Made by a program: the position numbers and the translations under genes
The notes under the pieces: model-generated
What the model was told of the DNA's origin: nothing
Database searches by the model: none
Seen by the model: the letters and a program-made list of their open reading frames with translations, nothing else
Part shown: piece by piece, positions 1-64,000 of the stretch
How the letters are laid out: each line of letters opens with the position of its first letter
Numbering within the stretch: position 1 is the first letter of the stretch
Assembly: GCA_964444665.1 (NCBI GenBank)
Contig: CAYUIE010000008.1
Location: forward strand, 17,163-81,162
Reading direction: 5' to 3'
Length of the DNA stretch: 64,000 nucleotides
DNA from: an uncultured Pirellulales bacterium
GTDB lineage: Bacteria; Planctomycetota; Phycisphaerae; Sedimentisphaerales; CAYZTY01

Positions 1-638
1 TTGAGTATCAATTAGACAGAATCAACCAGATACAGATAACTCCGGAGGTCGGTGAAACATTCGCAGGAGTATTGCGTTCGATACTCAGACAGGACCCGGA
101 CATAATAATGTTAGGCGAAATAAGAGATATAGAGACCGCCGAGATTGCGGTGCAAGCTGCTCTGACCGGCCATCTCGTCTTAAGTACGCTGCATACAAAC
201 GACGCACCAACGGCCGTCACCAGATTAAGAGAGCTCGGGATTCCTTCATTTCTCATCACTTCGTGCGTTGTGATGGCGGGAGCACAAAGATTAGTTAGAA
301 AGATCTGCCCGGACTGCAAAGAATCCTATCAACCCGACGAAGAAACGCTGAAATTACTGGGGATTGATAAGCCCTTAGCAAAAGGATTTATTCACGGTAA
401 AGGCTGCAACTATTGTTACGGGACGGGCTATCGCGGCAGAGAAGGCGTTTACGAGATTCTCAAAATAGACAACGATATTCAAAATGCAATACTGGCGGAA
501 AAAAGCTCGCTGGAAATAAAAAGGATAGCTGCAGAAAAAGGAATGAAAACGCTGCTGGATTCTGCATTGTTGAAGATATCACAAGGTACAACTACTGTTG
601 AGGAAGTAAGACGAGTAATAGCTCCGGAGAGATTCTAA
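1..638 (+). CDS. gspE: GspE/PilB-family secretion ATPase, C-terminal part (5' end outside window)
   Basis: Frame is open from the window edge to TAA at 636-638. Motifs: [27 protein letters not shown] (His box), tetracysteine CPDC...CNYC. Stop overlaps the next start (TAATG). Confidence 0.9.
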
Positions 639-1843
639 TGAGCCAATTTCAATATACAGCTCATGCAGTTGATGACGGCAAGGTGTTTAAGAGTACCTGT
701 GATGCTGAAAATGAGGGCGTATTACGCTCGGACCTTAAGAGAATGGGCTATACAGTCGATGAAGTCAGGCTGCAAAAAAACAAACAAATCTTCGGACAGC
801 GCAAGAGAGTAAAGTTAATAGACCTTGTAAATATGTGTCGAAGGTTCTCTGTAATGTATGCAGCGGGTCTGCCTTTGATGGACTGCTTAGTTTCGCTGTC
901 GCAGGAAAATGAAAGCAAAAAACTCTCGGATTCTCTGGACGATATACGTAGGCAAATCGAGCATGGCAGCAATGTTGCAGAGGCTTTTTCCACACACCCA
1001 AAAATGTTCTCTCCATTTTTTGTCAACCTGTTACAGGCCGGAGAGGCTGCAGGCAAGTTTGACTATGTGCTCAAGCAATTGGCAGTATATATGGAAAAAG
1101 AATACGACCTGAGAAGAAAAATACGACAAGCTTTCGCTTATCCAATGATAGTTTTAATTATGATTCTCTTTGTTATTATAATGATAATGATAGTTGTTGT
1201 GCCGGCATTTTCCAAAGTTTATTTAAAAATAGGCATAACGCTGCCGGGACCAACAATTGCACTTATCTACATCAGCAATAATATAATTTACATTTTCCCA
1301 TCAACAATCGCTTTAGCTGTCGGGCTGTGGTTTCTGTACAAAAGGCTTAAGACAATACCTTCAATTAAAACCAGGCTGGATAGATGGAAATTATCAATGG
1401 CAATGGTAGGGAAAGCCTACCACAAAATTGTAATGCTTAAGTTTATTCGCACGTTCAGCATTACGATTGCAGCCGGTCAGCAGGTATCCGATGCCTTGGT
1501 AATCGCAAGAGACGTTGCAAATAATGCTGTTGTCTCGGAAGCTTCCGTTATGATTCAACGTAATATAAAACGTGGTGGCACAATTACCGATGCAATTAAA
1601 CTGCATGACTTTTTCCCACAATCTATCGTACATACGTTTTCAATAGGAGAAAAGGCCGGCAAGCTGGATGAAGTATTAGGCAAATTTGCTATCGGAATTG
1701 AACAGGATGTTGATGACGAAATAAGAAAACTTATTACAAAAATAGAACCGTTACTAATGGTAGTATTGAGCCTTGTTGTAGGCTTTGTTTTGTTAGCTAT
1801 TTATTTACCAATTTTCGATTTAGTCAAAATGGTTCACAAATAA
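638..1843 (+). CDS. gspF: Type II secretion / type IV pilus platform protein (GspF/PilC family)
   Basis: 401 aa with duplicated T2SF-like halves and hydrophobic segments (AYPMIVLIMILFVIIMIMIVVVPAF; EPLLMVVLSLVVGFVLLAIYLPIF). Translationally coupled to gspE. Confidence 0.9.
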   Translation: MSQFQYTAHAVDDGKVFKSTCDAENEGVLRSDLKRMGYTVDEVRLQKNKQIFGQRKRVKLIDLVNMCRRFSVMYAAGLPLMDCLVSLSQENESKKLSDSLDDIRRQIEHGSNVAEAFSTHPKMFSPFFVNLLQAGEAAGKFDYVLKQLAVYMEKEYDLRRKIRQAFAYPMIVLIMILFVIIMIMIVVVPAFSKVYLKIGITLPGPTIALIYISNNIIYIFPSTIALAVGLWFLYKRLKTIPSIKTRLDRWKLSMAMVGKAYHKIVMLKFIRTFSITIAAGQQVSDALVIARDVANNAVVSEASVMIQRNIKRGGTITDAIKLHDFFPQSIVHTFSIGEKAGKLDEVLGKFAIGIEQDVDDEIRKLITKIEPLLMVVLSLVVGFVLLAIYLPIFDLVKMVHK

Positions 1844-1924
1844 CTTGGACTTATGTGTCCGGCAGGTAGCCTGCTCTGCCGGATTGCATGATTGAACAGG
1901 CAGGTACTTTGAAAGGGGTAAAAG

Positions 1925-2266
1925 ATGACGGCTAAAAAAGGTTTTACTTTAATTGAGCTGCTCCTGGTGGTTGCTATCCTGGCAGTTCTGGCGGCAATTG
2001 TAGTCCCAAGACTGGCTGCCTCCTCCAGCGAAGCGAAAAAGTCCGCGTGCACCGCCGCCTGGGCTAATTTGGTAAGAGCCCTCGAACTTTATGCGGTAGA
2101 CAACGATGGAGAATACCCAACGAACCAAACGACGTTTGATTCTCTTATTCTCAACAGCAGTACGTACTTTCCGCATGGTACGCCGAGCTGCCCGGTCGAC
2201 GGTAGCGCGTATGTGTATGTTAATACCGCAGGTGCAGAGACAGTAACTCCGCATAGTCACCCATAG
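1925..2266 (+). CDS. gspG: Major pseudopilin, GspG-like (prepilin-type N-terminal methylation motif)
   Basis: KKGFTLIELLLVVAILAVLAAIVVP prepilin signal, plus ALELYAVDNDGEYPT, which resembles the GspG core motif. 113 aa. Confidence 0.8.
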   Translation: MTAKKGFTLIELLLVVAILAVLAAIVVPRLAASSSEAKKSACTAAWANLVRALELYAVDNDGEYPTNQTTFDSLILNSSTYFPHGTPSCPVDGSAYVYVNTAGAETVTPHSHP

Positions 2267-2299
2267 TATAGTTAGTTAAAGCAGAAAAGTGGCAAAAAA

Positions 2300-2761
2300 A
2301 TGAAGCGAGGACCTGACTCTATCAAGACAGGTTTTACGCTGATAGAACTTGTCCTGGTTGTGGCGTTGATAGCTATACTTGTAAGTATAGCTATCCCACG
2401 TGTTGGTTGGGGGACAATGGGGAAGGTTCAGGTTGAGAGCACTGCTCAGCAGTTTTCCGGCTACCTGAAGCTTGCCCGGTCGCTCGCCATAACGCACGCC
2501 AGCAGCAACGGCGAGGGCTATGAAGTTGTTCTGACATCGTCACAACCATATAACTACTCGCTCATTAACTCCGATACCCTGGAGGTGATAAAAGGCCCGA
2601 TAGCATTGCCTGAAGGCCTCAGCTATAGCGGAGATAGCACATATGAATTCACACCATTAGGAAATCTGTCAGGTAGTCAAGTATTATCAGTACAATTTTC
2701 AAAGTCGGGCTATACCTCGGGTATTACGGTCACGCCGGTCGGAAGGATAACGATTCAATGA
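2300..2761 (+). CDS. Minor pseudopilin (GspH-like by position)
   Basis: KTGFTLIELVLVVALIAILVSIAIP prepilin motif. 153 aa. Second pilin gene in the operon. Confidence 0.65.
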   Translation: MKRGPDSIKTGFTLIELVLVVALIAILVSIAIPRVGWGTMGKVQVESTAQQFSGYLKLARSLAITHASSNGEGYEVVLTSSQPYNYSLINSDTLEVIKGPIALPEGLSYSGDSTYEFTPLGNLSGSQVLSVQFSKSGYTSGITVTPVGRITIQ

Positions 2762-2762
2762 A

Positions 2763-3152
2763 ATGAAAAGACGAAAGAAAAAAGGTTTTACTTTTATCGA
2801 GGTTCTGGCATCAGTGCTGATATTGGCCGGGGCCACTGTTCCTATCATAACCTATGCTGCCGACAGTCTGTCTACGAGCGTAGAGATAGAGCGTAGGATA
2901 AAGTCAACTCTGCTGGCAGAAGGCGAGATGGAAAAGATAAAAAACGTGCTGAGAAAATCGTTCGGTACGGACTTTACCGCCTGGCCAAGCAGTCTTGGAA
3001 ACAATTACTATGCCATCAGAACATCGACAGACGTAGAACCAACGCTGAAGATTATCGAAGTTTCTGTTGGCTACGACGTCAATAGGAACGGTTCGCTTGG
3101 AACAGACGAAATTATGATTACTTTGAAAACACAATATGCCCAAAGAAGCTGA
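2763..3152 (+). CDS. Minor pseudopilin (GspI-like by position)
   Basis: KKGFTFIEVLASVLILAG prepilin-like N-terminus. 129 aa. Third pilin gene. Confidence 0.55.
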   Translation: MKRRKKKGFTFIEVLASVLILAGATVPIITYAADSLSTSVEIERRIKSTLLAEGEMEKIKNVLRKSFGTDFTAWPSSLGNNYYAIRTSTDVEPTLKIIEVSVGYDVNRNGSLGTDEIMITLKTQYAQRS

Positions 3153-5394
3153 TAGACACGTTAAAAACTACAGAGCCTTCACATTAGTTGAGGTGATACT
3201 GGTGGTCGGCACGATAGCCCTGGTTGCAGGTACGTTGGTCGGACTGGTTATCAACAGCTATGAAGACTTCAAGCTGGGCAGCAGTCGTTCAACTTTACTA
3301 CAGGACGGCCAGTCAGCTATAGGGCAGATGGTTCGCATTCTTCGTCAGGTCATTGCCTTTAGCTCCGTAAGCGAGTCAACCGACCAGGCCGGCTACATTA
3401 CATTTACAAACATTGATGGAACCGTCGAAGAGTTCAGACTCAACACAGGAACCAGCGAACTCGAATATGGCGAGCCGGGCTCCCTAAGTGCCTTAACCGG
3501 CTCGGTAAGCAGCCTTTTTTTAACATGCTACGATATAGACGGAAATGTCCTGACAGGACCCGTCTCGGCCGGCAACGTTCAGTCGGTACAAATTGAGATG
3601 ACGCTTAACGACGGCGATAACAGCTTCACCCTCTTTGGCAGAGTCTGTTGTCCGACGGATCTTTCGAGCCTTATAGCCTGGTGGAAGCTGGATGAAACTT
3701 CCGGATTAACCGCAGCAGACAGTAGTGGCAACGACAACCACGGTACTTTACGAAATATGGCAGGTGATGAATGGACAAGCGGGGCAATGGGCGGTGCGCT
3801 GAATTTTGATGGCAACAACGACTACGTGGCCATTCAAAATCTATACTACGATGGTAGCGATTACCCGGAAATCAGCGTTACCGCCTGGATCCGCACCAGC
3901 GACGGTACCAACCAAATAATCGTTTCCTACGACCGCAATGAATACTGGCGGCTGGAGATCAACGGAAATGGTGGCGGCACAGGTCAGGTAGGCTGGGATG
4001 TACGTACCAGTAGCGGCCAGGTGGATTACGGCAGCACCACCCGTGTCGATGATGGCGCTTGGCATCATGTGGCAGGTGTATTTGATAACGGCACACTGAC
4101 CATCTACATCGATGGTAATCCGGAATCCCCGGATTCCGGGGGCAGCACCTTCGGAAGAGGAGTAAACACGCGATACGGTTTTCTGGGAGTAGGTTCGGAA
4201 GCAACTACTTTTGACGGCAATAAAGGTCCAACCAGTTACTTTGACGGCGATATGGACGATGTGCGCATCTATAACCGCGCACTGAGCGTACAAGAGATAT
4301 CACAGTTGGCCAATATCCTTAGATACCGGGAGTTTACCGAGGCCAAGACCGGTTCCAACGTTACCTCTATTACCATTTCAACGCCTACCACAAATGAGGG
4401 TGACTTACTTATCGCCGCTGTTGCCACCGATGGCGATACTTCCTCCTCGCTGGCCCCACCTGGTGGTGAAGGCTGGACTGAAATAGACGCAGGCGATTAT
4501 AACAATGAGGTTACGCTGGGTGCCTGGTGGAAACTCGCAGATGCCTCTGAGTCAGCCAGCCATCAGTTTACCTGGTCGGGCGGTCAACATGCATACGGCT
4601 GGATAATGCGGTTTACAGGCCATGATCCAAGCGACCCTATTAACGACTACTCGACCAGCGGAGAACCAAGCAGCACGCCAACCAGCCCGGCGGTAACCAC
4701 TACGGTCAGCAACTGTATGATTCTCCGACTGGGTGCGTTTGATGACGATGATATTACTGAAGATGACCCCGGACTTCCCGGTCATACGGCAATCACGATG
4801 GACAAAACCACCGCTGCGATGTTTCAGGACGGATTCGAGACAAGTTTCGACCTGTGGACCGACGGCGGAACCACAGACTGGGACAGGACATTCAGCCAGC
4901 AACACTTAGGCAGCTATTCAGCACATGCCGGCTGGTGGAATACTCAATTGACGTCCGACAATATTGACACAAGTTCTTACAGCTCTTTCACAATCGATTT
5001 CTGGTATATGGATGACGACATCGATAACAATGACGATGTTTTTCTCCAGCTTTATGATGGTGGTTCATACAACGACAGATTTGAGCTTAACATGGCACCG
5101 TCTGAGGAGGATATATGGCACAACCATAACGAAACTGTTAACGATAGCGGCGGTGATGCGCAGTACTTCAGGAACAACTTCCGCATCAGATTCGAGGCCA
5201 CCGACATCAATAACTGGCGTGAAAATCTATGGATAGACGACGTAACAGTGACCGTTGTCGGTGGTGGTACGGTCTCCGGCGGAGCCGGATACGTCAGGCA
5301 GTCCGCCATTGGTGACAGTGGCACATCTACCTTCACGCTTGGCTCATCGAACGAGGCGCGGACACTTACGATAGCAATAGCGCCGGCACCTTAA
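3136..5394 (+). CDS. Giant pseudopilin: prepilin-like N-terminus (GspJ-like by position) + LamG/concanavalin-A-like lectin domain + further beta-rich modules
   Basis: N-terminus YRAFTLVEVILVVGTIALVAG. LamG_3-type motifs at aa ~176-392 (LIAWWKLDETSG...GNDNHGTL...ALNFDGNNDYV...WHHVAGVFDNGTLTIYIDG...YFDGDMDDVRIYNRALS). C-terminal jelly-roll-like segment FQDGFETSFDLWTDGG...WIDDVTV. Confidence 0.75.
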   Translation: MPKEADRHVKNYRAFTLVEVILVVGTIALVAGTLVGLVINSYEDFKLGSSRSTLLQDGQSAIGQMVRILRQVIAFSSVSESTDQAGYITFTNIDGTVEEFRLNTGTSELEYGEPGSLSALTGSVSSLFLTCYDIDGNVLTGPVSAGNVQSVQIEMTLNDGDNSFTLFGRVCCPTDLSSLIAWWKLDETSGLTAADSSGNDNHGTLRNMAGDEWTSGAMGGALNFDGNNDYVAIQNLYYDGSDYPEISVTAWIRTSDGTNQIIVSYDRNEYWRLEINGNGGGTGQVGWDVRTSSGQVDYGSTTRVDDGAWHHVAGVFDNGTLTIYIDGNPESPDSGGSTFGRGVNTRYGFLGVGSEATTFDGNKGPTSYFDGDMDDVRIYNRALSVQEISQLANILRYREFTEAKTGSNVTSITISTPTTNEGDLLIAAVATDGDTSSSLAPPGGEGWTEIDAGDYNNEVTLGAWWKLADASESASHQFTWSGGQHAYGWIMRFTGHDPSDPINDYSTSGEPSSTPTSPAVTTTVSNCMILRLGAFDDDDITEDDPGLPGHTAITMDKTTAAMFQDGFETSFDLWTDGGTTDWDRTFSQQHLGSYSAHAGWWNTQLTSDNIDTSSYSSFTIDFWYMDDDIDNNDDVFLQLYDGGSYNDRFELNMAPSEEDIWHNHNETVNDSGGDAQYFRNNFRIRFEATDINNWRENLWIDDVTVTVVGGGTVSGGAGYVRQSAIGDSGTSTFTLGSSNEARTLTIAIAPAP

Positions 5395-5864
5395 ACATCT
5401 TAGAGAAGATAACGCCACCATATAAGCAGTCATATCGATTGAAATAAATTCAAAAATACTAAAATCGCAAATTCAAAACAATCTCAAATGACCAAAATTC
5501 AAACCTCCAAAACAGTCAAACTTATAGGACGCGTGCAAAAAAGTTTCTTTCCGTGGTAGTATGTTTTATTAACTCCGATAAAAGCTAAGTTTTCCTCGGT
5601 CGGCACTGAATTTGTCTTTCGGCTTTGCGGTATATGAATAAGACCCGAAGGATTCGACTTTTTCCGTAACAAGTTCCTTATTTCTGACGATACGATTAGT
5701 GTCTCGGAGTGTCTCTGAAACTGTATCAGTAGAGGATGAACAGTCCGATTAAATCCCGGGATATTGGATGTATATAAGTTTAACTGAAAAAAACCGGCTT
5801 AGCTATGTTAATAAGTGTCTCCTCAGCATCGGTGCTATTGGCCTTAAGTACAGGCCTTTCCTGA

Positions 5865-6296
5865 ATGAATAAAGAAATTAAAAAAACAAAGAAAAACAAG
5901 GATGGTTTTGTTCTTGTATTAACGGCTTTTGCCACAATGATGATGGCAACACTTATTATAGCCTTTTTAAATATGACTTACATAGATTTGCTTCTGGTCA
6001 AAAACCATATGTGCAGCACAAAAGCCTATTACATTGCGGAGGCCGGAGTTGCTGATGCGATAAACGAGATGCGACTTAACGGCCCGCTATCAGATACGCA
6101 ATGGGAAGAGTTTTTCCCTTCAGGTTCGTCGGACAAATATACAGTCGCTGTATCACAAAGCTCGACTATTATAAATTCGACCGGCCTTGAAGCCAATGCT
6201 AATTTCAGCAGAATACTGGAAGTAACGGTAAGTTTGAGCGGAAGCTCCTCGCCTTACAATGTATCGATTAATCAATGGAAGGAAATAACCCAGTGA
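5865..6296 (+). CDS. PilX/GspK-like minor pseudopilin
   Basis: Basic N-terminus then hydrophobic helix DGFVLVLTAFATMMMATLIIAF, followed by YYIAEAGVADAINE (PilX_N-like). 143 aa. Position matches GspK. Confidence 0.5.
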   Translation: MNKEIKKTKKNKDGFVLVLTAFATMMMATLIIAFLNMTYIDLLLVKNHMCSTKAYYIAEAGVADAINEMRLNGPLSDTQWEEFFPSGSSDKYTVAVSQSSTIINSTGLEANANFSRILEVTVSLSGSSSPYNVSINQWKEITQ

Positions 6297-7801
6297 ATCC
6301 TGATAAAGCTATCCTGGGGATACATATTGACGGCGATTGCTTAAATATCGTTCATCTGGGGCACACCGCCGGAGGTGTGGAGTTACTAAACTGGATGAGC
6401 GAGCCTTTACAGGACGGCATTGTAAACGACGGTTTGATTATCGATGTACAAGCCGTATCGCAAAAAATCCGAGACTTTGTCCAAATCAACCAAATAAAAA
6501 CTCGTAAAACAATTATATCGCTGCCGTGTTCGCCTGTGAGATTAAAGCCCTGTGAATTTCCTACGCAAACATACAAAAAACTACAGGAACAGGTCGAAGA
6601 GCAAATCGGAAAGTATTCTTTGTTTGGCGGCCGGGAGGTTATATTCGATTATTGCATATTCGAGGGAAAAATCCGGTCTTCCAATAAGCAGACGGTGCTG
6701 CAGGCAATTACATCCAGAGAAATAAGCGATGCTTATCTGACAATTGCCAACAGTGCCGGCCTTAAATTAGTGGGAATCGAGCCTGCGGTGTTAGCAATTA
6801 TAAAATTGTCTTTTAACAAAAAAGCTGCAGATTCTCAGGCTGTTTCTTTGCTGTTGGTTCTGGACTCGGTCTCGGCTAACCTAAGCGTGTTCAATAAAGG
6901 CCTGCCCCAGTTTTGTCAAAATTTGAACATAAGCATAAAAGATTTATCACAGGACAAAAACAGCTTTTCCAATCTAACCGAACAGATGAAATCCGTCCTG
7001 AACTTTGCGCGCTCGCTTGACGAGACACAGCAACCAACATTTATAGTCGCAGCCGCCTGCAACGGCGAAATGGTGGACAAAATTGTCAGCCAAATAAAAA
7101 ATAGTTTAAGCGACGTGACCTTTAAGTTAACAGACCAATGCCATATCACACAACAATTCAGCATTCAAGGCACGGACGAGCAGGAAGTCCCTTTATTTGC
7201 ATTTGCTTCGGCTTTAACGGCTTTAGGTGTTTGTGAATATGATGGACAGCTAAATCTCGTATCACAGCAGTCAATCAACATTTATAAAACAAAGAAAGAG
7301 ATATCCTTCACTGCGAAAATCATTATAGCGCTGTTTCTGCTGTCTATTGTTATCCTGGTCCCGCTGAAGAGTAAAATTAAAAGCGCTGAAGCCGAATTAA
7401 TCGAGATGGCTAAAAAATTTACTGAAACAATTCCGACGAGGGATAAAATCTCTAACTCAAAAAAACAGATGGGGCAAGTGAACATCAAATTGTCGGCTTA
7501 TATTGCAGCCGACAAGAAACTAACAAATCTCCCGTGGCCGAAAGTCCTGTCGGTCATAGGTGACAAAGTGCCAAGCGGAGTAAGGATAGCTGAAATTTCA
7601 ACTACTGATACCGGTGATTTTATGCTGTTCGGAAAAGCACTGGCTGAGAATTATGTTCATAAGTTTGTGAAAAAACTGCAAAACGAAGAGCTTGTTGAAT
7701 ACGCAGAAGTGGAAGAAATCGAATATGACGAAAACCGCGGCTCAGTTATTGTTGATTATAAAATTACCTGCCATATCAAATTACCTGAAGGCAATTTATG
7801 A
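6275..7801 (+). CDS. PilM-like (actin-fold) assembly protein fused to a PilN-like TM/periplasmic domain (GspL analogue)
   Basis: N-terminus ILGIHIDGDCLNIVHL (PilM-type start), a single TM (AKIIIALFLLSIVILVPL) at about aa 345, and a C-terminal PilN-like segment (VPSGVRIAEISTTDTGDFMLFGKA). Confidence 0.65.
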   Translation: MEGNNPVNPDKAILGIHIDGDCLNIVHLGHTAGGVELLNWMSEPLQDGIVNDGLIIDVQAVSQKIRDFVQINQIKTRKTIISLPCSPVRLKPCEFPTQTYKKLQEQVEEQIGKYSLFGGREVIFDYCIFEGKIRSSNKQTVLQAITSREISDAYLTIANSAGLKLVGIEPAVLAIIKLSFNKKAADSQAVSLLLVLDSVSANLSVFNKGLPQFCQNLNISIKDLSQDKNSFSNLTEQMKSVLNFARSLDETQQPTFIVAAACNGEMVDKIVSQIKNSLSDVTFKLTDQCHITQQFSIQGTDEQEVPLFAFASALTALGVCEYDGQLNLVSQQSINIYKTKKEISFTAKIIIALFLLSIVILVPLKSKIKSAEAELIEMAKKFTETIPTRDKISNSKKQMGQVNIKLSAYIAADKKLTNLPWPKVLSVIGDKVPSGVRIAEISTTDTGDFMLFGKALAENYVHKFVKKLQNEELVEYAEVEEIEYDENRGSVIVDYKITCHIKLPEGNL

Positions 7802-8409
7802 TTACAGAGAAGTTAACAAAACTCGATGACTCCAAGAGGAAGACAATTGCCGTTTTAGTGCTGCTGGCCGTGGCAGGCACTTGTTACTTTACAATAACAA
7901 GAGGCTCTATCGTGAAATTGCAGGCAGCTAAAGCAAATTATACCGGTCTCCATGCAGTGTACACCGAGACCGAGTATCAACAATCTAATTTTTCAAATTT
8001 ACAAAATAAACTCGAAGAAAAACAAAAACAGCTCGAAAAACACCAGCAGCTCAGCTTTAGCAACGAACAGGCCTCGCAGCTTTTCGAAAATATAAACTCT
8101 ATGGCATCGGCACATAAATTAAGACCAATATCCAAAACAGTTTCCGAACCCATAGAACTCAGTGATAAAAAAACCATACCTGAACAGCCCGAGACAGAAC
8201 ATCAATTTTTGAAAACACAATCGGCAACAATAGCTGTTTGCGGCGATTATTTCAATATGGTTGATTTCGTGAACGAACTTGCCAACCGTACGCAAAAAAT
8301 TTATATGACGAATTTTCATATAGATATAGCACGGGGAGAAAATTTTTACCCGAAAGCATCATTCGAAATAACCTTATTAATAGATTCGTCTAAAGGATAC
8401 GAAAAATGA
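7798..8409 (+). CDS. PilO/GspM-like assembly protein
   Basis: N-terminal TM (IAVLVLLAVAGTCYF), coiled-coil segment, and C-terminus ATIAVCGDYFNMVDFVNELANRTQKIYMTNFHI typical of PilO/GspM. ATGA overlap with the upstream gene. Confidence 0.55.
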   Translation: MITEKLTKLDDSKRKTIAVLVLLAVAGTCYFTITRGSIVKLQAAKANYTGLHAVYTETEYQQSNFSNLQNKLEEKQKQLEKHQQLSFSNEQASQLFENINSMASAHKLRPISKTVSEPIELSDKKTIPEQPETEHQFLKTQSATIAVCGDYFNMVDFVNELANRTQKIYMTNFHIDIARGENFYPKASFEITLLIDSSKGYEK

Positions 8410-9578
8410 TACGAGTGCATATGATAATGGTAGTGACTCTGGGAGTAATTATTGCGGCGGGAATTTGCTCAGGTCAGGAACCACCGAATAAGACGAACCC
8501 ATTCGGCCCATTAGACGAAGCGACAGCCTTTAATCCAGCTAAAACCGCCGACAATCTTCCAGCTATGTACGATATAGAAGAACCAATTAGCACCGAGATA
8601 TTCAAATTAAACTTTGCTAATGCTAAAAATTTGGAAGAGACCGTCAAAAACCTCGTATCCAATGACGGAAGAGTAGGAATTGATGAAAGGCTTAACTGCA
8701 TTGTTGTCTGCGATACGGAATCGGACTTAGAGCAAATCAGCGAAGCGATAGAGAGGCTGGATGTTAAAGCACCTCAGGTTATGATTGAGGCCCTGATAGT
8801 CAATGTGAAACTTACAGAAGAGCTGAAAATGGGTGTCGACTGGACTAAACTGGGCACATTAAATAATTACCTTTCCCAGGAGTTTAATATCACAGGCAGT
8901 ACAAATCCATACGGCAAGGTGATAATCTCAAAGACTAAAGACGAATGGAATTTCCAAGGACTGATAGACTTTGTTGAAACCAACAAAGACGTCAGAATCC
9001 TGGCAAATCCCAAGGTGCTGGTAATGAACAATCACAGGGCAATTATCAACTCTATCGAAGAAATACCATACCGCGAACTCAGTGAAACATCCGAAGGGGG
9101 CGCTATCGGCACAGTAGCTTTTAAAGAGGCTGGTATCAAACTGGAGGTAACTCCCCAGATCACCGATGACGGCCACATTATCATGCATATTAAACCTGAA
9201 CAGAGTGCCCAGATTGGAACATTCACGATTGAAAACAGCGAGACGCCGATTATTGAAACACGAAGAACCGACACAACTTTATGCGTTAAAAACGGCCAGA
9301 CGATTATCATAAGCGGCCTTCGTAAAAGCGAACCGTCCATAGTTGAAAACAAAATACCGATTCTCGGCGATATCCCGCTTATAGGCTTGCTGTTCAGGAA
9401 AGTAGATACTGACTATATAGAAAGCGAGCTCGGAGTGTTTATAACACCGCATATTTATACCGATGGCAAACTATCTCCCGAAGAGTTGAAACTAATTGAG
9501 CAAAGCAAAGAAAAAAAATCTCTTTATGAAAACAGCGATTTATTAAGATTACAGCCGAATGATGATATAAATCGCTGA
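8406..9578 (+). CDS. Minimal secretin (GspD/PilQ family), one Secretin_N-like domain + secretin domain
   Basis: Signal peptide; N-domain IFKLNFANAKNLEETVKNL...CIVVCDTESDLEQISEAIERLD; secretin core VMIEALIVNV...GVDW, NPKVLVMNNHRAIINS, IPILGDIPLIGLLFRK. Only 390 aa. Confidence 0.85.
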   Translation: MIRVHMIMVVTLGVIIAAGICSGQEPPNKTNPFGPLDEATAFNPAKTADNLPAMYDIEEPISTEIFKLNFANAKNLEETVKNLVSNDGRVGIDERLNCIVVCDTESDLEQISEAIERLDVKAPQVMIEALIVNVKLTEELKMGVDWTKLGTLNNYLSQEFNITGSTNPYGKVIISKTKDEWNFQGLIDFVETNKDVRILANPKVLVMNNHRAIINSIEEIPYRELSETSEGGAIGTVAFKEAGIKLEVTPQITDDGHIIMHIKPEQSAQIGTFTIENSETPIIETRRTDTTLCVKNGQTIIISGLRKSEPSIVENKIPILGDIPLIGLLFRKVDTDYIESELGVFITPHIYTDGKLSPEELKLIEQSKEKKSLYENSDLLRLQPNDDINR

Positions 9579-9595
9579 TCTTTAGGAAACATATT

Positions 9596-10003
9596 ATGTT
9601 AACCAATATATTTGAGAAGAAAACAAAGACGAAAAAAATATTATTAACCGACGACGAACCGGATATAATCGCGGTCGTAAGCGCAGTTCTTAAATACAAC
9701 GGATACAACGTCATAACTGCCGGCGACGGCTTCCAATGTCTTGAAAAAGCAGAAAGCGAACAACCGGACCTTATTCTCCTTGATAAGAAAATGCCGAATA
9801 TGGACGGACAAACAACTTTGTTACAATTACAGGCTTCGAAGAAAACAAGTCATATTCCAGTTATAATGTTAACGAGCTGTACGGATGGCGAAGATATTGA
9901 ACTTGCGCAAAAAGGCGGTGCTGCTGAGTATGTCGCCAAGCCGTTCGACCGCTCTGTATTACTTGAAAAAGTCGCTCGAGTGCTGAAATCCAAACCCAAA
10001 TAA
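9596..10003 (+). CDS. Single-domain response regulator (REC)
   Basis: KILLTDDEPD...DLILLDKKMPNMDG...PVIMLT...YVAKPF receiver motifs. Confidence 0.85.
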   Translation: MLTNIFEKKTKTKKILLTDDEPDIIAVVSAVLKYNGYNVITAGDGFQCLEKAESEQPDLILLDKKMPNMDGQTTLLQLQASKKTSHIPVIMLTSCTDGEDIELAQKGGAAEYVAKPFDRSVLLEKVARVLKSKPK

Positions 10004-10056
10004 AACTGACAACATATGCATAACAGATATACAAGTTTGCGGGGGAAAGTACACAA

Positions 10057-11184
10057 ATGGGCCAAGAATTAATAACAATCCTACATGCAGAAGATGATGA
10101 AATTGACCGCCGATTAGTAAAACGGATTTTGTCCGAGAAACAGCAGGCCCTCGAATTCGACCTCGAACAGGTAGACAATGTTTCAACGGCCATCGAATGC
10201 CTGAGGAATAACGAATATGATATCGCGTTGCTTGACCTGGGACTTCCCGATGCCAACGGCATCGAGTCAATCCAAATGGTCAAGCAAATCAATGCAGACA
10301 TACCTATCGTAGTATTAACCGGAGCCACAGACAAAGACAGGGGAATCGAGGCGATAAAAAATGGAGCGACGGATTACCTCTCCAAGGACATCGCATTAAA
10401 AGAGTTATTAGTCCGGACAATCCTCTATGCATTAGAACGCAAAAAAGCAGAGAAAAAAATCAAAGAGGCCGTAGAAACAAAATCAGAATTCCTATCTATG
10501 GTTTCACATGAATTGCGCACTCCTTTGACAGCTATGAAAGAAAGCGTTTCCATTGTCCTGGATGGATTAGCAGGACAAATAAGTAATGACCAGAAAGAAT
10601 GTCTGGACATCGCAAAGAGAAACATAGACAGGCTTGCCAGACTTATCAGTGATGTTTTGGACTTTCAAAAGCTTGAGTACGACAAGATGAAATTCAATAT
10701 GCAGCTTGAAAATATAAACGATGTTGTCGAGCACGTTTATAAGACGATGTCCTGTCATGCAAAAGAGAAGGGATTGGATTTTATCCTTGAACTTGATGAT
10801 AACTTACCAAAAGTAAAGATAGACGAGGACAGAATTACCCAGGTTTTAACAAATCTCGCCAATAACGCATTAAAGTTTACAGAAAAAGGGAGTATTAAAA
10901 TTAAAACAAGCAAGGGAGAAAATATTGTGCAGGTTCAGGTGGTTGACACCGGCTGTGGAATTAAACCAGAGGATATGTCAAAACTATTTCGGAAGTTTGA
11001 ACAATTGGCAACCGGCGGCGAAAGAAAAACGGGCGGAACGGGACTGGGACTTGCTATTAGTAAAGAAATAATCGAGCATCATGGAGGAAAAATCTGGATA
11101 GAATCAGAATCGGGTAAAGGATCGAACTTTAAATTTGTGCTGCCTATTGTAGAGAGACGAAAAATATGTCGAAAAGAATCTTAA
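10057..11184 (+). CDS. Hybrid REC-histidine kinase with no recognisable sensor or TM domain
   Basis: N-terminal REC ([10 protein letters not shown]...[11 protein letters not shown]...VVLTG), HisKA H-box [14 protein letters not shown], HATPase_c N/G boxes ([12 protein letters not shown]; VDTGCGI; [14 protein letters not shown]). Confidence 0.85.
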
Positions 11185-11531
11185 TTGTTGATGATGAACC
11201 GGATGTTCTTAGCCTTGCAGCATTCAGGCTAAAAAAAAGTGGGTATGAAATTCTTACTGCGACCGACGGACAAATGGGGCTTGATATGATAACAAGTGAA
11301 AAACCCGATTTGGTGCTGCTGGACTTGCGATTGCCTAATATGGATGGTATGGACGTATGTAAGCATGTTAAGAGCGATAAAGAATTACAACACATACCTA
11401 TCATTTTATTCACAGCTACTGAAGATGTAAGAGTTGCCGATGTGGTAAAAGAAGTTGATGCCAACGATTACATAGTAAAGCCATTTGAACCGGATAAATT
11501 GATTGAAAAGATAAAAAGCTTCATAGATTAG
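11166..11531 (+). CDS. Single-domain response regulator (REC)
   Basis: [10 protein letters not shown]...[13 protein letters not shown]...IILFTA...YIVKPF. Overlaps the kinase stop by 19 nt. Confidence 0.85.
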
Positions 11532-11634
11532 AATAGATACGAGTAGTCAAAAGCTTTCCGTTTATCCTGTCTCTCTCACTATTTGCCGATTGTAATGTCA
11601 ATATGCCTAATATTTCTCAAGGTTATCTAAAACT

Positions 11635-12375
11635 TCACCCTCTTGATTTTTCTCTTGCCTGGGGCTCTCGAAGATAGAAAGGTATCAGAGTAACCGGGTC
11701 GGCGAATTGTCCGGCTAATGCTTTCTTCCATCCGAGTCGATAAAGCTTTTTTGCATCGGCAGGCCAATAATCCGAATCCAAAAAACGCACACCTTCTGCC
11801 TTGAAGGCCTCGGTATAATACACCAAGCCTTCACCAAGCAGCCATACTGGCTCCGGGGTTCCTGAGAATCGTCTGACAAACTCCTCGGACCTCATCAGGC
11901 AGTCCGGCAGGCGTTGTAACCAGCAATCGTTCTGTCTATCGAATACCGCCACAAAAAACTGGCCTCGCTTGGCATCGAGAACAGTAGCTATTGTTTTTAT
12001 CCTGATTCGCTTTTTTCCCATATATTCAACGGCATTCTCGGCTATCACCTGCATTGTATTGACTGCGACAATCCGAGTTCGCCGCGGCAAATTAGCCAGG
12101 TGTATCGTTTTTGCAAGCGTCACCGCTATTCTTATACCTGTAAAACTGCCGGGACCGGCTGAAATATACACTTGCTCAATCTGGTCACATTCCCGACCGA
12201 GTGACTTCAGGAGCCGGAAAACTGCGGGAAATAACTCGGAACTGTGCCGCATAGGTCCGGAAAAAGAACACCAGCAAAGAATCTCCTGACCGATTCCAAT
12301 GGCGAGTGAACCGGCTCTGCCGGATGTCTCGATGGCTAATACAAGCGGATGAACTGTTTTTTTTGCCTTGTGCAT
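11635..12375 (-). CDS. tsaB: tRNA t6A biosynthesis protein TsaB
   Basis: LAIETSGRAGSLAIG...ISAGPGSFTGIRIAVTLAKT motifs. 246 aa. Confidence 0.8.
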   Translation of the reverse strand: MHKAKKTVHPLVLAIETSGRAGSLAIGIGQEILCWCSFSGPMRHSSELFPAVFRLLKSLGRECDQIEQVYISAGPGSFTGIRIAVTLAKTIHLANLPRRTRIVAVNTMQVIAENAVEYMGKKRIRIKTIATVLDAKRGQFFVAVFDRQNDCWLQRLPDCLMRSEEFVRRFSGTPEPVWLLGEGLVYYTEAFKAEGVRFLDSDYWPADAKKLYRLGWKKALAGQFADPVTLIPFYLREPQAREKSRG

Positions 12376-12572
12376 AAATTATCGGACGAATCGCTCTGTA
12401 TTCTCGCGAATTATAGCTGTGAGCAATACTCAGACGGAAAACGCCCATTAATAAGCCGGAATCAGCGAACTTTTCACTTGCAATAAGCCGCTTTTTAGAA
12501 TATACTGTACACACCAGACCTTGCTTATTCTAACGATTGTTTTGGACTCTGTGAATTTCTTTTAGCTTTTTT

Positions 12573-15500
12573 ATGTTCTTAGGGAGGCAAACGGTGAGCG
12601 AAAAGAACCTCTTACCGAAACGGACAACCATTAAAAGTAAAAGCATTTTAATGGCACTATTATTTTCTATCGGCATCTTGTCAGTAACTGCCAATCTGGT
12701 TATGGCTCGGGACGAGGCACCAGAAAAGCAAAAAGTCCTGGCGGAAACAAGTCGACAGTTTATCGAAGTAGGTAAAGAACAACTGCGACGGAATTACCAC
12801 AAGGCTGCGGAGCAATCCTTTATCCGGGCCCGGCAGTACGAGCGGTATCTGAGTGAGGCCGAACGTCAAAACCTCAAGGAACTGCTGGAAACAACTCTGA
12901 CCGCCCAGAATGAGAGGGATAAGGTCCAGGCAGATATCACAACCGCAGGCGAGCTCATTGCAAAAAAACAATTCTTAAAAGCAAAGGCACACCTCGAAAA
13001 AGCGAGCGACAGTCAAGTTCTTACGAAATTCGAACGCGAGCAACTGGAAGCATACATACAGGAGCTTGATACCCAGATAAACGTAGAGCAAAAACGAATG
13101 ACCGAGCTTTATGAAGAAAGCATTCGGCTTTATCAGCAGGGCGAGCTGCAAAAGGCTCAAGAGGGATTTATGCAGGTTGCCCGCAGCGGTATACAAATAG
13201 CACCAACCGAACTGCCTGTAGAAGATTATCTGGCCAAAATAAAATTTGAAGCCGCACTGGGCAAGGCACCTGAGAAACAGTTGACTTCGGAAAAAATCTC
13301 TAAGCCTACAGCAGAACCCCCCAAAGTCGAACCTGACCTTGCCGCTGAGGATCAACTGCTTGATGAAATGTCTGAAAAGGAAGTAAAAGCCGAGATACAG
13401 GAGCCGGCCACCGAACCCCAAGAGCCGAGTGTTGCCGCACCGGAGGCAACCGAAGTCAAGGGCGGATACATCGACCTTGTGCTTCGTAAGAAGCGAATTC
13501 AGCAAAGCTATACACGCGTATTCGTCGATGATGCTATCGACAAGGCCAACAAATTCATCAAAAATGAGAATTTTTCCAAGGCAAAAGAAGCAGTCAACAA
13601 CGCTCTTAGACACGTCAACAAAAACAGGTTATTGCTGGGAGATGAGCTGTTTAAGCAATACCATAACAGCCTGACACAACTGACCACGGAAATAATTCAA
13701 AAAGAACTTAATTTCGAACAGGAAAAAGAGAAAAAACGGCTTCAAAAGGCTCAAGAACTTCAGGAGTCGCTACGAGCACAGCAGCTGGCCGACAGAAAGC
13801 AAAAAGTCAAAAATTTAATGAGAAATGCGAAGAGTTTTCAAAAGGAACTGCGATATGAAGAAGCCCTCGGCCAGATAGAAATGCTGCTTGCGATAGACCC
13901 GTTAAACAACGATGCGTTATTAAAGAAGCTATTGCTGAAAGATGTCATAAGCTTACGCGAACAGCTCAAAGTGCAAAAGGAAACCGACGAGCAGGAGCTT
14001 AAGGTCCTGTTGGAGACCGACAAAGCCGCAATTCCATATGCTGACGAGATAGTCTTTCCAAGGAACTGGCGGGAGCTAACCAAGAAACGCGAAGCACAGG
14101 AAATGGTTGGAATCAGACCAGCAGATGCTATTGTCTATAAACAACTCTTAGAGGTCGTTGACCTCTCGGCGTTGACTCCAGATATGACTTTCGGAGAGGC
14201 CATCGATGTAATACGTAACTCGGTAGAGCCACCATTAAAGCTGTTCCCGAATTGGAAGGATTTAGAGGAAAACGCCTATATAGACCAGGGCACACCCATT
14301 GATATGCAAGGCGAGGTCGGGATGCCTCTCGGCAAAGCACTCGAGCTGCTGCTTGATTTGGTTTCGGGCGGCCTGACGGAAATTGATTACCTCGTGGAGG
14401 ACGGCATAATCACAATTGCCACCCAGGAATCTCTACCCGGCAAAACAGTGATACGCATATACGACATCACAGACCTGCTTGGTGTACCCGCCAATTTTGT
14501 CTTCGATACGGTTATTGAGGAAGACAGCTTTGTCACAAGTGCCGATTCTGATGAGCTGCTTAGTGAAGAAGAGGCAATCGAGCGAGCCGAGATTATAGTT
14601 GAGCTTATTCAGCAGACAGTCGAACCGGACAGCTGGTTTGAGGCGGGCGGAGAAGGCAGCATAAGCATTTACGGCACTCGGCTTGTTGTCACACAAGTAC
14701 CCGAAATCCAGGAAAAAGTCACTAATCTAATCAAAGATTTACGAAAGTCCTTGGGCCAGCAAGTGGCAATTGAGGCCAGGTTCCTGGTGGTAGACGAGAA
14801 TTTTCTTGAGGATATCGGCTTCGACGCCGATTTGAATTTCAAGACCTTCGGCGGCGACCTGACAATACAGGGCTTTGGATATGGCTACAACTTCACCCAG
14901 CCGAGACCGACAAGAGTGCCCGGCTCCATTCCCCCGACTGAAACCGGGGTGATGGATATTCCGATACTGCCGGCCTTCCAGGGCGCCGGCCATATCAAGT
15001 TCCTTGATAACTTACAGGTCGACTTTATACTGAGGGCGACCCAGGCGCACAAGAACGCCACGGCATTAACCGCACCAAAGGTTACTGTTTTAGACGGCGA
15101 ATCAGCCGCCCTGCGAGTACAAAGAGAAACACAATATATACAGAACGTGGATGTGGAAGTTGACAGTGAGACTGATGCGACCACTGGTCTTACGACCGTT
15201 ACAGAAGTAACTGTTGACAGAGATATAGAAGTTCTGGTTACAGGCGTAGTCCTCAATGTTACGCCGACCATAAGCGTAGACAAAAAGTACGTTCTATTAC
15301 GCATCTCCACTTTCACCAGAGAACTGCAGCAATTTGCCACGTATGACGCGGTTCAAGTGATTGCCGGCCAAGAGTTTACGGCACCCTTCTTTTTGCCTGA
15401 AACCGAGATAGCTGAAATCAGAACCAGGGTGATGGTACCTGACGGAGGAACCGTACTGCTTGGCGGCCAAAAATTGAGCGCAGAAGTGGAAAAAGAAAGC

Positions 15501-15653
15501 GGTATCCCGGTTATAAGCAAAATCCCCATTCTTGGCAGGTTCTTTACAAACCGCAGCAAAGTCAAGGACCAGAGAATCCTGCTGATACTGGTTACTCCTA
15601 CGATTATTCTGCAGGATGAGGCCGAGGCCGAGGCGATTGCCGCGATGGAATGA
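12573..15653 (+). CDS. Large secretin-family outer-membrane protein with ~650-700 aa helical/coiled-coil N-terminal region
   Basis: TM/signal segment ILMALLFSIGILSVTANLVMA; long K/E/Q-rich helical region. C-terminal secretin core QVAIEARFLVVDENFLEDIGFD, TAPKVTVLDGESAALRV, IPVISKIPILGRFFTNRSKVKDQRILLILVTPTII. Confidence 0.8.
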   Translation: MFLGRQTVSEKNLLPKRTTIKSKSILMALLFSIGILSVTANLVMARDEAPEKQKVLAETSRQFIEVGKEQLRRNYHKAAEQSFIRARQYERYLSEAERQNLKELLETTLTAQNERDKVQADITTAGELIAKKQFLKAKAHLEKASDSQVLTKFEREQLEAYIQELDTQINVEQKRMTELYEESIRLYQQGELQKAQEGFMQVARSGIQIAPTELPVEDYLAKIKFEAALGKAPEKQLTSEKISKPTAEPPKVEPDLAAEDQLLDEMSEKEVKAEIQEPATEPQEPSVAAPEATEVKGGYIDLVLRKKRIQQSYTRVFVDDAIDKANKFIKNENFSKAKEAVNNALRHVNKNRLLLGDELFKQYHNSLTQLTTEIIQKELNFEQEKEKKRLQKAQELQESLRAQQLADRKQKVKNLMRNAKSFQKELRYEEALGQIEMLLAIDPLNNDALLKKLLLKDVISLREQLKVQKETDEQELKVLLETDKAAIPYADEIVFPRNWRELTKKREAQEMVGIRPADAIVYKQLLEVVDLSALTPDMTFGEAIDVIRNSVEPPLKLFPNWKDLEENAYIDQGTPIDMQGEVGMPLGKALELLLDLVSGGLTEIDYLVEDGIITIATQESLPGKTVIRIYDITDLLGVPANFVFDTVIEEDSFVTSADSDELLSEEEAIERAEIIVELIQQTVEPDSWFEAGGEGSISIYGTRLVVTQVPEIQEKVTNLIKDLRKSLGQQVAIEARFLVVDENFLEDIGFDADLNFKTFGGDLTIQGFGYGYNFTQPRPTRVPGSIPPTETGVMDIPILPAFQGAGHIKFLDNLQVDFILRATQAHKNATALTAPKVTVLDGESAALRVQRETQYIQNVDVEVDSETDATTGLTTVTEVTVDRDIEVLVTGVVLNVTPTISVDKKYVLLRISTFTRELQQFATYDAVQVIAGQEFTAPFFLPETEIAEIRTRVMVPDGGTVLLGGQKLSAEVEKESGIPVISKIPILGRFFTNRSKVKDQRILLILVTPTIILQDEAEAEAIAAME

Positions 15654-15675
15654 TTAAATTGATATTCTTGCAATG

Positions 15676-15709
15676 AAAAAGGAGCGTCTTTAAGGACGCT
15701 CCTTTTTTT
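15676..15709. terminator. Bidirectional intrinsic terminator between the large secretin gene (+) and aroC (-)
   Basis: A5 tract, 9-bp stem AGGAGCGTC/GACGCTCCT (15680-15688 / 15695-15703), 6-nt loop, T7 tract 15703-15709. Confidence 0.8.
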
Positions 15710-15727
15710 CACACGTACAGAGACACT

Positions 15728-17068
15728 TTAACTCGCACTTCTTGCTTGCTTGTCTTTAAGTGTCTGATAACCGTAGTGGGCCATAAGATGGTCAAGTATT
15801 ACCAAGGCAGTATAATTTTCAGCCACAGGCCATATCCGGGCCACAATTGTCGCATCGCGACGGGTAATGGCCGCCAGCTCTTTGTTCTCAAGTGTGTATT
15901 TATCAATTGTCTTTTGCGGCTTGTCAATCGTCGGGGTCGGCTTAACAGTAAGTCTGACAATGATTGGCTGGCCGGTGGAAAGACCGCCCGTAATCCCGCC
16001 GGCGTTATTTGAATCAAAGATAACTTTGCCGTCCGCAGAGCGCATCTCGTCGTTAGATTGAGAGCCCGTCATATCTTTAACGGCAAAGCCGGCACCAACT
16101 TCAATGGCTTTGACCGCACCGATACCGAGCATTTTACCCAACTGGCCGTCGAGCTTGTCGAACACCGGCTCACCAAGTCCTATGGGAACACCGGTAACAA
16201 CAACTTCAACTACCCCACCTGCTGAATCGCCCGTTGCTGAAATTTTGTTGCATACACCGACCATTTTCTCAGCAACCTCAATGTCGGGACAGTTCAGAAT
16301 GTGATGAACACCGTATTTGCTTCGCACCTGCTCAGATTTGAGCCTCGGCGCTTTAGCACGAATCGCCTCGATTTGCTGTTCAATCTCAGCCAGGATTCTC
16401 ATCTTCTCAAGGAACCGCATATCCATATTGATTCGGCCGTTGATGTAAATCTCCTGGTAAAATGGGTCGAGGTCGCGCCGCATTTTCTTGTAATTCTCGG
16501 TATATTCGAAGGCCCGTTCCGCCGGCAAATCGCCACAACGAACCGAGGCAAGCTCTTTGACATAAGAGAACACCTTAATTCCGCATTTCTTCAGAATCCT
16601 TTTAGCCACGCATCCTGCGGCCACAATTGTTGAAGTATAGCGGCCGCTGAAGATGCCGGCGCCAATTGCATCATCGTTTGGGCCGTATTTCACAAACGAG
16701 GCGTATGACGCATGGCCCGGCCTCGGTGTGCGGTTGGTGTCTTGATATTGCTTGATGTGAATGAAATGACGGTCCAGATTGGGAATTAGAATTGTCAGCG
16801 GTGTGCCATTGGTATGGTTCTTATTGCCGGCGCCCTCGACAGTATCCGCCGAGTTTAGACCGGAGTAGATAATCGGCAGGTCCGGCTCTTTTCGCGGGCT
16901 GGACAGCTCATCCGCACCCGGCTTTCTGAGAAGCAAGTCGCCGTAAATCTCCTGCTCGGTAAGCTCCATTCCCGGTGGATGGCCCTGCACAACAGCCGTT
17001 AGGCCTTCCTGATAAGAGCCCCCGGCAACCGTTACCTGAAATAATCGCCCAATATGACAACCAATCAT
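15728..17068 (-). CDS. aroC: Chorismate synthase, divergent long form (446 aa)
   Basis: Colinear motifs GRLFQVTVAGGS, RPGHASYA, GDSAGGVVEVVVTGVPIGLGEPVFDKLD, NNAGGITGGLSTGQPI, TRRDATIVARIWPVAE. Downstream of aroA. Confidence 0.8.
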   Translation of the reverse strand: MIGCHIGRLFQVTVAGGSYQEGLTAVVQGHPPGMELTEQEIYGDLLLRKPGADELSSPRKEPDLPIIYSGLNSADTVEGAGNKNHTNGTPLTILIPNLDRHFIHIKQYQDTNRTPRPGHASYASFVKYGPNDDAIGAGIFSGRYTSTIVAAGCVAKRILKKCGIKVFSYVKELASVRCGDLPAERAFEYTENYKKMRRDLDPFYQEIYINGRINMDMRFLEKMRILAEIEQQIEAIRAKAPRLKSEQVRSKYGVHHILNCPDIEVAEKMVGVCNKISATGDSAGGVVEVVVTGVPIGLGEPVFDKLDGQLGKMLGIGAVKAIEVGAGFAVKDMTGSQSNDEMRSADGKVIFDSNNAGGITGGLSTGQPIIVRLTVKPTPTIDKPQKTIDKYTLENKELAAITRRDATIVARIWPVAENYTALVILDHLMAHYGYQTLKDKQARSAS

Positions 17069-17129
17069 TTTCTCTTAATCTCCGTAATTTTAATTATTAT
17101 TCGGTAGTTATTGTTTTCGGAATATACCT

Positions 17130-18392
17130 TTATTTCGAAAAAACTTCAAACCTTTCCCAAAAGTCAGGGAAAGACTTTGCTACGCACATTTCATTCTCGA
17201 TAACCTGGTTACCTGTAACTAATCCCGCAACAGCGAAACTCATAGCAATTCTATGGTCATCGTGAGGATCTATTTGGGCACCATGCATTTTGGCACCGCC
17301 TTTTATAATAAGCGATGTATCATCGCATTCTGCGGAACAGCCCATTTTATTTAGTTCCGAAGCCATTACCGCTAATCTGTCACATTCTTTGTGCCTTAGA
17401 TGGCCTATATTTGTAAACCTGCTTGTGCCTTCCGCAAAAGCGGCGGCTACGGCCGCAGGCGGCACTAAATCAGGAATATTACTCATATCCTGCTCGATTG
17501 CCTGTAGTCGTTTTCCCTGAATACAAATCCCGCCGTCAGTTTCAGATATTTCACATCCCATCTTCTCCATCAATGTCAGAAAAGCCTTATCGCCCTGCTT
17601 TGTATCAAAGCGCAGACCTTTTACAGTAACTCTCGCCTTACAGACGGCACCGGCCAGGAAAAAGAATGAAGCGCTGCTGTAGTCGCCTTCTATCGTTACT
17701 TCTCGTCCCGCATATTTTGCGCCATTCGGTATTTCTATTCGTTTATAGTTTATGTTTTCTGCCTTTACGCCGAATTCAGCCATCATTTGCAGACTGATAT
17801 CGAAATATGGTTTTTCCGTCATTTCATCGATACACTTCAATGTAACTTCATCCTCCGCGTAAGGCGACGATATAACAATCGAGCTGAAATACTGTGAACA
17901 TTCTCCACCTCTTATCTGTGCGTTGCCACCTTTAATTCCGCCGCCATAAACCTTAATAGGAGGAAAGCCCTCTTTCTCAAGATACTCTATTGTGCAACCC
18001 AATTGGCGCAGGCCGCCAACTACCTCAAGAATCGGTCTTTCGGTAATCCTTTTGTCTCCCGTGATAACTACCGGCCTATCAGACAGACAGGTTGCCGAGG
18101 TTAAAAAATTCATCCCGACTCCGGACTGACCGACGTCCAGCTCATCGCAAATAGGCGTATATCTTCCGCCTGTCCCCTGAACAATAATCCTGTCGTCTTC
18201 ATTCTTGATTTCCACGCCAAGTCGTCTAAGACATTCGATAACTTTTACCTGGTCCTGGCCGAGTAATGGATTGTAAATTGTGCTCCTGCCTTGGGCCAGA
18301 AAGCTGATGATTAAGGCTCGCAAAGTGTGAGCCTTGGACGGCGGTGCTTTTGTTATAATGTCCATATTGCGGATTTTATTGACAGTTTTCAT
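17130..18392 (-). CDS. aroA: 3-phosphoshikimate 1-carboxyvinyltransferase (EPSP synthase)
   Basis: PPSKAHTLRALIISFLAQG, DRPVVITGDKRITERP, DHRIAMSFAVAGL. 420 aa. Confidence 0.9.
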   Translation of the reverse strand: MKTVNKIRNMDIITKAPPSKAHTLRALIISFLAQGRSTIYNPLLGQDQVKVIECLRRLGVEIKNEDDRIIVQGTGGRYTPICDELDVGQSGVGMNFLTSATCLSDRPVVITGDKRITERPILEVVGGLRQLGCTIEYLEKEGFPPIKVYGGGIKGGNAQIRGGECSQYFSSIVISSPYAEDEVTLKCIDEMTEKPYFDISLQMMAEFGVKAENINYKRIEIPNGAKYAGREVTIEGDYSSASFFFLAGAVCKARVTVKGLRFDTKQGDKAFLTLMEKMGCEISETDGGICIQGKRLQAIEQDMSNIPDLVPPAAVAAAFAEGTSRFTNIGHLRHKECDRLAVMASELNKMGCSAECDDTSLIIKGGAKMHGAQIDPHDDHRIAMSFAVAGLVTGNQVIENEMCVAKSFPDFWERFEVFSK

Positions 18393-18536
18393 ATATGCCT
18401 TATTGACCGGTTTTTGATTCTTCGTGGCTACCTTTGATTTTATTCACGTTTTTACCAGAAATAACGAAAAATTAAAAGAAGTTTTTGTTTTCGTGGTTTG
18501 TGTCTCTTGTATCCTGTCATGGAGTGGACTTCATAT

Positions 18537-19145
18537 TCAGCGCAGAATCTCAGAATTAGGAGCGGCCTCTATCAAAAGTCTTATTGTTGAGCCGTTTGGG
18601 TCCCAGCCTTTAGTTGTAAAAAGATAGGCAGTGAAGCCGATAATGGAGGTATCGTTTGCATCATCAGTTTTTGTTGTTGAGATAGCACTGTTGCGTTGCG
18701 GCTTTAAACTAACAGCCTCAGGGCGATAGGCATAAGAGCGAGGGCTATTTATCATAGCGCCGACGACAAGGGAGCCTGCTGCGTCAGGAGAGTTTGAACC
18801 ATTGACCGAGAGTAACGTGAATTTCAGCGAAAAGGCCTTGTAGTCTCTTATGTCAATATCTGTTAATAAGCCCTCACCACCATTTGTGCATGACACATAA
18901 GATATCGAGTAATTTGGGCTCTTATGGTCGGGAAAATAAATTTCAAACTCGACACCTGGCCCTTCAACATTTGCTTTTCTTATGACCTCTGACATAGAAT
19001 TATGATGAAGATGTCTATCCAGCAGCATCAAATCATCATCGGATAAAGTAAACTTGTTACTTTTCCTGCCTTTGGTACAAGATACTGTACTTAATAATCC
19101 CAGCACCAGAATGACTATCACCTTTTTCATTCGTTTTCCTGTCAA
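18537..19145 (-). CDS. Hypothetical lipoprotein
   Basis: Signal peptide with lipobox LLSTVS|C. No family recognised. Confidence 0.5.
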   Translation of the reverse strand: MTGKRMKKVIVILVLGLLSTVSCTKGRKSNKFTLSDDDLMLLDRHLHHNSMSEVIRKANVEGPGVEFEIYFPDHKSPNYSISYVSCTNGGEGLLTDIDIRDYKAFSLKFTLLSVNGSNSPDAAGSLVVGAMINSPRSYAYRPEAVSLKPQRNSAISTTKTDDANDTSIIGFTAYLFTTKGWDPNGSTIRLLIEAAPNSEILR

Positions 19146-19743
19146 AAGATTCTATTATGACCTTAAAATCTATTGAGTAAATTATAAATACTTTTATAAG
19201 CAGGCGATAGCAAAGTTGTAATTTTACAATCTATGCAGGCCCAATGGAATAATATCTTCTGCTCCTCAGGATTATGGCCGAAATTTGTCAATAAGTTTCC
19301 CCGGTTTAAGTACAACTCTCGGTTTCTTAATTACTTATGCACATCACCTCTTTGAACGACCGATAACAACTCACCTCACTTCGAAACTCACTCAAGGCCA
19401 GCAGATTCTCGATGAGGTTTTGTCCACCGGCCAGAAAGCTCAGCGGCACCACACGAATGGTGTGAGATTTAGAGGCTGGTATCGCAAAATTCCCCTTAAC
19501 CAAAATTTTTTACGTAAACCCCATTTTTATTGGAACACCCTCGGCCCTGCGCGCATCCTTATAAACAAGCAATAGCATAAGCCATTCCGGCAATAACGCT
19601 CCGGACGGCTTCTTTATCTCAAGATGCCGTCGTACTAATGTACTTTTTGTCTTTAAGGTCCTGGGCGATTATTATCGCCCTAAAAGCGGAAAATCGAGGG
19701 AAAAAAACGACAAGTCTGCAACCCTTCAAAGGCGATTTTTCGC

Positions 19744-19772
19744 TTGACCTTTGGCATAAATCCAGGTAAAAT
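19744..19772 (+). promoter_or_regulatory. Candidate sigma70-type promoter for the giant beta-helix protein gene
   Basis: TTGACC (19744-19749), 17-nt spacer, TAAAAT (19767-19772), about 70 nt upstream of the ATG at 19841. Confidence 0.45.
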
Positions 19773-19840
19773 GTCTTAGGATACTCTCCGAAAATCCTCC
19801 GGTCAGGTACGCTTGGGAGGTTTCTAAAGGGTGATTAATT

Positions 19841-22800
19841 ATGACTCGAACGGCTTTAGTAGCATTAATTGTGCTATTTGTGGCTTCAAGTGCGCTTACT
19901 GCACCCCTTGTGCGGTACGTTGACACCAGGGGAAAAGACGCAAGCGGGTATGGTTTATTTCCTGGAATATATGCCTTTAAGACCATTCAGTATGCAATCA
20001 ACCAAGTTGATGCCAATGACCCAAACTACGGGCAAGGCGTTACAATTTGGGTCGCCGACGGCATCTACGACAATAACCCAGCAAATAATGGGCATAATCG
20101 CAATATAAGCTTCCTCGGCCTTACACTTACTCTTCAAAGTGAAAACGGGCCTTTCAACTGTATCATCGACGCCAACGGCACACCATCAGACCCGGCCCAA
20201 GGCTTTATTTTTCAAAATGGTGAAGACGAAGAGGCAACCGTTAAGGGCTTCACCATAAAAAACGGATATACCGATACTGATGGCGGCGGAATGAGCTTCG
20301 ATGGTGCTTCGCCAACGATTATTAACTGTGTAATAGTTAATAACTATGCCTACTGGGGGGGCGGCGGGATAGCCTGCTTCAACAGCGGCGAACCGCAACT
20401 CATAAACTGCCTGATTGCTAACAACGTAAGTGACGACTATGCCGGAGGGATACTCTGTTTCGACTCCTCACCGACAATGGAACTATGTACTATTATAGGA
20501 AATATAGCATTATCTGAGGGCGGTGGCGTATACTGTGATAACGCAACGCCTGATATTCTCAACTGCATCCTGTGGGATAACTATATTGTGATAGGCACGT
20601 TTTTTATGCAAGATGACTTGGCAGGCGGTGATGCTGAGGCCACTTATTCATGTGTTGGTGTAGGTGATACAGGCGATGGCGGTATAAGTACTGACCCGCA
20701 ATTTATCACAGGACCCTTTGGCCCCTACTATCTGGATCAGCGACAAAGCCCCTGTGTAGACCACATACCCGTTCCCGAAGATAGAAAAAACATCAGAGCA
20801 TACGACGAATTTGAGCTGGGTAATGTAACCACAGGAGTCTGCAATGAAACCGACCGGCATGAGATAGATATGGGATTCCATTATCCCTTCAATTATGGTC
20901 CGGTCCTCTCTCATCAACTGATTATTAACGTCATTGGAAACGGGCATGTCCATGTCAACCCCGGAAATTGCGGAGACCCCAACTACACGGTATATATCAC
21001 TGATACCCACGTCCATAATGGCTGTTGTGAAATACAGCTAACCGCATTCCCCGACCCCAACCATCGTGTTTGGAAGTGGGTGGGTACAGATGACGATACG
21101 ACTCATAATTTAATCAACACAATTACACTCACCAGTGATACTACGGTGGACGTTTATTTTGAGCCGGACGAACCACACACGTACTTTGTCCCTTCAGATT
21201 ATCCGGGCAGTCTGCATCCGATTCAGGACGCCATTAACAATGCAAGGGATGGAGACATAATTACTCTTGCGCCGGATATTTACCGCGAGCAGGGAATTTA
21301 CCTCGAGAAAGCTATCACAATTAAAAGTGAAGCTCCCAGCGACCCGGCCATTGTGGCAAGTACTATTATCGCGCAGCCGGTCGGTGAAGAGGTTGGTCAC
21401 ACGAGGGGGATTACTATATATAACGTGGGTCACGATACTATCTTAGAAGGCCTGACGTTCTCAGGTTATACGTACAAAGTTGCGTCAATTTACCAGGAGG
21501 ATATGGAACCAGGTGAGAACGGTTACGATGGACCCCCCGGATATGGTGGTGGTATATATTTGGTGTTCGCCTCTCCGACCATCCGGTATTGCGTAATCAA
21601 GGATTGCGTTATTGAAGGAGCAAATGGGAACAATGGTGAAGGTGGTGACGAAAGTGTAACGAAAGGCGGGGACGGAGGCAATCCGGGTGAAATCCACGGC
21701 AGTGGAGTATATATGCGTTGGTTTTGCAGTCCGACCTTTGAAAACTGTACAATCAAGAACTGTACTGTTAGGGGTGGAAACGGGGGAAATGGAGGCGATG
21801 GCAATGGCTCCGACCCGTTTGGCGATGGAGGTATCGGCGGCGGATGGAATACGACAGATGCAGGATATGCCCAAGGAGCTGCTGCATATATTGGACTGTA
21901 CTGCTCGCCTACATTTAAGAGCTGCAAATTCAGCGACAATCTCGCCGAAGGCGGAACAACCGGCATCTCAGGATTCAGTGAACCCGTACACCGTAGACCC
22001 GAACCGGCAATGAATTATACTATGGACAAGTTCGGCGGAGCGGTTTTCTGTGCTACTGATTCTATATCCACGTTTATTAACTGTACCTTCAGCGATAATG
22101 TGGCCGACCCGTTCAGCGTGGAGGACAATGTTCAGCTTGATGTAAGTTATGGCGGTGCGGTATGTGTCTCAAACGGCGCAACAGCCATATTCGAAAAGTG
22201 CAGCTTCACTGGAAATGAGGCTACTTCCGGAGGGGCGGTATTCTGCATCTATTCGAATCCGACATTTATCAATTGTAATATGAAAAATAATTCGGCCTTT
22301 CAGGGCGGAGCCTTGTTCGCCGTGCATAGCAATGCTAATCTTCTGGGATGCAATATTGAAGATAACGAGGCACCGGGAGTTAGCGTAGAACAAGGGGAGG
22401 CTTTATCCGGACTTGGCGGCGGGATACTCTACCAGGCGACACCGACCTTGATTAATGACTGTACTATTATTAATAATTTTGCCGGTTTCTCCGGCGGCGG
22501 AGTTTACCTGACGGGAATAGAACATGCACCCACACCTATAGAGCTCAATAATTGCCTGATATTCGGAAATTCAGCCGGTCACAATGGCGGCGGCGTCTCG
22601 TGCAGCTGGGATTCCGAGGTGCAGATTAGAAACTGCACGATATATAACAACGACGCCATCAGCAGCGATTCCAATAACTATTCTTACGGCGGCGGGCTGG
22701 CCTGCGCATACAGAACTAATACTACCGTAACTGACAGCATCATCTGGGGAAATACCTGCCTCGACCCGAATGGTCTGGGCAAACAATTCTCGTTGGGTAG

Positions 22801-24280
22801 CGGCTTTAGTGATCCCTGCGGCCTGAGGGTTGAAGCATCCCTTAGCGTCTATTACAGCGATGTACAGGGCGGACAGGCAGCAGGAAAAATTGACTGGCCG
22901 ATTTGCGGCCCAACGCTGACCTGGGCCAACAATCTGCCTGGAACGGCACAAGACAGTCCCCTGTTTGTAAGCGGCTATTACCTAAGTCAAACCGCCTCAG
23001 GACAAGGCACTAACAGCCCATGTGTCAATAGAGGCTCCAGCCTCGATGCGGCAGCAAGTTTACCTCTTGGCAGATTCAGGTACACCACACGTACCGATAA
23101 AGTATATGATACCGACAAAATCGATTTGGGTTATCATTACAGAAGGCCGGGTACTTTCTCTCTTGGCGATATTACGCTCGACAGTGCGGTGGACTGGGCT
23201 GACTTTGTCGCTTTGGCCCGATACTGGCAACGTACTGATTGTAACTGGCCCGGTTACTGTGAAGGCTCTGATATTAATAAGAACAACCATGTCGGCTTCA
23301 CCGACCTTGTCTATATAGTAAACCTCTGGCTGGCCGGTGATACCGTTGCCCCAACTCCAAATCCAATGGAATGGTCGAGTGCACCCGCTTCAGCAAGCGA
23401 TACCTCGGTTATTATGACTGCCGCTGCCGCCGTTGACAACTCCGGAGAGCCGGTACAATACTTCTTTGATTGCAGAGAAGGCGGCTGCCACAACAGCAGT
23501 TGGCAGTGGTCTCGAACATATTTAGATACCGGCCTCGCAGCGGGACAGGTATATGCCTATAGCGTTAAAGCCAGGGACATATCTAATATTGAAACTGCAC
23601 CGTCACCTATTGCCTACGTCATACCAGGTGTTGACACAATGCCACCACAACCCAACCCGAGTATCTGGGCGAAGCCACCTTATGCGTCATCAGCTACCTC
23701 AGTTGAAATGATAGCTTGGATCGCAGAAGACCCCAGTGGTGTAGAGTACTATTTCGACTGCACTGCAGGAGGGGGACACGACAGCGGTTGGCAGGATAGC
23801 GCGGTATACGAAGACGCGGGGCTCGTACTGGACCAGACTTACACATACGTGGTCAAGACCCGCGATAAGTCAATGTTCCAGAATATGGGCACGCCTTCAG
23901 AGCCAAATTCTGCCACTACCGAAGAGAATCCACCCGGTGCAGACCATGACCCTCCGGTGCCGAATCCAACTTTTTGGAAAACTGTGCCGTTTAGATACTT
24001 AGACCAGTGCGGTCCTGGTCCAATCGATGCCTGCGAACAGATGAGTGTTGTTCCGGCCACGGATGAGAATGGAGTCGAATACATCTTTATATGCGAGGAA
24101 GATGCCGGATTGAGCAGCAACTGGCAGACTGAAGCGTTCCACCAAGTCATTTTCGAATACAGATTTGTCAAGCATACCTGGAAGGTCAAAGCACGGGATA
24201 TGTCACCGAACCTCAACGAAGGCGGCTGGTCGGTCCGCATCAGGGTCAATCAGCCCGGCAGCGGGTTTGTAGTTGATTGA
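19841..24280 (+). CDS. Giant secreted surface protein: right-handed parallel beta-helix (PbH1-like) repeats + dockerin-like module + three tandem ~100-aa C-terminal modules
   Basis: Signal peptide ALIVLFVASSALTA. Recurrent G-G-G/A-hydrophobic beta-helix rungs (NCxIxxNxAxxGGGI-like). EF-hand-like pair GDITLDSAVDWADF / SDINKNNHVGFTDL. Triple C-terminal repeat. Confidence 0.7.
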   Translation: MTRTALVALIVLFVASSALTAPLVRYVDTRGKDASGYGLFPGIYAFKTIQYAINQVDANDPNYGQGVTIWVADGIYDNNPANNGHNRNISFLGLTLTLQSENGPFNCIIDANGTPSDPAQGFIFQNGEDEEATVKGFTIKNGYTDTDGGGMSFDGASPTIINCVIVNNYAYWGGGGIACFNSGEPQLINCLIANNVSDDYAGGILCFDSSPTMELCTIIGNIALSEGGGVYCDNATPDILNCILWDNYIVIGTFFMQDDLAGGDAEATYSCVGVGDTGDGGISTDPQFITGPFGPYYLDQRQSPCVDHIPVPEDRKNIRAYDEFELGNVTTGVCNETDRHEIDMGFHYPFNYGPVLSHQLIINVIGNGHVHVNPGNCGDPNYTVYITDTHVHNGCCEIQLTAFPDPNHRVWKWVGTDDDTTHNLINTITLTSDTTVDVYFEPDEPHTYFVPSDYPGSLHPIQDAINNARDGDIITLAPDIYREQGIYLEKAITIKSEAPSDPAIVASTIIAQPVGEEVGHTRGITIYNVGHDTILEGLTFSGYTYKVASIYQEDMEPGENGYDGPPGYGGGIYLVFASPTIRYCVIKDCVIEGANGNNGEGGDESVTKGGDGGNPGEIHGSGVYMRWFCSPTFENCTIKNCTVRGGNGGNGGDGNGSDPFGDGGIGGGWNTTDAGYAQGAAAYIGLYCSPTFKSCKFSDNLAEGGTTGISGFSEPVHRRPEPAMNYTMDKFGGAVFCATDSISTFINCTFSDNVADPFSVEDNVQLDVSYGGAVCVSNGATAIFEKCSFTGNEATSGGAVFCIYSNPTFINCNMKNNSAFQGGALFAVHSNANLLGCNIEDNEAPGVSVEQGEALSGLGGGILYQATPTLINDCTIINNFAGFSGGGVYLTGIEHAPTPIELNNCLIFGNSAGHNGGGVSCSWDSEVQIRNCTIYNNDAISSDSNNYSYGGGLACAYRTNTTVTDSIIWGNTCLDPNGLGKQFSLGSGFSDPCGLRVEASLSVYYSDVQGGQAAGKIDWPICGPTLTWANNLPGTAQDSPLFVSGYYLSQTASGQGTNSPCVNRGSSLDAAASLPLGRFRYTTRTDKVYDTDKIDLGYHYRRPGTFSLGDITLDSAVDWADFVALARYWQRTDCNWPGYCEGSDINKNNHVGFTDLVYIVNLWLAGDTVAPTPNPMEWSSAPASASDTSVIMTAAAAVDNSGEPVQYFFDCREGGCHNSSWQWSRTYLDTGLAAGQVYAYSVKARDISNIETAPSPIAYVIPGVDTMPPQPNPSIWAKPPYASSATSVEMIAWIAEDPSGVEYYFDCTAGGGHDSGWQDSAVYEDAGLVLDQTYTYVVKTRDKSMFQNMGTPSEPNSATTEENPPGADHDPPVPNPTFWKTVPFRYLDQCGPGPIDACEQMSVVPATDENGVEYIFICEEDAGLSSNWQTEAFHQVIFEYRFVKHTWKVKARDMSPNLNEGGWSVRIRVNQPGSGFVVD
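23339..24277 (+). repeat. Three tandem protein-level repeats (~97-113 aa each) at the C-terminus of the giant protein
   Basis: Units start at about 23339, 23630 and 23939. Shared pattern D-x-x-P-P-x-P-N-P-x-W ... (D/E)-x-(S/N)-G-(E/V)-(P/E)-(V/Y)-x-(Y/F)-(F/I)-F-x-C ... W-Q ... VK(A/T)RD. Confidence 0.7.
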
Positions 24281-24351
24281 TTTGGGTTACAAGGATGGTG
24301 AGGCAGCGTCGAGAAATTGAGTCGAAAGACAACTAAGTCTTGTCGTGGGGA

Positions 24352-26226
24352 TTAGTCTTCTTCGTACCAACCAGACTTGAGAAGATGTTGACGAGCCAAA
24401 ATCTGAAGGTCGTTAGAATCGATAGTCCCATCCATAGTTATGTCACCAAGTAAATAACCATCCTGTGACCAAACCGGTTTTGAAAAACTGTTCATCAGAA
24501 TTGTCAGGTCAATGTTGTTGACTATCCCGTCGGCATTAAGGTCGTACCACAGAATACCCTTTTCCTGCTCTGCTTCGCTGAGCTTCCAGGCAAAAGCGTA
24601 TCGTTCAATCCCATTGTCCTGATTTTGCTGATGCGTATCGCTGAAAGAAATGACAAGATCATAATTTGTGTAATTAGCATCAATAAGGCAGTGAATATGC
24701 TCAACATTATCAACGAGACTATCACTGTAATCAAGCAGACGTGTGTTATTTACGTCTTTCACATCAAGGCCCCACAACTCCAGTCGCAAATTACTGTTCT
24801 TCTCGGGCAGGGGCTCGAAGGGATAAATCCTGGAATAATGCTTGTTCCAGAAGAGAGTAGCAGTAATGAATTTATCCTGTGGCTCCGAAAGTCTAACTCT
24901 GTAAGTGCGTCGAGCTGCCTTGTTGCCGATATTCAGTAAGTTGTTGTCCCATCCTTCAGGACCGACATTTCCAGGACCGAGCGGCCCGGCTACGAGAGTT
25001 TCGTAGGCACCGACAGCATTTAACAGGCCGGCGCCCTGACTGTAATCCAGCGGTGCTATATGGTCATCGTCTTTGCTCGGCAGCCCCTTATGCCAGAAAG
25101 GCAGCTTTTTTGCCGAACTCATTAAGATGGCCTTAAGGACACAATTGCCCCCCTCAGTAGATATGGCCGGGGCCAGATTGGAGTCATTTTTTGCCTTCTG
25201 CACCAGCAAGGCAAGCGTACCGGCAGTAACAGGGGCCGAAAAACTCGACCAGCTACCTGTTTCCTGATAAAAGCAAGGGATGTTAAAGTCCGCCGCCAGG
25301 CAGTTACCCGGCACGACTATGTCAGGTTTACATCGACCATCCGCCGTGGGTCCACTGCTGGAGTGCTCCGCGTGCGGCAGCGAAAAGTTCGCTAACTTCT
25401 TTTCCAGAACCTCACTGTCAACCGAGTCAACTACTCCCACGCCGAGCACATTTGCACCGGCAGCGGGGAACAAAACGGGGTCATAAACGTTAGAGCCGTT
25501 GCCGATGCCAGCTATGACCATAAGTCCCTGATGCTCAGCCAGCGATTCGATGCCCCTGGTCCACCAATCTTCAAATTGGCTTCCGATGCTCATTGTCATC
25601 AGGTCGCTTTTGTCGAGGTTGGCAAAAAACACGTTCCTGGTTACAAAGTACCAGAACTCATAAACGTCAAGTGTGGCTTTCGGCGCGGCTCCCTGATAGT
25701 TAAACCTGCCTACCAATGGGTGCAGGCCATTTGGGTCCTCGCCAATTAATACTGCCCCTACCGCCGTTGAGTGAGCCGAAGCAGTACCCGGCAATAGGCC
25801 GGAATCGTGAAAACTAACCGTCTTGCCCCTAAAGCAGTCGTGCTCCATACTGAATTGATAGTCATTTTGGGGCCTTCCCTCAATATAGCTCATACTTCGG
25901 GAGACTACCGCGATGTTTACTCCTGAGCCGGTCAGCTCAGGATGAAGCTTCCTTAAAGCGTAGGTCCCGGCATAATTTAGAGCCTGCGGCTGCAAAGTTA
26001 CTTGTGTACTATCAATACCAAAAGCCGGTATGGCGCAGAGGCAAAAAACCACAAAGAGACCAATGACACCTAATTGATGCGTTTTATTGTCTCTTACCGG
26101 GGCAACTTTGCCATATGTAAAGGGCGATAGTAGTGCCGAATACACGAATTTACTGCCTTCACAAATCCAGTTTCCTGTTACAAAAACCATTATATCACAA
26201 GCAGACGGAGTTTTCAAGTGAATCAA
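24352..26226 (-). CDS. Subtilisin-like (S8) serine protease homologue with C-terminal dockerin module
   Basis: His-box-like SAHSTAVGAVLIG and Ser-box-like SWSSFSAPVTAGTLALL. C-terminal EF-hand pair DLNADGIVNNIDL / GDITMDGTIDSNDL. True start is probably downstream of 26226 (signal-like LGVIGLFVVFCLCAIPAFG at aa ~52-70). Confidence 0.7.
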   Translation of the reverse strand: MIHLKTPSACDIMVFVTGNWICEGSKFVYSALLSPFTYGKVAPVRDNKTHQLGVIGLFVVFCLCAIPAFGIDSTQVTLQPQALNYAGTYALRKLHPELTGSGVNIAVVSRSMSYIEGRPQNDYQFSMEHDCFRGKTVSFHDSGLLPGTASAHSTAVGAVLIGEDPNGLHPLVGRFNYQGAAPKATLDVYEFWYFVTRNVFFANLDKSDLMTMSIGSQFEDWWTRGIESLAEHQGLMVIAGIGNGSNVYDPVLFPAAGANVLGVGVVDSVDSEVLEKKLANFSLPHAEHSSSGPTADGRCKPDIVVPGNCLAADFNIPCFYQETGSWSSFSAPVTAGTLALLVQKAKNDSNLAPAISTEGGNCVLKAILMSSAKKLPFWHKGLPSKDDDHIAPLDYSQGAGLLNAVGAYETLVAGPLGPGNVGPEGWDNNLLNIGNKAARRTYRVRLSEPQDKFITATLFWNKHYSRIYPFEPLPEKNSNLRLELWGLDVKDVNNTRLLDYSDSLVDNVEHIHCLIDANYTNYDLVISFSDTHQQNQDNGIERYAFAWKLSEAEQEKGILWYDLNADGIVNNIDLTILMNSFSKPVWSQDGYLLGDITMDGTIDSNDLQILARQHLLKSGWYEED

Positions 26227-26304
26227 CCGTGAAAATCCCCCAACACCCTACCTCGGTTCACGTTCGATTCACTCTGAAAATCTTGCAGCCAATACCGAGA
26301 CATC

Positions 26305-26333
26305 TTGCCCTGTCTCCTTATGGCTGTTATACT
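26305..26333 (+). promoter_or_regulatory. Candidate promoter of the pyr operon
   Basis: TTGCCC (26305-26310), 17-nt spacer, TATACT (26328-26333), 45 nt upstream of the pyrR ATG. Confidence 0.4.
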
Positions 26334-26377
26334 CCTACCGATAATTCGGACAATTTTAGGTTAGGGTTTGCATCAAT

Positions 26378-26914
26378 ATGAAAGTTATCCTTAATGCAGA
26401 GCAGATATCAGCACTTATCAGAAAAATGGCCGATTCCATTGCTTCCGAGGCTGCTGCCGGTGTTGATATTGCAGTGATAGGTATTCGCAGGAGGGGTGAG
26501 GTCCTGGCACAAAGACTTTCTCAGGAATTATCGGAACTTCTCGGCCATAATATTTGCTGCGGCGCCCTCGACATCACACTGTATCGAGACGACCTTAATT
26601 CCCACCAGGGACCTGAGCAACCAGAGGTCAGGACTACCGAAATAGGTTTCAGCATAGATGAAAAAAACATCATTTTAGTAGATGATGTCGTCTACACCGG
26701 TCGCTCAACAAGAGCTGCAATGGACGCTCTTATAGATCTTGGCAGACCCAAGGTAATGAAACTGGCTGTTCTTGTCGACAGGCCCGGCCGAGAGCTGCCC
26801 ATACAGCCCGACTATGTCGGGTACAGGGCTGAGGTCTCTCCGGGCAAATTGGTCCAGGTAAATCTGGTTGAATCGGACGGAAAAGACGAAGTCGTGGTCG
26901 AACAAACCAAATAA
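26378..26914 (+). CDS. pyrR: Bifunctional pyr operon regulator / uracil phosphoribosyltransferase PyrR
   Basis: IAVIGIRRRGEVLAQRL and PRTase motif IILVDDVVYTGRSTRAAMDAL. 178 aa. Confidence 0.9.
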   Translation: MKVILNAEQISALIRKMADSIASEAAAGVDIAVIGIRRRGEVLAQRLSQELSELLGHNICCGALDITLYRDDLNSHQGPEQPEVRTTEIGFSIDEKNIILVDDVVYTGRSTRAAMDALIDLGRPKVMKLAVLVDRPGRELPIQPDYVGYRAEVSPGKLVQVNLVESDGKDEVVVEQTK

Positions 26915-26915
26915 A

Positions 26916-27872
26916 ATGGCAAAAACAGGGCAAAAAAAAATTACTTGGCGGCATAAACATCTGCTCGGACTGCGTCAGTTAAGCAGGAATGAGATTGAAT
27001 ATATTCTCAAAACCGCCAAAGGATTCGAACAGATAAGCACTCGCTCGATAAAAAAAGCACCGCCTCTCCGGGGAAAAGTTGTAGTCAACCTGTTTTTTGA
27101 AGACAGCACTCGTACACGAAACAGTTTTACTCTTGCGGCACAAAGATTGAGCGCCGACGTCGTCGAGTTTACCAAAACAGCAAGTTCAGTAAGCAAGGGA
27201 GAAACTTTTCTGGACACTGCGAGGAATCTTGAGGCGATGGGAATTGATATTGTCGTGATTCGTCATAGCGCCGGCGGTGCACCGAGCCTGTTAAGCAAAA
27301 ACATCAATGCCTGCGTAATAAATGCCGGCGACGGCTACAACGAACACCCCACCCAGGGACTTTTAGATGCCTATACGATTCATAAACTCAAAGGCTCTCT
27401 GGACGGTCTTAAAATTGCGATTGTCGGCGACATAGCACATTCACGTGTTGCGCGCAGTGATATGTGGGCGATGACGAAACTCGGCGGCGAAGTTATATTC
27501 GTCGGGCCACCGACACTTATGCCGGCACAAGTTGAACAGTTGCCGGTCAAGGTCAGCTATCGCCTGGACGAAATTATTGATAAGGTTGATGTCATCAATA
27601 TGCTTCGGATTCAGTTCGAACGACTCGGCGGTAATCCGTTTCCCTCGGTACGGGAATATTCGCACTACTTCGGCCTGACGGTAGAGCGTATGAAAAGGGC
27701 AAAACCAGATATTCTGGTTATGCACCCCGGACCGATTAACAGGGGCCTGGAGATAGAAAGTGAAGTAGCCGACGGTTCAAACAGCGCTATCCTGAAGCAG
27801 GTAAAGAACGGCTTAGCTGTGAGAATGGCGGTATTATTTTTGGTTAATCAGGCGGCCGCGAAAGTAACATAA
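26916..27872 (+). CDS. pyrB: Aspartate carbamoyltransferase catalytic subunit
   Basis: FFEDSTRTRNSF, EHPTQGLLD, HPGPINRG. Start placed at MAKTGQ (26916), directly after the pyrR stop, instead of the overlapping 26868 ATG. Confidence 0.9.
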   Translation: MAKTGQKKITWRHKHLLGLRQLSRNEIEYILKTAKGFEQISTRSIKKAPPLRGKVVVNLFFEDSTRTRNSFTLAAQRLSADVVEFTKTASSVSKGETFLDTARNLEAMGIDIVVIRHSAGGAPSLLSKNINACVINAGDGYNEHPTQGLLDAYTIHKLKGSLDGLKIAIVGDIAHSRVARSDMWAMTKLGGEVIFVGPPTLMPAQVEQLPVKVSYRLDEIIDKVDVINMLRIQFERLGGNPFPSVREYSHYFGLTVERMKRAKPDILVMHPGPINRGLEIESEVADGSNSAILKQVKNGLAVRMAVLFLVNQAAAKVT

Positions 27873-27920
27873 AGCGTAAAATTAAAAGCGCAAAACCCCA
27901 AGTTTTGAAGGGCAGGGCAA

Positions 27921-29729
27921 ATGAGAAAACAAATTCTAATAGCGGCAGTATCGATGTTAATCTTTTTTCAGCCTGCTTATGCCGAGCAGGCAAGTCAGGA
28001 AGTTGTCGGCAAGGTATCAGAGGTCATAGTTTATCGAGGTCAGGCATTAGTCTGCCGGAAAATTGAAGTTAAGCCGCCCAACGATAATTTGGAACTTGTT
28101 GTGCGAAACCTCCCCGAAAAAATCATACCTGAAAGTCTTTACGCACAAGCTTCAGATGATGCGACAGTAACAAGCGTACGCTATCGTAAAAAAGAAGTGG
28201 AAGAAGACACACGCGAAGAAGTCAAGCAACTGGAAGCTGATATTGAAAAAGCCGAACTCCAGCTTCGTCATGCACAAGCCAACCGCAAAATAATCCAGAG
28301 ACATATGGATACAATCACTCAACTTCAGAACTTTACCATTACGGCTCAGGGCCATGACCTGAACCGAGGTTTACTGAAGTTTGAGCCTTTAGAGAACTTT
28401 GTAAGTCTGGCTGAGACAAAACGCAACGAATACCACAACAGTACATTAAAGCTGGAGGATGAAGTTATCGAGCTGAACAAGGAACTGGGGCTGTTGCGAA
28501 AGAAGCTGCAAAAACTTCAGGCTGGACGCAGCCGGATAGAACGAGAAGCAGTACTTGTTATAAAAAATCCAGGTAATAAGAAAGCCGATATTTATTTGAA
28601 ATATTTAGTAAGAGACGCAAGCTGGCTGCCGCAGTACAATCTTCGCGCCAATCAGAGTCCCTCCAAGGTCTCCATCGAGTACAACGCAATAATACATCAG
28701 GCCAGTGGGGAAGACTGGGAGAATGTTGTATTGAGTCTTTCAACCGCTCAGCCCGCAATGGCGGCAGGAGCGCCAATCCTGGAGCCTATAAAGGTGGACC
28801 TCTCCAAGGTTGGAGGAGGATATTGGGGGCGGCTAAGAGCAAGAAAGGCGGCAAAAGAACAAAAAGAGAATTTATTCGAATACGATAAAAGTGCATATAG
28901 AGACCTTAGCCAGGAGTTTAACAGGCTGCAAAGCCAGCGTCAGGAAATGGGCAGAAAAGGTGTAGCAGCGCAAAGCACGCTAAGCAAAGTAGCCTTAGAC
29001 AACCAGATGATGGAATTACAGGCGGATAAGGCTGCTTTAAAAGTGATGAAAAAGGAGGCAAGGCGATTTGCCCGCACGGAGGGAGTAAGCGTTACGTATG
29101 AGCTGGGCGGCGGATTGACGATGCCCAGCCGAAGCGACCAGCAACTGGTAACTATAGCTGCTTTCGAGGCCAAAGCTGATTTTCTAATGATAGGTACCCC
29201 CCTGATGACAGATTATGTCTATCTGCAGGCTGATATAATCAATGACAGCGATGTTATATTGCTGGCCGGTCCGGCCAGTATGTATCGCGATGTCGAATTC
29301 GTCGGCAAAGGCCGAATTGAAATGGTTACTATCGGTGAGAAATTCACGGCGGGCTTCGGGGTAGATAGTCAGGTGAAAATTTCAAGAGAATTCAAAGACA
29401 AGAAGGTCGATACCCTTTGGGGCAACAGGGTGGAAAAATATGACTATCGAATAGCCATCGACAATTACAAGAACATTCCAGTTAAACTTCGACTGCTGGA
29501 AAGGATACCTTATACCGAAAACGAAGAACTGGAAATTACAGGCTTCGAAACAAACGTTTCGCTCAGTACGGATAAAGAATATCTTAGAACCGAGAAAGAC
29601 AAGGGGATTTTACGGTGGGATTTGACCTTGAAGCCCGCTACAGTAGAAGAAAAGGCTACGATAGTAACCTACAGCTACAGTATGAAATACGATAATGATA
29701 TGCATATTCATTCATTGCCCGGACGGTGA
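27921..29729 (+). CDS. Secreted DUF4139/DUF4140-like (MuiA-type) protein
   Basis: Signal peptide then V..V.VY...A.V.R-type N-terminal beta segment, central coiled coil, and long C-terminal beta domain. The family call is from overall pattern memory, not a search. Confidence 0.45.
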   Translation: MRKQILIAAVSMLIFFQPAYAEQASQEVVGKVSEVIVYRGQALVCRKIEVKPPNDNLELVVRNLPEKIIPESLYAQASDDATVTSVRYRKKEVEEDTREEVKQLEADIEKAELQLRHAQANRKIIQRHMDTITQLQNFTITAQGHDLNRGLLKFEPLENFVSLAETKRNEYHNSTLKLEDEVIELNKELGLLRKKLQKLQAGRSRIEREAVLVIKNPGNKKADIYLKYLVRDASWLPQYNLRANQSPSKVSIEYNAIIHQASGEDWENVVLSLSTAQPAMAAGAPILEPIKVDLSKVGGGYWGRLRARKAAKEQKENLFEYDKSAYRDLSQEFNRLQSQRQEMGRKGVAAQSTLSKVALDNQMMELQADKAALKVMKKEARRFARTEGVSVTYELGGGLTMPSRSDQQLVTIAAFEAKADFLMIGTPLMTDYVYLQADIINDSDVILLAGPASMYRDVEFVGKGRIEMVTIGEKFTAGFGVDSQVKISREFKDKKVDTLWGNRVEKYDYRIAIDNYKNIPVKLRLLERIPYTENEELEITGFETNVSLSTDKEYLRTEKDKGILRWDLTLKPATVEEKATIVTYSYSMKYDNDMHIHSLPGR

Positions 29730-29743
29730 ATCTGAGAGCTTTT

Positions 29744-31063
29744 ATGAGTGAAGTTTTGATAAAAAACGGTCAGGTTATAGACCCGGCAAATGGTGTCAAT
29801 AAAAACTGCGATGTACTTATCATCGACGGCAAGATTGCAGAGGTCGGCAAGAAGATGGAAGCCTTCCCTGAACAAAGCCGAAGGGACAGAGGACAGAAGA
29901 CAGAAAAGGAAAGAAAAATAATTGATGCTACCGGTAAATTAGTAACGCCGGGCCTGATTGATATTCACGTTCACTTTCGTGAGCCGGGTGACGAGGAAGA
30001 AGAAACAATAGCAAGCGGCTCGGCAACAGCTGTTGCCGGTGGATTTACTTCGGTGGTTTGTATGCCGAATACAAACCCACCCATCGAAAATGAAACCGAT
30101 GTCGAATATATCCACCGAAAGGCCAGGCAGGCCAGAAAAACTCACGTCTATACAATGGGAGCTATCACAAAAGGCCGAGAGGGAGTCGAGCTTGCAGAGA
30201 TGGGATTTATGATTGATGCAGGGGCCGTCGGTTTTACCGACGACGGCAGAGGCGTACAGGACCCGGCAGTAATGCTGCGGGCTTTGAAATACGCGGCGAT
30301 GTTTGATGTGGTAATTGCCCAACATTGCCAGGACAACAGGATTTCCGGCAACGGCGTGATGAACGCCGGCTACTATTCGACGATATTAGGACTGCCGGGA
30401 TTAGACCACTTAGCCGAAGAAGCGATGCTGTGGCGGGATATACAATTAGTCAAAAAGACCGGCGTGCGTTACCATGCCCAGCATATATCAACGGCCGGGT
30501 CGGTTGAATTGATAAAAGCCGCCAAGAAAAATTCTTTGCCGATTACCTGTGAGGTGACACCGCACCATTTACTTTTAACCGAAGAGTGCTGCGCAGAATA
30601 TGATACCAACTACAAAGTCAATCCCCCCTTGCGAAGAAACCAGGATATAAAGGCACTGAAAAAAGCAATTGCAGAAGGTCTGGTTGATGCGCTGGCCAGT
30701 GACCATGCGCCACATCTGCAAAGTGAAAAAGAGCTCGAATTTCTGGCCGCTCCGTTCGGTATCTCCGGCCTCGAGTGCGCGCTGGGCCTTTATATTAAGG
30801 CGCTCATTGAGCCGGGTATACTCGATTGGCCGGGGCTGATTTCACTGATGACCGAAAGGCCGGCCAAAATAATCGGCATCGATAAAGGCACACTCAGCAA
30901 AGGTAAACAAGGCGACGTTACAATTATTGACCCCAATGCCGAGTACACAATCGACGTAAAAAAATTCCACTCCAAAAGCAGAAACTGTCCCTATCACGGC
31001 TGGAAGGTCAAAGGCAAGGTCGAAAAGACAATCGTCGGCGGCGAGGTAAGATTCGAAGCATAA
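29744..31063 (+). CDS. pyrC: Dihydroorotase
   Basis: MSEVLIKNGQVIDP, GLIDIHVHFREPG, ASDHAPH. An alternative GTG start at 29726 overlaps the upstream stop. Confidence 0.9.
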   Translation: MSEVLIKNGQVIDPANGVNKNCDVLIIDGKIAEVGKKMEAFPEQSRRDRGQKTEKERKIIDATGKLVTPGLIDIHVHFREPGDEEEETIASGSATAVAGGFTSVVCMPNTNPPIENETDVEYIHRKARQARKTHVYTMGAITKGREGVELAEMGFMIDAGAVGFTDDGRGVQDPAVMLRALKYAAMFDVVIAQHCQDNRISGNGVMNAGYYSTILGLPGLDHLAEEAMLWRDIQLVKKTGVRYHAQHISTAGSVELIKAAKKNSLPITCEVTPHHLLLTEECCAEYDTNYKVNPPLRRNQDIKALKKAIAEGLVDALASDHAPHLQSEKELEFLAAPFGISGLECALGLYIKALIEPGILDWPGLISLMTERPAKIIGIDKGTLSKGKQGDVTIIDPNAEYTIDVKKFHSKSRNCPYHGWKVKGKVEKTIVGGEVRFEA

Positions 31064-31121
31064 GATGCTTGATATTTGTGTGGGGCTGTCTTCTGTTTTC
31101 CGCTCTGCAGGAATTCACTTT

Positions 31122-31149
31122 TTGATAAAATCGGCTTTTATGATATAAT
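31122..31149 (+). promoter_or_regulatory. Candidate promoter of rnpB
   Basis: TTGATA (31122-31127), 16-nt spacer, TATAAT (31144-31149). The first P1 nucleotide is 7 nt downstream. Confidence 0.6.
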
Positions 31150-31155
31150 CTATTA

Positions 31156-31631
31156 ATGAGTGGGTCGGGCGGTCGCTCCGCATTTATTGCGGGGAGGAAA
31201 GTCCGAGCAGGACAGGGCACGGTGGTGGCTAACGGCCACCTCCCGATATATCGGGACGGGAAAGTGCCACAGAAAATACACAGCCGATGGCCCGAAGCGT
31301 CCGGGCACAGGCAAAGGTGAAAAGGTGCGGTAAGAGCGCACCGCGGTGACGGTGACGTCGCCGGCAGGGTAAACCCCACCGCCTGCAAGACCAAATAGCT
31401 GGTTGCTCGGCCCGGGCACACGCCAGCGGGTAGGTCGCTTCCCGCTTCGTCGGGAGAGCCGGTCGGCAACGGCCGGTCAAGATAAATGGCCGCCATCTCG
31501 CACCTATTTTGAGAGTACAGTGAAAATCTTGATATTAGAGCTTTGATAAAATTTTAGCCTTATTCGCCAACTCGACGCTGGATTCTCAAAATAGGTGCGG
31601 GATACAGAACTCGGCTTACAGACCCACTCAT
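31156..31631 (+). ncRNA. rnpB: RNase P RNA, bacterial type A, with a large extra hairpin between P2(3') and P4(3')
   Basis: 11-bp P1 (ATGAGTGGGTC 31156-31166 / GACCCACTCAT 31621-31631), P4 strands GAGGAAAGTCCGAGC and ACAGAACTCGGCTTA, GGTAAGAGCGCACC and AGATAAATGGCCGCC consensus blocks. 476 nt. Confidence 0.93.
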
Positions 31632-31803
31632 TTTAATTGATAATTTATTATTTATTATTGATTATTAAGTATTAAGTTCTCTCAACAGCCATTGTTTCAA
31701 CATTTATTATTCCATCCTGGGAATACCTGTCGATAAATAAGTATGAGCCCTTATCTGTTAATAATTAGCCACAATGGAATAATAAAAGGTCTTTAAAAGC
31801 TTT

Positions 31804-31831
31804 TTGACAACAAAAGTTGCAGTGGTATAAT
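31804..31831 (+). promoter_or_regulatory. Near-consensus promoter for the TPR lipoprotein-lspA operon
   Basis: TTGACA (31804-31809), 16-nt spacer, TGgTATAAT extended -10 (-10 hexamer at 31826-31831). Confidence 0.6.
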
Positions 31832-31881
31832 ATAGCCCCAAGTTGAATCGGCCGTCTCAAAGATATTGAGGGATAAAACAT

Positions 31882-32871
31882 ATGCAAAGCTCGCTGGGCA
31901 GCCGCAGCGCTATTATGGTGTGCATTGCCATTGGAATGCTGTTTTTCGTCGGATGTGCTCAACGACAAAAGGCGGTAGATATGTATGTTGACGCGGTGAT
32001 GCTAAGAGAGATAAATGAGACCGAAAAGGCGGTTGGCAAACTTAATTCCGCAGTCGATCTGAATCCGAAATTCTCACTGGCCTATTCGCTCCTCGGCGAT
32101 ATCCACGAGGAAAGAAAGGAATACGAACAAAGCGCCGAATCGTATGAGAAAGCGACCGAGCTAAACGCCTGGTCGTTCCACGACTTTTTCAATCTCGGGC
32201 GCGTCAGACAGATTTTAAAAGACTTTGTCAGGGCCGTTACGGCTTATACCAGAGCCTGTGAGCTTCAGCCCAGTCATATGGAGGCGCACCTGAACATCTC
32301 GAAATGCTACCTGGAGCTTAAAGACCTTGAGAACGCGCTGCTGTACGGACAAACAGCAAAAGAGATTGACCCGAATGTGGCCGAGATAGAAAAAACGCTG
32401 GGACAGATATATCAGGCCCAAATGGACTATCATCAGTCTATCACTTCCTATCGAAGAGCCCTCGAGCTTGAAGGCAATAATCCGGATATTATGAGGTTTC
32501 TGGCTGTATCGTATCTTAAGATAGAGCGTTATACCACGGCTAATGAATTGCTGCAGGAGTTGATGCGAATTGACCCAAACGACGGCGAAGCCTACCAGTA
32601 TTTGGGCTACTGCAACCTGAGACTCAAGCGGCTCGAAGAGGCGATAGATAGCTATAATCGTGCTATTCGGATCAACGAGAATGACTGGGCGGCATATAAG
32701 GGTTTAGGGGTGGCTTATATGCTCAGCGCAATTACAAACAAGGATGATGAGTTAAAGGAAAAAGCAATCGAGCAGTGGAATATTTCGCTGCAAATCAAGC
32801 CTGGGCAACCAAAGTTAGTTAAACTATTGCGAAAATACGAAGGAGACTTTCAGGGCCGGGCCGGTCGATGA
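31882..32871 (+). CDS. TPR-repeat lipoprotein
   Basis: Lipobox MLFFVG|C, followed by about 7 TPR-like 34-aa repeats (A..Y..A...P......LG..Y). Confidence 0.7.
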   Translation: MQSSLGSRSAIMVCIAIGMLFFVGCAQRQKAVDMYVDAVMLREINETEKAVGKLNSAVDLNPKFSLAYSLLGDIHEERKEYEQSAESYEKATELNAWSFHDFFNLGRVRQILKDFVRAVTAYTRACELQPSHMEAHLNISKCYLELKDLENALLYGQTAKEIDPNVAEIEKTLGQIYQAQMDYHQSITSYRRALELEGNNPDIMRFLAVSYLKIERYTTANELLQELMRIDPNDGEAYQYLGYCNLRLKRLEEAIDSYNRAIRINENDWAAYKGLGVAYMLSAITNKDDELKEKAIEQWNISLQIKPGQPKLVKLLRKYEGDFQGRAGR

Positions 32872-33470
32872 AAAACGGCATTAACGGCGGCTTAAACGTG
32901 ATGGACTCAAATACAGAAACACAGTCGGCCCGGCAGCAGCCGGGCGGTTTATTAAACACACTACCGGATTCCAAGACACACCTGATTTTCTGGCCGATTA
33001 CGGCGGCGGGCGTAATACTCGATTTATGGAGCAAGAAGGCGGCGTTCGAATACCTGCAGGACAAAGGCGGTCCCGTTTCTATTATAGGGGGTTTTCTACA
33101 ATTGAGGGCTCAGCAAAATCCCGGTGCAGCCTTCGGTATAGCAACCGGCCGACCGATATTACTAATATCGATTTCAATCATTGCGATGGTTGCGGTGCTT
33201 ATGCTTTTTCTATTCGGCAAAATTCAAAAAAAACTCCACTACATAGCGCTTGCCATGTTCAGTGCCGGTGTGCTTGGCAACCTTTATGACAGAGTTTTCA
33301 ACGACGGCTATGTCCGGGATTTCATTGATGTTTATTACCGGCATTGGCATTGGCCGACTTTCAATCTTGCCGACACTATGCTTTGTATCGCCATCGGGAT
33401 TCTGGTTATATCGAGCTTCTGCAAGCCTACTGATAAAGACTATCAAAAACGTGCTCTGCAACATAAATAG
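32868..33470 (+). CDS. lspA: Lipoprotein signal peptidase (signal peptidase II)
   Basis: QNPGAAFG, LGNLYDRV, FNLADTMLCIAIGILV. About 40-aa N-terminal extension. ATGA overlap with the upstream gene. Confidence 0.85.
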   Translation: MKNGINGGLNVMDSNTETQSARQQPGGLLNTLPDSKTHLIFWPITAAGVILDLWSKKAAFEYLQDKGGPVSIIGGFLQLRAQQNPGAAFGIATGRPILLISISIIAMVAVLMLFLFGKIQKKLHYIALAMFSAGVLGNLYDRVFNDGYVRDFIDVYYRHWHWPTFNLADTMLCIAIGILVISSFCKPTDKDYQKRALQHK

Positions 33471-33822
33471 GGATGCGTAAGGAGGCCCCTAGCGCGATGG
33501 CGTCTGACGGGCGGGAGTCGATCTCCACAAGCTTGCCATTGTAGCTTATATGTATCTTTGCATAGAATGTATGCCTGCGAAGGTCGTTGATTATGATTTT
33601 TTCGAGCTTGCCCCCCATATGTTTAATTACGCTCTCGAGCAGCTCGTGAGTCAAAGGTCGCGGTGGTTCAATTCCTTTCAAGCGACGGTCAATGGCGAAG
33701 ATTTCCGTGATTCCAATTACGATGGGAAAGCTGCGGTCGCCGTCTCGCTCCTTGAGGACTATTATTTGTTCGTCGGTACTCTCATTAATAATTATACGCG
33801 ACAGTTCAACTTCAATATCCAT
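33427..33822 (-). CDS. Bifunctional nuclease family protein (DUF151/BFN)
   Basis: RSFPIVIG..E...I.......PPRPLTHELL ... SRPSDAIALGA motifs. 131 aa. Confidence 0.75.
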   Translation of the reverse strand: MDIEVELSRIIINESTDEQIIVLKERDGDRSFPIVIGITEIFAIDRRLKGIEPPRPLTHELLESVIKHMGGKLEKIIINDLRRHTFYAKIHISYNGKLVEIDSRPSDAIALGASLRIPIYVAEHVFDSLYQ

Positions 33823-33928
33823 TTTTGCCCCGTATTTACATAAAACTACAGCGTTTACAATACTCCTCAGCCGTAAAAGCCGGTTTTCTCTTCCCGTTAT
33901 TACGCAGGATTTTCCTATTTGTTTTACA

Positions 33929-36900
33929 TTACGCCGTTAATTCTGCAAGGTGTTTTTCAATCGCTTTCAACTGTTCTGTCAACTCAGCCAGTCTATCCCT
34001 TGCCTGAGCAACAACTTCTGGCTTGGCTTTGGTAAGAAAATTTTTATTGGCCAGCCTGGTCTCCACGGCTGTCCTGGCTTTTTCTACTTCTTTCTTTTGC
34101 TTTTCCAACCGCCGTTGCTCAGCAACTGGGTCAATCATATCGTGAACATAAATCTGGGCCGTGTCCGCGATTGTAACAGCCGAGTTTGGGGGTTTTACAA
34201 TAGCTGCCCCCGCTCGAAATTCCTTTACTCCTGCTAACTGAAGTATCAGTTCTTCATTTTCACTTAAAACTTTTACATTTTCCTGACCAAGTTTTGCGGA
34301 TACTAACAACAACTCACTCTGTGGTTTATTATATTCACTTCTGACGTCTCTTATTGCCCGGATTACAGACTGGATAAGTGTAATTTGCTTTTCAGCATCC
34401 TCATCTCTCAGGTTTTCCAGGTCTCCCGGCCATTGGGCGATAACCAATGCATCAGATTTTTCTGCCTTGGCAAGGCCTTGAAGTTTTCTGACGGGAGCGA
34501 TTTCGTTTAGCTTCTGGAAAATTCCTTCGGTGATAAACGGCACAAACGGATGCAACAATCGCAGGCTCTGGTCCAGCACAAACGCCAGGACGTTTTGAGC
34601 AATCTGTCTTTGCTGCTTATCCTGCATTCTCGGCTTAGCCCATTCGAGATACCAGTCACAAAAATCATTCCAGAAAAACCGGTAAATCTGCGCCAAAGGC
34701 TCACTATATTTAAATTCATCCAATGATTCTGTTACCGCGGAAATAGTTTGCGCCAGGCGGGAGAGAATCCACCTGTCGGTAATCGTCATCTTTTCTTTAT
34801 CAAAGCCGGCCGGGTCGACGCCCTCAAGGTTCATCAGGGCAAAACGGGAAGCGTTCCAGAGCTTATTACAGAAGTTTCGGCCGATATCAAACTTGGGCGA
34901 TGTATTTACCGTCCGCCCGTCGGGCAGCTTCATTTTTTTCACCGGCATACGTACGTCCTGCGTCTGCGTAGTCATACTGGCCAGGGTAAAACGCATTGCG
35001 TCGGCGCCGTGGCTGTTGATTGCAACAAGCGGGTCGATGCCGTTGCCTAAGCTTTTAGACATCTTGCGTCCTTCGCCGTCCTGAATCATAGCGTGAATAA
35101 AAACGTCACTGAATGGAATATCGCCGATGCAATACTGGCCCATCATTAGCATACGCGATACCCACAGCGTGATAATCTCACGCGCAGTACAAAGCACATC
35201 ACCCGGATAGAAGGTTTTTAAATCATCTGTATCGTCCGGCCAGCCCATCGTGCTGAATGGCCAAAGCGCCGAACTAAACCAAGTATCCAAAACATCCTCA
35301 TCGCGATTCCAAACCTGTACATGCTTCTCAAACTCGGAGCAAGCCTTTCGTCTTTCTGGCACACCTGTAATACCCTCAACCCGTTTAATACGAGGAAACG
35401 CTTGCCCCGGCTTTATTGCGCCTATACCATCAGGGATGGAAAATAGAAACTTACCAACTAGATTGAGGATATCATCACCATCTGGCGTTTCGAGACATAC
35501 GTATCCAGTACACAATTCGCTTTTGGAAGCACAAACTCTGAAACCAATATCTTCGCGCCCAAAAGCACGCAATAAATCTTTAAGTGCGGTTTCAAATATT
35601 GGAGTTGGATTGGAATATTCGGAAGCACTTAAGTTGGCGCTTTTGAGTTCCATTTTCCAAATTGGTATTCTATGCCCCCACCAGAGCTGTCGGCTGATGG
35701 GCCAGTCGCGCAGGTTTTCCAGCCAGGCCTGGTAGGTTTTGGCATATCGCTCAGGGATAAACCGCAGTCGGCCGTCAAGCAGTGGTTTCAATGCCAGGCC
35801 GGCCAAGGAATTCACAGGTACATCAGTGCCCCTGATAAAATCTTCTTCAAGGCACAAGTCACGAGTCACGAGCGACGGAATCGGTTCCTTGACGGCGATA
35901 TACCACTGGTCGGACAGATACGGCTCGATAGGTACGTGGCTGCGATAACTATGGCCGACCTCGTGGGTGTATTCGCGAACATCATCGAGCAATTTTTCCG
36001 TTCGGAACCACTCGACGACGGCCTCGCGGGCCTCGAACCGGTCCATACCGATAAGATTTTCAACATCGGGATTTTTAATATCTTCCCAGTCCGTCCAGCC
36101 ATATTTGTCGCTGATGGAGCCGTCCGGCGCCATAACGTTTACGATTGGCAGACTATTTCGCTGGCCGATTTCCCAGTCGTCCGGGTCGTGAGCGGGCGTT
36201 ACCTTCAAAAAGCCGGTCGAGAATTTGGCCTTCTCATCTTCACCGTCAGGGTCGGGCAGCACAACATGCTCATCAGCAATTATAGGAATTATGCGTCCGA
36301 CAATCGGCAGCCGTACCATCTTACCCAGCAGATGTTTGGCTCGTGGATCGTTCGGATTCATTGCAACGGCCGTATCACCAAGCATCGTTTCGGGCCGGGT
36401 AGTAGCGACGGTAACGTGTGTTATTGTGGCACGGGCATCTTGCCCGTGTATCTTGCCTATCGCGTCCGGACTTACGCCAACCCACGCCCAATTTTCAAGT
36501 CCCGCCTTGGCAGGATTATTGAGGATATAGTCGACTTGGTGGTTAAAGTCTTCTTCTTCACGGATGATATGGTCGTAATATTCGTCTTGCCAGAACGACT
36601 CGTTGCGTCCCAGCAATTTATTGGCTTTGTTTGCCGTATACGATTTCCAGGAATGTAGTATGGTCGGTAATTCTTCTCCTGGGCGTGGTCTTATTACTGC
36701 GTGTACATGATTCGGCATAATCACCCATACAATCAGATCATATCGTTTGCCGTCAAAGTGCTTCAAGGCATTCTGAACCAACTCGGCAATCCTCGGATCT
36801 CGCAGATAGCATCGCCCATGTCCTGCGTTGAGAAACGACTCAACATGGTCACAATAGAGTCGCGTAAGCTCTCGTTGTTCCTTCGGTGTTGGCTCACGGC

Positions 36901-37765
36901 CTTGTGTCCCAGCCTGCTGAACAAACCTGTCGCGTTGCGAGTGCCAGCGTTCAAGCACCTCGGCAGGCAACGAGTCAGCCAAACGGAATGTTACAGCATA
37001 TGTCGAACCGGCCTGAGTCCAATGAGGCAGATATGCACCTTTTCGCCTACGGACCACCTCATCCACGGCCTGGAAGGCCGTGCCACATGGGACCTCAACC
37101 GGCTCAACTAATGGATAGCGCATATACCAGAAATGCCCTTTTACCGTCTCGTGCTCGACTTCATCGTCGGCCAGCACGGTCTGCGTTGCGGGGTCCCAGT
37201 TGACAAGTCTTTTGCCGCGATAAATCAGGCCATCCTTAAAGAGCTGGAAGAACGCGGCCCGCACTGCCTTCGCGCAAACAGGGTCCATCGTGAAGCGCGT
37301 TCTGGCCCAGTCGCACGAGCAGCCCATCGCCTTTAACTGATTAATAATTGTGGCTTCGTATTCGTCCTTCCAGGCCTGCACATGGGCGATAAACTCATCG
37401 CGCTGGAAATCTGTGCGTTTTTTGCCTTGTTCCGCAAGCAGTCTTTTCTCAACAACGGTCTGAGTGGCGATGCCGGCGTGGTCGGTGCCCGGGAGCCATA
37501 GCGTGTTATATTTTTGCATCCGCCGAAACCGAATCAGGATATCCTGGAGGGTATTATTTAGTGCGTGTCCTAAGTGCAGCGGAGCGGTAACGTTAGGCGG
37601 CGGGATAACAATCGTATAAGGCTTAACCGCCCTGCCGTCGCCCGAAGCGCCTGTACTGAGCGTAGCCGAAGTATTGGCGTGAAAATAACCGCGCGAGAGC
37701 CAGATTTCGCTTACATTTTTTTCCGTCTGCTCAGGCTCGTAAGTTTTTTCAAGTTCTACTGACAA
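33929..37765 (-). CDS. valS: Valine--tRNA ligase carrying two large in-frame insertions (1278 aa)
   Basis: TTG start. PPPNVTAPLHLGHALN (HIGH), ATTRPETMLGDTAV, WPISRQLWWGHRIP, DEDVLDTWFSS, KMSKSLGN, C-terminal coiled coil. Uninterrupted ORF. Confidence 0.93.
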   Translation of the reverse strand: MSVELEKTYEPEQTEKNVSEIWLSRGYFHANTSATLSTGASGDGRAVKPYTIVIPPPNVTAPLHLGHALNNTLQDILIRFRRMQKYNTLWLPGTDHAGIATQTVVEKRLLAEQGKKRTDFQRDEFIAHVQAWKDEYEATIINQLKAMGCSCDWARTRFTMDPVCAKAVRAAFFQLFKDGLIYRGKRLVNWDPATQTVLADDEVEHETVKGHFWYMRYPLVEPVEVPCGTAFQAVDEVVRRRKGAYLPHWTQAGSTYAVTFRLADSLPAEVLERWHSQRDRFVQQAGTQGREPTPKEQRELTRLYCDHVESFLNAGHGRCYLRDPRIAELVQNALKHFDGKRYDLIVWVIMPNHVHAVIRPRPGEELPTILHSWKSYTANKANKLLGRNESFWQDEYYDHIIREEEDFNHQVDYILNNPAKAGLENWAWVGVSPDAIGKIHGQDARATITHVTVATTRPETMLGDTAVAMNPNDPRAKHLLGKMVRLPIVGRIIPIIADEHVVLPDPDGEDEKAKFSTGFLKVTPAHDPDDWEIGQRNSLPIVNVMAPDGSISDKYGWTDWEDIKNPDVENLIGMDRFEAREAVVEWFRTEKLLDDVREYTHEVGHSYRSHVPIEPYLSDQWYIAVKEPIPSLVTRDLCLEEDFIRGTDVPVNSLAGLALKPLLDGRLRFIPERYAKTYQAWLENLRDWPISRQLWWGHRIPIWKMELKSANLSASEYSNPTPIFETALKDLLRAFGREDIGFRVCASKSELCTGYVCLETPDGDDILNLVGKFLFSIPDGIGAIKPGQAFPRIKRVEGITGVPERRKACSEFEKHVQVWNRDEDVLDTWFSSALWPFSTMGWPDDTDDLKTFYPGDVLCTAREIITLWVSRMLMMGQYCIGDIPFSDVFIHAMIQDGEGRKMSKSLGNGIDPLVAINSHGADAMRFTLASMTTQTQDVRMPVKKMKLPDGRTVNTSPKFDIGRNFCNKLWNASRFALMNLEGVDPAGFDKEKMTITDRWILSRLAQTISAVTESLDEFKYSEPLAQIYRFFWNDFCDWYLEWAKPRMQDKQQRQIAQNVLAFVLDQSLRLLHPFVPFITEGIFQKLNEIAPVRKLQGLAKAEKSDALVIAQWPGDLENLRDEDAEKQITLIQSVIRAIRDVRSEYNKPQSELLLVSAKLGQENVKVLSENEELILQLAGVKEFRAGAAIVKPPNSAVTIADTAQIYVHDMIDPVAEQRRLEKQKKEVEKARTAVETRLANKNFLTKAKPEVVAQARDRLAELTEQLKAIEKHLAELTA
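36422..37102 (-). mobile_element. REP-flanked RayT/IS200-like (COG1943, Y1 HUH) transposase module embedded in frame in valS
   Basis: valS aa ~222-448: RRRKGAYLPHW, YAVTFRLADSLP, VIMPNHVHAVI (HUH), WQDEYYDHIIR, VDYILNNPAKAGL (catalytic Tyr helix). Bounded by hairpins at 37064-37082 and 36430-36448. Confidence 0.75.
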
Positions 37766-37863
37766 GTTTCGCTATCCGTTACAAAACAATAGGCGATTAA
37801 CTATACTACTGCTTTCAGACAACATCGGTGGAGCAAACCCTAACCTACCAAACATAAGGCCCA

Positions 37864-37899
37864 TAAAACAAAATTCCGGCGAAAGACATTCGCCGGAAT
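37864..37899 (-). terminator. Intrinsic terminator downstream of rho
   Basis: 11-bp stem ATTCCGGCGAA/TTCGCCGGAAT (37873-37883 / 37889-37899), 5-nt loop, followed on the minus strand by TTTGTTTTAT. Confidence 0.8.
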
Positions 37900-37989
37900 G
37901 TTATACTAATAAAATCTGGGCATTATGTAAAGCCAACAATTATCAGGACCAGCTTCTCTCGCAGCAAGCTCCATCCGGCCGATTCGAGG

Positions 37990-39492
37990 TTAATCAAGGT
38001 TCATAGTCATCAGGAATTCTGCGTTAGACCGCACCTTTGAGAGTCGGCTCTTGAGCAGCTCAATGGCCTCAATCGAATTCATATCACTGAGCACACGCCT
38101 TAGCCGATATACCAGCTCAAGCTCTTTGGGCTCCAGCAGCAGCTCTTCCCTTCTCGTGCCGCTCCGGCTTATATCGATAGCCGGCCAGATTCTTCTATCC
38201 ACAAGGCGGCGGTCGAGGTGCAGTTCCATATTACCCGTTGCCTTGAATTCTTCGAAAATCACCTCGTCCATTTTTGAGCCGGTATCGATAAGGCAGGTTG
38301 CGAATATAGTCAGCGAGCCGCCGTCTTCCACGTTTCTGGCGGCGCCGAAGAATTTTTTAGGCATCTGCATCGCGCCGGAGTCTACGCCGCCCGTCAGAAT
38401 TTTACCCGAGTGCGGCGTCTCGGTGTTGTAAGCCCGTGCCAGACGCGTCAGAGAATCGAGAAGAATTACGACATCCTGCTCGTATTCCACAAGACGCTTG
38501 GCCTTTTCGATTACCACTTCCGATACCTGGCAGTGCCGTGCGGCCGGCTCGTCGAAGGTGCTGCTTATGACTTCCACGTCCTCGGCCGTTTTTCTTTCCA
38601 TTTCGGTAACTTCTTCCGGCCGTTCGTCTATCAACAGCACAATCAACTTGACTTCAGGGTAATTAGTGCTGATGGCATTAGCAATTTTTTGCAGCAATAC
38701 GGTCTTGCCTGTCCGCGGCGGAGCGACTATCAGGCCACGTTGGCCCTTGCCGATGGGTGTTACCATATCAATGATTCTCATGCCGAGTTCCTCGGAGGTC
38801 GTTTCAAGGATAAATCTATTCTCAGGATGCAGCGGGGTTAGGTCGCTAAAGACTACCTTTTCAGCGAGCCTATCGGGGTCTTCGAAATTTATCGCCTCAA
38901 CGCGGAGCAGTGCAAAATACTTCTCCAGGTCCTTGGGCGGGCGAATCTGGCCTGAGACGATGTTGCCGCTGCGCAGACCGAAACGTCTGATTTGCGAGGG
39001 CGAGACGTAAATGTCGTCAGGCGAAGACAGATAGTTGTAACGCGGATTGCGGAGAAACCCGAAACCGTCCGGCAGGACTTCCAGAACACCCTCTCCGTAC
39101 ATCAACCCATTTTGCCTGATACGTTCTTTAAGTATTTTGAAAATCAGGTCCTGCTTTTTAAGGCCGGTATATTCCTTGAGCCCTTCATTCCTGGCGATGT
39201 TGTGCAGCTCGGCCACAGTCAGGTTTTGAAGGTCGGTTATGTGCAGATTACCCTTTTTAATTCGCTCGTATTTGGCATGTATCGATTCTTCCTCACTGAG
39301 CTTTTCTTTTTGCTTTGCCTGCTCAGGAGTCTGCTCAACCTGCTCGACCACCGTGGTTGTCGTGTCGGGCTCTTCTTGATTCGTCTGCGTTTTCTCGACG
39401 GCATTTTTCTCTTCGGAGGTCTTGGCCCTTCTTGAATTTTTTCTCCTTTTCGTCGTCCTTGTTTCGCCGTTCTTCTCATCGTCTTTAGCCAT
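37990..39492 (-). CDS. rho: Transcription termination factor Rho with ~80-aa K/E/T-rich N-terminal extension
   Basis: Rho_[28 protein letters not shown]-binding GFGFLR, Walker [34 protein letters not shown]. Confidence 0.93.
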
Positions 39493-39632
39493 AAATTACT
39501 CCTTGTATCTTCAGGATACTATTTTTTCCGCCCCTGCTGGTAACATCACGCTACAGAAGTTCTTGGGTTTGTTTCGGATAGCTTTTATATTTAAAGAAAA
39601 CCGCATTCCCTCGAGGTCTTAAACAAGCCAGC

Positions 39633-40250
39633 TTAACCTTCAGTCGTTATTCTGGAAAAAACACAGGCGACTTGTTTGTTTAGCACCGAGATATCAGAAT
39701 TGTTACTAATAGTATAATCTGCTATTTCTGCCTTCTTGTCCAGAGAAATTTGAAAATTTTCTCGGATTTTTAGTTGATTTTCGTTGAAAATACCCCTTTT
39801 TTTCGCCCTTTCAACCCTTAATTGCTGTTTGCACTCGACAAAAACGAGTTTATCGCACCTCTCGGTCCAGCCAACTTCCACCAAGAGGGGCATATCCAGC
39901 ACAATCGCCTTGACATCAGCTTGCCTGTTATATTTCGTTATAAGCTCTTCGACGCAGGCCAAAACAGGGGGATGGAGTATTTTGTTAAGTAATGAGAGCT
40001 TCCGGGCATCAGTAAAAACAATATCAGCTAATTTTTTATTGTTAATCTTCCCCGCTGAATCTAAAACGGCATCGCTAAAAGAGGCGGCTATTTTCTCTCG
40101 CACAGCAGGCTTATCAAGCAGTCCATGGACAATTCTATCTGCATCGACCACTTTGCAGCCCATCCTGGCAAACTGCTCGGCTACGGTGCTTTTGCCGGAG
40201 CACAGACCGCCCATTATTCCAATTAGGGGTTTCTCGGATACTTTGCTCAC
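39633..40250 (-). CDS. coaE: Dephospho-CoA kinase
   Basis: IGIMGGLCSGKSTVA P-loop near the N-terminus, ILHPPV motif. GTG start. Confidence 0.85.
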   Translation of the reverse strand: MSKVSEKPLIGIMGGLCSGKSTVAEQFARMGCKVVDADRIVHGLLDKPAVREKIAASFSDAVLDSAGKINNKKLADIVFTDARKLSLLNKILHPPVLACVEELITKYNRQADVKAIVLDMPLLVEVGWTERCDKLVFVECKQQLRVERAKKRGIFNENQLKIRENFQISLDKKAEIADYTISNNSDISVLNKQVACVFSRITTEG

Positions 40251-40423
40251 TTATCCAAAATTTTAGCTGCTCTGCTAAAATAGTCAAGTAGCTTCGCCGT
40301 AAGTTACCAAGGGGACACCCTACGGTGGATTCTCCAAGACAATGGAGAGTGAATCCCTAAGGCATAAGGCAGGTCAGGTTTAAAGATAGGCTCTTAGCCG
40401 TCAGAGTTGCTTAAGAGGGACGG

Positions 40424-42250
40424 CTACACACTTTGATATGCTTCTTGGCGGCATTGACGTCTATCAAGCGTCTTTTGCAAACTTACGAGCAGGTAATCCT
40501 GGACCACCCTCTGCCAGCTCATCTGCGCGGCAAGCTCAAAGCCACTTTCAATCAACTGCCGCATCTGGTCATCATTTTCAGGCAGCCGGGCACATATTTG
40601 CCCTGCGAGTTTCCGGCTAAGTTGTGCTTCGATCTGGTCTCGCCTTGGGCTGTCAATCTGCAGCATATCTTCGACGTCTTCGGGTTGCTGGCCGTCCAAC
40701 TCGGTGTAGTCAGCAATGATAATGTTTTTCAGGGCTTCGACTGAGCTAAGCCGAACGTCCTCGCCAATCGACAAGATGTCTTTGATAAAGCCTGCGCAAC
40801 CACAGACATTACTAATAAGGCATATGCCGCCAAAACTAAGCGGTTCAAGCTGTGCGATACCGAAGGGCTCATAAATGCTCTGCCCGAATTCGAGGTCGGT
40901 GCCCTTGCGGATATCCATAAACTCTATACCTTCGGGCATTCTGCGGCCACAAAATATCCTGTTGAAGCCGAACTGGTTGACGAAGACGACTTTAATATTT
41001 CTGCTTTGTGCATTAAACTGTTGCACGCCGGTATAATAATAAGACTCACCACCGGACATATCCGGCATCCCCTCGCGATGAGCAACCGGCCAGCCGTACT
41101 CTGATTCCATTCGGTAAATCTCACTGCTTTGTCTTCGACACACTTCGGTGGAAAGAACAAACATAACCGCTGTCTTACCACGGCTTCTAAACTCAGTCTC
41201 GAGGTGCTCAAGGACACGTAAGTCGCGCCACAGGCCCTTACTTGGCACGAGCCTGGTAACATGAGAAAAAATATAGTCAGGGGTGTACCGAAGAAGGTTT
41301 TGGCAATATTGCTGCAACTTTCTTTTCGAGGCAAGCTTCTCGTCGAGGGTAATTTGGTGAGCAGGTATTCCATTATATACAATATCGATATTTGCCGATT
41401 CGAATTCGGGGGCAAGGAATCGCAGCTCGTCTGCAACCTGGTCAGCGACACTTATAATATTATCACAATGTTTTGAAGCCTGCACAAGAACGTGTTTGAA
41501 GTAGAAGCTTTGGACGCCGAATACCTCATCGACATAAACTTTTTCACGTCTGGCCATCCGCATAACATTGTAGAACATCGTGTCGTGTCCCGGCAGATGT
41601 TCTACAAGCCGTCGCATAGTGGCTACTTCGTGCGCATAGAAAACTGTTGCAATATTTCTTTGCGGCCCCAGCATCGCGGCAAGAGCGGTAGGCATACCCA
41701 TAAACTCGTGAGCAAAAAGCACAGCCTTATCCCGTCCCTGAGTTACTCCAAGCGCCTTTAAAACGGCAAGTGCCGGTGGCGCAAGCCTTACATATTGTTC
41801 ATATTCCCAAAGATGCTCGTACAGGTGGCTGCGAATACCAAACTGTTCGAATAACTGCCTTTTAAGTCTATTGACCGGCCTTAAGTCGCTGCGGGTTACG
41901 TCAATAAGTATTACTTCGGGCGAACTTTTTACACCGGTGCACTTGTCAACGAACGTGCGCCTTCCATAAACTATGTGGACGTTAAAAGCTTCCTCAATCT
42001 TTCTGAAACTATTGAGGTAACTTGTCTCCACAAGACCATCGATGGAAGAGTACAACACATCTCCATCAGGTCCAAGTCTGTCTGAGACGTTTCCGTCGAG
42101 AGTAAACAGCGGGCTTATAAGGGTTGTCCGACCGACAGCTTCAAGATACGCTTCACACGTCAGAAGTCCCTCGAGTACAGCGCCAATACCTCCTATTTTT
42201 CCCGCTGCTTCGTGCGTAACGTGCACTAAAGTGGGTTTGTCTTTCATCAA
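40424..42250 (-). CDS. GT-B fold glycosyltransferase (glycogen-synthase-like)
   Basis: N-terminal VTHEAAGKIGGIGAVLEGL (E-x-x-x-K-x-GG-hydrophobic motif of alpha-glucan synthases), C-terminal SIYEPFGIAQLEPLSFG. Exact family not resolved. Confidence 0.5.
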   Translation of the reverse strand: MMKDKPTLVHVTHEAAGKIGGIGAVLEGLLTCEAYLEAVGRTTLISPLFTLDGNVSDRLGPDGDVLYSSIDGLVETSYLNSFRKIEEAFNVHIVYGRRTFVDKCTGVKSSPEVILIDVTRSDLRPVNRLKRQLFEQFGIRSHLYEHLWEYEQYVRLAPPALAVLKALGVTQGRDKAVLFAHEFMGMPTALAAMLGPQRNIATVFYAHEVATMRRLVEHLPGHDTMFYNVMRMARREKVYVDEVFGVQSFYFKHVLVQASKHCDNIISVADQVADELRFLAPEFESANIDIVYNGIPAHQITLDEKLASKRKLQQYCQNLLRYTPDYIFSHVTRLVPSKGLWRDLRVLEHLETEFRSRGKTAVMFVLSTEVCRRQSSEIYRMESEYGWPVAHREGMPDMSGGESYYYTGVQQFNAQSRNIKVVFVNQFGFNRIFCGRRMPEGIEFMDIRKGTDLEFGQSIYEPFGIAQLEPLSFGGICLISNVCGCAGFIKDILSIGEDVRLSSVEALKNIIIADYTELDGQQPEDVEDMLQIDSPRRDQIEAQLSRKLAGQICARLPENDDQMRQLIESGFELAAQMSWQRVVQDYLLVSLQKTLDRRQCRQEAYQSV

Positions 42251-42578
42251 ACTGTTTCTCCCGAGTTATAACAAATACATCTTTCGGTGGCCTATCAGGT
42301 GTCAAACCAAGTCTTTATTGTCTCTATTTTAAATATACGAAAAGGGTCTGGTTCCGGCCAAATGTACAATTGAGGGAAAAAAGAAGATTTTTGCAGGGCC
42401 GAAAAAATCGCTATAAAATCGCTCGCTGCAGCTTTTCTTTCGGACGTTGCAAAAAAATTTTATATTAATTTGGCTGTTGTGTATCTATCTCGAGGTCGGC
42501 TCGGTAGAAGACATTCGGCTAAGCTTAGTCAAAGCCCTCGCCTAAGTCCTCAAGAAAGCCGATAACCTGTGGCACAAG

Positions 42579-43028
42579 CTAAAAGAGGTGCTTGCTATCC
42601 AATAGAAATGTTACGGGCCCGTTGTTTGTGCTGGTTACGTGCATACGGCAGCCGAACCGGCCACTGGCGACTTCAAGACCGGTTTGCTTGAGAAGCTCGA
42701 TTGTTTTTTCGTAAAGTTCTTCGGCATATTTCGGCTGGGCGGCCTGGTCGAAGGCCGGCCGACGGCCTTTACGACAGTCGCCGTGAAGTGTGAAATTGCT
42801 GATGAGTAAAACCCGGCCGCCGGCCTCAAGCAGACTGAGGTTCATCTTTCCGTTTTCATCCTCGAAGATACGCAGGCCGACCAGCTTGCGGGCCATAAAT
42901 TCGGTGTCTTCAATATTGTCATTTTTAGCGATGCTAAGATAGACCAGCAATCCTCTGCCGATTTGGCCGGTTATTTCTCCGTCAATCTCGACGCTGGCCT
43001 GTGAGACTCTTTGCACTACAGCTCGCAT
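42579..43028 (-). CDS. dtd: D-aminoacyl-tRNA deacylase
   Basis: MRAVVQRVSQASVEI, LISNFTLHGD, NNGPVTFLLD. 149 aa. Confidence 0.9.
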   Translation of the reverse strand: MRAVVQRVSQASVEIDGEITGQIGRGLLVYLSIAKNDNIEDTEFMARKLVGLRIFEDENGKMNLSLLEAGGRVLLISNFTLHGDCRKGRRPAFDQAAQPKYAEELYEKTIELLKQTGLEVASGRFGCRMHVTSTNNGPVTFLLDSKHLF

Positions 43029-43461
43029 AAAACGGTTCCGGCCTTTCCGTTCCTCCGGAGTCTAGTGACTGCGAATAACAGTCGGTTTAGTTAGAAAAAT
43101 GGGACGCCGCGAGGGATATCCCGCCGTGGCCTGACTCAAGGCGATTATACCGAGTCCGGCCCACAATTGCGAAGGATTAAACTAACAAACTGAACAATCA
43201 GGGGTATATTTTAACGTAACCTTATTAATACATAGACAGATACTATATTTATTACCTGCCCAGAGCCTGCCGCCAGAATTGTAGATTAACCTTGGGAAAG
43301 CCGGGGACGAAGAAACGAAAGAAATGAAAAAATATTTTTACGGCGGGCTCTGTAAAATAAACTGTAAGATAGAGTAGGACGTAAGGTTTATGGCCGGAAA
43401 TACGTAAAATCTATCTAAATTTGCAAAATGCAGCCGAGTTGGTGGGGGTGGGGAGAAAAGA

Positions 43462-43489
43462 TTGACAATCCTTCAGAAGATGATAAAGT
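43462..43489 (+). promoter_or_regulatory. Candidate promoter for dnaB (long leader)
   Basis: TTGACA (43462-43467), 16-nt spacer, TGaTAAAGT extended -10 (-10 hexamer at 43484-43489). Confidence 0.35.
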
Positions 43490-43673
43490 AATAGGCCGAT
43501 TGTGTTCTGCTCTCGAGGTCTTCCAGACAGGCCTTCGAAACGGAGCAATGCAGATTAAACGCGGAGAGCGCCGAGATGAAAAAAATTAAAAAAAATATCC
43601 TCACGGCAGGCTCTGCGAGCACGGCGGTAAAACATGTGCCGAAGCACCTGGATGCTTCAATCTACTCAGGGAT

Positions 43674-45077
43674 GTGAGGTTTTTAAGGATGGCAAGTCCT
43701 ATGGACTCGTTACGGAGAGCCGAGAGTTCCTTATCTACTATCAGAAATGAACATCGCAGTATGCCTGAATCATTAGAGGCGGAAGCTGCCGTACTCGGCT
43801 CGATGATACTTGACCCTGTTTGCATCGCCCAGATAGTACAACTGCTCAACGCCCAAGTATTCTACAGGATAGAGCATCAATTGATATTCGATGCGCTGGT
43901 CGGACTATTCGAGAAAAACACAGAGCAAGGTATCGACCTGGTCCTACTTCGTAATGAATTGAAACAACGAAAACAGCTCGAGGAGATAGGCGGGGTCGAT
44001 TACCTCGTAAAGCTGGTCAACTCGGTCCCATCAAGTGCCAATGTGATTTATTACTCGCATATAGTTAAAGACAAGGCACTAATGCGCGAGCTCATTCAGG
44101 CCAGCAGCGAAATCCTGACAAACGCTTACAGCGATATCAATGACGTCGGCCAGGCGCTCGATGAGGCTGAAAGAAAAATATTCGCAGTAAGCGACCAGAA
44201 AATAACCGGAGAGCCGGAGCCATTGAAAGGTCTGCTTACTCAGGCACTTGAAAGGTTCGAGACCAAAGGAATAACGGGACTATCAACCGGCTTTGCGCAG
44301 CTTGACGAGATAACCTGCGGACTTCAAAAAAGCGAAATGATAATAGTAGCCGGCCGACCAAGTATGGGCAAAACCAGCTTCGCATTGAATATCGCCGAGT
44401 ATATTGCAGTAGATAATGATGTGCCGGTAGCAGTATTCTCGCTTGAGATGAGCAAGCAACAATTAGCTGAGCGGATTCTGTGCTGCCGAAGCGAGGTTAA
44501 CGCCCAGAGGGCCAGGAAAGGAATGCTCACCGCCGAAGAGATGCAAAAACTGGTAGAAAGCGGCAGTGAGCTATTCGATAAACCGGTTTACATCGACGAT
44601 ACGGCTGGGCTGAGTCCTCTGGAGCTGCGCGGCAAAGCAAGGCGGCTGAAAAGCCAGCATAATATCCAATGTATTATTGTCGATTACCTGCAGTTGATGA
44701 GCTTTTCGGCAGGAAGAGTTGAATCGCGTCAGCAGGAGATTAGTGCCATATCGAGGTATCTAAAGAGTCTTGCCCGTGAGCTGTCGGTGCCGGTAGTGGC
44801 GCTTAGCCAGCTAAACCGCTCCCCGGAAGGCCGAGAGGGCCACCGGCCGAGAATGAGCGATTTGCGCGAGAGCGGCGCTCTCGAACAGGACGCCGATGTG
44901 GTAATGCTGCTTCACCGTGAAGATTATTATCATCGTGGCGACGCGGATTATGCGCCCGACAACACGGCAGAAATCATAATAGCCAAACAGCGAAACGGAC
45001 CTACAGGTCTGGTCAAACTCACATTCTTCGAGGAATTTATGCGGTTCGCAACCTCACACAAAGAACTACCTTTCTAG
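43674..45077 (+). CDS. dnaB: Replicative DNA helicase DnaB
   Basis: EAEAAVLGSMILDP, Walker A GRPSMGKTSFALNIA, IVDYLQLM, RESGALEQDADVVMLLHRE. The start may instead be one of the in-frame ATGs at 43689 or later. Confidence 0.92.
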   Translation: MRFLRMASPMDSLRRAESSLSTIRNEHRSMPESLEAEAAVLGSMILDPVCIAQIVQLLNAQVFYRIEHQLIFDALVGLFEKNTEQGIDLVLLRNELKQRKQLEEIGGVDYLVKLVNSVPSSANVIYYSHIVKDKALMRELIQASSEILTNAYSDINDVGQALDEAERKIFAVSDQKITGEPEPLKGLLTQALERFETKGITGLSTGFAQLDEITCGLQKSEMIIVAGRPSMGKTSFALNIAEYIAVDNDVPVAVFSLEMSKQQLAERILCCRSEVNAQRARKGMLTAEEMQKLVESGSELFDKPVYIDDTAGLSPLELRGKARRLKSQHNIQCIIVDYLQLMSFSAGRVESRQQEISAISRYLKSLARELSVPVVALSQLNRSPEGREGHRPRMSDLRESGALEQDADVVMLLHREDYYHRGDADYAPDNTAEIIIAKQRNGPTGLVKLTFFEEFMRFATSHKELPF

Positions 45078-45085
45078 GAGAAAAA

Positions 45086-47488
45086 ATGAAAGGCAAGAAT
45101 CTGCTGTCCCCCCAGATTCCAGACCCCAGACCCCGGACCTCAAACCTCAGAGTTATGTCCTGCGTCTGGTCTGTTGAGTCTCACTATGTTATTGCTATTC
45201 TGATTTTTTTTATAGCTTCTACAACCTTCGGGCAAAACAGTTACGAAGGCATTGTGGTCGACAACATTGAGATTGTCGGTAACTATGCGGTAAGTACAAC
45301 AAAGATACTCTCAAAGATCCGCATCAGGCCCGGCAAGACATTCAATTCGGCAGGCGCGGCAGACGACGCAAAGCGAATCGCCCAATTAGAAGGCGTTGAG
45401 TATGCTTATTACAATACACAACTCACAGATAATAAGCTGAAACTAACGTTTGTCGTTGTGGAGAAGAATATCGCAAGGGCCATTCAGTTTATCGGCAACA
45501 AAAATGTAAAAGTGCAAAGTCTGTTAAAAAAACTGAAATTTAAGACAGGTGAGTTTCTCAATAAATATATAGCACAGTCAGGTTTGGAAGCTCTGACCGA
45601 ATACTATCGAAAGCAGGGTTACGCATTCGCGAAAGTTACGCTGGAAACAGAGCAGCTGCAGGCAGGACGTGTGATTTACCATATTGATGAAGGGCCAAGA
45701 GTTAAGATAAAAGCGGTTGAATTCAGCGGTAACTCAGCAATGCCCACCGATAAATTACGAAAAGCTATAAAGACCAAAAAGCAAAAAATGTTTTTCTGGC
45801 AGCAACACTACATTGAAAAGGACTTAAAGCAGGATGTCTCAAGGCTTGCAAGCCTGTATCAGAAACAAGGTTATCTTGACGCGCACATAGAGGTGATACC
45901 ACAGTTCAGCGAAGACAAAAACGCCGTTATCATCAACTTTGTAATCTCAGAGGGCCCGATTTATACCGTAGATGAAATAATACTCACGGGCAACGAATTT
46001 TTTGATGAGCAGGCCTTGCGGTCTAAGCTTCAGCTGGTAGTCGGGCAGGTCTATAACCAGCAGTGGGCTGATTACGATACTAAAAAGATTCTGGGTCGTT
46101 ACCGCCAATCCGGCTTCCTTGATACGCAGGTCATACACAGACGCAAGTTCATCGGGCCGGGGCAAGTCCGAAGCGAATTTGAAATCAACGAAGGCCAACG
46201 TTTTAAAATAGGCAAGATTAATATTGCCGGCAACAAGCAGACACAGGACAAAGTCATCCGCAGGGTGCTTGACGAGTACGACTTCAAGCCAGGCGAATGG
46301 TACAATTCACATATAGCACGCGGAGACGGTCAGGGCGAGTTGGAGAAAGCATTAAAGAGAATCGTATTGACTGAATCGGCGTCTATCAGCGCTATGGGCA
46401 CCGAGCCGGACCAAAGAGACGCCCAGGTCAGCATTTCGGAAGGACAAACAGGGATGATATTAATCGGAGCGGGCATTGACAGCACAGCAGGATTCATCGG
46501 ACAATTGGTATTCGAGCAGCGTAATTTTGATATCTCGGATTGGCCAAGCAGCTGGAATGAATTCATCACCGGACGGGCCTTCAAGGGTGCCGGCCAGACG
46601 TTAAGGATAGCCCTGGAGCCCGGTACCGAACAGACGCAATACTCGATTAATTTCAGAGAGTCTTATCTTGACGACAAACCCATATCGATGGATGCCATAG
46701 CTTCGAGGTATAATAGAGGCAGGGAATCATACGACGAAGCAAGGACCCGCGGATACCTCGCGTTCGAGGAGCGCTTTCGTAACGGATGGCATCGCGGTAT
46801 CGATTTCAGAGTAGAAAATGTCAAGGTCGACAATATAGATTTGGATGCGCCATTTGAAATCCTGTCTGTGTCCGGTGATAACCTGCTATACAGCGTAAAG
46901 GTGCGTATAAGCAAGAACACAACAAATAACAGATTCAATCCAACTGAAGGATACACTTTTAATACCAGTTACGAGCAAGTTACCGGAGACGATGACTTCG
47001 GCGTTGTCTCAGGTGTATACCGATGGTATAAGACGTTAACCGAGGACTATGCAGAGCGAAAGACGGTTCTTGCTGCGAAAGTGCAAGCGGCAGGCATAGT
47101 GGTAGGCGACGCACCACCGTTCGAGAAGTTTTATGCCGGCGGTATGGGCAGTATCAGAGGATTCGACTATCGGGGCATAAGCACAAGAGGTCTTGCTTCG
47201 GACGGCTCGGGCAGGCGCGAGGACCCGATAGGGAGCGACTGGATATTTCTGGCCAATGCGGAGGTATCGATACCGCTGGAGGCGAAGAATTTATCGATGC
47301 TGTTTTTTGTGGACAGCGGAACGATCGACACAGGTTGTTACCGGGCGTCGGTCGGTACAGGCGTGCAGATACTGGTACCCCAGTGGTTTGGACCTGTGCC
47401 GATGAGATTCGAGTTTGCTACGCAGATGAAGAAAGATGATGAAGACGATACACAGGTCTTCAGCTTCTCAATTGGTCGGTTATTCTGA
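45086..47488 (+). CDS. bamA: Outer membrane protein assembly factor BamA (Omp85)
   Basis: AGGAG RBS. POTRA-like repeats (I..I.I.GN......I; V.F.GN; I...GN..F; I.I.GN..T.D.VIRR). C-terminal beta-barrel ending FSFSIGRLF. Confidence 0.88.
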   Translation: MKGKNLLSPQIPDPRPRTSNLRVMSCVWSVESHYVIAILIFFIASTTFGQNSYEGIVVDNIEIVGNYAVSTTKILSKIRIRPGKTFNSAGAADDAKRIAQLEGVEYAYYNTQLTDNKLKLTFVVVEKNIARAIQFIGNKNVKVQSLLKKLKFKTGEFLNKYIAQSGLEALTEYYRKQGYAFAKVTLETEQLQAGRVIYHIDEGPRVKIKAVEFSGNSAMPTDKLRKAIKTKKQKMFFWQQHYIEKDLKQDVSRLASLYQKQGYLDAHIEVIPQFSEDKNAVIINFVISEGPIYTVDEIILTGNEFFDEQALRSKLQLVVGQVYNQQWADYDTKKILGRYRQSGFLDTQVIHRRKFIGPGQVRSEFEINEGQRFKIGKINIAGNKQTQDKVIRRVLDEYDFKPGEWYNSHIARGDGQGELEKALKRIVLTESASISAMGTEPDQRDAQVSISEGQTGMILIGAGIDSTAGFIGQLVFEQRNFDISDWPSSWNEFITGRAFKGAGQTLRIALEPGTEQTQYSINFRESYLDDKPISMDAIASRYNRGRESYDEARTRGYLAFEERFRNGWHRGIDFRVENVKVDNIDLDAPFEILSVSGDNLLYSVKVRISKNTTNNRFNPTEGYTFNTSYEQVTGDDDFGVVSGVYRWYKTLTEDYAERKTVLAAKVQAAGIVVGDAPPFEKFYAGGMGSIRGFDYRGISTRGLASDGSGRREDPIGSDWIFLANAEVSIPLEAKNLSMLFFVDSGTIDTGCYRASVGTGVQILVPQWFGPVPMRFEFATQMKKDDEDDTQVFSFSIGRLF

Positions 47489-47576
47489 CTTCGGCGAGGG
47501 CTTCGACTGAGCTGGGCCGAATGTCCTCAGTAGAGTCGATTACGGTGATAACGATATTTACACAGAAAGGTAAATT

Positions 47577-48170
47577 ATGAAAGGTAAAAAAATTGTTTTC
47601 GGCAGCATTATTGTCTCGGCCATCCTGCTGGCAGCCGGATATGAAAGCAGCGGTAAGGAAAGCAAGCCTGGAAATACAACACTGAAAATCGGAGTTGTGA
47701 GTATCCGTTCGGTTTTCCAGGATTGCAAAAAAAGTAGTGAGCACCAAAAGAAACTTGGCGATGAGCAGAACAGAATTATTACCGAGCTGGAAAAACTATC
47801 GAAGGAAATAGAGGCGTTGAAAGCCGAATTGATGACACGCAAGCCAGGCAGTAGCGACTACTCGAAATTAATGCTGCAAATGATGGACAAGCAGGCCCAA
47901 CTCGGCGCCAGAAAAGAGTTCCATCAGCAGGAGATAATGTTAAAGGACCAGCAATGGACTGAACAACTATATAAGGATATTATAAAGTCAGTGGAGCAGG
48001 TTGCAAAGACGAAGGGGCTTGATATAGTGCTGGCAAAAGAGGAACTCGATTTTCCTTCGACAAATCAAACGGAACTTATGCTTGCCATCAGGACTAACAA
48101 GCTGCTTTTCTCGGCAGACGGCCTTGATATAACTAAAGAAGTTGTAAAGCTGCTGAATACGCAAGATTAA
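47577..48170 (+). CDS. skp: OmpH/Skp-family periplasmic chaperone
   Basis: Signal/lipoprotein-like N-terminus and K/E/Q-rich coiled coil. Conserved position between bamA and lpxD. Confidence 0.75.
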
Positions 48171-48211
48171 CACGCATCAGCTTTCAAAAGGTTTTTTTCG
48201 GTCACAGGACA

Positions 48212-49264
48212 ATGAAGAACAGACACCCTACAAATATTACAGTGCGGCAGCTGGCAGAGCGAATAGACGCTGAATTGGTCGGTGACGGTTCGGGTTACAT
48301 TAGTGGCGTTAACACCGTCGAAGCGGCCGATACAAACGAGGTTACTTTTGCTTCTGGTGAGAAGTACATCAGTAAACTGCAGCACTCGCGGGCCGGAGCT
48401 ATTATCACATCGAAGAAAATCAATGACCTGCAGAAGACTCAACTGATTATAGAAAATGTTGAGGCCGGGCTGATAAAGGCCCTGAGTATTTTTGCACCAA
48501 AATTAGCACCGCTGAAGCCCGGTATTGACTCGCGGGCGATAGTCGCCGAGACTGCGAAAGTCGCACGAAGTGCCTATATAGGCCCGGATGTGCATATTGA
48601 CCGGGACGTAGAGATCGGTGAGGGCAGTATAATTGCAGCCAGCTGCAAGATTGGTGAAAACACAAAGATAGGCGAAAATTGCCGGCTTGACAGTAACGCG
48701 GTTATTTACCATAACTGCATAATCGGCAACAATGTCATCATCCAGGCCAACAGCACGATCGGCTCGACAGGCTTCGGTTATTCATATATTGACGGAGTCC
48801 ATCAGCTTATACCGCATAATGGCGGAGTTATAATAGAGGATTGTGTCGAGATTGGGGCGAATTGTTGTATTGACCGGGCAAAATTTGGCAATACAATAAT
48901 TGGAGCAGGAACAAAGATTGATAACCTGGTCCAAATAGCACACAATGTAGTTGTCGGTAAGTGCTGCCTGTTAGCAGGACAAGTCGGTTTGGCTGGAAGC
49001 TGCAAACTCGGTGATAGAGTAGTTCTGGCCGGCCAAGTGGGCCTTGTTGACCATATAGAGTTGGGCGACGGCGTCATAGTAGGAGCAAGGGCTGCGGTTT
49101 TTCAAGATGTATCGGCCGGTCAACAAATACTTGGTGTACCGGCAATAGAGCGAAAAAAGGCCTTGAAAGTGATTAAGATTGTACAAAGATTGCCTAAAAT
49201 AGTCGAACAACTTAGGCAATTTTCAGCAAGAATAAAAAGGCTTGAGGACACACGCAAGGACTGA
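48212..49264 (+). CDS. lpxD: UDP-3-O-acylglucosamine N-acyltransferase
   Basis: N-terminal LpxD domain ([18 protein letters not shown]) followed by a long hexapeptide-repeat left-handed beta-helix. Confidence 0.9.
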
Positions 49265-49353
49265 TACTACTTCCAGGGAGGGAGAGGCTTTAACGGACAG
49301 ACTTCTTCAGAAATCCTCTCAATCTGTCTGCTTGTGGTTTTTAAACAGAGGTT

Positions 49354-50670
49354 TTGGAATTGGAGCTACAAAAGACAATAGAACGTGAGGTGTCAGTATC
49401 CGGTAAGGGTCTTTTCGAAGGCAAAGAGACCAAGGTGATATTTCGTCCCGGCCAGGCCGATACCGGTGTGGTTTTTATACGGACCGATACACCGGAGCCG
49501 GTGCGAATCCAGGCACTTGCAAACAACATTGCCGAGCGTTCGCGGCGGACCACGATAAAAAACGGCTCGGTTAGCATTGAGACCATTGAGCATTGCCTGG
49601 CAGCAGTAAGTGCGCTGGGGATTGATAATTTGATAATTGAGGTAAATGGACAGGAGATGCCCGGGCTCGATGCCAGCAGCAATGAATACCTGCGAGTGCT
49701 GAAAAAAGCCGGCATCACCGAACAGCACGCTCGGCGTCGAGAGCTTGTGATAGCAGAACCCATGATGGAGATGCGGGGAGATGCCTCAATATACGCGATG
49801 CCGGCTCAGGGCGATTCGTTGTATATCACGTTTGAACTGAACTATCCAAGGCATACAGGCATCGGCAGGCAGAATTTTAGCTGCCAGGTTACTACGGAGT
49901 TTTTCGAAAAGCAACTTGCCGCCGCGAGGACATTTCTGCTTGAGCCGGAGGCCAAGCAATTCCAGGCGCGTGGACTTGGCAAGCATTTGGGCCCACGCGA
50001 GATTCTGGTTATTGGTTCCGACGGACCCATCAAGAACAGCTACAGATTCAAAGATGAGTGCGTGCGACACAAGATTGTGGACCTGATAGGTGACCTGGCA
50101 TTAGTGGGTCGGCCCATAAGGGGACGAATTATAGCCTACAAAAGCGGCCATTCACTAAATCTCAGACTTGTACGTAAACTCTTTGAGCTGGCCAATAGAC
50201 AGGACCGACTCTCGCGCGTGGGAACCGATGCTTTGCTGGACATTCGCCAAATTGCCAAGGTTCTTCCGCACCGATATCCATTTTTGTTGGTGGACAAGGT
50301 AATTGAAGTAGAGGGGCATACAAAAATAAAGGGGATAAAAAATGTCAGCTTCAATGAACACTTTTTCCAGGGACACTTTCCCGGCACACCGGTAATGCCG
50401 GGAGTACTTATATTAGAAGCGATGGCACAGATATCAGGTTTGCTTTTTGCGCAAAGGCTCGAACTCACGGGCAAACTGGCGGTACTGCTGAGTATGGACA
50501 GAGTGAAGATACGTAAAAGGGTCATTCCCGGTGACCAGCTTATTCTTACAGCCGAGACCATCAGGATTAAAAGTAGAACCGCTCACTGCCGCTGCCGGGC
50601 GATTGTAGGCGATAAGGTGGCCGCGGAAGCCGAGATGAAGTTTATGCTGCTTGACGACGAGGTTAGATAA
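49354..50670 (+). CDS. lpxC: Bifunctional UDP-3-O-acyl-GlcNAc deacetylase / 3-hydroxyacyl-ACP dehydratase (LpxC-FabZ fusion)
   Basis: TTG start. LpxC motifs SIETIEHCLAA, HKIVDLIGDLAL. FabZ half LPHRYPFLLVDKV, FFQGHFPGTPVMPGVLILEAMAQ. Confidence 0.9.
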   Translation: MELELQKTIEREVSVSGKGLFEGKETKVIFRPGQADTGVVFIRTDTPEPVRIQALANNIAERSRRTTIKNGSVSIETIEHCLAAVSALGIDNLIIEVNGQEMPGLDASSNEYLRVLKKAGITEQHARRRELVIAEPMMEMRGDASIYAMPAQGDSLYITFELNYPRHTGIGRQNFSCQVTTEFFEKQLAAARTFLLEPEAKQFQARGLGKHLGPREILVIGSDGPIKNSYRFKDECVRHKIVDLIGDLALVGRPIRGRIIAYKSGHSLNLRLVRKLFELANRQDRLSRVGTDALLDIRQIAKVLPHRYPFLLVDKVIEVEGHTKIKGIKNVSFNEHFFQGHFPGTPVMPGVLILEAMAQISGLLFAQRLELTGKLAVLLSMDRVKIRKRVIPGDQLILTAETIRIKSRTAHCRCRAIVGDKVAAEAEMKFMLLDDEVR

Positions 50671-50698
50671 AACGTAGATTTTAAAATCAAGGGTAATT

Positions 50699-51523
50699 AT
50701 GACGAAAGTGCATAAAAGCGCGGTTGTGGATAAAAAAGCCAGCCTGGCAAAGGACGTTGTCATTGGACCCAATTGCGTCATCGATGGGGGCGTGACTATC
50801 GACAGCGGTACGGTTCTCGATGCCAACGTTGTTGTCGGAAAAAACGTGCAAATCGGAAAGAACAATCGCTTGTACGCGAACTGCGTACTGGGGCGAAGTC
50901 CGCAATTGCTGGGTATAAACGAAAATACGGAAGTCGGGGACCTGGTTATTGGCGATAATAACACTATCAGGGAACAGATAACAATCCATCCAAGTATGCA
51001 CCCAGGCCGATTAACCAAAGTAGGGAATGATAACCTGCTTATGGTCGGGACGCACATCGGCCATGACTGCGTACTCGAAGACAAACTCGTTCTGAGTAAC
51101 TACTCGCAGATCGGCGGACATTGCCGGCTCGAGAGGGGTGTTTGGTTTAGCGGGCTGGTGGCGACACATCAATTTGTAACTATCGGCAAATGGTGTTATG
51201 CAGCGGGATTCGCAGGAATTAATCACGACGTTCCTCCCTTCGTCATTGTCAGCGGCCACTATCCACCGATGGTGCGTGCGGTGAATAAGCGCGGGATGGA
51301 CAGGGCAGGGCTAAACCCGCAACAGCAGGAAAATATAATTATAGGCTTCAAACGGCTCTATCGCACACCGGGACCGCTTTTGTCCAACGCCAAGGCATTA
51401 GCCGCCCAAGACGGGCTCGACGAAAACGTTCGGGCAATGGTCGATGCAATAATCAAAAGCAGTAAGCATCGCTTCGGCAGATACCTTGAGCTGTCCAGAG
51501 AACATAGGACGGACAACAGATGA
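50699..51523 (+). CDS. lpxA: Acyl-ACP--UDP-GlcNAc O-acyltransferase
   Basis: Hexapeptide repeats then C-terminal helical domain (NKRGMDRAG...FKRLYR). Confidence 0.9.
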   Translation: MTKVHKSAVVDKKASLAKDVVIGPNCVIDGGVTIDSGTVLDANVVVGKNVQIGKNNRLYANCVLGRSPQLLGINENTEVGDLVIGDNNTIREQITIHPSMHPGRLTKVGNDNLLMVGTHIGHDCVLEDKLVLSNYSQIGGHCRLERGVWFSGLVATHQFVTIGKWCYAAGFAGINHDVPPFVIVSGHYPPMVRAVNKRGMDRAGLNPQQQENIIIGFKRLYRTPGPLLSNAKALAAQDGLDENVRAMVDAIIKSSKHRFGRYLELSREHRTDNR

Positions 51524-52587
51524 AAGACAACGGACGATGGACGAGTAATGAGCAACGCCTGCCCAGAGTGGAGTCGAGGGGAGCGACGAGGTTACGCACA
51601 GCGGTCGTAGGTGCAGGCAAGATGGGGGCGATTCATGCCAAGGTTTATAGCCAGCTGCCTGAAAGCGAACTTGTGGCAGTCGTCGACCTGGATAAAGCAA
51701 AGGCACGTAAGCTGGCTCGGAAGTATAAATGTCGGGCCCTCGATAATTGCCGGGAGCTTATAGGCTACGTAAATGCGGCTACCATAGCGACCCCGACCGA
51801 ATCTCACCTTTCTCTTGCGAAGCTTTTCATCGAAAGCCATATTCCGGTAATGATTGAAAAACCACTGGCCGTCAATGCGCAAGAAGCAAGTAAAATTGTA
51901 GCTGCCGCGAGGCAAAATAACATACTGGCAGCAGTCGGCCATTCAGAACGCTGCAATCCCGTGGCACGGGCAATGAAGCGGCTGAATATAGAACCCAAAT
52001 TCATCGAATCAATACGCATCAGCCCCTATCCTTTTCGCTCAACCGACATCGGCGTCGTGATGGATGTAATGATTCACGATATAGACATCATTCTCTCACT
52101 GGCGGCCAGCGAGGTGAAAAAAATTGACGCCGTCGGCGTAAATGTCATTGGCGAACACGAGGATATTTGCAATGCGAGGATTGTTTTCGAATCGGGATGT
52201 ATAGCAAACATTACTGCTTCACGCCTGGCACTCAAAACCGAAAGAAAGGTGCGGGTTTTCAGCCGAGAGGCGTATCTGAGTCTGGACTATCTCCAAAAAA
52301 AAGGTATCGTCATCAAGGCCAAGCCAAATGTAGATGTAGTCCAATGGATAAGAAAGCGTCAGAAGGCAGGAAATTTCAGTTTTGCAGGTCTTAACTGGCC
52401 GGACCTGCTGCATATAGAACGGCTTGATATAGACGAGAAGGAACCGCTGCGCGTGGAACAGGAGGCATTTTTGCGGGCGGTTGCAGATAAAACGGCTCGG
52501 CCTATAGTTTCCATCGATGAGGGCCTGGCGGCAATCCAGTGTGCAGAGAAAATCCTGGAATCAATCAAAAAACACAAATGGGACTAA
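51520..52587 (+). CDS. Gfo/Idh/MocA-family NAD-dependent oxidoreductase
   Basis: Rossmann motif LRTAVVGAGKMGAIHAKVY, EKPLA motif MIEKPLAV. ATGA overlap with lpxA. True start may be internal. Confidence 0.8.
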   Translation: MKDNGRWTSNEQRLPRVESRGATRLRTAVVGAGKMGAIHAKVYSQLPESELVAVVDLDKAKARKLARKYKCRALDNCRELIGYVNAATIATPTESHLSLAKLFIESHIPVMIEKPLAVNAQEASKIVAAARQNNILAAVGHSERCNPVARAMKRLNIEPKFIESIRISPYPFRSTDIGVVMDVMIHDIDIILSLAASEVKKIDAVGVNVIGEHEDICNARIVFESGCIANITASRLALKTERKVRVFSREAYLSLDYLQKKGIVIKAKPNVDVVQWIRKRQKAGNFSFAGLNWPDLLHIERLDIDEKEPLRVEQEAFLRAVADKTARPIVSIDEGLAAIQCAEKILESIKKHKWD

Positions 52588-52652
52588 TAATAATTGATGG
52601 TTCACTATTGATAATTGATTATTGGATTATGAATTTTTGAAAGGAATATTTT

Positions 52653-53603
52653 ATGACTCGTAAGATTTGGTTCGCTGGATTGTTGACGGTAATTTCGGTG
52701 GTAGGTTTTGCTGTGCTGCCTGGAACAAAGACTTATGCCTCACAAATTAACCGACTGGAGTTAGCGGAGCTGGTTAGCCGTGCCCAGGCTATCACCCTGG
52801 CAAAGGTGGTAAAGGTAGGCAAGAAGTCGTTGGACTCTCAGAACCCCACACCATATGACGAAGTTACAATAACAGTAGCAAGCGTGCTAAAAGGAGAAAT
52901 TAAACAGAAAGAGTTGAAAATTATTTTGCAACCACGAGGCGTAAAAGACTTTGACCCTGCGTTAAAGATTGGAGATACCGGCGTCTTTTTCCTGCGGGAT
53001 ATCAAAGAATCGAAAGCAAAGCTGGCATATTGGGGCAGTGCCGCTGTTTTTCAAAAGGATAATTTTACAGTCTCTGAGGAGCCGAAGGAAATGGACAGCA
53101 AATCGAAGAGAGTTAAATTAGAAACGACTATGGGTAACATTGTAATTGAGCTTGACCAGGAAGCGGCACCAGTTACGGTGGAAAATTTCCTGCGGTATGT
53201 AAGGGAAGATTTTTACAACGAGATGATATTTCACAGAGTTATACCTAATTTTATGATACAAGGGGGCGGTTTTACGGCTGATATGAGGCGAAAAAACACG
53301 CATGAGCCGATTGTCAACGAAGCCAAAAATGGATTAAAAAACAACCGTGGCACTATCGCTATGGCCAGGACTAATGAGCCTGACAGTGCAACAAGTCAGT
53401 TTTTTATCAATCATAAAAACAATGACTTTTTAAATTATGCCGGACCAGGCAAGCCTGGATATGCAGTATTTGGAAGAGTGACCGAAGGTATGGATGTGGT
53501 TGATAAAATCGCAGCGGTTAAGACAACACGCAAGGGACCTTATACTAATGTTCCTATCGAACCTGTAGTGATAAAATCCGCTCAGCTTATTTCAGACAAG
53601 TAG
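52653..53603 (+). CDS. Secreted cyclophilin-type peptidyl-prolyl isomerase with ~150-aa N-terminal domain of unknown family
   Basis: Signal peptide. Cyclophilin core [25 protein letters not shown]...[15 protein letters not shown]...[10 protein letters not shown]...SATSQFFIN...YAVFGRV. Confidence 0.88.
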
Positions 53604-53617
53604 GGCTGGAAAGTGGA

Positions 53618-54316
53618 CTAAGTATTTGGTCTTAATTTGCTGACCATTTGATGAGCCAGGCGAGTTGGCTCGGGCAAACGATATTTAGTTGTACATTTCA
53701 GAACTATCTTTATTGCATCCTCGAGCAAACATCGATGCCCTACCGAGACAAAGACAGGCTTGACGTTGTACCTCGTTCTCACAACTGCACCGATAACTTC
53801 GTCTTTGTCTTTGAGCAGCGAATATGCTCCCTTTTGTCCGGCCGGGTCTTCAAAGGTTCCAACCAGTCTGCTTTTAGCGCAGCCTATCGCCGGCTTGTCG
53901 AGGAAAAGGGCAAGATGAGCGGCCAAGCCCAGGCGACGCTGGTGAGCGATTCCCTGGCCGTCAACAACGAAGACGTCGACTTTAGACTTTAGCTTTTTCG
54001 CAGCGGCAATGCAGGCCGGGGCTTCACGAAACGAAAGCAGGCCCGGAATATAAGGAAAATGGGCCTTGCGAGTAGCAGCCGCAGATTCAACAAGTTCCAG
54101 GCCGGGCAATTTTAGCACTACGACACAGGCTATAATCTCCCGGCCGGCTTTGCCAATTGCACAGTCAAGGCCGGCTACTAAATGTGGTTTCTTTTTCAAC
54201 GGCGTAAATCGCACCTTCGGGGCAAGTTTTTTTTGCAGTTCTATTGCCTGCGTGTAAGAGAGGTTCCAGTTATGCAGATTCTTCATTAATATTGGCCTAC
54301 GTAGTAGAGACAGCAA
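53618..54316 (-). CDS. nfi: Endonuclease V
   Basis: VAGLDCA..., FPYIPGLLSFREAP, VDGQGIAHQRRLGLAAHLAL, PAIGCAKSRLVG. Confidence 0.9.
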   Translation of the reverse strand: MLSLLRRPILMKNLHNWNLSYTQAIELQKKLAPKVRFTPLKKKPHLVAGLDCAIGKAGREIIACVVVLKLPGLELVESAAATRKAHFPYIPGLLSFREAPACIAAAKKLKSKVDVFVVDGQGIAHQRRLGLAAHLALFLDKPAIGCAKSRLVGTFEDPAGQKGAYSLLKDKDEVIGAVVRTRYNVKPVFVSVGHRCLLEDAIKIVLKCTTKYRLPEPTRLAHQMVSKLRPNT

Positions 54317-54329
54317 CTTATCAACTGTG

Positions 54330-55286
54330 CTATCTTACCCCCTGAAGCCAGACGTTGACAAGCAATATCAGGTCTGGAAAATCAACGACATTGTTTCGAT
54401 TCAAATCGGCTGGTTCTTCGCTGCCTATATTTGACCACTTCGAGGCCAAATAGGCAAAATCCCTGAAATCTATCTTCCCATCATTGCTAAGGTCGGCAAG
54501 CACTATCCAGTACCAGCCCGTCGTTTGCATCCAGGCATCAGCAAACAGCTTAAGGTCGACTACGTTAACGGTCAGATTTCCATCCAAATCGCCGGGATGC
54601 TGCCCGGCCGGCAAAGACCAGTCGGCCGCGAGCATATTAAAGTCTTTAAGGTTTACTATCCCATCGTTATTTAAATCACCAGATAACCAGTAGCCGGGCG
54701 GCCCTGTAATGTAGGCCTCGTTTATATAGACAATAGTCGGATAGGGAAAATGAGTAAAACCACCGCCTATATTAACTACGGGCGTCTGAGCAATTGCATC
54801 CACTACGTTCATATCGCTGATGACATGCCCAAAAACACAGTAACCAATCCCACACGGATCATTGTCACGGTCGAGACCCGGATTATCCATGTGGTTTATG
54901 TAGAACTGGGAATTAGCAGAGTTCGGATCAGTGGACCTTGCCATCGCAATTGTGCCGCGAAGATTACTTAGGCCGTTGTAGCTTTCGTTAATTATATTAT
55001 CACCCGGCTGACGCCAATATAATGTGTTATCCTCGATATAATAGCCCCCGCCCTGTATCATAAAACCTTCGATGACGCGGTGGAAAAGCAGCTCGTCGTA
55101 GAAACCGGAATTTACATACTGCAGAAAATTCTCAACTGTTATAGGAGCATCATCAGGATACAACTCAATAAGGATATCACCGAATGTGGTGTTCATAAGG
55201 ACTGTGGGATTATCTGCCCCGGCAGTCCTGAGACCGGACGAAAGGCAAAGATACAATATTAGGGACAATAATATCCTTCTCATCAC
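54330..55286 (-). CDS. Secreted cyclophilin-type PPIase fused to two C-terminal dockerin-like modules
   Basis: Signal peptide. Cyclophilin core TFGDILIELYPDDAPITVENFLQYV...FHRVIEGFMIQGGGY...[10 protein letters not shown]...YCVFGHV. Four EF-hand-like repeats (GDLNNDGIVNLKDF, GDLDGNLTVNVVDL, ADLSNDGKIDFRDF, ADLNRNNVVDFPDL). Confidence 0.85.
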   Translation of the reverse strand: MMRRILLSLILYLCLSSGLRTAGADNPTVLMNTTFGDILIELYPDDAPITVENFLQYVNSGFYDELLFHRVIEGFMIQGGGYYIEDNTLYWRQPGDNIINESYNGLSNLRGTIAMARSTDPNSANSQFYINHMDNPGLDRDNDPCGIGYCVFGHVISDMNVVDAIAQTPVVNIGGGFTHFPYPTIVYINEAYITGPPGYWLSGDLNNDGIVNLKDFNMLAADWSLPAGQHPGDLDGNLTVNVVDLKLFADAWMQTTGWYWIVLADLSNDGKIDFRDFAYLASKWSNIGSEEPADLNRNNVVDFPDLILLVNVWLQGVR

Positions 55287-55537
55287 CAGAGTCTGCCATA
55301 CCTTAGAAAGCAGTCCAAACGCCCCTCAGGACGTGGTACAAAATATCGATTATATCATAATTGGTCGGGAAAATCAAGCAATAAAAAGGACGTTTAGCGG
55401 TAGGCTATCCAAGGGTACAAAACGGAGGATTTTGTATTGAAAAATTCTTTACCTTATTGCACGGCCTTGTTACAATGATTAACTTGGGAATACTGTCGAG
55501 TTTACAGAATAAGTACAATAAAAACAATCCCGAGCCA

Positions 55538-58420
55538 ATGACAGCTAAAGAAAACCAAAAAGCGATAAGAATCACAGCAGCCTCAGAACATAATCTGAAA
55601 AATATCAACCTGAGTATCCCACGTGATAAGCTGGTGGCGATAACAGGAATAAGCGGCTCGGGTAAAAGCTCTCTTGCTTTTGATACGATTTATGCCGAGG
55701 GGCAGCGAAAATACGTAGAGTCGCTCAGCGCATACGCGCGGCAGTTTCTCGAGCAGATGCAAAAGCCCCAGGTGGAGCACATCGAAGGTCTGCCGCCAAC
55801 GATAGCAATCGAACAGCGAAGCTCGGCCAGCAATCCACGTTCGACGGTGGCAACAACAACCGAGATTTATGATTATTTTCGGCTTCTTTACGCGCGGGTA
55901 GGCCAACCACACTGTTGGGTGTGCGGACACCAGATCACAAGCCAGCATTCAACACAAATTGTGGATGCGATACTTGGCTATCCCGAGGGAACAAAGATAC
56001 AAATATGTGCACCGTTGATTCGAGGGCAAAAAGGTGAGCACAAAGACATCTTTCCCAGAATACAGCGAGAAGGTTTTGTGCGGGCGCGGGTGGATGGCGT
56101 AATTTACGATGTAAAGAGCCCCCCTCTTCTGGAGAAGAACAAGAAACACGATATCGCGGCGGTGGTGGACCGGCTGATAATCAAGGACTCTATTCACGTT
56201 CGCCTGGCGGACTCAGTCGAGACGGCCCTGAAGGTGGGAGACGGACTGATTTTGCTGATGGTCCAGCAGCCCGGTGGGCAAGCAGCAGACGGGTGGCAGG
56301 AGGTTATTTACAGCGAAAAATACGCCTGTCCCGAACATCCGCAGGCTTCTTTAGAAGAACTCTCGCCGCGTCTGTTTAGCTTCAATAGTCCTTACGGCGC
56401 CTGCAAGAGCTGTGATGGATTGGGCACAATTCTTGAGTTCGACCCGGATTTGATTGTGCCCGACAAAAGCATTTCATTGAAGAACGGGGCAATCGACGCC
56501 TGGCGTAAAGGCGGCAAGAGGATGAACATATTCTATAACCGGCTTATTAAGAGGTTCTGCAGGAATTTTGGTCTGAGCAGCTCCATCCCATTCGAGAAAA
56601 TCGGCGCTAAGCAAAAAAGAATCCTGATGTACGGGACGAATGACGAAAATGAAGAAACTTACGGAACCTGGTTCGAGGGTGTAATACCAAACCTGGACAG
56701 AAGATGGCAGAGCACAACCAGCGAGTATGTCAAGGCCAGGTTGCACAGCTATCTTTCAGAACAACCCTGCCGAAGCTGTAAAGGAACCAGGCTCCGTCCG
56801 GAAGCCATCGCAGTAACCATCGGCGATAAGAGCATAAGTCAACTTACGAAACTCAGTATCGAAAAGGCCCAGAAGTTTTTCAATAACCTGGAGCTGGACA
56901 GAGAAAGGTCCATAATCGCAGTCCAGCCTTTGAAAGAGATTAAGGCCCGGTTGAAATTTATGGTGGACGTTGGGCTGGACTATCTGACTCTGGACCGCCG
57001 AAGCGGTACTCTTTCAGGCGGCGAGGCGCAGCGAATCCGCTTAGCCACTCAGGTTGGCAGCGGATTAGTCGGAGTCTGCTACGTGCTGGACGAGCCAACA
57101 ATTGGACTGCATCGAAGAGACAATGAACGGCTCCTCGGTATTCTGAGGCGACTTGTGAAAATCGGCAACACCGTTATCGTCGTTGAGCACGATGAAGACA
57201 TTATCAGAAACGCCGATTACATAATAGATATAGGCCCGGCCGCAGGCGCTCACGGAGGAGAAGTTGTCGCCGAGGGCTGTTGGGATGATATTGTAAAGAG
57301 TGAACGTTCGATTACAGGCAGTTACCTGAGCGGCAGGAACAGGATTGAGCTGCCGCCTGCAAGACGTAAAACCAATTTGCGAAATTGTATCGAAGTAAAA
57401 GGTGCCGCTGAACACAATCTTAAGAATATCGACGTTAAGTTTCCTCTGGGTGTATTTTGCTGTGTAACGGGTGTTTCTGGTTCCGGCAAAAGCACACTTG
57501 TTACACAGATATTGCTGCGTGCCCTGCGGCGCAGGCTCTACAGCTCGCGTGAGAAGCCGGGCAGGCACAAGAGTATTCTCGGGACATCTCGAATCGATAA
57601 GGTAATAGAAATTAACCAGTCTCCCATCGGCCGAACGCCACGGAGTAATCCCGCCACGTACACAGGCGTCTTTGACCTGATAAGACGGCTCTTTGCGCTG
57701 ACACGTGAGGCAAAGATTCGGGGTTATAAGCCGGGCCGATTCAGTTTCAATATTAAGGGTGGCCGATGTGAGTATTGCCAGGGCCAGGGCACAAAGAAGA
57801 TTGAAATGCACTTTCTGCCGGATGTCTATGTGGTCTGCGAGCAATGCAAAGGTAAAAGATACAATCCCGAGACACTGCAAATTACCTACAAAGGCAAAAA
57901 TATCGCAGACGTGCTGGATATGCGTATCGAGAAGGCGCTTGACTTTTTTGCAAATTTTCCGAAGGTTGTTCGTCTTCTAAAAGCCCTGAATGATGTAGGT
58001 CTTGGATATATGCAATTGGGTCAAAGCTCAACGACGCTTTCAGGCGGAGAAGCACAGCGGGTGAAACTTGCGACCGAACTGGGTAAGCCTGCAACCGGCC
58101 ATACACTGTATCTGCTCGATGAGCCAACGACAGGCCTGCACTTTGCCGATATTCACAACCTCCTGAATGTACTGCAAAGACTATGTGATATGGGTAATAC
58201 GGTCATTGTTATCGAACACAATCTCGATGTTATCAAGATGGCTGATTATATAATAGACCTGGGCCCGCAGGGCGGAGATGCAGGCGGTAAAATCATCGCC
58301 CAGGGCCTGCCGGAAGAAATAATAAAACGCAAACGAAGCTACACGGCAAAATACCTGAAGCAAAAATTAGCCTCAGAGAACAATAAAAAAACCACAAAAA
58401 AAAGAGTAAGGAGAAAGTGA
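55538..58420 (+). CDS. uvrA: Excinuclease ABC subunit A
   Basis: Start set at MTAKENQKAIRI. GISGSGKSSLAFDTIYAEGQRKYVESLSAYARQFL, LSGGEAQRIRLA, GVSGSGKSTL, LSGGEAQRVKLA, Zn-module cysteines. Confidence 0.93.
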   Translation: MTAKENQKAIRITAASEHNLKNINLSIPRDKLVAITGISGSGKSSLAFDTIYAEGQRKYVESLSAYARQFLEQMQKPQVEHIEGLPPTIAIEQRSSASNPRSTVATTTEIYDYFRLLYARVGQPHCWVCGHQITSQHSTQIVDAILGYPEGTKIQICAPLIRGQKGEHKDIFPRIQREGFVRARVDGVIYDVKSPPLLEKNKKHDIAAVVDRLIIKDSIHVRLADSVETALKVGDGLILLMVQQPGGQAADGWQEVIYSEKYACPEHPQASLEELSPRLFSFNSPYGACKSCDGLGTILEFDPDLIVPDKSISLKNGAIDAWRKGGKRMNIFYNRLIKRFCRNFGLSSSIPFEKIGAKQKRILMYGTNDENEETYGTWFEGVIPNLDRRWQSTTSEYVKARLHSYLSEQPCRSCKGTRLRPEAIAVTIGDKSISQLTKLSIEKAQKFFNNLELDRERSIIAVQPLKEIKARLKFMVDVGLDYLTLDRRSGTLSGGEAQRIRLATQVGSGLVGVCYVLDEPTIGLHRRDNERLLGILRRLVKIGNTVIVVEHDEDIIRNADYIIDIGPAAGAHGGEVVAEGCWDDIVKSERSITGSYLSGRNRIELPPARRKTNLRNCIEVKGAAEHNLKNIDVKFPLGVFCCVTGVSGSGKSTLVTQILLRALRRRLYSSREKPGRHKSILGTSRIDKVIEINQSPIGRTPRSNPATYTGVFDLIRRLFALTREAKIRGYKPGRFSFNIKGGRCEYCQGQGTKKIEMHFLPDVYVVCEQCKGKRYNPETLQITYKGKNIADVLDMRIEKALDFFANFPKVVRLLKALNDVGLGYMQLGQSSTTLSGGEAQRVKLATELGKPATGHTLYLLDEPTTGLHFADIHNLLNVLQRLCDMGNTVIVIEHNLDVIKMADYIIDLGPQGGDAGGKIIAQGLPEEIIKRKRSYTAKYLKQKLASENNKKTTKKRVRRK

Positions 58421-58467
58421 CAACAGGTTGATTGATTTTGTTATAAAGTAATATAATAGGAGTACTC

Positions 58468-58620
58468 GTGATACGTTATACTGATTCGCTGGAAAATCTA
58501 TATGGCATAAGCCTGATGTGTGATAAAGAACTGCAACCTTTTTACGTCCGCTTCGGAATGTCACCCGGCACGGGTATGAATATCCGAAACTATGAAAGAC
58601 AAGCGGGAGATGATGGCTGA
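58468..58620 (+). pseudogene. Fragment resembling the C-terminal end of a GNAT acetyltransferase (50 codons)
   Basis: GTG preceded by AGGAG. Translation ...LMCDKELQPFYVRFGMSPGTGMNIRNYERQ resembles GNAT C-terminal beta strands; no N-terminal acetyl-CoA-binding part. Confidence 0.35.
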
Positions 58621-58665
58621 TGATATACAGTGGTTGGCTTGTCTTCCGCTAAAATATGGATTGAT

Positions 58666-58770
58666 ATGCTCAAATTTTCGAAAACAACTGAATATGAACC
58701 GGGAATAGTATTCTCGCTTTTATCGCAGAGCTTTGTGGAATTTTGGAACGAAGACGCGAATCATGATTGA
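58666..58770 (+). pseudogene. 34-codon ORF resembling a truncated N-terminus of an acetyltransferase-like protein; stop overlaps the mtnA start
   Basis: MLKFSKTTEYEPGIVFSLLSQSFVEFWNEDANHD*. Its TGA at 58768-58770 overlaps the mtnA ATG at 58763. Confidence 0.25.
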
Positions 58771-59821
58771 GACGCTAAAATGGGTTGGTGGTATTGATGG
58801 GTATCTGGAGCTCATCGACCAGCGTAAGCTGCCGGGCGAGTTTGTAAAATTGCAGTGCCGAAATATCGAGCAGCTTTGTGCGGCGATAAAAACGCTCGCA
58901 CTAAGAGGAGCGCCGGCAATAGGAGTCGCGGCCGGTTACGGACTCTGTCTGGCAATGCAGGAAATAAAAGCATCGTCCAACTTGGAAAATATAATTTCTC
59001 ATCTAAATAAATCGGCCGAATATCTGGCAAAATCGCGGCCGACGGCAGTAAATCTGTTCTGGGCGCTTGAGAGGATAAAGAAATGCGCCGATAAGTTTGT
59101 TGCGGGGAAAAAAAACGCCACTTTAATCGAGTTACGTGAGGCGATTTTCACCGAAACCGAGGCCATATATAAAGAAGACGTTGATATGTGTGAAAGAATA
59201 GGCAGGAATGGAGAAAAATTTATTAAGACCGGTGGTAGTATTTTAACACACTGCAATGCCGGGGCGCTGGCGACGGCCGGCAAAGGAACAGCCCTGGCAG
59301 TACTTCTCGAGGCATATAAAAACGGTAAGAGATTTAAGGTTTACGTTGATGAGACAAGACCACTTCTGCAGGGGGCTAGGCTAACCTGCTGGGAGCTAAA
59401 ACAGACGGGGATTGATGTCATCCTTATTTGCGATAATATGGCCGGGTGGCTGATGAAGCAGGATAAAATCGATGCAGTGATAACGGGTGCTGACCGAATT
59501 GCCGTAAACGGTGATGCCGCAAACAAGATTGGAACCTTCAGTCTGAGCGTCCTCGCTAAAGAGCATAACGTACCGTTTTATATTGCAGCTCCCTCAAGCA
59601 CATTCGATTTGGAAATTGAAAACGGCGGCCAGATACCAATTGAGCAAAGGCCGGCAGAGGAAGTGAGGTCATTCGGCGGAATGGAAATCACACCTCCTGA
59701 TGTAGAGGTTTATAATCCCGCTTTTGACGTAACAGAGGCGCGGAATATAACAGCAATAATCACGGAAAAGGGCGTAATCGAAAAGCCGGACAGGGACAAA
59801 ATCCGTGAACATTTAAGGTAA
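58763..59821 (+). CDS. mtnA: S-methyl-5-thioribose-1-phosphate isomerase
   Basis: Start set at MIETLKW. LIDQRKLP, GAPAIGVAA, RPTAVNL, THCNAGALAT, DETRPLLQGARLT, GADRIAVNGDAANKIGT. Confidence 0.88.
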   Translation: MIETLKWVGGIDGYLELIDQRKLPGEFVKLQCRNIEQLCAAIKTLALRGAPAIGVAAGYGLCLAMQEIKASSNLENIISHLNKSAEYLAKSRPTAVNLFWALERIKKCADKFVAGKKNATLIELREAIFTETEAIYKEDVDMCERIGRNGEKFIKTGGSILTHCNAGALATAGKGTALAVLLEAYKNGKRFKVYVDETRPLLQGARLTCWELKQTGIDVILICDNMAGWLMKQDKIDAVITGADRIAVNGDAANKIGTFSLSVLAKEHNVPFYIAAPSSTFDLEIENGGQIPIEQRPAEEVRSFGGMEITPPDVEVYNPAFDVTEARNITAIITEKGVIEKPDRDKIREHLR

Positions 59822-59827
59822 CAAGAT

Positions 59828-61264
59828 ATGGCAGAGAACAAAACGGGCGAATTACAACAAGGCGGTCTGAGTGTCGAGGAAGAATCTCTTCTACGCTGGC
59901 GGCGACGAAACACGTATTATTACGAGTGGCTGGACAAAATCTATAAATTCGCTGTTCGGCCTAACAGCAGAGTCCTACACGTCGGCTGTGAGTGCGGAGA
60001 CCTTCTGGAGGCGGTTAAGCCGGCCTATGGCGTCGGGATTGATTCGAATGCGGAATTTATTAATCTGGCAAAAAAACGCTTCGGGCATTTGAATTTTTTT
60101 GTACAGGACCCGCACGAACTGGACCTTAACGAGAAATTTGACTATGTCCTTATATGCAATTCATTAGGCCAGTGGCACGATATTCAGCAGGTAATGGAGC
60201 GGATTCGGCCCTTAACCACAGAAAGAACGCGGATTGTAATAACCTATTACAATTATCTATGGGAAGGGATTTTACGATTAGGCTCACTACTGAGGATACG
60301 CCGGCCACATCCCTACCAGAACTGGCTGCCGCCCGGAGATATTTCAAATCTACTGACGCTGAGCGGCTTCGACGTTATTCGCTGCGATTCGCATTTACTG
60401 CTGCCTAAAAATATCTGGCTGTTGTCGGCTTTTTTCAATTATTTGCTTTCCCTGCTTCCCGGTTTTCGTTTCTACAACCTGGTAAACCTTATGATAGCCC
60501 GGCCGATGCCGGCGGCAAAACGAGACGAGGATTATTCGGTCTCGGTAATAATTCCCTGCAGAAATGAGCGGGGTAATATCGAAGAGGCGATAAAACGGGT
60601 CGGGCAAATGGGACGGGAAACAGAGATTATTTTTGTAGACGGCAACAGCACAGACGGAACGGCCGAAGAAATAGAAAATCAAATAAAGCAGCACCCGGAA
60701 CGTCAGATTCGCCTGGTTCATCAGGGCGATGGTAAAGGAAAAGGCGACGCAGTTCGCAAAGGTTTCGCGGCCGCAAAGGCAGATATATTTGTTATCCAGG
60801 ATGCGGACCTGACGGCGCCGCCGGAGGACCTGCCGAAATTCTTCAGGGCGCTGCGGGATGGCAAAGGTGAATTTATCAACGGCTCTCGACTCGTGTACCC
60901 GATGGAAAAGCAGGCGATGCGTTTCCTGAATCTTCTTGGAAATAAATTTTTTGGTGGACTGTTTAGCTGGCTGCTGAGCCAAAGATTCAGAGACACACTT
61001 TGCGGAACCAAAATGATTCGCAGAGAAGACTACGATTTGATAGCGGAGAATCGCAGTTACTTCGGCGATTTTGACCCATTTGGCGACTTTGACCTTGTTT
61101 TCGGGGCGGTCAAGCAAAACCTCAAAGTGGTTGAGGTGCCGGTAGGCTATCGTGCCAGGACTTATGGCGTGACAAATATCAGCCGGTTCTCACACGGCTG
61201 GTTACTCCTTAAAATGAGCTGGATAGCATTCAAGAAAATCAAGTGGTTGGGTAAGGCACATTAG
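59828..61264 (+). CDS. Fusion of class I SAM-dependent methyltransferase, TM linker and family 2 glycosyltransferase
   Basis: MT motif I RVLHVGCECGDL. TM segment LLSAFFNYLLSLLPGF. GT2 motifs VSVIIPCRNERGNI, IFVDGNSTDGT, VIQDADLT. Confidence 0.75.
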   Translation: MAENKTGELQQGGLSVEEESLLRWRRRNTYYYEWLDKIYKFAVRPNSRVLHVGCECGDLLEAVKPAYGVGIDSNAEFINLAKKRFGHLNFFVQDPHELDLNEKFDYVLICNSLGQWHDIQQVMERIRPLTTERTRIVITYYNYLWEGILRLGSLLRIRRPHPYQNWLPPGDISNLLTLSGFDVIRCDSHLLLPKNIWLLSAFFNYLLSLLPGFRFYNLVNLMIARPMPAAKRDEDYSVSVIIPCRNERGNIEEAIKRVGQMGRETEIIFVDGNSTDGTAEEIENQIKQHPERQIRLVHQGDGKGKGDAVRKGFAAAKADIFVIQDADLTAPPEDLPKFFRALRDGKGEFINGSRLVYPMEKQAMRFLNLLGNKFFGGLFSWLLSQRFRDTLCGTKMIRREDYDLIAENRSYFGDFDPFGDFDLVFGAVKQNLKVVEVPVGYRARTYGVTNISRFSHGWLLLKMSWIAFKKIKWLGKAH

Positions 61265-62599
61265 ATGAAAATAGACATCAGGGATATAATCCGAGCATTT
61301 TCAATTCTGGCAATATTTTTGGCCCTTTTAATTTATAGTTTCCGGCATTTTGGTATATCTTCTGAGGAGAGTTCGCAGCCTGCTGAGGAGCTTTCAACTA
61401 ACACAACTCCCGGTAGATGGCGGGCTGCAAACAATGCTTTTAAGAGTAATTTTGAAAACCTTGTCAAAGACCTGTCATCTTTACCTTATTTACAGGGATA
61501 CCATAAAGCCCCATTAAAACAAGGTGTAACAATATATGACTCGAATCTGGCGTATGACGGACTCAATTTTTACTGCTCCGGCCATGCCCCTGAAGCAGGA
61601 ATTATGGATATGAAGGGAAATATCCTGCATAGGTGGACATATAACTTTGAAGATATTCCTACAAAAAATCAATACGAACCTTCTCAGATGACAGCTTGTA
61701 CTCATTGGAGAAGAGTTCATCTATACGAGAATGGAGACATTCTTGCTATCCATGATAGTATAATGATGATTAAATTAGATAAGGATTCTAATCTCCTGGC
61801 TTTTGTCGATGGCGGTCTTCATCATCATATGCATGTGATGGAGAATGGGGATATATATGCATTACTGAGAAGAAAGAAAAAGATCCCATCGGTAAGTAAA
61901 TACGGGAAGGTTATTGAAGACCTTATTGTATGTATTAATCCAAACTGGGAAATAAGTGAGAAATATTCCTTGCTTGATAGTTTCAAGAATTCGTCCTATG
62001 CATACATACTAAAGAAAATACCTGCTGAAAATGAACTTTTTCATACCAATACTATTCAGGTGTTCGATGGAGAGCTGGCGCATATCTCCCCGTTATATAA
62101 AAAGGGGAATGCTTTAATCGCTGTTTTATTTCTGAACACTATTGCAATTGTCGACCTGGAGAAAAACAAGGTTGTCTGGGCTATAGAAGGCCAGGAGAAC
62201 GATTTATGGTCTGGCATGCATGAACCTGTACTCTTGAAAAACGGAAATATCCTAATCTTCGACAATAACAGCCGTGACCCGGGAATTAAAAGTCAATCCA
62301 AGGTCATCGAATTTAATCCTTTCACAAAAGAGATTGTATGGCAATACAAGGGAGATAAGCAGCATCCCTTTTATTCAAGGACATGCGGAACCAACCAAAG
62401 GCTTCCAAATGGAAACACTCTAATTACAGAATCCGATAATGGAAGAGCATTTGAAGTAACCAAAGACGGTAAAATTGTATGGGAATATGTAACCCCACAC
62501 AGAGCAGGCGAGAATAACGAATTAATAGCAACGCTGCTTCACGTGGATAGAATTGAATGGGATTCGGTCAAGTGGCTGACATTGGAACAGCAAAAATAG
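61265..62599 (+). CDS. Membrane-anchored arylsulfotransferase (ASST)-like beta-propeller protein
   Basis: N-terminal TM FSILAIFLALLIY. Repeated H-H/NG-hydrophobic propeller motifs (HHHMHVMENGDIY, LLKNGNILIFDN, RLPNGNTLITESDNGRAFEVTKDGKIVWEY). Family call from motif memory. Confidence 0.45.
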   Translation: MKIDIRDIIRAFSILAIFLALLIYSFRHFGISSEESSQPAEELSTNTTPGRWRAANNAFKSNFENLVKDLSSLPYLQGYHKAPLKQGVTIYDSNLAYDGLNFYCSGHAPEAGIMDMKGNILHRWTYNFEDIPTKNQYEPSQMTACTHWRRVHLYENGDILAIHDSIMMIKLDKDSNLLAFVDGGLHHHMHVMENGDIYALLRRKKKIPSVSKYGKVIEDLIVCINPNWEISEKYSLLDSFKNSSYAYILKKIPAENELFHTNTIQVFDGELAHISPLYKKGNALIAVLFLNTIAIVDLEKNKVVWAIEGQENDLWSGMHEPVLLKNGNILIFDNNSRDPGIKSQSKVIEFNPFTKEIVWQYKGDKQHPFYSRTCGTNQRLPNGNTLITESDNGRAFEVTKDGKIVWEYVTPHRAGENNELIATLLHVDRIEWDSVKWLTLEQQK

Positions 62600-62763
62600 C
62601 CGGCGCAAGAAACCTCGAATACCGTTTTGATGCATCTTGCAGAAGGTTATATTCCTTCTGAGAATATTCAGTTAAGCAGCAAACGCTTGTTAGAGTTTTT
62701 TGTGTTTTTGCACGAATATTAGTAGTACTTATATGAAAATTGCTATTACAGGGAACAATCAAA

Positions 62764-64000
62764 ATGAACAGTAAAGTTAAAGGTAACTTCATAATCCTTG
62801 CGGCTTGCGTCGGTTTATTTTTCTTACTTCTTTACAGTCTGTGGCATTCACCTACACATCCAGATTCGGAAACAGCAAATTCCGCCAAGTCGTCTTCAAC
62901 AGACGATACATCCTCAATTGAGGCGCTTAAGTCTCTGCCTTACGTGACCTGGGCACCAATAGATAAGAAAGATGTGGAAAAAACCGGTGTTACTAAACAC
63001 GACCCCAGTCTTTCATACAAAGGTATAAATTTGTACCACACCGAAAATAAAACCGGGGGATACTTTTTCGATATGAACGGGAATATTCTGCATACTTTCA
63101 TCGACAAAACCGAGGGGGCTTTCGAAAACGTTATAAATGAAAAACCTACCTGGTTACTCGTAGAACCATACTCAAGAGATTATTTTTTAGTCCTCGTAAA
63201 GCGCATAGCACTTATGATGATAGATTGGGATTCCAATATTAAATGGACAGTACGAGGTGTTTTTCATCATGATTTCGCAATTGCCGATAACGGCGATATA
63301 TACGCCTTAACATACAAAGATGTTATTGTGCCCGAGTACAGCCGTACGGAACAAATTAAAAATAACTGGCTGGTAATTTTAACGAAGGACGGAAAGATAA
63401 AGAAAGAAATACCCTTCTCAAAAATGTTATTTCAGAATAAAGACCTCTTCGAGATTGCAATGAAACGAGAGGATAAAAGAAATGATGGTGGTAAAGCCCC
63501 ATGGGATATTTTTCACACGAATTCAGTAGAGATAATTAATAGAGATATATTTGCAGGGAATAAGAAGTTATTTAAAAAAGGCGATGTTTTGTTCTGCATG
63601 AGGCATCAAAATCTTGTTGGAGTTATGGATATAGAGACAGAAAAAATTATTTGGAGCTGGGGCACCCACGACCTTGATTACCCTCACCACCCCTCCCTGC
63701 TGGGAAACGGCAATCTGTTGATTTTTGACAATGGATATCACAGAAAATACTCCAGGGTCATAGAACTAAATCCTGTCACAAAAGAAATCGAATGGGAGTA
63801 TAAAGGCAGTCCACCAGAATCATTTTTTTCACTAACAAGAGGTTCGGCCCAAAGATTACCAAATGGCAATACTCTTATAGCGGAGAGTGACAAGGGTCAT
63901 ATTTTTGAAATTACGGATGATAAAAAAATTGTTTGGGAATTCTACAATCCGGAAGTGCTCAAAAAAGAAAAGAAAAGGGCGACAATATATCGTATGATGA
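62764..64000 (+). CDS. Second ASST-like beta-propeller paralogue (3' end outside window)
   Basis: Not in the supplied ORF track because no stop is reached. I translated frame 1 from the ATG at 62764 to the window end without a stop. TM FIILAACVGLFFLLLY; HHDFAIADNGDIY, LLGNGNLLIFDN, RLPNGNTLIAESDKGHIFEITDDKKIVWEF parallel the upstream gene. Confidence 0.6.
   Translation, partial: MNSKVKGNFIILAACVGLFFLLLYSLWHSPTHPDSETANSAKSSSTDDTSSIEALKSLPYVTWAPIDKKDVEKTGVTKHDPSLSYKGINLYHTENKTGGYFFDMNGNILHTFIDKTEGAFENVINEKPTWLLVEPYSRDYFLVLVKRIALMMIDWDSNIKWTVRGVFHHDFAIADNGDIYALTYKDVIVPEYSRTEQIKNNWLVILTKDGKIKKEIPFSKMLFQNKDLFEIAMKREDKRNDGGKAPWDIFHTNSVEIINRDIFAGNKKLFKKGDVLFCMRHQNLVGVMDIETEKIIWSWGTHDLDYPHHPSLLGNGNLLIFDNGYHRKYSRVIELNPVTKEIEWEYKGSPPESFFSLTRGSAQRLPNGNTLIAESDKGHIFEITDDKKIVWEFYNPEVLKKEKKRATIYRMM

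Follow-up and report, generated by a model that had tools for sequence, protein, structure and literature searches.

Genomic context of the gene

How type IV filaments, which are rather uniform, come to differ in what they bind is an open question, and modular pilins, studied mainly in one Gram-positive pathogen, are the current answer. The subject here is an open reading frame (ORF) of an uncultured planctomycete, which was predicted to encode a pilin-like protein of unusual length within a type II secretion system (T2SS)-like gene cluster. The ORF lies in the window analyzed in this study (the whole stretch of DNA, 64 kb in length), and its coordinates, ATG start, and length were as given in the initial annotation. 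NCBI/JGI/Logan contained an identical protein (P0001) and more than 970 homologues. The ORF and its neighboring genes are as follows:

72-638, + strand, 3' part of a GspE/PilB ATPase gene
638-1843, + strand, GspF/PilC
1925-2266, + strand, G-like major pseudopilin
2300-2761, + strand, H-like protein
2763-3152, + strand, I-like protein
3136..5394, + strand, whole ORF with ATG start (752 aa plus stop), a putative modular GspJ-class minor (pseudo)pilin
5865-6296, + strand, 143-aa pilin-like protein without Glu5 in the K position
6275-7801, + strand, PilM-PilN fusion
7798-8409, + strand, PilO/GspM-like protein
8406-9578, + strand, secretin
9596-10003, + strand, response regulator
10057-11184, + strand, histidine kinase

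The gene order E-F-G-H-I-[J]-K-PilMN-PilO-secretin was shared by about 45 of the retrieved planctomycete loci, in which the J slot between the I-like and K-like genes was kept; the H, I, and K assignments were made from weak matches and position. The 470-nt spacer between the J and K genes contained no ORF of at least 60 aa. Searches of it by blastx and blastn found no relatives, and it gave no match to Rfam, a promoter, or a terminator.

The operon could belong to a true T2SS with a short periplasmic pseudopilus, in which the J head would recognize folded exoproteins (e.g., glycosylated or CBM-bearing enzymes) and push them into the secretin, or would gate the secretin. We regard this cargo-handling role as unlikely, although the gene order resembles E-F-G-H-I-J-K-L-M-D of the T2SS, with the PilM-PilN fusion, a GspL-like arrangement, in place of L, and PilO, which gives a weak GspM match, in place of M. 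In addition, the F protein scored better as GspF (281 bits) than as PilC (248 bits), the major subunit scored best as GspG, and no PilT was recognized among the ORFs of at least 180 aa in the 64-kb window; the T2SS has also been described as a piston with a functionally essential tip complex (PMC6211770). However, no GspC was seen among the same ORFs, and the ATPase scored equally as PilB (568.8 bits) and GspE (563.0 bits), both below the cut-offs. The filament may be a pseudopilus confined to the periplasm or a pilus at the cell surface.

Prepilin-type N-terminus and pilin module

The product of the ORF was divided into the following parts:

3136..3243, + strand, class III (prepilin-type) signal-peptide-like N-terminus (sequence, family conservation, and sub-threshold N_methyl score)
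3178..3651, + strand, pilin module with a long alpha1 helix plus beta-sheets and a GspJ-class fold, aa 15 to ~172 (AlphaFold2 and Foldseek)
3661..4326, + strand, LamG/concanavalin-A-like domain, aa ~176-397 (Pfam and PDB match)
4327..4803, + strand, N-terminal part of the host domain (REFTEAK...GHTAITMD), aa 398-556 (comparison with relatives and AlphaFold2)
4822..5256, + strand, inserted MAM/CBM-like jelly-roll module (FQDGFE...WIDDVTVTV), aa 563-707 (weak MAM match, AlphaFold2, and Foldseek)
5275..5391, + strand, C-terminal part of the host domain (SGGAGY...TLTIAIAPAP), aa 714-752 (contiguous with the N-terminal part in proteins without the insert)

The class III signal peptide family (IPR012902/PF07963) is defined by a short hydrophilic leader, Gly or Ala at position -1, a hydrophobic residue at +1, Glu at +5, and about 20 hydrophobic residues. 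The N-terminus of the ORF product is type IV pilin-like by each of these sequence features: a short basic leader, MPKEADRHVKNYRA (aa 1-14), precedes FTLVEVILVVGTIALVAG, in which F-T-L-V-E is followed by about 21 hydrophobic residues up to about aa 36. This places the putative cleavage site at A14/F15 and Glu at +5. The residue at -1 is Ala, versus the canonical Gly, and among 120 family members this position was Ala in 80 and Gly in 40. The N_methyl model of Pfam scored 16.0 bits on the ORF product (18.7 bits on the isolated N-terminus), below the cut-off of 21.2, which several homologues exceeded.

AlphaFold2 modeling of aa 1-180 (pLDDT 84.5) predicted a helix at residues 17-70, followed by seven strands, with the sheet ending at about aa 171, in agreement with the pilin-sized segment of about 170 aa in the initial annotation. 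The model has the lollipop fold of type IV pilins, with the predicted alpha1 helix packed on a beta-sheet. In a Foldseek search of the PDB, the top 10 matches of the module were all GspJ-class pseudopilins, namely EpsJ (3cfi and 2ret), XcpW (5bw0), and GspJ (3ci0_J), with E-values down to 3.7e-5 (TM-score 0.54/0.60), a probability of 1.00, and TM-scores of 0.46-0.61, and no significant match was obtained beyond this class. The sequence models gspJ (TIGR01711) and Pfam T2SSJ gave no match at E <= 0.01. The GspJ position that had been claimed for the gene is borne out by its slot and by the predicted fold of its pilin module.

The pilin-like N-terminus might be a mere uncleaved inner-membrane anchor of a lectin-like protein of the periplasm or cell surface, encoded in the operon by chance. 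This is very improbable. The Ala at -1 and the sub-threshold N_methyl score would fit such an anchor, and a prepilin peptidase (peptidase A24) gene was not recognized among the ORFs of at least 180 aa in the 64-kb window, whereas Glu5 was invariant in a 44-sequence family alignment, the motif [GA]-[FLMV]-T-L-x-E was kept across the family, the module has a specific GspJ fold, and in about 45 operons the gene occupies a fixed slot, after the I-like gene and before the K-like one.

LamG domain, host domain, and nested jelly-roll-like insert

The LamG domain proposed at nt ~3661-4311 was recovered by Pfam Laminin_G_3 (PF13385; E = 6.7e-25, 88.4 bits versus a gathering threshold of 27.6, aa 225-389), and less strongly by Laminin_G_2 (E = 1e-5). 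A PDB match to the LamG domain of 4qvs (E = 8e-12) covered aa 181-394 (nt ~3676-4317). Carbohydrate binding by this domain is predicted from family precedent in Streptococcus sanguinis PilC (PMC9934059).

The LamG domain is followed by a beta-rich domain of about 200 aa, referred to here as the host domain, whose last 40 or so residues come after a 145-aa insert. The presence of a further beta-rich domain had been reported in the initial annotation, which missed its conserved, family-defining status. Searches of Pfam and NCBIfam with the host domain gave no match, and the best E-value of a profile search against PDB sequences was 0.24, which was judged to be noise. AlphaFold2 predicted beta strands in its N-terminal part, with pLDDT values of 76-92 for model residues 11-100 (aa 406-495), and values of only 55-72 in its C-terminal part, in which two strands would complete the domain after the insert.

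The insert is rich in Asp, Asn, and Trp, and matched the MAM model of Pfam weakly (E = 0.0047, 17.2 bits, below the cut-off of 26.4), while some homologues bear precomputed MAM or CBM_4_9 matches. AlphaFold2 gave a confident all-beta model of about 10 strands (block pLDDT 68-94, mostly at least 81). The Foldseek matches of the aa 396-752 model were CBM16, CBM22, the Eph ligand-binding domain, and reelin repeats, with E-values of 1e-5 to 1e-3, and also a MAM-containing enteropeptidase; the CBM16 match had a TMt of 0.62-0.65 over 142-155 aligned columns. The matches are tentatively assigned to the insert by their aligned length. The insert is probably the jelly-roll-like module suspected in the initial annotation, as judged by its model, its fold matches, and the sub-threshold MAM match. 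It sits between ...GHTAITMD and SGGAGY..., ahead of the last two strands of the host domain.

In 22 host-domain sequences from several phyla, D36, E85, Y100, R105, and H109 (A3 numbering) were invariant, and K79, D149, and H163 were nearly so. Conservation of these His, Asp, Glu, and Arg residues could mean a different role of the domain, e.g., a catalytic or metal-binding one. The filament tip would then carry an activity such as polysaccharide or peptide modification, with LamG and the insert serving as substrate-targeting CBMs. Peptidase-bearing modular pilins have been listed (PMC8179133), and the identity of the host domain across operons (57-82%) exceeds that of the ATPase. We nevertheless consider an enzymatic or metal-binding tip quite unlikely, since no enzyme-family similarity was found in Pfam, NCBIfam, or PDB sequences, the fold matches are non-catalytic beta-sandwich binding modules, and the domain tolerates large insertions.

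Nesting of modules in relatives

The nesting of the jelly roll in the host domain, as initially proposed, is real, because relatives lack or exchange the insert at the same joint. In two homologues (P0093 and P0113), ...GHTAITMD is joined directly to SGGAGY.... Elsewhere the insertion site is occupied by a LamG domain, a YWTD propeller, a 220-aa module without a known family, or a second copy of the host domain; P0034, for example, has a second LamG there (two Laminin_G_3 stretches, E = 6e-54), and P0096 has a YWTD propeller (Ldl_recept_b, E = 7e-35). A host domain within a host domain was the commonest architecture (59 cases). Counts of N- and C-terminal parts gave balanced, parenthesis-like architectures in 180 of the 197 proteins, with a nesting depth of at most 3. 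In addition, by signature covariation, the outer N-terminal part paired with the last C-terminal part in 41 cases, versus 6 in the reverse order.

Proteins of about 360 aa comprising a pilin module and a host domain were widespread; one is named "PulJ/GspJ family protein" by NCBI, and others are annotated as type II secretion system protein, FimT, or PilV. Sedimentisphaera and Bythopirellula, which are cultivable relatives, also encode this minimal protein. The host domain was found behind pilin-type N-termini in Planctomycetota, including a cultured Bythopirellula (P0219), and some matches were labeled Gammaproteobacteria, Gemmatimonadota, or Hydrogenedentes. Judged by these architectures, the pilin module and the host domain are the conserved core of the family, and the LamG domain and the nested module are optional, exchangeable cassettes. 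Tentatively, the host domain may be a dedicated, insertion-tolerant display scaffold at the tips of type IV filaments, accepting whole folded domains at one loop, although we would put this slightly below an even chance. If this is true, such a scaffold and the exchangeable LamG cassettes would diversify the specificity of filament tips in a natural plug-and-play manner.

Base composition and cassette exchange

The GC content of the gene was 0.516, versus 0.439 in the region before it (nt 1-3135) and 0.406 in the region after it (nt 5395-9600). The hand counts of G+C reported earlier (33/60 in the gene versus 26/60 and 20/60 outside it) were exact, and the difference survived a windowed analysis, in which only 1.9% of the 2,259-nt windows across the 64 kb were as high as the gene. 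As a hint of mosaic origin, however, the GC rise did not hold. GC3 was 0.555, inside the range of the housekeeping genes of the window (rho 0.609, lpxA 0.575), and the excess lies largely at GC2 because of a Gly/Thr/Ser/Asp-rich composition (G 11%, T 10%, S 10%, D 9%, and K 1%). GC content was therefore rejected as evidence of foreign origin.

Mosaicism itself was upheld by domain-wise identities. The LamG domain was 78-83% identical to LamG domains in operons whose pilin module and GspF were 23-30% and 31-36% identical, respectively, while in the closest operons the LamG domain was only ~39% identical. The host domain was 57-82% identical across operons whose GspE was 45-56% identical. Also, all four combinations of pilin type (A or B) and LamG type (1 or other) occur. 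On these identities, which disagree with the operon, module shuffling is real. No other element of the operon is as conserved as the host domain, which defines the family. For the LamG cassette, a recent horizontal transfer was considered and rejected; its synonymous-codon identity was only mildly raised (50-62%, versus 27-55% for the other domains). The heavy diversification of LamG and nested modules is more typical of surface adhesins with variable external ligands than of a cargo-handling pseudopilus, and the known lectin-bearing modular pilins are likewise adhesins (PMC9934059).

Proposed role at the filament tip

The best explanation, which we hold to be reasonably probable, is that the ORF product is a J-class minor subunit of a T2SS-like type IV filament machine in a Phycisphaerae/Sedimentisphaerales-type planctomycete, with a modular head at the tip. 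The prepilin-type N-terminus and the GspJ-fold pilin module anchor a 580-aa head consisting of LamG and the host domain with its jelly roll. Upon cleavage by a prepilin peptidase, J would join the I-like and K-like subunits in a tip priming complex. In the canonical T2SS, the tip is capped by the K subunit and not by J, and the bulky extra domain is found in K, whereas the head is carried by J here. The J head would form the distal cap because the K-like partner has only 143 aa, and would expose two modules of the lectin type for ligand binding, with glycans as the most likely ligands. A swap of the LamG domain or of the nested module would retune specificity and leave the assembly interface untouched. 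By analogy with the GspI-J-K tip complex, S. sanguinis PilC (PMC9934059), and modular pilins (PMC8179133), a role as a glycan- or substrate-binding tip adhesin, as suggested in the initial annotation, is plausible.

Relation to known systems and significance

GspJ, EpsJ, and XcpW (3ci0, 2ret, 3cfi, and 5bw0) resemble the ORF product in the predicted fold of aa 15-172, the operon slot between I and K, and the prepilin-type N-terminus with Glu5. Unlike the 752-aa protein, they have about 190 aa without C-terminal modules, and the gspJ model does not match here. Modular pilins are defined as an N-terminal pilin module fused to at least one non-pilin functional module (Raynaud et al. 2021, PMC8179133), and the ORF product has this structure; PF13385-bearing modular pilins have already been surveyed, with a tip location proposed (PMC8179133). 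In particular, S. sanguinis PilC combines a pilin with Ig-like and ConA-like lectin modules and has a lectin function (PMC9934059). PilC and the PF13385 class share with our protein a small pilin, ConA/LamG-type lectin modules, a proposed presentation at the tip, and an I-like partner. They differ from it in that the latter is a J-class pilin of a diderm planctomycete, encoded in a T2SS-like operon, with a conserved host domain that takes nested and, in relatives, even recursive insertions, and with predicted ligand binding.

PilY1/PilC tip adhesins of type IVa pili are also large multi-module heads associated with a minor-pilin priming complex, and some relatives of the ORF product have a YWTD propeller. 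However, PilY1 is not a pilin but a protein of its own that docks on the minor pilins, whereas the head here is fused to J, and the PilY1 domain (IPR008707) was not detected in the ORF product. The alpha-domain insertion of GspK, CofB of ETEC, and ComZ of Thermus (PMC8179133) likewise place extra domains on or in a minor pilin, exposed at the tip, but have other folds and subunit classes, and none was reported with a repeated insertion-host domain. LamG-bearing modular pilins are thus already known.

The broad picture of pilus biology is unchanged by this finding. The locus extends the modular-pilin principle to environmental planctomycetes, to the J subunit, and to a T2SS-like machine, and adds two features, namely a scaffold domain more conserved than the motor ATPase, and a defined loop hosting interchangeable, recursively nested modules. 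If confirmed, these proteins would provide a tractable family in which to study how domains are inserted and cassettes exchanged at the tip of a filament, as well as a new domain family and a candidate natural scaffold for the display of folded domains.

Domain Architecture and Prepilin-Type N-Terminus

The J gene of the window encodes a GspJ-fold pilin anchor fused to a LamG domain, a conserved host domain, and a nested jelly-roll module, and comparison with related loci showed that the modules are exchangeable while the operon slot is conserved. The open reading frame is real, and its product is organized as follows.

J gene: 3136..5394 (+), 752 aa
Leader: aa 1-14
Pilin module: aa 15-~172
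LamG: aa ~176-397
Host domain, N part (hN): aa 398-556
Insert (FQDGFE...WIDDVTVTV): aa 563-707
Host domain, C part (hC): aa 714-752

The N-terminus, MPKEADRHVKNYRA followed by FTLVEVILVVGTIALVAG, is built like a class III (prepilin-type) signal peptide, with a short and basic leader, a small residue at position -1, Glu at +5, and then ~21 hydrophobic residues. The Pfam N_methyl model scored 16.0 bits on this protein, under its cut-off of 21.2. Position -1 was Ala in 80 and Gly in 40 of 120 distinct homologues, and Glu5 was invariant in a 44-sequence alignment of the family. The prepilin-type motif is kept across the family despite the sub-threshold N_methyl score.

The AlphaFold2 model of aa 1-180 (44 aligned sequences, pLDDT 84.5) consisted of a helix (17-70) and then seven strands. 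Foldseek against the PDB returned ten significant matches to this model and no others, namely chains of EpsJ (3cfi and 2ret; E down to 3.7e-5, TM 0.54/0.60), GspJ (3ci0_J), and the XcpV-XcpW complex 5bw0, whose matching 159-residue chain was taken as the GspJ homologue XcpW by its length. GspJ sequence models gave no match to the window protein. Since the fold and gene position match GspJ whereas the sequence models do not, we count the protein as GspJ-like by its fold and position but not as a member of the GspJ sequence family. A rival reading would make this protein a mere membrane anchor; we favor that of a pilin subunit.

Operon Context

In the window, the J gene is preceded, in this order, by genes for GspE/PilB, GspF, the G-like major subunit, and the H-like and I-like proteins. 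It is followed by genes for a K-position protein (143 aa, pilin-like, without Glu5), a PilM-PilN fusion, PilO, and a secretin, and then by those for a response regulator and a histidine kinase. The ATPase scored almost equally as PilB (568.8 bits) and GspE (563.0 bits), each under its own cut-off. The description that fits the machine best is that of a T2SS-like type IV filament system, with a subtype not fixed by the ATPase scores. In a true T2SS, the J protein might alternatively carry a periplasmic cargo-handling head. The J-K spacer (5395-5864) was 470 nt long and AT-rich (GC 0.37-0.44 in 500-nt windows across it), compared to ~12 nt in most related operons; searches of it for ORFs of at least 60 aa, Rfam families, promoters, terminators, and homologous sequences all came back empty.

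LamG, Host Domain, and Nested Insert

The LamG domain proposed in the initial annotation was recovered clearly (Laminin_G_3, E=6.7e-25, aa 225-389), and the LamG structure from an S-layer protein (4qvs) aligned with aa 181-394 (E=8e-12). The insert matched MAM only weakly (E=0.0047). In the AlphaFold2 model of aa 396-752 (overall pLDDT 76.9), the insert block was the most confident part (68-94, mostly at least 81), and the host C part reached 55-72. Foldseek aligned this model with jelly-roll binding modules (E 1e-5 to 1e-3), including CBM16 (TMt 0.62-0.65), tandem CBM22, reelin repeats, the ligand-binding domains of ephrin receptors, and an enteropeptidase that contains MAM, as well as with uncharacterised phage and tail-fibre-like proteins among viral models. 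Searches of Pfam, NCBIfam, and PDB sequences gave no match to the host domain, for which a catalytic or metal-binding function is a rival reading.

The nesting of the jelly roll, also suggested earlier, was supported by insert-less, other-module, and self-nested relatives. In P0093 and P0113, homologues of the window protein, ...GHTAITMD is followed within ~10 residues by SGGAGY...IAI(A/T)P, where the window protein has its jelly roll. The same site holds a second LamG in P0034 (two Laminin_G_3 stretches, E=6e-54) and a YWTD propeller in P0096, P0070, and P0080 (Ldl_recept_b E=7e-35 in P0096). Other relatives carry a DUF1349-like module or an unknown module of 220 aa at this point, and the commonest occupant is a second host-domain copy. 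From these comparisons, the insert appears to be nested within the host domain.

Architectures scored in 204 proteins with HMMs of hN and hC (P, pilin; L, LamG; M, MAM-like insert)
P-L-hN-hN-hC-hC: 59
P-L-hN-M-hC (type of the window protein): 20
P-L-hN-L-hC: 15
P-L-hN-(other)-hC: 10
...hN-L-hN-hN-hC-hC-hC: 7

With hN taken as an opening and hC as a closing bracket, the two balanced in 180 of 197 distinct proteins, at depth 1 (93), 2 (78), or 3 (9), and only one protein had a tandem element; the 17 unbalanced exceptions were truncations, a split gene, or cases in which one 40-aa C part was undetected. Single-host proteins combined 'GAWWK' with a non-aromatic C part (53) or 'GVWWK' with a Y/W-R C part (13), and double-host proteins mostly had the order A, V, YR, other (41, vs 6 with the N types reversed). 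These signatures support a nested pairing of host parts. In the 1008-aa J protein of locus L024, an unknown 220-aa module is inserted at a second site of the host domain, between 'ISISTPGDS' and 'EGDLLIAAVATDG'; this protein also has two DUF1349-like modules.

Distribution of the Family

More than 970 homologues were found with the whole protein, mostly without names; a few from Planctomycetota/Phycisphaerae MAGs are labelled 'LamG-like jellyroll fold domain-containing protein', and a few others 'pseudopilin PulG'. The host domain was coded in 106 stretches (one representative genome per species). The same J slot was present in ~45 planctomycete loci with the order E-F-G(-G)-H-I-[J]-K-PilMN-(O)-secretin-RR-HK (record titles include Sedimentisphaerales, Phycisphaerae, and 'Pirellulales'), with J products of 421-1109 aa. 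LamG is optional, being absent from the 421-aa product of L045. A host-domain-only profile retrieved many 350-390-aa proteins, and those inspected joined a pilin-type N-terminal module directly to the host domain, indicating that these two modules form the family core. That of Bythopirellula polymerisocia is named 'PulJ/GspJ family protein' at NCBI, and other members go by 'type II secretion system protein', FimT, or PilV.

The host domain was also C-terminal in proteins with pilin-like or GspK-like N-termini from MAGs labelled Gammaproteobacteria, and occurred in MAGs labelled Gemmatimonadota and Hydrogenedentes, labels for which bin contamination is possible in some MAGs. Two adjacent J paralogues (1185 and 1165 aa) were found in L036. 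In the Hydrogenedentes MAG loci L004 and L063, a protein of ~1290 aa (1292-1298) that combines a propeller, LamG, and the host domain is encoded after a separate 290-aa pilin-like gene and directly before pilM, therefore in the fifth (K) position and not the J slot.

Module Exchange and Base Composition

The host domain was the best conserved segment of the operon.

Identity to the window across related operons
GspE: 45-56% (71% in L003)
GspF: 25-37% (53% in L003)
PilMN: 19-25% (40-43% in L003 and L020)
Secretin: 26-36% (60% in L020)
Host domain: 48-82% (57-82% in syntenic planctomycete operons)

In the closest operons (L003 and L020), the pilin module was 51-52% identical (GspE 71% where present) and LamG only 39%, whereas in distant operons (L006, L009, L011, L012, and L035) the pilin module was 25-30% and LamG 78-82% identical. 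Each of the four possible pairings of pilin type (A/B) with LamG type (1/other) was found, in P0002 (A, 1), P0003 (A, other), P0004 (B, 1), and P0027 (B, other), and P0035 joins LamG type 1 to a different nested module. We read these conflicting module identities as a pattern of cassette exchange. Synonymous-codon identity of the shared LamG (50-62%) was only mildly raised vs other domains (27-55%), which rules out a recent exchange.

A mosaic origin had been suggested from high GC, and the hand counts behind it were exact. The local contrast is real: the J gene (GC 0.516) lies 1.7 SD over the gene-length-window mean, a value reached by 1.9% of windows. Its GC3 (0.555) falls inside the core-gene range (rho 0.609, lpxA 0.575, lpxC-fabZ 0.551), the low GC3 belongs to the operon neighbours F, K, MN, O, secretin, and RR/HK (0.35-0.45), and its high GC2 (0.473 vs mean 0.377, SD 0.048) results from a Gly/Thr/Ser/Asp-rich, Lys-poor composition; all three argue against foreign origin. 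Thus, mosaicism is retained as module exchange, on the disagreeing module identities, and base composition is dropped as evidence for it.

Other Features of the Window

12573-15653 (+): second, stand-alone secretin, 1026 aa (Secretin domain aa 823-1012; best model MshL-type), with a long N-terminal region of coiled-coil-rich look by eye
19841-24280 (+): right-handed beta-helix protein, 1479 aa
24352-26226 (-): adjoining S8 subtilase with C-terminal dockerin
31157-31634 (+): bacterial RNase P RNA class A (257.7 bits), the sole Rfam match in the window
33929-37765 (-): valyl-tRNA synthetase, 1277 aa, with an in-frame IS200-like transposase domain inside the catalytic region (Pfam Y1_Tnp, aa 326-414, 32.6 bits; cut-off 23)

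The beta-helix protein and the subtilase are possibly secreted or surface proteins.

Proposed Role

LamG (PF13385) on pilins is among the most frequent catalogued modular-pilin architectures (PMC8179133), and the exact window protein is already in public databases; therefore, the LamG-bearing modular pilin as such is known, and the window protein is a further member. Literature searches returned no description of a J-class carrier in a planctomycete T2SS-like operon, of the unnamed host domain, or of this domain's use for insertions at a single loop, including its recursive self-nesting and the exchange of cassettes.

The I-J-K minor pseudopilins prime and cap the filament (structures 3ci0 and 5bw0; PMC6211770), tip exposure has been proposed for modular pilins (PMC8179133), and the ConA-like module of Streptococcus sanguinis PilC is a lectin (PMC9934059). 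Based on these precedents, we propose that the J protein would be processed and then join a tip complex with the I-like and small K-like subunits, that its head would be displayed distally at the tip, and that LamG and the insert may bind ligands, probably glycans.

Follow-up and report, generated by a model that had tools for sequence, protein, structure and literature searches.

A 109-nt hairpin in a planctomycete RNase P RNA as a probable elongated helix P19, and related hairpins recurring within rnpB genes

The stretch of DNA analyzed in this study (the window) is 64,000 nucleotides (64 kb) in length and carries, on its forward strand, rnpB, the gene for RNase P RNA. The class A RNase P RNA model RF00010 matched positions 31157-31634 (+) with a score of 257.7 bits and an E value of 7.9e-83, the gathering score being 100, and the match found by cmscan covered model positions 1-367 of 367. 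The conserved regions that form P4 (GAGGAAAGUCCG ... ACAGAAYNCGGCUUA) and the J18/2 sequence AGAURAAUG were all found in the alignment, and P4 (CCGAGC / AACUCGG) has an A-U pair in place of the consensus G-C pair, that is, it covaries. A promoter ends 8 nt before the start of the RF00010 match, and the promoter block is kept in L066, a related metagenome locus. The features of the gene are as follows.

31122..31149 (+): sigma-70-like rnpB promoter, TTGATA-16-TATAAT with a TG extension, 11/12 consensus matches
31155-31166 / 31621-31632: P1, a 12-nt perfect inverted repeat
31157..31634 (+): rnpB, RNase P RNA type A, RF00010 257.7 bits, whole model covered
31440..31455 (+): extra mini-hairpin TCCCG-CTTCGT-CGGGA in the interval between the P15 3' strand and P18, about 15-16 nt absent from the RF00010 consensus
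31488..31494 (+): P2 3' strand GGCCGCC, from the cmscan alignment
31495..31603 (+): 109-nt hairpin, probably an extended P19, from the cmscan insert, RNAfold and an inverted-repeat search, with homologues at the same site in L066/L081/L136, L083/L209, L102, L133 and L139
31497..31510 (+): conserved proximal 5' arm CTCGCACCTATTTT, common to L102, L133, L139, L152 and L175, covarying with the 3' arm
31517..31581 (+): hypervariable distal part, rich in AT (36.9% G+C) and only weakly structured, unalignable with L081 or L083
31588..31601 (+): conserved proximal 3' arm AAAATAGGTGCGGG, covarying with the 5' arm
31604..31618 (+): P4 3' strand / CR-V ACAGAACTCGGCTTA, from the cmscan alignment

An earlier sequence-only reading of the window had described this RNA as, apart from the hairpin, a standard GC-rich type A RNA. 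The type A assignment was upheld by RF00010 and the rest of the gene is 62.6% G+C, but the description passes over the extra mini-hairpin between P15 and P18. The stem of this mini-hairpin (TCCCG/CGGGA, 31440-31455) is similar to the base of P19, and the site between P15 and P18 holds long P19-type hairpins in L133 and L120.

The consensus match breaks after the P2 3' strand and restarts at ACAGAACUCGGCUUA (31604), leaving an unmatched insert of 109 nt, which extends from right after GGCCGCC to right before ACAGAAC and folds as a single hairpin; this is the site of P19. The pairing of ATCTCGCACCTATTTTGAGA (31495-31514) with TCTCAAAATAGGTGCGGGAT (31584-31603) gives 20 bp with one T-G (U-G) wobble, the inverted-repeat search delimited the arms as 31495-31520 / 31578-31603, and RNAfold predicted 22 consecutive pairs with an MFE of -42.8 kcal/mol and a z of -6.64, none of the 200 shuffled sequences being as stable. 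The hairpin proposed by the sequence-only reading, with its location between the P2 3' and P4 3' strands and its 20 bp with a single U-G, was thus confirmed by the RF00010 alignment and RNAfold; the suggestion that it is topologically P19 was borne out by the covariance-model alignment, and a recount returned the same 25 G+C in the 69 nt enclosed by the 20-bp stem. The contrast in composition is also real, with a G+C content of 38.5% in the hairpin versus 62.6% in the remaining rnpB. The distal part has a G+C content of 36.9%, versus 30-36% in the flanking spacers and 46.6% in the 64-kb window. Because this is near the value for local intergenic DNA, it fits unconstrained drift and not a foreign origin, which was considered in view of the G+C contrast and ruled out.

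The literature documents P19 in type A RNase P RNAs of the Planctomycetes-Verrucomicrobia-Chlamydiae group (PMC9945441, citing Herrmann 1996/2000, Butler & Fuerst 2004; for these bacteria also PMC12974513, and a table of its presence in PMC2858038). The same sources describe a 4-nt linker at this site in RNAs that do not have P19 (PMC9945441) and a P19 that forms a coaxial stack with P2 and is directed away from the active site (PMC12974513). The known P19, present in type B RNAs of the Bacillus type and in type A RNAs of the group above, for example, that of Methylacidiphilum infernorum, occupies the same site as the hairpin in the window and is likewise an optional hairpin of variable length. 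The hairpin in the window differs from it in the size of the insert (109 nt, compared with 16 positions here in the RF00010 consensus and the 4-nt linker of RNAs without P19), in its uninterrupted stem of 22 bp and in its AT-rich, hypervariable tip.

Relatives of the window were identified through PyrC, which is encoded just upstream of rnpB and has hundreds of homologues with 80-89% identity, the named ones being labelled Sedimentisphaerales, Phycisphaerae or Planctomycetota. This affiliation is of importance in view of the P19 helices described above for the Planctomycetes-Verrucomicrobia-Chlamydiae group. Among 80 metagenome loci with PyrC at 77-94% identity, rnpB adjoins pyrC in L066 only, and this junction of pyrC with rnpB is confined to the closest relatives. 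L066, L081 and L083 were obtained by pyrC synteny or as the loci of the closest PyrC proteins, blind to P19. The rnpB sequence of L081 is the same as that of L066, L136 is the same as L081 (CAYZTY010000045.1), and L209 is identical to L083 over the compared part, which extends from J18/2 to the P1 3' end and includes P19. The rnpB cores of L066/L081 and L083 are 96-97% identical to that of the window, and hairpins are present at the same site, with a length of 106 nt in L066 and L081 and 94 nt in L083 and L209. A 10-bp base, ATCYCGCACC/GGTGCGGGAT, is common to the hairpins of the window, L066/L081 and L083, so that the hairpin must be older than the split of these lineages. Beyond this base, the hairpins of L081 and L083 are unalignable with that of the window, though the downstream spacer is 78% identical and the TPR gene 85% identical. 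That the tip cannot be aligned while the core and the spacer are conserved indicates that the distal part turns over unusually fast; this turnover is faster than simple neutral drift and implies events of replacement, remodelling or indel formation.

More distant relatives, L102, L139 and L133, which were matches of the survey described below, have rnpB cores 81-84% identical to that of the window and P19 hairpins of 104 nt (L102), 97 nt (L139) and 92 nt (L133) with a CGCACCTATTT-type base, which starts with GCCGCACCTATTTG... in L102, CCCGCACCTAAATG... in L133 and CAGCCCTATTTTTG... in L139. Accordingly, a long hairpin is present at the P19 site in every rnpB of the Sedimentisphaerales type that was retrieved, with a common covarying proximal stem, CGCACCTATTT/AAATAGGTGCG; of the five relative lineages, three (L102, L133 and L139) are from a scan that required a long insert and two are free of that bias. 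As for nomenclature, L136 (= L081) and L139 (CAYSKP010000071.1) are titled 'uncultured Pirellulales bacterium', and their rnpB, together with PyrC and the gene order in the case of L081, groups with Sedimentisphaerales/Phycisphaerae; the Pirellulales label of L136/L081 and L139 is probably a taxonomic misassignment.

The pairing of the stem was analyzed in six sequences of the Sedimentisphaerales type, whose arms were anchored on the common CC/GG and whose pairs were then counted. As a result, 93.9% of the cells of this alignment were paired and 17 of the 22 pairs had changed on both sides, with the outer columns matched by position only. None of the 500 shuffles matched this covariation, and slid registers were only 34-50% paired. 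A-U/U-A swaps were found at positions 9 and 11-13 of the stem, between invariant pairs, and these swaps are true compensatory changes in a homologous helix. Among the matches listed, 17 of the 118 long P19s, belonging to several phyla, also had a base of the form CCNGCACY, compared with 0.4 expected by shuffling, and in an alignment of 20 sequences from several phyla anchored on this base, 94.7% of the cells were paired, with covariation at the third and eighth pairs, both the 20 sequences and the set of 17 having been picked by the GCAC motif itself.

The sequence-only reading had considered the hairpin to be a recent insertion. In the related rnpB genes, the site was occupied instead by a long hairpin whose proximal stem is conserved and covarying. 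A conserved, covarying long P19 in relatives, which that reading had itself named as evidence to the contrary, contradicts a recent insertion into an RNA that had no P19. In our assessment, the 109-nt hairpin is quite probably helix P19 of the type A RNase P RNA of Sedimentisphaerales (Phycisphaerae, Planctomycetota), vertically inherited and elongated in this lineage.

An alternative origin to be weighed is a dispersed MITE- or REP-like mobile element that was recently inserted in rnpB, since the hairpin has terminal inverted repeats, an AT-rich interior and a sharp contrast in composition, and since several copies are present inside the rnpB of L133. The Correia elements of Neisseria are MITEs of this kind, with hundreds of dispersed copies, target-site duplications and hairpin transcripts that are cleaved by RNase III. 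The hairpin in the window is similar to them in its size of about 100 nt, its long terminal inverted repeats and its long RNA hairpin, but, unlike them, it has one copy in 64 kb and is restricted to rnpB across the loci examined. A search of the 64-kb window for the arm sequence at up to 3 mismatches returned only the two arms of the hairpin and no second copy, and a relaxed arm-pair pattern had one match, the hairpin itself. No arm-pair copies were found in about 0.45 Mb of Sedimentisphaerales pyrC-region loci, and the 824 kb flanking 120 other long-P19 rnpB genes contained 9 arm matches outside rnpB (0.011 per kb), which is a background level. Furthermore, the hairpin was present at the same site in all relatives retrieved, so that there was no presence/absence polymorphism among them, and no informative target-site duplication was found, the flanking AT...AT belonging to the palindrome. 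The idea of a MITE-like element was thus abandoned, in the absence of other copies in the window and of dispersion of the arms in the flanks; this alternative is highly improbable, and a dispersed MITE is effectively excluded for the window sequence. Viral contigs gave 14 single-arm matches, attributable to chance, and no hairpin, and a viral or mobile origin was ruled out.

To place the hairpin among those of other bacteria, we scanned one genome per species for AGATRAATG followed, after 63 to 123 nt, by ACAGAANNCGGCTTA, and this yielded at least 120 loci; because the gap of 63-123 nt and exact anchor motifs were imposed and at least 120 loci were listed, the frequencies given here are not estimates of prevalence. 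The matches were from Bacteroidota, Acidobacteriota (Pyrinomonadaceae), Planctomycetota, Patescibacteria, Desulfobacterota, Calditrichota, Alphaproteobacteria (Dongia) and others. GAGGAAAGTCC was present at most 520 nt upstream in 100 of 121 loci among the matches listed, and the gathering score of RF00010 was passed by 14 of the 18 loci checked. The inserts were 57-117 nt long, with a median of 72 nt, and at least 120 species representatives, spread over many phyla, carry one. Among the matches listed, at least 17 uninterrupted bp were found in 30/118 long P19s, at least 22 in 12/118 and a G+C of 0.40 or lower in 37/118; all 12 of the Planctomycetota matches listed had P19 hairpins, with inserts of 58-106 nt. 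Hairpins of at least 109 nt numbered only 4 of the 118 listed, in a survey already limited to long inserts, and the deficit in G+C relative to the core, which is 0.27 in the window, exceeded 0.20 in about 11% of the survey, among the matches listed. The hairpin in the window is therefore at the long, AT-rich end of the survey and is not unique. The earlier remark that P19 helices are normally short is accordingly apt in that the one in the window lies at the long end, but it does not extend to the at least 120 species representatives with inserts of 57-117 nt. In genome data, very long P19 hairpins with a near-perfect stem are a common feature across the bacterial phyla. The P19 hairpins of Acidobacteriota (Pyrinomonadaceae / Blastocatellia / Chloracidobacterium) were also observed to consist of reiterated palindromic units of the GATCTCAGA/TCTGAGATC type, with up to 26 uninterrupted pairs (L099, L101, L115, L134, L161, L170, L176, L178-L180, L185, L196, L198, L206 and L208), and units related to these are found again in other helices of the respective rnpB.

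In some of these genes, the hairpin was found more than once. The rnpB of L133 (L133:1933-2646, from the Sedimentisphaerales MAG DATEBC010000426.1) is 714 nt long and has arms of the window type, CCCGYACCTATTTTGRGA...TCCCAAAATAGGTGCGGG, in P3 and between P15 and P18 (J15/18), together with related arms, CACCTATTTGG in P12 and CACCTAAATG in P19, the core CGCACCTA being common to the four helices. The P19 of the window is nearer to the non-orthologous copies in P3 and J15/18 of L133 than to the P19 of L133, and the similarity includes an internal stretch, GCCAAC..CGCTGGAYTCYCAAAATAGGTGCGGG; that the arms of the window are nearer to non-orthologous copies indicates that sequence moved between helices at some point. 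In L152, P12 (2518-2621) and P19 (2771-2878), as assigned by cmscan, are 97% identical over 104 nt, and in L120, a hairpin just 5' of CR-I (P3) is 97% identical to P19 over 77 nt, with two further sites. Intragenic copies of P19 were also found in L199 (96% and 84%), L106 (87%), L183 (86%) and L205 (81%). Overall, the copies in L152, L120, L205, L199, L106 and L183 have identities of 81-97% over 63-106 nt, in Calditrichota, Patescibacteria, Saprospiraceae, Desulfobacterota and Planctomycetota. Among the matches listed, 25 loci had one or more intragenic copies, and the 18-mers of the P19 arms recurred at 0.50 per kb inside rnpB versus 0.011 per kb in the 824 kb of flanks, which is a difference of about 46-fold. 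The multi-copy cases are all from short-read MAGs, with no isolate genome among them.

A pair of Saprospiraceae was also compared. The P19 of L129 is the same as that of its sister species L199, whereas L129 has short or unrelated hairpins at two loops that hold copies of P19 in L199, with a junction of TGTCC|CGCAC...GTGCG|GGA in L199 versus TGTCC-TTTG-GGACA in L129. The near-identity of the copies, their restriction to rnpB and the contrast between L199 and L129 together indicate that the copies are recent, confined to the gene and located in terminal loops with CC/GG microhomology. From the junctions of these few cases, we infer that the intragenic copying may be inter-hairpin template switching or gene conversion. 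According to PMC8794818, template switching creates and maintains perfect stems in RNA genes, and the long P19 hairpins are similar to the stems and rRNA expansion segments considered there in being long, perfect and peripheral, in their multi-base compensatory changes and in their rapid remodelling; however, the stems described there are those of rRNA and not of RNase P RNA, and the copying of a whole hairpin to other loops goes beyond what its abstract describes.

One alternative is that the hairpin is a self-copying module, a P19-type unit of which duplicates arise in further terminal loops of its own rnpB gene, with the P19 of the window as one resident copy that has exchanged sequence with other helices. 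Such duplication could proceed by inter-hairpin template switching or by gene conversion at short CC/GG microhomologies, or an unknown targeted process could be responsible. The arms in P3, J15/18, P12 and P19 of L133 and their internal similarity to the copy in the window argue for such a module, as do the near-identical copies in L152, L120, L199, L106 and L183, the two loops of L129 that are free of the copies present in L199, the concentration of arms in rnpB relative to the flanks and, among the matches listed, the 25 loci with copies, and the documentation, in PMC8794818, of template switching as a source of perfect stems in RNA genes. On the other hand, the rnpB of the window itself has a single long copy, the multi-copy cases are all short-read MAGs and the mechanism is deduced from few junctions. 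We regard this module as a serious possibility, though one that falls somewhat short of an even chance; it is compatible with vertical inheritance of P19 and not opposed to it. In the same tentative sense, long P19 hairpins of several phyla may behave, together with their interiors, as a copy-and-paste unit inside rnpB genes, entering P3, P12 and the P15-P18 interval and not the flanks, with exchange between helices also in the clade of the window (L133). The notion of an insertion thus retains some value, in that the family of hairpins is copy-and-paste-like, but it applies only inside rnpB and not to a dispersed element.

STRR repeats reportedly occur inside the rnpB of heterocyst-forming cyanobacteria (Vioque 1997, Nucleic Acids Res 25:3471, listed in PMC2858038). 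STRR sequences are short tandem heptamer repeats, which are also dispersed in the genome, and are located in P12. The hairpins described here are similar in that repetitive sequence is tolerated in a peripheral helix of the RNase P RNA gene and different in that a single long palindrome is present at P19, with no copies seen outside rnpB. A search of the open-access literature found no description of intragenic copy-and-paste of RNase P RNA hairpins and nothing relevant on repeat-bearing bacterial rnpB, and this intragenic behaviour of the hairpin class is the part that may be new. If it is as suggested, it would represent an undescribed mode of growth of a ribozyme, probably via inter-hairpin template switching, and would result in RNAs of up to about 700 nt with identical perfect duplexes, which could possibly also be substrates of RNase III. 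About a fifth of the sampled species with a long P19 have the hairpin arms again in further helices of the RNA concerned, which provides a concrete, testable case of a ribozyme gaining expansion segments.

The conservation of the base across phyla and its reuse at several helices could also be explained if the CCNGCACY helix were a functional docking module, that is, a putative protein-binding or RNA-RNA contact site. The GCAC/GUGC base in 17 of the 118 long P19s listed, from several phyla, against 0.4 by shuffling is in line with this idea, although the set of 17 was chosen by the motif itself, and so is the presence of the same sequence at P3, P12 and P19 within genomes. However, no candidate partner was identified, and the paralogues also agree in their loops and interiors, with 97% identity over about 100 nt, which indicates copying rather than convergent selection. 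We consider such a docking function to be quite unlikely.

Cleavage of the hairpin in the RNA is a separate matter. Intervening sequences of 23S rRNA (in helices 25 and 45, in Salmonella, Campylobacter and others) are excised by RNase III and have a conserved proximal stem and a variable distal part. By analogy, the hairpin in the window would be comparable with them as an extended, near-perfect, AT-rich stem-loop at a terminal loop of an essential structural RNA, with a tip that varies between close relatives, and it would be a plausible substrate of RNase III. Those intervening sequences are sporadic and lie in rRNA, whereas a hairpin of the window type was seen in each of the relatives examined and its host is RNase P RNA. 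If the duplex of at least 20 bp were cut and the distal part discarded, the result would be a two-piece RNA held together by P1, P4 and the residual base of P19. The 22 consecutive pairs would make a duplex long enough for RNase III in a stem-loop that replaces a terminal loop, the conserved proximal stem and the freely varying distal part would suit such processing, and the perfect 12-bp P1 could hold the 3' fragment. The same pattern of conservation is, however, expected of a peripheral helix that is not cleaved; given how widespread long perfect P19 stems are, many phyla would have to tolerate cleavage, and a search of the open-access literature yielded no account of natural fragmentation in a bacterial RNase P RNA. 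To our knowledge, natural fragmentation of RNase P RNA is not known. An intervening sequence processed by RNase III would thus appear unlikely. The survey also raises the question of whether RNase P RNAs with several perfect duplexes of at least 20 bp remain uncut in cells where RNase III is present.

We return to the elongated, vertically inherited P19, which we favour. The proximal 14-20 bp of the hairpin are conserved in sequence, with pairing kept by compensatory changes, and the distal part turns over far above the rate of the neighbouring neutral DNA and has the composition of local intergenic DNA. Given that P19 is described as lying on the P2 stack, away from the catalytic core, the length of the tip may be tolerated and essentially unconstrained. 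The near-perfect long stem may be made and kept by palindrome-specific replication errors (template switching) together with selection against disruption of the base of the helix, and the insertion of a foreign element would play no part in its origin. Most likely, the RNA acts as an ordinary RNase P ribozyme in which the hairpin is a passive peripheral extension. For practical purposes, the rnpB of the window is intact and its hairpin would be a long, ordinary lineage-specific P19, so that neither an insertion nor a pseudogene should be annotated here by automated pipelines.

Several observations were also made on the neighbourhood of rnpB. ValS, encoded in the window at 33929-37765 (-), is a protein of 1278 aa into which an IS200-like Y1 transposase domain is inserted in frame (PF01797, 32.6 bits, residues 327-415; extra region of about 230-450), while ValS in the syntenic block has 1056 aa in L081 and 1046 aa in L084, about 220-230 aa shorter and with no PF01797 listed. 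A link between this domain and the hairpin was considered and rejected, as the orthologue in L081 is without the domain, yet L081 has a long P19. In comparison with window positions 31064-31156, L066 (1123-1900) and L081 (5276-6072), which represent the closest relative, have about 800 bp extra between pyrC and rnpB, including a HicB-like antitoxin gene, which is absent in the window, and the rnpB promoter block is kept on the rnpB side of this insert. The window was also compared over 26378-37765 with other loci. In L084-L088, mutL-gpmI precedes the TPR-lspA(-BFN-valS) block, with no annotated gap long enough for rnpB, and in L084, L085 and L087, which are Sedimentisphaerales-like, mutL-gpmI stands before TPR-lspA, followed in L084 and L085 by BFN-valS. 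In the clade of the window, by contrast, the pyrR-pyrB-DUF4139-pyrC cluster and rnpB precede the TPR-lspA block, and this difference indicates that a rearrangement placed rnpB at its present position.

What the first reader, a model, noticed from the sequence alone, without database searches (positions are those of the whole stretch)
36422..37102. Essential valS carries an in-frame, motif-intact RayT/IS200-like HUH tyrosine-transposase domain in its editing-domain region
**Seen in sequence:** the 1278-aa ORF is colinear with class I ValRS (HLGH, ATTRPET, WWGHRIP, DEDVLDTWFSS, KMSKS). Between WYMRYPL and VATTRPETMLGD there are about 227 extra codons (aa ~222-448) with no stop or frameshift. As I recall, E. 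coli ValRS has only a short linker here.

**Motifs:** the extra codons read RRRKGAYLPHW...YAVTFRLADSLP...VIMPNHVHAVI...WQDEYYDHIIR...VDYILNNPAKAGL. This is the full motif series of the COG1943/Y1_Tnp (REP-associated tyrosine transposase) family. It includes the HUH triad (H-V-H) and the catalytic Tyr helix.

**Inference:** a complete mobile-element nuclease appears to be translated as part of an essential aminoacyl-tRNA synthetase. It could be a tolerated insertion, a domesticated ssDNA/RNA-binding module, or an element using an essential gene as a safe harbour. I know of no described aaRS-RayT fusion.
Basis: partly seen in the sequence, partly recalled or inferred. Interest (0 to 1): 0.9.

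Follow-up and report, generated by a model that had tools for sequence, protein, structure and literature searches.

The report
REP-flanked transposase unit translated inside valS
A complete tyrosine-transposase (RAYT) unit, including its two hairpin ends, sits in frame inside the essential valyl-tRNA synthetase gene; relatives show it comes and goes like a mobile element, and the same kind of unit lives inside many other housekeeping proteins, a lifestyle I found no description of.

Summary
ORF 33929-37765 (-) is a 1278-aa ValRS. Its extra ~221 codons pass the Pfam Y1_Tnp and NCBIfam REP_Tyr_transpos cutoffs, fold confidently, and match E. coli TnpA-REP (4ER8) best.

**New anatomy.** The insert is a whole REP-RAYT-REP unit. 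Two perfect 8-bp hairpins with GTGG feet, in inverted orientation, sit at its two junctions and are translated (CGTAFQAV / HGQDARAT). They are the only two such palindromes in the 64 kb.

**Not a fixed domain.**
- Ranked by host similarity, only about 14 of the 120 nearest ValRS carry the insert.
- The window's closest relative (88% identity, same synteny) has an empty site.
- Presence/absence needs at least 27 changes on a 225-tip host tree.
- Hosts 93-96% identical carry inserts only 50-65% identical.
- Three empty alleles look like deletion scars, and one orthologue carries the unit in another valS loop.

**Catalytic residues.** HUH and Tyr are invariant in 118/118 copies.

**Other hosts.** The same RAYT subfamily, with matched inverted REPs, is embedded in frame in AlaRS, DnaE, UvrA, DinG-like helicases, CarB, IspG, MetH, MenF-type enzymes, FabZ and R-M enzymes.

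**Best reading.** It is a mobile or semi-mobile element riding inside essential genes, not a ValRS-specific module. I found no published description.

The parts
33929..37765 (-). valS ORF, 1278 aa, TTG start, uninterrupted, containing the inserted unit
   Evidence: Synteny coaE-rho-valS-BFN-lspA is the same as in the empty-site relative L002.
37088..37765 (-). ValRS N-terminal part (aa 1-226): Rossmann fold with the HLGH motif, up to the beta-strand ...WYMRYPLVEPVEVP
36425..37087 (-). The whole inserted REP-RAYT-REP unit (663 nt, 221 codons). It replaces the 4-residue beta-turn of the empty allele.
   Evidence: Filled versus empty comparison; REP termini.
37064..37087 (-). Left REP. On the coding strand it reads TGTGG foot + CACGGCCT-TCC-AGGCCGTG, a perfect 8-bp stem, translated as CGTAFQAV.
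36470..37060 (-). RAYT (TnpA-REP-like Y1 HUH) domain core, aa 236-432
   Evidence: PF01797 and NF047646 above their cutoffs. AF2 mean pLDDT 88.6. Foldseek top hit 4ER8, E 1.3e-8. hmmsearch hit to 4ER8, E 6e-9.
36701..36709 (-). HUH motif codons H353-V354-H355
   Evidence: Both histidines are invariant in 118/118 ValRS-embedded copies and invariant in 63 copies embedded in other hosts.
36527..36529 (-). Catalytic tyrosine Y413, in the motif YILNNP
   Evidence: Invariant in 118/118 copies. It aligns with the Tyr helix of 4ER8.
36425..36448 (-). Right REP, the inverted copy of the left one. On the coding strand it reads CACGGGCA-AGA-TGCCCGTG + CCACA foot, translated as HGQDARAT.
33929..36424 (-). 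ValRS remainder (aa 448-1278): ITHVTVATTRPET editing motif, CP1, WWGHRIP, KMSKS, anticodon-binding domain and C-terminal coiled coil

Best explanation
The extra codons are a complete REP-RAYT-REP unit. It consists of a REP-associated tyrosine (HUH-Y1) transposase gene plus its own two inverted REP hairpin termini. The unit lies in frame in the tip of a surface beta-hairpin of ValRS, just before the Thr-rich ATTRPET editing peptide.

How it most likely works:
- The unit has no start, stop or promoter of its own and is translated as part of ValRS.
- The translated REPs act as flexible linkers, and the RAYT core folds as an independent lobe, so ValRS keeps working.
- Sitting inside an essential ORF gives the element expression. 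It also protects it from frameshift or nonsense decay, because such mutations would kill the host.
- The element is not fixed. Across Sedimentisphaerales-type Phycisphaerae it is gained, lost (leaving scars), exchanged between close hosts and occasionally relocated within valS.
- The RAYT active site is kept by selection on the element's own function, which is cutting and joining its cognate REP ssDNA hairpins.
- The ValRS case is one instance of a widespread lifestyle of this RAYT subfamily in large housekeeping proteins.

Shown: the continuous ORF, family and fold membership, the REP termini, the patchy and incongruent distribution, the scars, the second site, and the multi-host embedding.

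Inferred: translation into a functional ValRS, catalytic activity of the domain, the route of movement (RAYT-catalysed versus homologous recombination), and the safe-harbour logic.
For: Identity
- HMM hits are above the curated cutoffs.
- The confident stand-alone fold (pLDDT 88.6, pTM 0.82) has low-confidence termini.
- The best structural and sequence match is TnpA-REP 4ER8, with HUH and Tyr aligned.

REP termini
- The pattern CACGGSC-N5-GSCCGTG occurs twice in the 64 kb, exactly at the two junctions, with 0 expected by chance.
- In 10 valS loci the hairpins lie forward at -366 to -405 nt and reversed at +246 to +400 nt from the HUH codons.
- They carry a GT(G/A)GC foot, and their stems differ by compensatory changes: 6 of 8 pairs, with 0 of 500 shuffles reaching the observed score.

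Mobility
- With a host-only query, about 14 of the 120 nearest ValRS are filled.
- The nearest relative, P0225, is empty and has identical synteny.
- Presence/absence needs at least 27 changes on 225 tips; the permuted mean is 75.
- Insert type needs at least 36 changes against a minimum of 4. Of 55 host pairs at 93% identity or more, 23 have inserts only 50-65% identical.
- Of 107 empty alleles, 104 have the standard loop. The 3 odd ones are the nearest relatives of filled alleles. Two retain GTGTC-GCGGGC, a REP foot plus left arm, and one lacks the beta-turn.
- P0239 carries the unit in another loop of valS. Its site 1 is clean, and its insert is 85% identical to the site-1 insert of a 95%-identical host.
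- REP-only in-frame insertions occur in L007 valS, including one at site 2.

Selection
- H353, H355, N352 and Y413 are invariant in 118/118 copies.

Generality
- 45 of 85 loci have the RAYT inside a long ORF with at least 100 aa on both sides.
- 63 of the best 150 cluster representatives are 400 aa or longer with the RAYT internal.
- Hosts cover 77 Pfam families, including class I aaRS, AlaRS, DnaE, UvrA, DinG-like helicases, CarB, IspG, MetH, chorismate-binding enzymes and R-M enzymes.
- 36 of 45 embedded copies have matched inverted hairpins on both sides. Hairpin density is 5.5 per kb in the flanks against 0.35 per kb in the background.
Against: - There is no expression, proteomic or biochemical evidence. 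Translation as one polypeptide and RAYT activity are inferred.
- No further copy of this REP occurs in the other ~63 kb of the window, so an active REP population in this genome is not shown.
- Filled alleles lack the 4-residue turn of the empty alleles. A simple IS200-type peel-and-paste insertion does not explain the junction, and I found no target consensus.
- Allele exchange by homologous recombination could produce the patchiness and incongruence without any transposition.
- The trees are NJ trees built from identity distances, mostly on MAG-derived proteins.
- The covariation test used units that I had selected as hairpins.
- The full-length structure model is poor (pLDDT 57.6), so the position of the lobe relative to the editing site and the tRNA is unknown.
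Confidence: 0.7

Rival explanations
1. The RAYT domain is an ancient, vertically inherited, domesticated module with a ValRS-specific role. Examples would be an extra tRNA or nucleic-acid binding lobe, or a regulator of editing.
For: It is long-lived in several sublineages, and the insert-containing query returned 118 filled orthologues. The catalytic and many other residues are strongly conserved. Host and insert distances correlate weakly but significantly (Mantel r = 0.32). The insertion lies a few residues from the Thr-rich editing motif.
Against: The 118/120 figure was a ranking artefact. With a host-only query about 88% of the nearest ValRS are empty, including the closest relative. At least 27 presence/absence changes are needed, and filled/empty pairs reach 94-96% host identity. 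Near-identical hosts carry different insert types. The same unit sits in 77 host Pfam families with no common function. Conservation of HUH and Tyr is not something a tRNA-binding role would require.
Confidence: 0.1
2. This particular copy is a dead fossil. It was a once-mobile insertion that is now merely tolerated, with an inactive RAYT and no movement in this genome.
For: There are no other REP copies in 63 kb of the window. GC content across the insert is similar to the rest of the gene, so it is not a recent foreign arrival. The insert is at most ~71% identical to any other copy found. The literature view is that REPtrons are immobile.
Against: All catalytic motifs are intact and both terminal hairpins are perfect 8-bp stems. 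A neutrally decaying domain would accumulate missense changes in HUH and Tyr, because these are harmless to ValRS, yet they are invariant in 118/118 copies. The sister lineage differs by presence/absence.
Confidence: 0.15
3. The insert is removed before the mature enzyme forms, either by protein splicing (intein-like) or by RNA splicing (IStron or group I intron-like), so that ValRS is unaltered.
For: In-frame elements in conserved sites of essential genes are classically inteins. IS200/IS605 elements are known to team up with group I introns, as IStrons (PMC4227781).
Against: The whole insert is accounted for by an HUH fold plus REPs, with no HINT fold. Junction residues vary among orthologues (C/R/V on the N side, T-I on the C side), and there is no conserved Cys/Ser nucleophile or His-Asn. 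Rfam finds no intron or ribozyme in valS at E <= 1. At 663 nt there is no room for a group I intron plus the RAYT ORF.
Confidence: 0.03
4. The fusion is an assembly chimera or a sequencing artefact.
For: Most related sequences come from metagenome assemblies. Some long-read contigs show frameshifted valS (L005).
Against: The identical protein appears in two independent sources. More than 118 independent assemblies from NCBI, JGI and ENA have the unit at the same codon position. The ORF is continuous, with conserved synteny on both sides.
Confidence: 0.01

Closest known systems
E. coli TnpA-REP / RAYT and its REPtron (PDB 4ER8; Nunvar 2010, Ton-Hoang 2012, Bertels & Rainey; Quentin et al. 2018, PMC6006769, nearest to their subclass 2.7 by motifs)
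   Same: It has the HUH-Y1 fold and the HUH and Y...NP motifs. It passes the curated REP_Tyr_transpos HMM. The gene is bracketed by REP hairpins in inverted orientation with a GT[AG]G-type 5' foot, and the REP stems co-vary with the RAYT type.
   Different: It is not a free-standing gene: the RAYT and its REPs are translated inside another protein. The unit appears at different sites and in different genes and is gained and lost between close relatives, whereas REPtrons are described as immobile, vertically inherited single-copy genes. It has subfamily-specific N-terminal (RxGAYLPHW) and C-terminal (NWxWVG) motifs and a ~90-aa helical insertion between beta1 and HUH. No large dispersed REP population was seen here.
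IS200/IS605 insertion sequences (IS608, ISDra2 TnpA)
   Same: The catalytic domain is of the same Y1 HUH type, with subterminal hairpins at both ends of the unit. The structures are matched at E 1e-5 to 1e-3.
   Different: The Tyr motif is the RAYT type (Y...N, not Y...Q). The transpos_IS200 HMM scores 23 bits against a cutoff of 55. There is no tnpB, no multicopy distribution, and the junctions do not look like a simple peel-and-paste insertion next to a conserved tetranucleotide.
Inteins and homing-endonuclease-type parasites of essential genes
   Same: It is an in-frame resident of conserved, essential, often nucleic-acid-handling proteins (DnaE, helicases, aaRS). It shows sporadic presence/absence among close relatives at the same site, and the element phylogeny is incongruent with the host.
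   Different: It has no HINT fold and no splicing motifs, and the insert presumably stays in the mature protein. The encoded enzyme is a ssDNA HUH transposase, not a LAGLIDADG or HNH endonuclease.
Rickettsia palindromic elements (RPEs) and other intragenic MITEs (review PMC10969869)
   Same: These are palindromic repeat DNA inserted in frame and translated within unrelated housekeeping proteins. The REP-only in-frame insertions seen in L007 valS are directly comparable.
   Different: RPEs are short and non-autonomous, with no known cognate transposase. Here the autonomous unit, with the transposase itself, is embedded and translated.
IStrons (group I intron + IS200/IS605; PMC4227781)
   Same: A Y1-transposase element that neutralises the cost of inserting into genes.
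   Different: IStrons achieve neutrality by RNA self-splicing. No ribozyme is detectable here; neutrality would instead come from in-frame translation as a separate lobe.

Membership tests
RAYT / TnpA-REP (REP-associated tyrosine transposase) | Curated HMM membership (NCBIfam NF047646; Pfam PF01797) | tested here: met
   NF047646 scores 89.7 bits against a cutoff of 80. PF01797 scores 34.8 bits against a gathering score of 23.
RAYT / TnpA-REP (REP-associated tyrosine transposase) | HUH metal-binding motif and a single catalytic Tyr in a C-terminal helix with the RAYT-type Y...N(P) signature | tested here: met
   H353-V-H355 and Y413...N417-P418 are present. They align to 4ER8 'HMH' and 'YIYINP'.
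RAYT / TnpA-REP (REP-associated tyrosine transposase) | TnpA-REP fold | tested here: met
   The AF2 model has pLDDT 88.6. The Foldseek top hit is 4ER8_A, E 1.3e-8, probability 1.00.
RAYT / TnpA-REP (REP-associated tyrosine transposase) | Gene flanked by REP hairpins in inverted orientation with a GT[AG]G 5' foot (REPtron arrangement) | tested here: met
   The left REP is 37064-37087 and the right REP is 36425-36448. These are the only two matches in the 64 kb. The foot GT(G/A)GC is seen in 27 aligned units.
RAYT / TnpA-REP (REP-associated tyrosine transposase) | Cognate REP/REPIN population dispersed in the same genome | tested here: inconclusive
   There are none in the other ~63 kb of the window. 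Dispersed copies occur in 10/45 related embedded loci. The whole genome is not available.
RAYT / TnpA-REP (REP-associated tyrosine transposase) | Free-standing, single-copy gene with its own start and stop | tested here: not met
   It is embedded in frame in valS with no start or stop of its own.
RAYT / TnpA-REP (REP-associated tyrosine transposase) | Cleaves and rejoins REP ssDNA | not testable with these tools
   This needs biochemistry.
IS200/IS605 TnpA insertion sequence | Curated IS200 transposase HMM; Y...Q motif; multicopy IS | tested here: not met
   NF033573 scores 23 bits against a cutoff of 55. Asn, not Gln, follows the Tyr. There is no second copy in the window.
Valine--tRNA ligase (class Ia aaRS) | Equivalog HMM, HIGH and KMSKS motifs, Thr-rich editing peptide, anticodon-binding and C-terminal coiled-coil domains, orthologous locus | tested here: met
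   NF004349 scores 1036.8 bits against a cutoff of 704. The Pfam domains are and the motifs.
Intein | HINT fold; conserved N-terminal Cys/Ser and C-terminal His-Asn plus Cys/Ser/Thr at the junctions | tested here: not met
   The fold is HUH. The junction residues are variable among orthologues.
IStron / group I intron-borne element | Self-splicing ribozyme within the insert | tested here: not met
   There is no Rfam match with E <= 1 other than two noise hits elsewhere in valS.

The most novel reading that the evidence does not exclude
This RAYT subfamily is a previously unrecognised class of mobile element. It propagates as an in-frame, translated domain insertion: transposase plus REP ends, read through as linkers, inside large essential proteins such as aaRS, DnaE, UvrA, CarB, IspG and MetH. 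It would be an 'intein-like lifestyle without splicing'. It is still active in nature, showing gain, scarred loss, type replacement and intragenic relocation, and its host-fused HUH enzyme mobilises cognate REPs, some of which also land in frame in genes. It would also be a natural mechanism of domain insertion and shuffling in bacterial proteins.
Probability: 0.5. Interest if true: 0.9.

Novelty: new variant of a known kind. Interest (0 to 1): 0.85.

Why it matters
**What is at stake for RAYT biology.** RAYTs are held to be immobile, single-copy, domesticated transposases whose genes stand alone. Here a catalytically intact RAYT with its REP termini is part of the reading frame of an essential enzyme. 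The same arrangement recurs in dozens of unrelated housekeeping proteins across Planctomycetota, Verrucomicrobiota, Acidobacteriota and other phyla.

**If confirmed, it would:**
- add a third way, besides inteins and self-splicing introns or IStrons, for selfish DNA to live inside essential genes;
- show that REPtron-like units can move as units;
- give a natural example of HUH-tag fusion proteins and of transposon-mediated domain insertion;
- explain a class of 'unexpectedly long proteins' that earlier surveys discarded as fusions or annotation errors (PMC6006769).

**Practical consequences.** It flags a systematic annotation blind spot: these proteins are named only after the host enzyme, or only 'transposase'. 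It also offers testable material in a cultured organism, since Anaerobaca lacustris ValRS carries the insert.

Tried and rejected
1. **'Lineage-wide fixed domain.'** I first inferred this (118 of 120 top hits filled). I rejected it after recognising the ranking bias of an insert-containing query and repeating the search with the insert deleted.
2. **Insert-only word-index search.** It returned only short proteins, not even the self-hit or any ValRS fusion. This is a quirk of candidate selection, so its 'all free-standing' picture was misleading. Several of those 'free' proteins are fragments of interrupted host genes (P0001 = frameshifted valS; P0018 = Sua5; P0109 = FabZ).
3. **Exact-sequence lookups** of the window protein and of P0121 found no contig. 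The nearest named relatives are Sedimentisphaerales and Phycisphaerae MAGs and Anaerobaca lacustris.
4. **Full-length AF2 (aa 1-1200)** gave pLDDT 57.6 and pTM 0.41. I did not use it for geometry.
5. **Recombination-tract test, window versus empty sister.** Third-position identity is flat (0.66-0.74) across site 1, so the test is uninformative.
6. **Intron or ribozyme.** Nothing was found in Rfam.
7. **Intein.** Neither the motifs nor the fold fit.
8. **Target-site consensus or duplication.** None was evident. Filled alleles lack the 4-aa turn, and the closest filled/empty pair diverges inside the REP. The insertion chemistry remains unresolved.
9. **Covariation statistics** are partly circular, because the units were chosen as hairpins. 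I rely more on positional and orientational conservation and on within-locus left/right matching.

Full report
**1.

The minus-strand ORF 33929-37765 encodes 1278 aa without interruption. It is a bona fide valine--tRNA ligase. NF004349 scores 1036.8 bits against a cutoff of 704, and Pfam finds tRNA-synt_1, Anticodon_1 and Val_tRNA-synt_C. It lies in the conserved neighbourhood coaE-rho-valS-BFN-lspA.

They fail the IS200 transposase model (23 bits; cutoff 55).

With an alignment of relatives the insert alone folds confidently (mean pLDDT 88.6, pTM 0.82). Its best solved-structure match, by sequence profile (E 6e-9) and by fold (Foldseek E 1.3e-8, probability 1.0), is 4ER8, the E. coli TnpA-REP bound to a REP hairpin. 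The IS200, IS608 and ISDra2 transposases follow. The HUH motif and the Tyr helix are aligned.

**2. Anatomy: the insert is a whole REP-RAYT-REP unit, and its ends are translated**

On the coding strand the left junction reads cca TGT GGC ACG GCC TTC CAG GCC GTG (P-CGTAFQAV). The right junction reads CAC GGG CAA GAT GCC CGT GCC ACA (HGQDARAT). Each contains a perfect 8-bp stem with a 3-nt loop: CACGGCCT-TCC-AGGCCGTG and CACGGGCA-AGA-TGCCCGTG. The reverse complement of the right one is TGTGGCACGGGCATCTTGCCCGTG. The two ends are therefore the same REP in inverted orientation, each with a TGTGG foot.

The degenerate pattern CACGGSC-N5-GSCCGTG, allowing 1 mismatch, matches exactly twice in the 64 kb, at these two junctions, with 0 expected by chance. 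This is the REPtron layout described for RAYTs, including the GT[AG]G-type foot (PMC6006769).

The same arrangement holds in all 10 valS loci for which I obtained DNA. Forward REPs (loop TCC/TCT) lie 366-405 nt before the HUH codons. Inverted REPs (loop GGA/AGA) lie 246-400 nt after them. The stems differ between genomes by compensatory changes, for example ACGGGCT/AGCCCGT, GCGGGCG/CGCCCGC, GAAGGCG/CGCCTTC and GAGAGCG/CGCTCTC. On 27 aligned units, 6 of 8 stem pairs show double changes and 0 of 500 shuffles reach the observed covariation score. That test is partly circular, because I picked the units as hairpins.

REP copy number at the junctions varies from 1 to 4 or more in-frame tandem units among orthologues, for example HGQDARATD x4 and GEGVPPLRP x3.

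**3. Where it sits in ValRS**

Empty alleles read VEPVEI-(E/D)G(K/E)(R/Q)-IE(Y/H)VTVATTRPET. Filled alleles read VEPVE(I/V)-P[REP...RAYT...REP]-I(E/T)(Y/H)VTVATTRPET. The unit therefore replaces the 4-residue turn of a beta-hairpin that immediately precedes the Thr-rich editing peptide.

The full-length model was poor (pLDDT 57.6) and I do not use it for geometry. It is at least consistent with strands on both sides (205-224 and 447-455), low-confidence linkers at the translated REPs (227-249 and 435-445), and a well-predicted RAYT core (pLDDT 72-86).

**4. It is not a fixed lineage-wide domain; it comes and goes**

My first search, with the insert in the query, returned 118 filled ValRS among the top 120. 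That ranking is biased toward insert-bearing sequences. Repeating the search with the insert deleted gave about 14 filled and 106 empty alleles (955-1072 aa) among the 120 nearest relatives.

- **Closest relative.** By host columns the window's closest relative is P0225, at 88% identity against 80% or less for every insert-bearing relative. It has an empty site and identical synteny (Rho 91.6%, BFN 91.6% identical).
- **Presence/absence.** On an NJ tree of 225 ValRS built from 722 host-only columns, presence/absence needs at least 27 changes (permuted mean 75). Filled/empty pairs reach 94-96% host identity.
- **Insert types.** Inserts fall into five clusters. On the host tree the insert type changes at least 36 times, against a minimum of 4. 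Among 55 host pairs at 93% identity or more, 23 carry inserts only 50-65% identical while 12 carry inserts at least 95% identical.
- **Co-divergence.** Host and insert distances correlate only weakly (Mantel r = 0.32, with a large intercept).
- **Deletion scars.** Of 107 empty alleles, 104 have the standard loop length. The 3 exceptions are the nearest relatives of filled alleles. P0406 lacks the turn altogether. P0438 and P0472 read VEC-VAG-QQFE. At the DNA level P0438 retains GTGTC-GCGGGC, exactly a REP foot plus left stem arm, and diverges from its filled sister P0175 inside the REP (flanks 90-92% identical; +765 nt). These look like deletion scars.
- **Second site.** One orthologue, P0239, has a clean site 1 and carries REP-RAYT-REP-REP in a different surface loop, between WYIAVKKPI and GTDVPINSLAG. 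Its host is 95% identical to site-1-filled hosts, and its RAYT is 85% identical to the site-1 RAYT of one of them.
- **REP-only insertions.** In L007, REP-only units sit in frame in valS, including a REP doublet in that same second loop.

**5. Selection on the transposase itself**

Despite this turnover, N352, H353, H355 and Y413 are invariant in 118/118 ValRS-embedded copies, along with many other family residues. Missense changes at these positions would not harm ValRS. Their conservation therefore points to selection on RAYT function.

**6. The ValRS case is one of many**

Of the loci held, 45 have the RAYT inside a stop-to-stop frame with at least 100 aa of other sequence on both sides.

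Pfam identifies the hosts as follows:
- ValRS;
- IspG/GcpE (several Verrucomicrobiota);
- CarB;
- DnaE, at three different positions;
- MetH;
- a DinG-like helicase;
- GH38/57;
- DUF1156;
- MmeI-type R-M enzymes;
- DUF5107-TPR;
- a helicase with NOV_C;
- FabZ;
- Sua5.

An exhaustive HMMER search of 1.84 billion cluster representatives gave 13,262 hits at E <= 1e-3. Of the best 150, 63 are 400 aa or longer with the RAYT internal. Those 63 match 77 Pfam families. The most frequent are class I aaRS (7), AlaRS (4-5), Type ISP/Eco57I/MmeI enzymes (5-6), DinG-type helicases (5) and chorismate-binding enzymes (3). Individual cases include UvrA, a TPP enzyme and DNA methylases.

Across these 63 embedded copies the HUH histidines are invariant and the catalytic Tyr is at least 90% conserved. 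In 36 of 45 embedded loci, and in 19 of 28 free-standing ones, perfect GC-rich hairpins flank the RAYT on both sides. The right one is the reverse complement of the left, and the stems differ between loci. Hairpin density is 5.5 per kb in the flanks against 0.35 per kb in the background. Copies of an element's own REP more than 1.5 kb away occur in 10 of 45 embedded loci.

**7. Mechanism**

The best-supported reading (confidence about 0.7) is as follows. A REP-RAYT-REP unit resides in frame in a tolerant surface loop. It is translated with the host, the REP-encoded peptides serve as linkers, and the RAYT forms an autonomous lobe.

The arrangement gives the element expression without signals of its own. 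It also shields it from inactivation by frameshift or nonsense mutations, which would be lethal in an essential ORF. Only clean in-frame deletions can remove it, and such scars are seen.

Movement could be RAYT-catalysed ssDNA cut-and-join at the REP feet. It could equally be exchange of filled and empty alleles by homologous recombination across the extremely conserved ValRS flanks. I cannot separate the two. The junctions do not look like simple IS200-type insertions, because the turn is missing from filled alleles, and no recombination tract is detectable between the window and its empty sister.

Rivals:
- A ValRS-specific domesticated module, about 0.1.
- This copy being a dead fossil, about 0.15.
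- Splicing at the protein or RNA level, about 0.03. There is no HINT fold, the junction residues vary, and Rfam finds nothing.
- An artefact, about 0.01.

**8. Known versus new**

RAYTs, REPs and REPtrons are well described. By its motifs (NHVH, WQ, YDH, YILNNP) and its long beta1-HUH insertion, this protein is nearest to subclass 2.7 of Quentin et al..

What I could not find in the literature is any account of RAYTs translated inside host proteins. [quoted passage not shown] The RAYT domestication paper does not mention fusions (PMC5581495).

The closest conceptual analogues are:
- inteins (same niche, different chemistry);
- IStrons (PMC4227781);
- Rickettsia palindromic elements translated inside genes (PMC10969869).

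I rate it a new variant of a known kind, of high interest.

**9. Caveats**

- All evidence is comparative. Most relatives are MAG-derived, and the trees are NJ trees on identity distances.
- The source genome is not identified, and only 64 kb of it was examined.
- Translation, ValRS function with the insert, and RAYT activity are inferred rather than shown.

Noticed in passing
window 35276-35653 (-), ValRS aa 705-830: There is a second, ~100-aa lineage-specific region between WWGHRIP and DEDVLDTWFSS. It is hypervariable: only 24-36% aa identity to the empty-site sister, where the flanks exceed 90%, and there is no consensus across 72 orthologues. Yet it is predicted as a folded alpha/beta module (pLDDT 70-88). 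It has no Pfam hit and no REP-like peptide. Its origin is unexplained.
   Followed up: partly
window 35828-35878 (-), ValRS aa ~630-646 ('site 2' loop PSLVTRDLCLEEDFIR): This loop is hypervariable between the window and its sister. It is where other lineages carry a whole REP-RAYT-REP-REP unit (L001/P0239) or a REP doublet (L007). In the window it is empty and has no REP remnant.
   Followed up: yes
L007:9215-13291 (valS of a Phycisphaerales MAG): REP-only units are translated in frame inside valS. A tandem pair, NHGQDGRDT-NHGQDARAT, lies in an editing-domain loop, and a REP doublet, GSTGFQPQ...DTGKMPVPR, lies at site 2. Further REP doublets lie upstream of the gene (320/357 and 9230/9267). 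This is an RPE-like phenomenon in Planctomycetota.
   Followed up: partly
L004:1753-3442 (Sua5/TsaC locus); L003:244-1389 (FabZ); L066, L027, L083 (DnaE): The same RAYT lies between the YrdC and Sua5_C domains of a t6A enzyme, where it is called as two genes. It also lies inside FabZ, and at three different positions of Pol III alpha in three lineages. I did not look for empty-site orthologues of these hosts.
   Followed up: partly
L005:1754-5325: A valS carrying the insert is split into four gene calls on a long-read metagenome contig, through frameshifts or sequencing errors. This makes the RAYT look like a free-standing 210-aa gene (P0001). It is a warning that some 'free' RAYTs in databases are fragments of interrupted host genes.
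   Followed up: yes
JGI names on P0022, P0055, P0056, P0114: Short RAYT proteins are annotated 'menaquinone-specific isochorismate synthase'. This is probably annotation transfer from MenF-type proteins that carry an embedded RAYT. Three chorismate-binding hosts were found among the long representatives.
   Followed up: partly
window 37990-39492 (-), rho: Rho is 500 aa, with a ~75-residue Lys/Glu/Thr-rich low-complexity N-terminal extension ahead of Rho_N. The same length is seen in the sister genome.
   Followed up: no

Follow-up and report, generated by a model that had tools for sequence, protein, structure and literature searches.

The window (the whole stretch of DNA that was analysed, 64 kb) contains a valS gene on its minus strand that encodes the domains of a valyl-tRNA synthetase (ValRS) together with a Y1_Tnp domain. 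The Y1_Tnp domain belongs to an inserted cassette with a RayT core between two palindromic units; these are listed here as REP units, for reasons given further below:

33929-37765, minus strand: valS ORF of 1278 aa, one unbroken frame including the insert, with tRNA-synt_1, Anticodon_1, Val_tRNA-synt_C and Y1_Tnp in one ORF
36425-37090, minus strand: inserted cassette, REP - linker - RayT - linker - REP
36425-36451, no strand: left arm of a 27-nt imperfect inverted repeat (78%) formed by the REP pair
36426-36448, plus strand: downstream REP unit, GTGG head 36426-36429, hairpin 36430-36448 CACGGGCA-TCT-TGCCCGTG
36449-36472, minus strand: linker SPDAIGKI, RayT core to downstream REP
36473-37039, minus strand: RayT core (TnpAREP-like, Y1_Tnp), GAYLPHW...NWAWVGV
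36527-36529, minus strand: putative catalytic tyrosine, Y413 of VDYILNNP, invariant, aligns with Y115 of 4ER8 (VDYIYINP)
36701-36709, minus strand: HUH motif, H353-V-H355 of MPNHVH, invariant in the family alignment, aligns with H59-M-H61 of 4ER8
37040-37063, minus strand: linker DEVVRRRK, upstream REP to RayT core
37061-37087, no strand: right arm of the 27-nt imperfect inverted repeat
37064-37086, minus strand: upstream REP unit, GTGG head 37083-37086, hairpin 37064-37082 CACGGCCT-TCC-AGGCCGTG

The anchor motifs RYPL and VTVA are 693 nt apart in this valS and 39 nt apart in about 50 orthologues. The cassette has replaced a turn of four residues in a loop that reads VEPVEI-[E/D]GK[R/K]-IEH in empty orthologues, and its junctions read PC/GT and AT/IT. 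The insertion point lies between residues 203 and 210 of the T. thermophilus ValRS (1GAX): within the editing (CP1) domain of ValRS, the cassette occupies the tip of the first loop. No start or stop of its own is visible for the RayT, which is internal to the valS ORF; its enclosure in a 1278-aa enzyme may be a steric limitation. Two stretches of the ValRS-RayT sequence, VPCGTAFQAVDE and IHGQDARATITH, were named as targets for peptide detection. In one related valS (L002) the RayT is out of frame; a programmed frameshift was rejected in favour of assembly indels, because L084, which is from the same long-read sample, has a split rho too.

The insert is recognised as Y1_Tnp by Pfam (PF01797; 32.6-34.6 bits at a gathering score of 23) and matches the sequence of the E. 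coli TnpAREP 4ER8 with E=7e-10, with both the HUH motif and Y115 aligned; the TnpAREP system was described in Messing 2012 (PMC3479197). An AF2 model of the RayT (pLDDT 86) has 4ER8 as its top fold match in the PDB (E=1.3e-8), ahead of IS200/IS605 TnpA structures, of which the TnpA proteins of IS608 and ISDra2 are the next-best matches. The tyrosine motif (YILNNP) is of the class-2 YxxxNP type; within class 2, the motifs NH[IFV]H, WQ and YIxNNP are those of subclasses 2.4 and 2.7 (Quentin 2018, PMC6006769). Judged from sequence and model, the insert is a RayT in which both the HUH and the Tyr motif are intact, though neither biochemical nor population data attest a nuclease that is active today. 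As estimated from dN/dS, which is 0.06-0.11 for the RayT and similar for the valS flanks (0.04-0.14), the RayT domain is under strong purifying selection, as strong as that on valS.

The two palindromes had been placed by the first-pass annotation at 36430-36448 (CACGGGC-ATCTT-GCCCGTG) and 37064-37082 (CACGGCC-TGGAA-GGCCGTG), and these coordinates are exact. The palindromes themselves stand, but the proposed stems of 7 bp with loops of 5 nt had to be corrected to 8 bp and 3 nt. GTGG adjoins each hairpin on the outer side, with the two heads facing outward. Both hairpins are translated in the valS frame, as the annotation had it: the upstream one as (C)GTAFQAV and the downstream one, read on the minus strand, as HGQDARAT. 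As ssDNA they fold with -9.4 to -10.1 kcal/mol (z -3.9 to -5.9). Lone 7-bp hairpins are not rare (52 in the window vs about 25 in shuffles), but CACGGSC-N5-GSCCGTG, with one mismatch allowed, is found at only these two sites of the window and in 0/100 shuffles. A structural scan (8-bp GC-rich stem, TCY loop) has three matches in the window vs 0.3 in shuffles; a GT head is present in only two of the three, the two valS hairpins. The claim that the 64 kb hold no other copy of the palindromes is thus confirmed by pattern search and structural scan; the latter identified no additional REP, and a second RayT is likewise absent from the window. Because only two units, both intragenic, are present in the 64 kb (the source genome beyond the window was not covered), the high and mostly extragenic copy number that is typical of REPs is not shown for this genome. 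An intrinsic terminator or known RNA family was rejected, as the hairpins have neither an Rfam match nor a terminator-like tail.

Both edges are on the contig in 15 further valS inserts (L002, L004-L010, L012, L013, L031, L033, L035, L044 and L081), and all 15 have a hairpin of the same family at each edge. Such hairpins also bound the valS insert of L084, and the truncated insert of L001 has hairpins at both ends of the part that is present. Polarity in the orthologous inserts is inverted, with GT heads outward. A lack of hairpins in orthologous ValRS insertions would have refuted the first-pass annotation; the opposite was found. Covariation is pronounced: 6/8 stem pairs have changed on both sides, 121 cells are double-changed vs 29 in shuffles, slid stem registers reduce the paired fraction down to 29-48%, and only 11/712 cells are G-U pairs. 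The percentage of paired positions is in itself circular, because the units of the covariation set were chosen for being paired; in the same way G3 and T4 are invariant in the aligned units, though GT was a selection criterion for that set. The peptide encoded by a REP unit varies with strand and frame (GTAFQAV, HGQDARAT or TGRMPVP). What is conserved is the DNA palindrome and not the encoded peptide, and the stems vary by compensatory substitutions.

Palindromes that arose by chance or are driven by codon usage, or an intein-like protein-splicing element, are practically excluded by these data. Single 7-bp hairpins are indeed common, but the pair is absent from all 100 shuffles, the stems covary and the hairpins recur, with varying peptides, in every valS insert examined. 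An intein, of which a Hint domain and splice-junction residues would be expected, was rejected, since Pfam identifies no Hint/intein domain in the insert but Y1_Tnp only.

Most valS orthologues, including the closest relative (L011), have no insert, and the insert is therefore dispensable for ValRS. Filled and empty valS genes are sister taxa with 99-100% bootstrap support (the host trees were built by neighbour joining, and their deep nodes are weak). That the insert simply descended vertically along with its host was rejected, as host and RayT distances are uncorrelated (Pearson -0.007) and one pair, L005/L081, has a p-distance of 0.06 between the hosts and of 0.43 between the RayTs. The DNA of this pair is 90-97% identical up to a point just inside the outermost upstream hairpin, where identity falls to about 55%: valS genes that are otherwise nearly identical differ in the unit that the hairpins delimit. 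The earlier proposal that the unit was inserted, or captured, as DNA is supported by its patchy distribution and by the exchange of the core between hairpin boundaries. One sister, L074, has a single REP remaining in its valS. REP-bounded differences in presence and absence thus exist; the idea of excision is conditional, as there are no activity data. Ordinary empty sites are not simple, clean products of excision, because they carry the DGKR turn, which is absent from filled sites.

Hairpin units are present within 150 nt on both sides in 61/80 related RayT loci, with a density of 9.4/kb at the RayT borders vs 0.8/kb elsewhere in the loci (about 12-fold). The loop polarity (TCC/TCT vs GGA/AGA) is opposite on the two sides and the same across the related loci. 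A finding that the palindromes are unrelated to those at other RayT genes would likewise have counted against the first-pass annotation, but this hairpin family flanks this RayT clade wherever the clade occurs. REP doublets and singlets are dispersed in the loci of related MAGs, both intergenic and intragenic; intergenic doublets of related genomes have both orientations, and some doublets are inside valS at other sites. About 24 of the 80 close RayT relatives (~30%) are embedded in-frame in host ORFs, among them AlaRS, LeuRS, MetH, IspG, DinG-type helicases, NadE, Sua5 and restriction-modification enzymes, and the RayT cores group largely by host gene. The literature searched has no description of a RayT embedded in a host ORF, only of in-frame REPs, which is not proof of absence.

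The conserved pairing could also be explained if the hairpins acted in the mRNA of valS, where they might pause translation around the domain or serve as stabilisers, for instance. The hairpins are transcribed and translated, a few G-U pairs are present, and many REPs have been argued to act as RNA (Di Nocera 2013, PMC3733652). However, the units also flank free-standing RayT genes, they form doublets between genes in either orientation, their positions match DNA breakpoints, and the missing Rfam match and terminator-like tail do not speak for an RNA element either; we regard a function at the RNA level as very unlikely. Somewhat less implausible, but still unlikely, is a frozen relic: the cassette would have entered once, the RayT would have been co-opted for a function of the ValRS host (e.g. 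nucleic-acid binding), and the hairpins would be inactive leftovers. This is compatible with the constraint on the RayT, with the presence of a single REP on each side and of no others in the window, and with the clustering of the cores largely by host gene. It does not readily explain why the insert is missing from most orthologues including L011, why compensatory changes keep the hairpin pairing perfect, why nearly identical hosts have swapped cores, with a loss of identity at the outermost hairpin, and why the same cassette is found in unrelated enzymes.

The first-pass annotation had ascribed the layout to a REPtron/IS200-IS605-type unit. The REPtron part is upheld by the inverted REPs, the GT[AG]G heads and the match to 4ER8. 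An IS200/IS605-type insertion sequence with left-end and right-end hairpins would share the HUH/Y1 transposase fold and the subterminal hairpins, and IS608 and ISDra2 TnpA follow next in the structural comparison; even so, this identity is extremely unlikely. Membership failed on three points, the Tyr motif (YxxxNP and not the class-1 Y....Q; PMC6006769), the orientation of the cassette ends (inverted, not direct) and tnpB (no ORF of tnpB size is adjacent); in addition, the best match is TnpAREP 4ER8, and REP singlets and doublets are dispersed separately.

We therefore consider it likely, with a probability of roughly 80%, that the palindromes are REPs which, inverted and facing outward, bound a REPtron-like cassette that is inserted in-frame into a ValRS loop. 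Of the features of a REP, the GTGG head at the foot of the hairpin and the GC-rich palindrome (20-40 nt in REPs) with its stable stem-loop are present, and the RayT is flanked on both sides by inverted REPs, as in a REPtron, in the window, in the orthologues and in the family. A REPtron RayT is a free-standing gene with its own start and stop, and in this respect the valS RayT does not conform.

We propose that the RayT domain, made only within ValRS, would bind the hairpins as ssDNA and cut near the GTGG head; both are inferred without biochemical data, the cut by analogy to TnpAREP-REP of E. coli. RayT action, or recombination at the REPs, would drive gain, loss and replacement of the cassette and would also spread REP singlets and doublets. 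Translation of the hairpins would be a tolerated by-product: the GC-rich units span 24 nt (8 codons) and mostly lack stops whatever the frame, and the cassette lies in a surface loop. From this we infer that ValRS keeps its function and that the element, being in an essential gene, is difficult to delete. For the RayT clade as a whole, an intein-like life is an idea that could go either way: in-frame residence in surface loops of essential enzymes, expression only with the host, exchange, loss and regain at the same site via the REP ends, host-gene-specific lineages, and occasional jumps (ValRS to NadE/AlaRS). Such a life would be made possible by the translated REP hairpins, acting in cis as the ends of the cassette.

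The prevailing view of REP/RAYT systems is that they are domesticated transposases, present in one copy, passed on vertically and located between genes, and to our knowledge in-frame REPs were previously known only as short protein decorations. New here is a complete, apparently intact HUH transposase that is translated, together with its probable REP ends, inside an essential aminoacyl-tRNA synthetase, and relatives do likewise in a dozen other core enzymes. 'Fusion' RayTs, which have been thrown out as errors (PMC6006769), can thus be real, a warning for annotation. The data suggest a third route for a nuclease element into essential genes, beside protein splicing (inteins) and RNA splicing (IStrons, group I/II introns): staying in the protein. 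The cassette is also a natural experiment on how ValRS tolerates the insertion of a domain, and the fusion enzyme and its two hairpins are a testable substrate pair for REP mobilisation, the mechanism of which is still unclear.

REP-RAYT (TnpAREP) systems were reportedly treated in Nunvar 2010 and Ton-Hoang 2012, and the Rickettsia palindromic elements are said to have been treated in Ogata 2000. The REPtron layout is that of inverted REPs with GT[AG]G heads (Di Nocera 2013, PMC3733652; Quentin 2018, PMC6006769). The valS cassette resembles it in its GT[AG]G-headed, GC-rich palindromes inverted around a RayT, in the HUH and Tyr motifs and the 4ER8 fold, and in the REP singlets and doublets dispersed in related genomes. 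In contrast to REPtrons, the valS unit, including the RayT gene, is in-frame in an essential host gene, and it is patchy among species, while classical RAYTs, as described, occur in one copy and are inherited vertically. With IS200/IS605 elements (IS608, ISDra2), RayT cassettes share the Y1 HUH fold and, by inference, the recognition of ssDNA hairpins, but they differ in Tyr motif and end orientation, lack tnpB and are not multi-copy identical units. Like inteins with homing endonucleases and IStrons (PMC4227781), they are selfish nuclease elements in conserved, often essential genes that leave the host undestroyed, with a patchy distribution and host-gene-specific lineages (aaRS, helicases, MetH, IspG). 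Unlike these, the RayT cassette involves neither protein nor RNA splicing and stays in the mature protein, its nuclease is of the HUH type, and homing is not shown. Closest in their translation are in-frame REPs, which have been found in tRNA synthetase genes, and the GTAG-20 of O. terrae with its GTGG heads (Di Nocera 2013, PMC3733652). As in these and in the Rickettsia elements, palindromic repeats are translated at permissive loops of functional proteins, and with O. terrae GTAG-20 the cassette shares the GTGG head and a host from the PVC superphylum; however, those repeats encode 20-80 residues, whereas the valS repeats bracket a complete transposase domain of ~190 residues.

The window valS carries, besides all the usual ValRS domains (class-I synthetase, anticodon-binding and C-terminal arm), a Pfam Y1_Tnp domain (score 32.6 bits; cut-off 23). 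The relevant features are:

33929-37765, minus strand: valS ORF, a single uninterrupted frame of 1278 aa
36425-36451 and 37061-37087: 27-nt inverted repeat (78%) that contains both hairpins together

The RayT-like family of the insert is very large (6133 matches at E<1e-5), and its profile matched the E. coli TnpAREP structure 4ER8 ('REP-associated tyrosine transposase bound to a REP hairpin') with E=7e-10. In the profile alignment, H353-V-H355 of the window protein aligned to the HUH motif of 4ER8 and Y413 (VDYILNNP) to its Tyr115; both motifs are invariant in the family alignment. For an AlphaFold model of the insert (pLDDT 86), 4ER8 came out top among PDB structures (E=1.3e-8), with IS200/IS605 TnpA structures ranking behind. 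The enzyme looks intact, although present activity has not been demonstrated. Its motifs (NHVH, WQ and YILNNP) agree with those of class 2 (TnpAREP) as defined by Quentin et al. 2018 (PMC6006769), where it resembles subclass 2.4 or 2.7. Mapped onto Thermus thermophilus ValRS (1GAX), the insertion falls between residues 203 and 210, at the first loop of the editing domain (CP1).

The first-pass annotation had described palindromes at 37064-37082 and 36430-36448, read in the valS frame as GTAFQAV and HGQDARAT: positions and peptides are exact, and the pattern common to both is indeed found only at these two sites of the window (0/100 shuffles). The hairpins are real, but not with the proposed 7-bp stems and 5-nt loops: the stems have 8 bp and the loops 3 nt, and GTGG stands on the outer side of both. 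A lone 7-bp hairpin has little meaning, because the window has 52 of them versus about 25 in shuffles; a structural scan gave three hits versus 0.3 expected, with the GT head only on the two valS hairpins. The folding energy of these two as ssDNA is near -10 kcal/mol, a stability that none of the shuffles reached; they have no Rfam match, and no terminator-like character was found in them. Another perfect 7-bp hairpin (CGGCGAA-AGACA-TTCGCCG, 37877-37895), unrelated in sequence to REP units, lies in the rho-valS intergenic spacer; rho itself (37990-39492) encodes 500 aa, and its N-terminus is extended, ahead of the Rho_N domain, by a long stretch of charged, low-complexity sequence.

A ValRS-based genome scan yielded 80 Phycisphaerae/Sedimentisphaerales-type loci, in which the stretch flanked by two conserved anchors, RYPL and VTVATTRPET, is either filled or empty. 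In 15 loci and the window the site is filled, with 693-804 nt and lengths all divisible by three; about 57 loci are empty, usually with 39 nt reading VEPVEI-[E/D]GK[R/K]-IEH. All RayT cores in valS inserts retain the catalytic motifs, and one to three 8-bp/3-nt hairpins stand at both edges of every insert; their absence from orthologous insertions would have refuted the first-pass reading. The upstream loops are TCC or TCT and the downstream loops GGA or AGA, thus the two sides are inverted; the GT head points outward and tandem units are spaced 24 nt. In homologous proteins the RayT core is surrounded by recurring peptides such as GTGVPPV/GTAVPAV and HGQDAHAT, sometimes as tandem arrays, and the DNA underneath is the same palindromes. 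One locus (L044, 3651-3700 and 4299-4348) departs from simple inverted singlets: a two-hairpin, REPIN-like module stands as a direct repeat on either side of its RayT and is translated as GTAFQAVxxxNTGRMxVP in both places.

The palindrome is conserved at the DNA level. Stems vary by lineage yet stay complementary (CACGGGCT, CACGGCCT, CGCGGGCG, CGAAGGCG, CGAGAGCG and others), with six of eight stem pairs changed on both sides and 121 double-changed cells versus 29 in shuffles; slid registers were only 29-48% paired. The units in this set had been selected for pairing. One REP unit is read as GTAFQAV, HGQDARAT or TGRMPVP depending on strand and frame; it is thus the nucleic acid, not the unconserved peptide, that is under selection.

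Filled and empty sites intermingle in an NJ tree, with bootstraps, that was built from the host protein without the insert: the window valS is sister to the empty L011 (100% bootstrap), L009 to the empty L069 (99%) and L008 to L074 (100%). Distances between hosts show no correlation with those between their RayTs (Pearson -0.007). The hosts of loci L005 and L081 are 6% apart and their RayT cores 43%; DNA identity is 90-97% as far as the outermost REP, that REP included, drops to about 55% inside and is back to about 90% just past the downstream end of the insert, hence the hairpins mark the edges of a segment that differs between close relatives. L074 (3631-3690) matches L008 at about 96% identity as far as the end of the first REP, beyond which the rest of the cassette is missing, leaving a solo REP. 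This is a dynamic cassette with the hairpins as its limits. Strong purifying selection acts on RayT cores (dN/dS 0.06-0.11) as on valS flanks (0.04-0.14).

In the same ValRS loop, L038 (3625-3705) carries a pair of inverted hairpins but no RayT, and L078 (3643-3747) a long palindrome of a different, unrelated sequence (GGTTCCGGGTTCGG...CCGAACCCGGAACC); this loop seems to be a permissive site, or a hot spot, for the insertion of palindromes. The coaE-rho-valS-BFN synteny is kept in L002 and L084. An out-of-frame RayT in L002 (2380-3260) was considered as a programmed frameshift or pseudogene; it most likely reflects assembly indels, since frameshifts split valS, RayT and rho across L002 2380-3260 and L084 1736-7230, both from the long-read sample ERZ25039515, and L084 has rho split too.

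The association of REPs with RayT extends beyond valS. REP units lie within 150 nt on both sides of RayT in 61 of 80 further metagenomic relatives, at 9.4/kb at the borders versus 0.8/kb elsewhere and with the polarity of the valS inserts. A lack of relation between the window palindromes and those at other RayT genes would have spoken against the first-pass annotation; they are related. These hairpins are REPs. Related genomes have doublets at a distance from RayT as well, and since singlets or doublets of this family, without RayT, sit at other positions inside the valS of other species (L022 1785-1826; L031 4498-4971; L037 540-581; L059 1284-1344), valS tolerates REP units at several sites. 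Of the REP units, 78% are stop-free in all six frames, versus 52% of GC-matched random sequence and 9% when random sequence has the GC of the window, and their 24-nt period preserves the reading frame.

In about 24 of the 80 metagenomic relatives (roughly 30% of the closest), the RayT reading frame runs on without a stop for over 100 codons in both directions, with host domains on both sides. Hosts of the embedded RayTs, which occur among the metagenomic loci L087-L166 and in L003 and L085, are ValRS, AlaRS, LeuRS, DinG/XPD-type helicases, MetH, IspG, GH38, Type ISP, MmeI-like and N6 methylase enzymes, Sua5 and NadE. Nearly all embedded RayTs retain the HUH and Tyr motifs. Cores group largely by host gene, with MetH and IspG each forming clades; all valS-borne RayTs cluster together, with NadE and AlaRS copies nested inside, and deep nodes are weakly bootstrapped. 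The few nested 'non-valS' sequences are embedded too wherever the context is visible (P0025 is another valS insert, P0003 sits in nadE).

By inference from established TnpAREP/IS608 biology (PMC3479197, PMC8266576), the RayT domain would bind the hairpins on ssDNA and cut near the GT[AG]G head; no excision products have been shown. Such cutting, or recombination at REPs, may mediate gain, loss and replacement of the cassette. Translation of the hairpins would be a tolerated by-product at a permissive loop, and residence in an essential gene could shield the element from deletion and provide its expression.

REPs, RayTs, REPtrons and short in-frame REPs were already known. Rickettsia RPEs are an example of short in-frame palindromic repeats. 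The GTAG-20 of O. terrae, with GTGG heads, is a known in-frame REP, and REPs in tRNA synthetase genes have been described too (PMC3733652), as have REPs inside tnpAREP genes. The literature searched yielded no account of an entire RayT that is translated, REPs included, within host genes; unusually long RayT proteins were thrown out as fusions or errors by Quentin et al. (PMC6006769). In our rating the window hairpins are REPs of the ordinary kind whose setting is unusual, and a RayT clade with an intein-like lifestyle is a still open reading to which we give about even odds.
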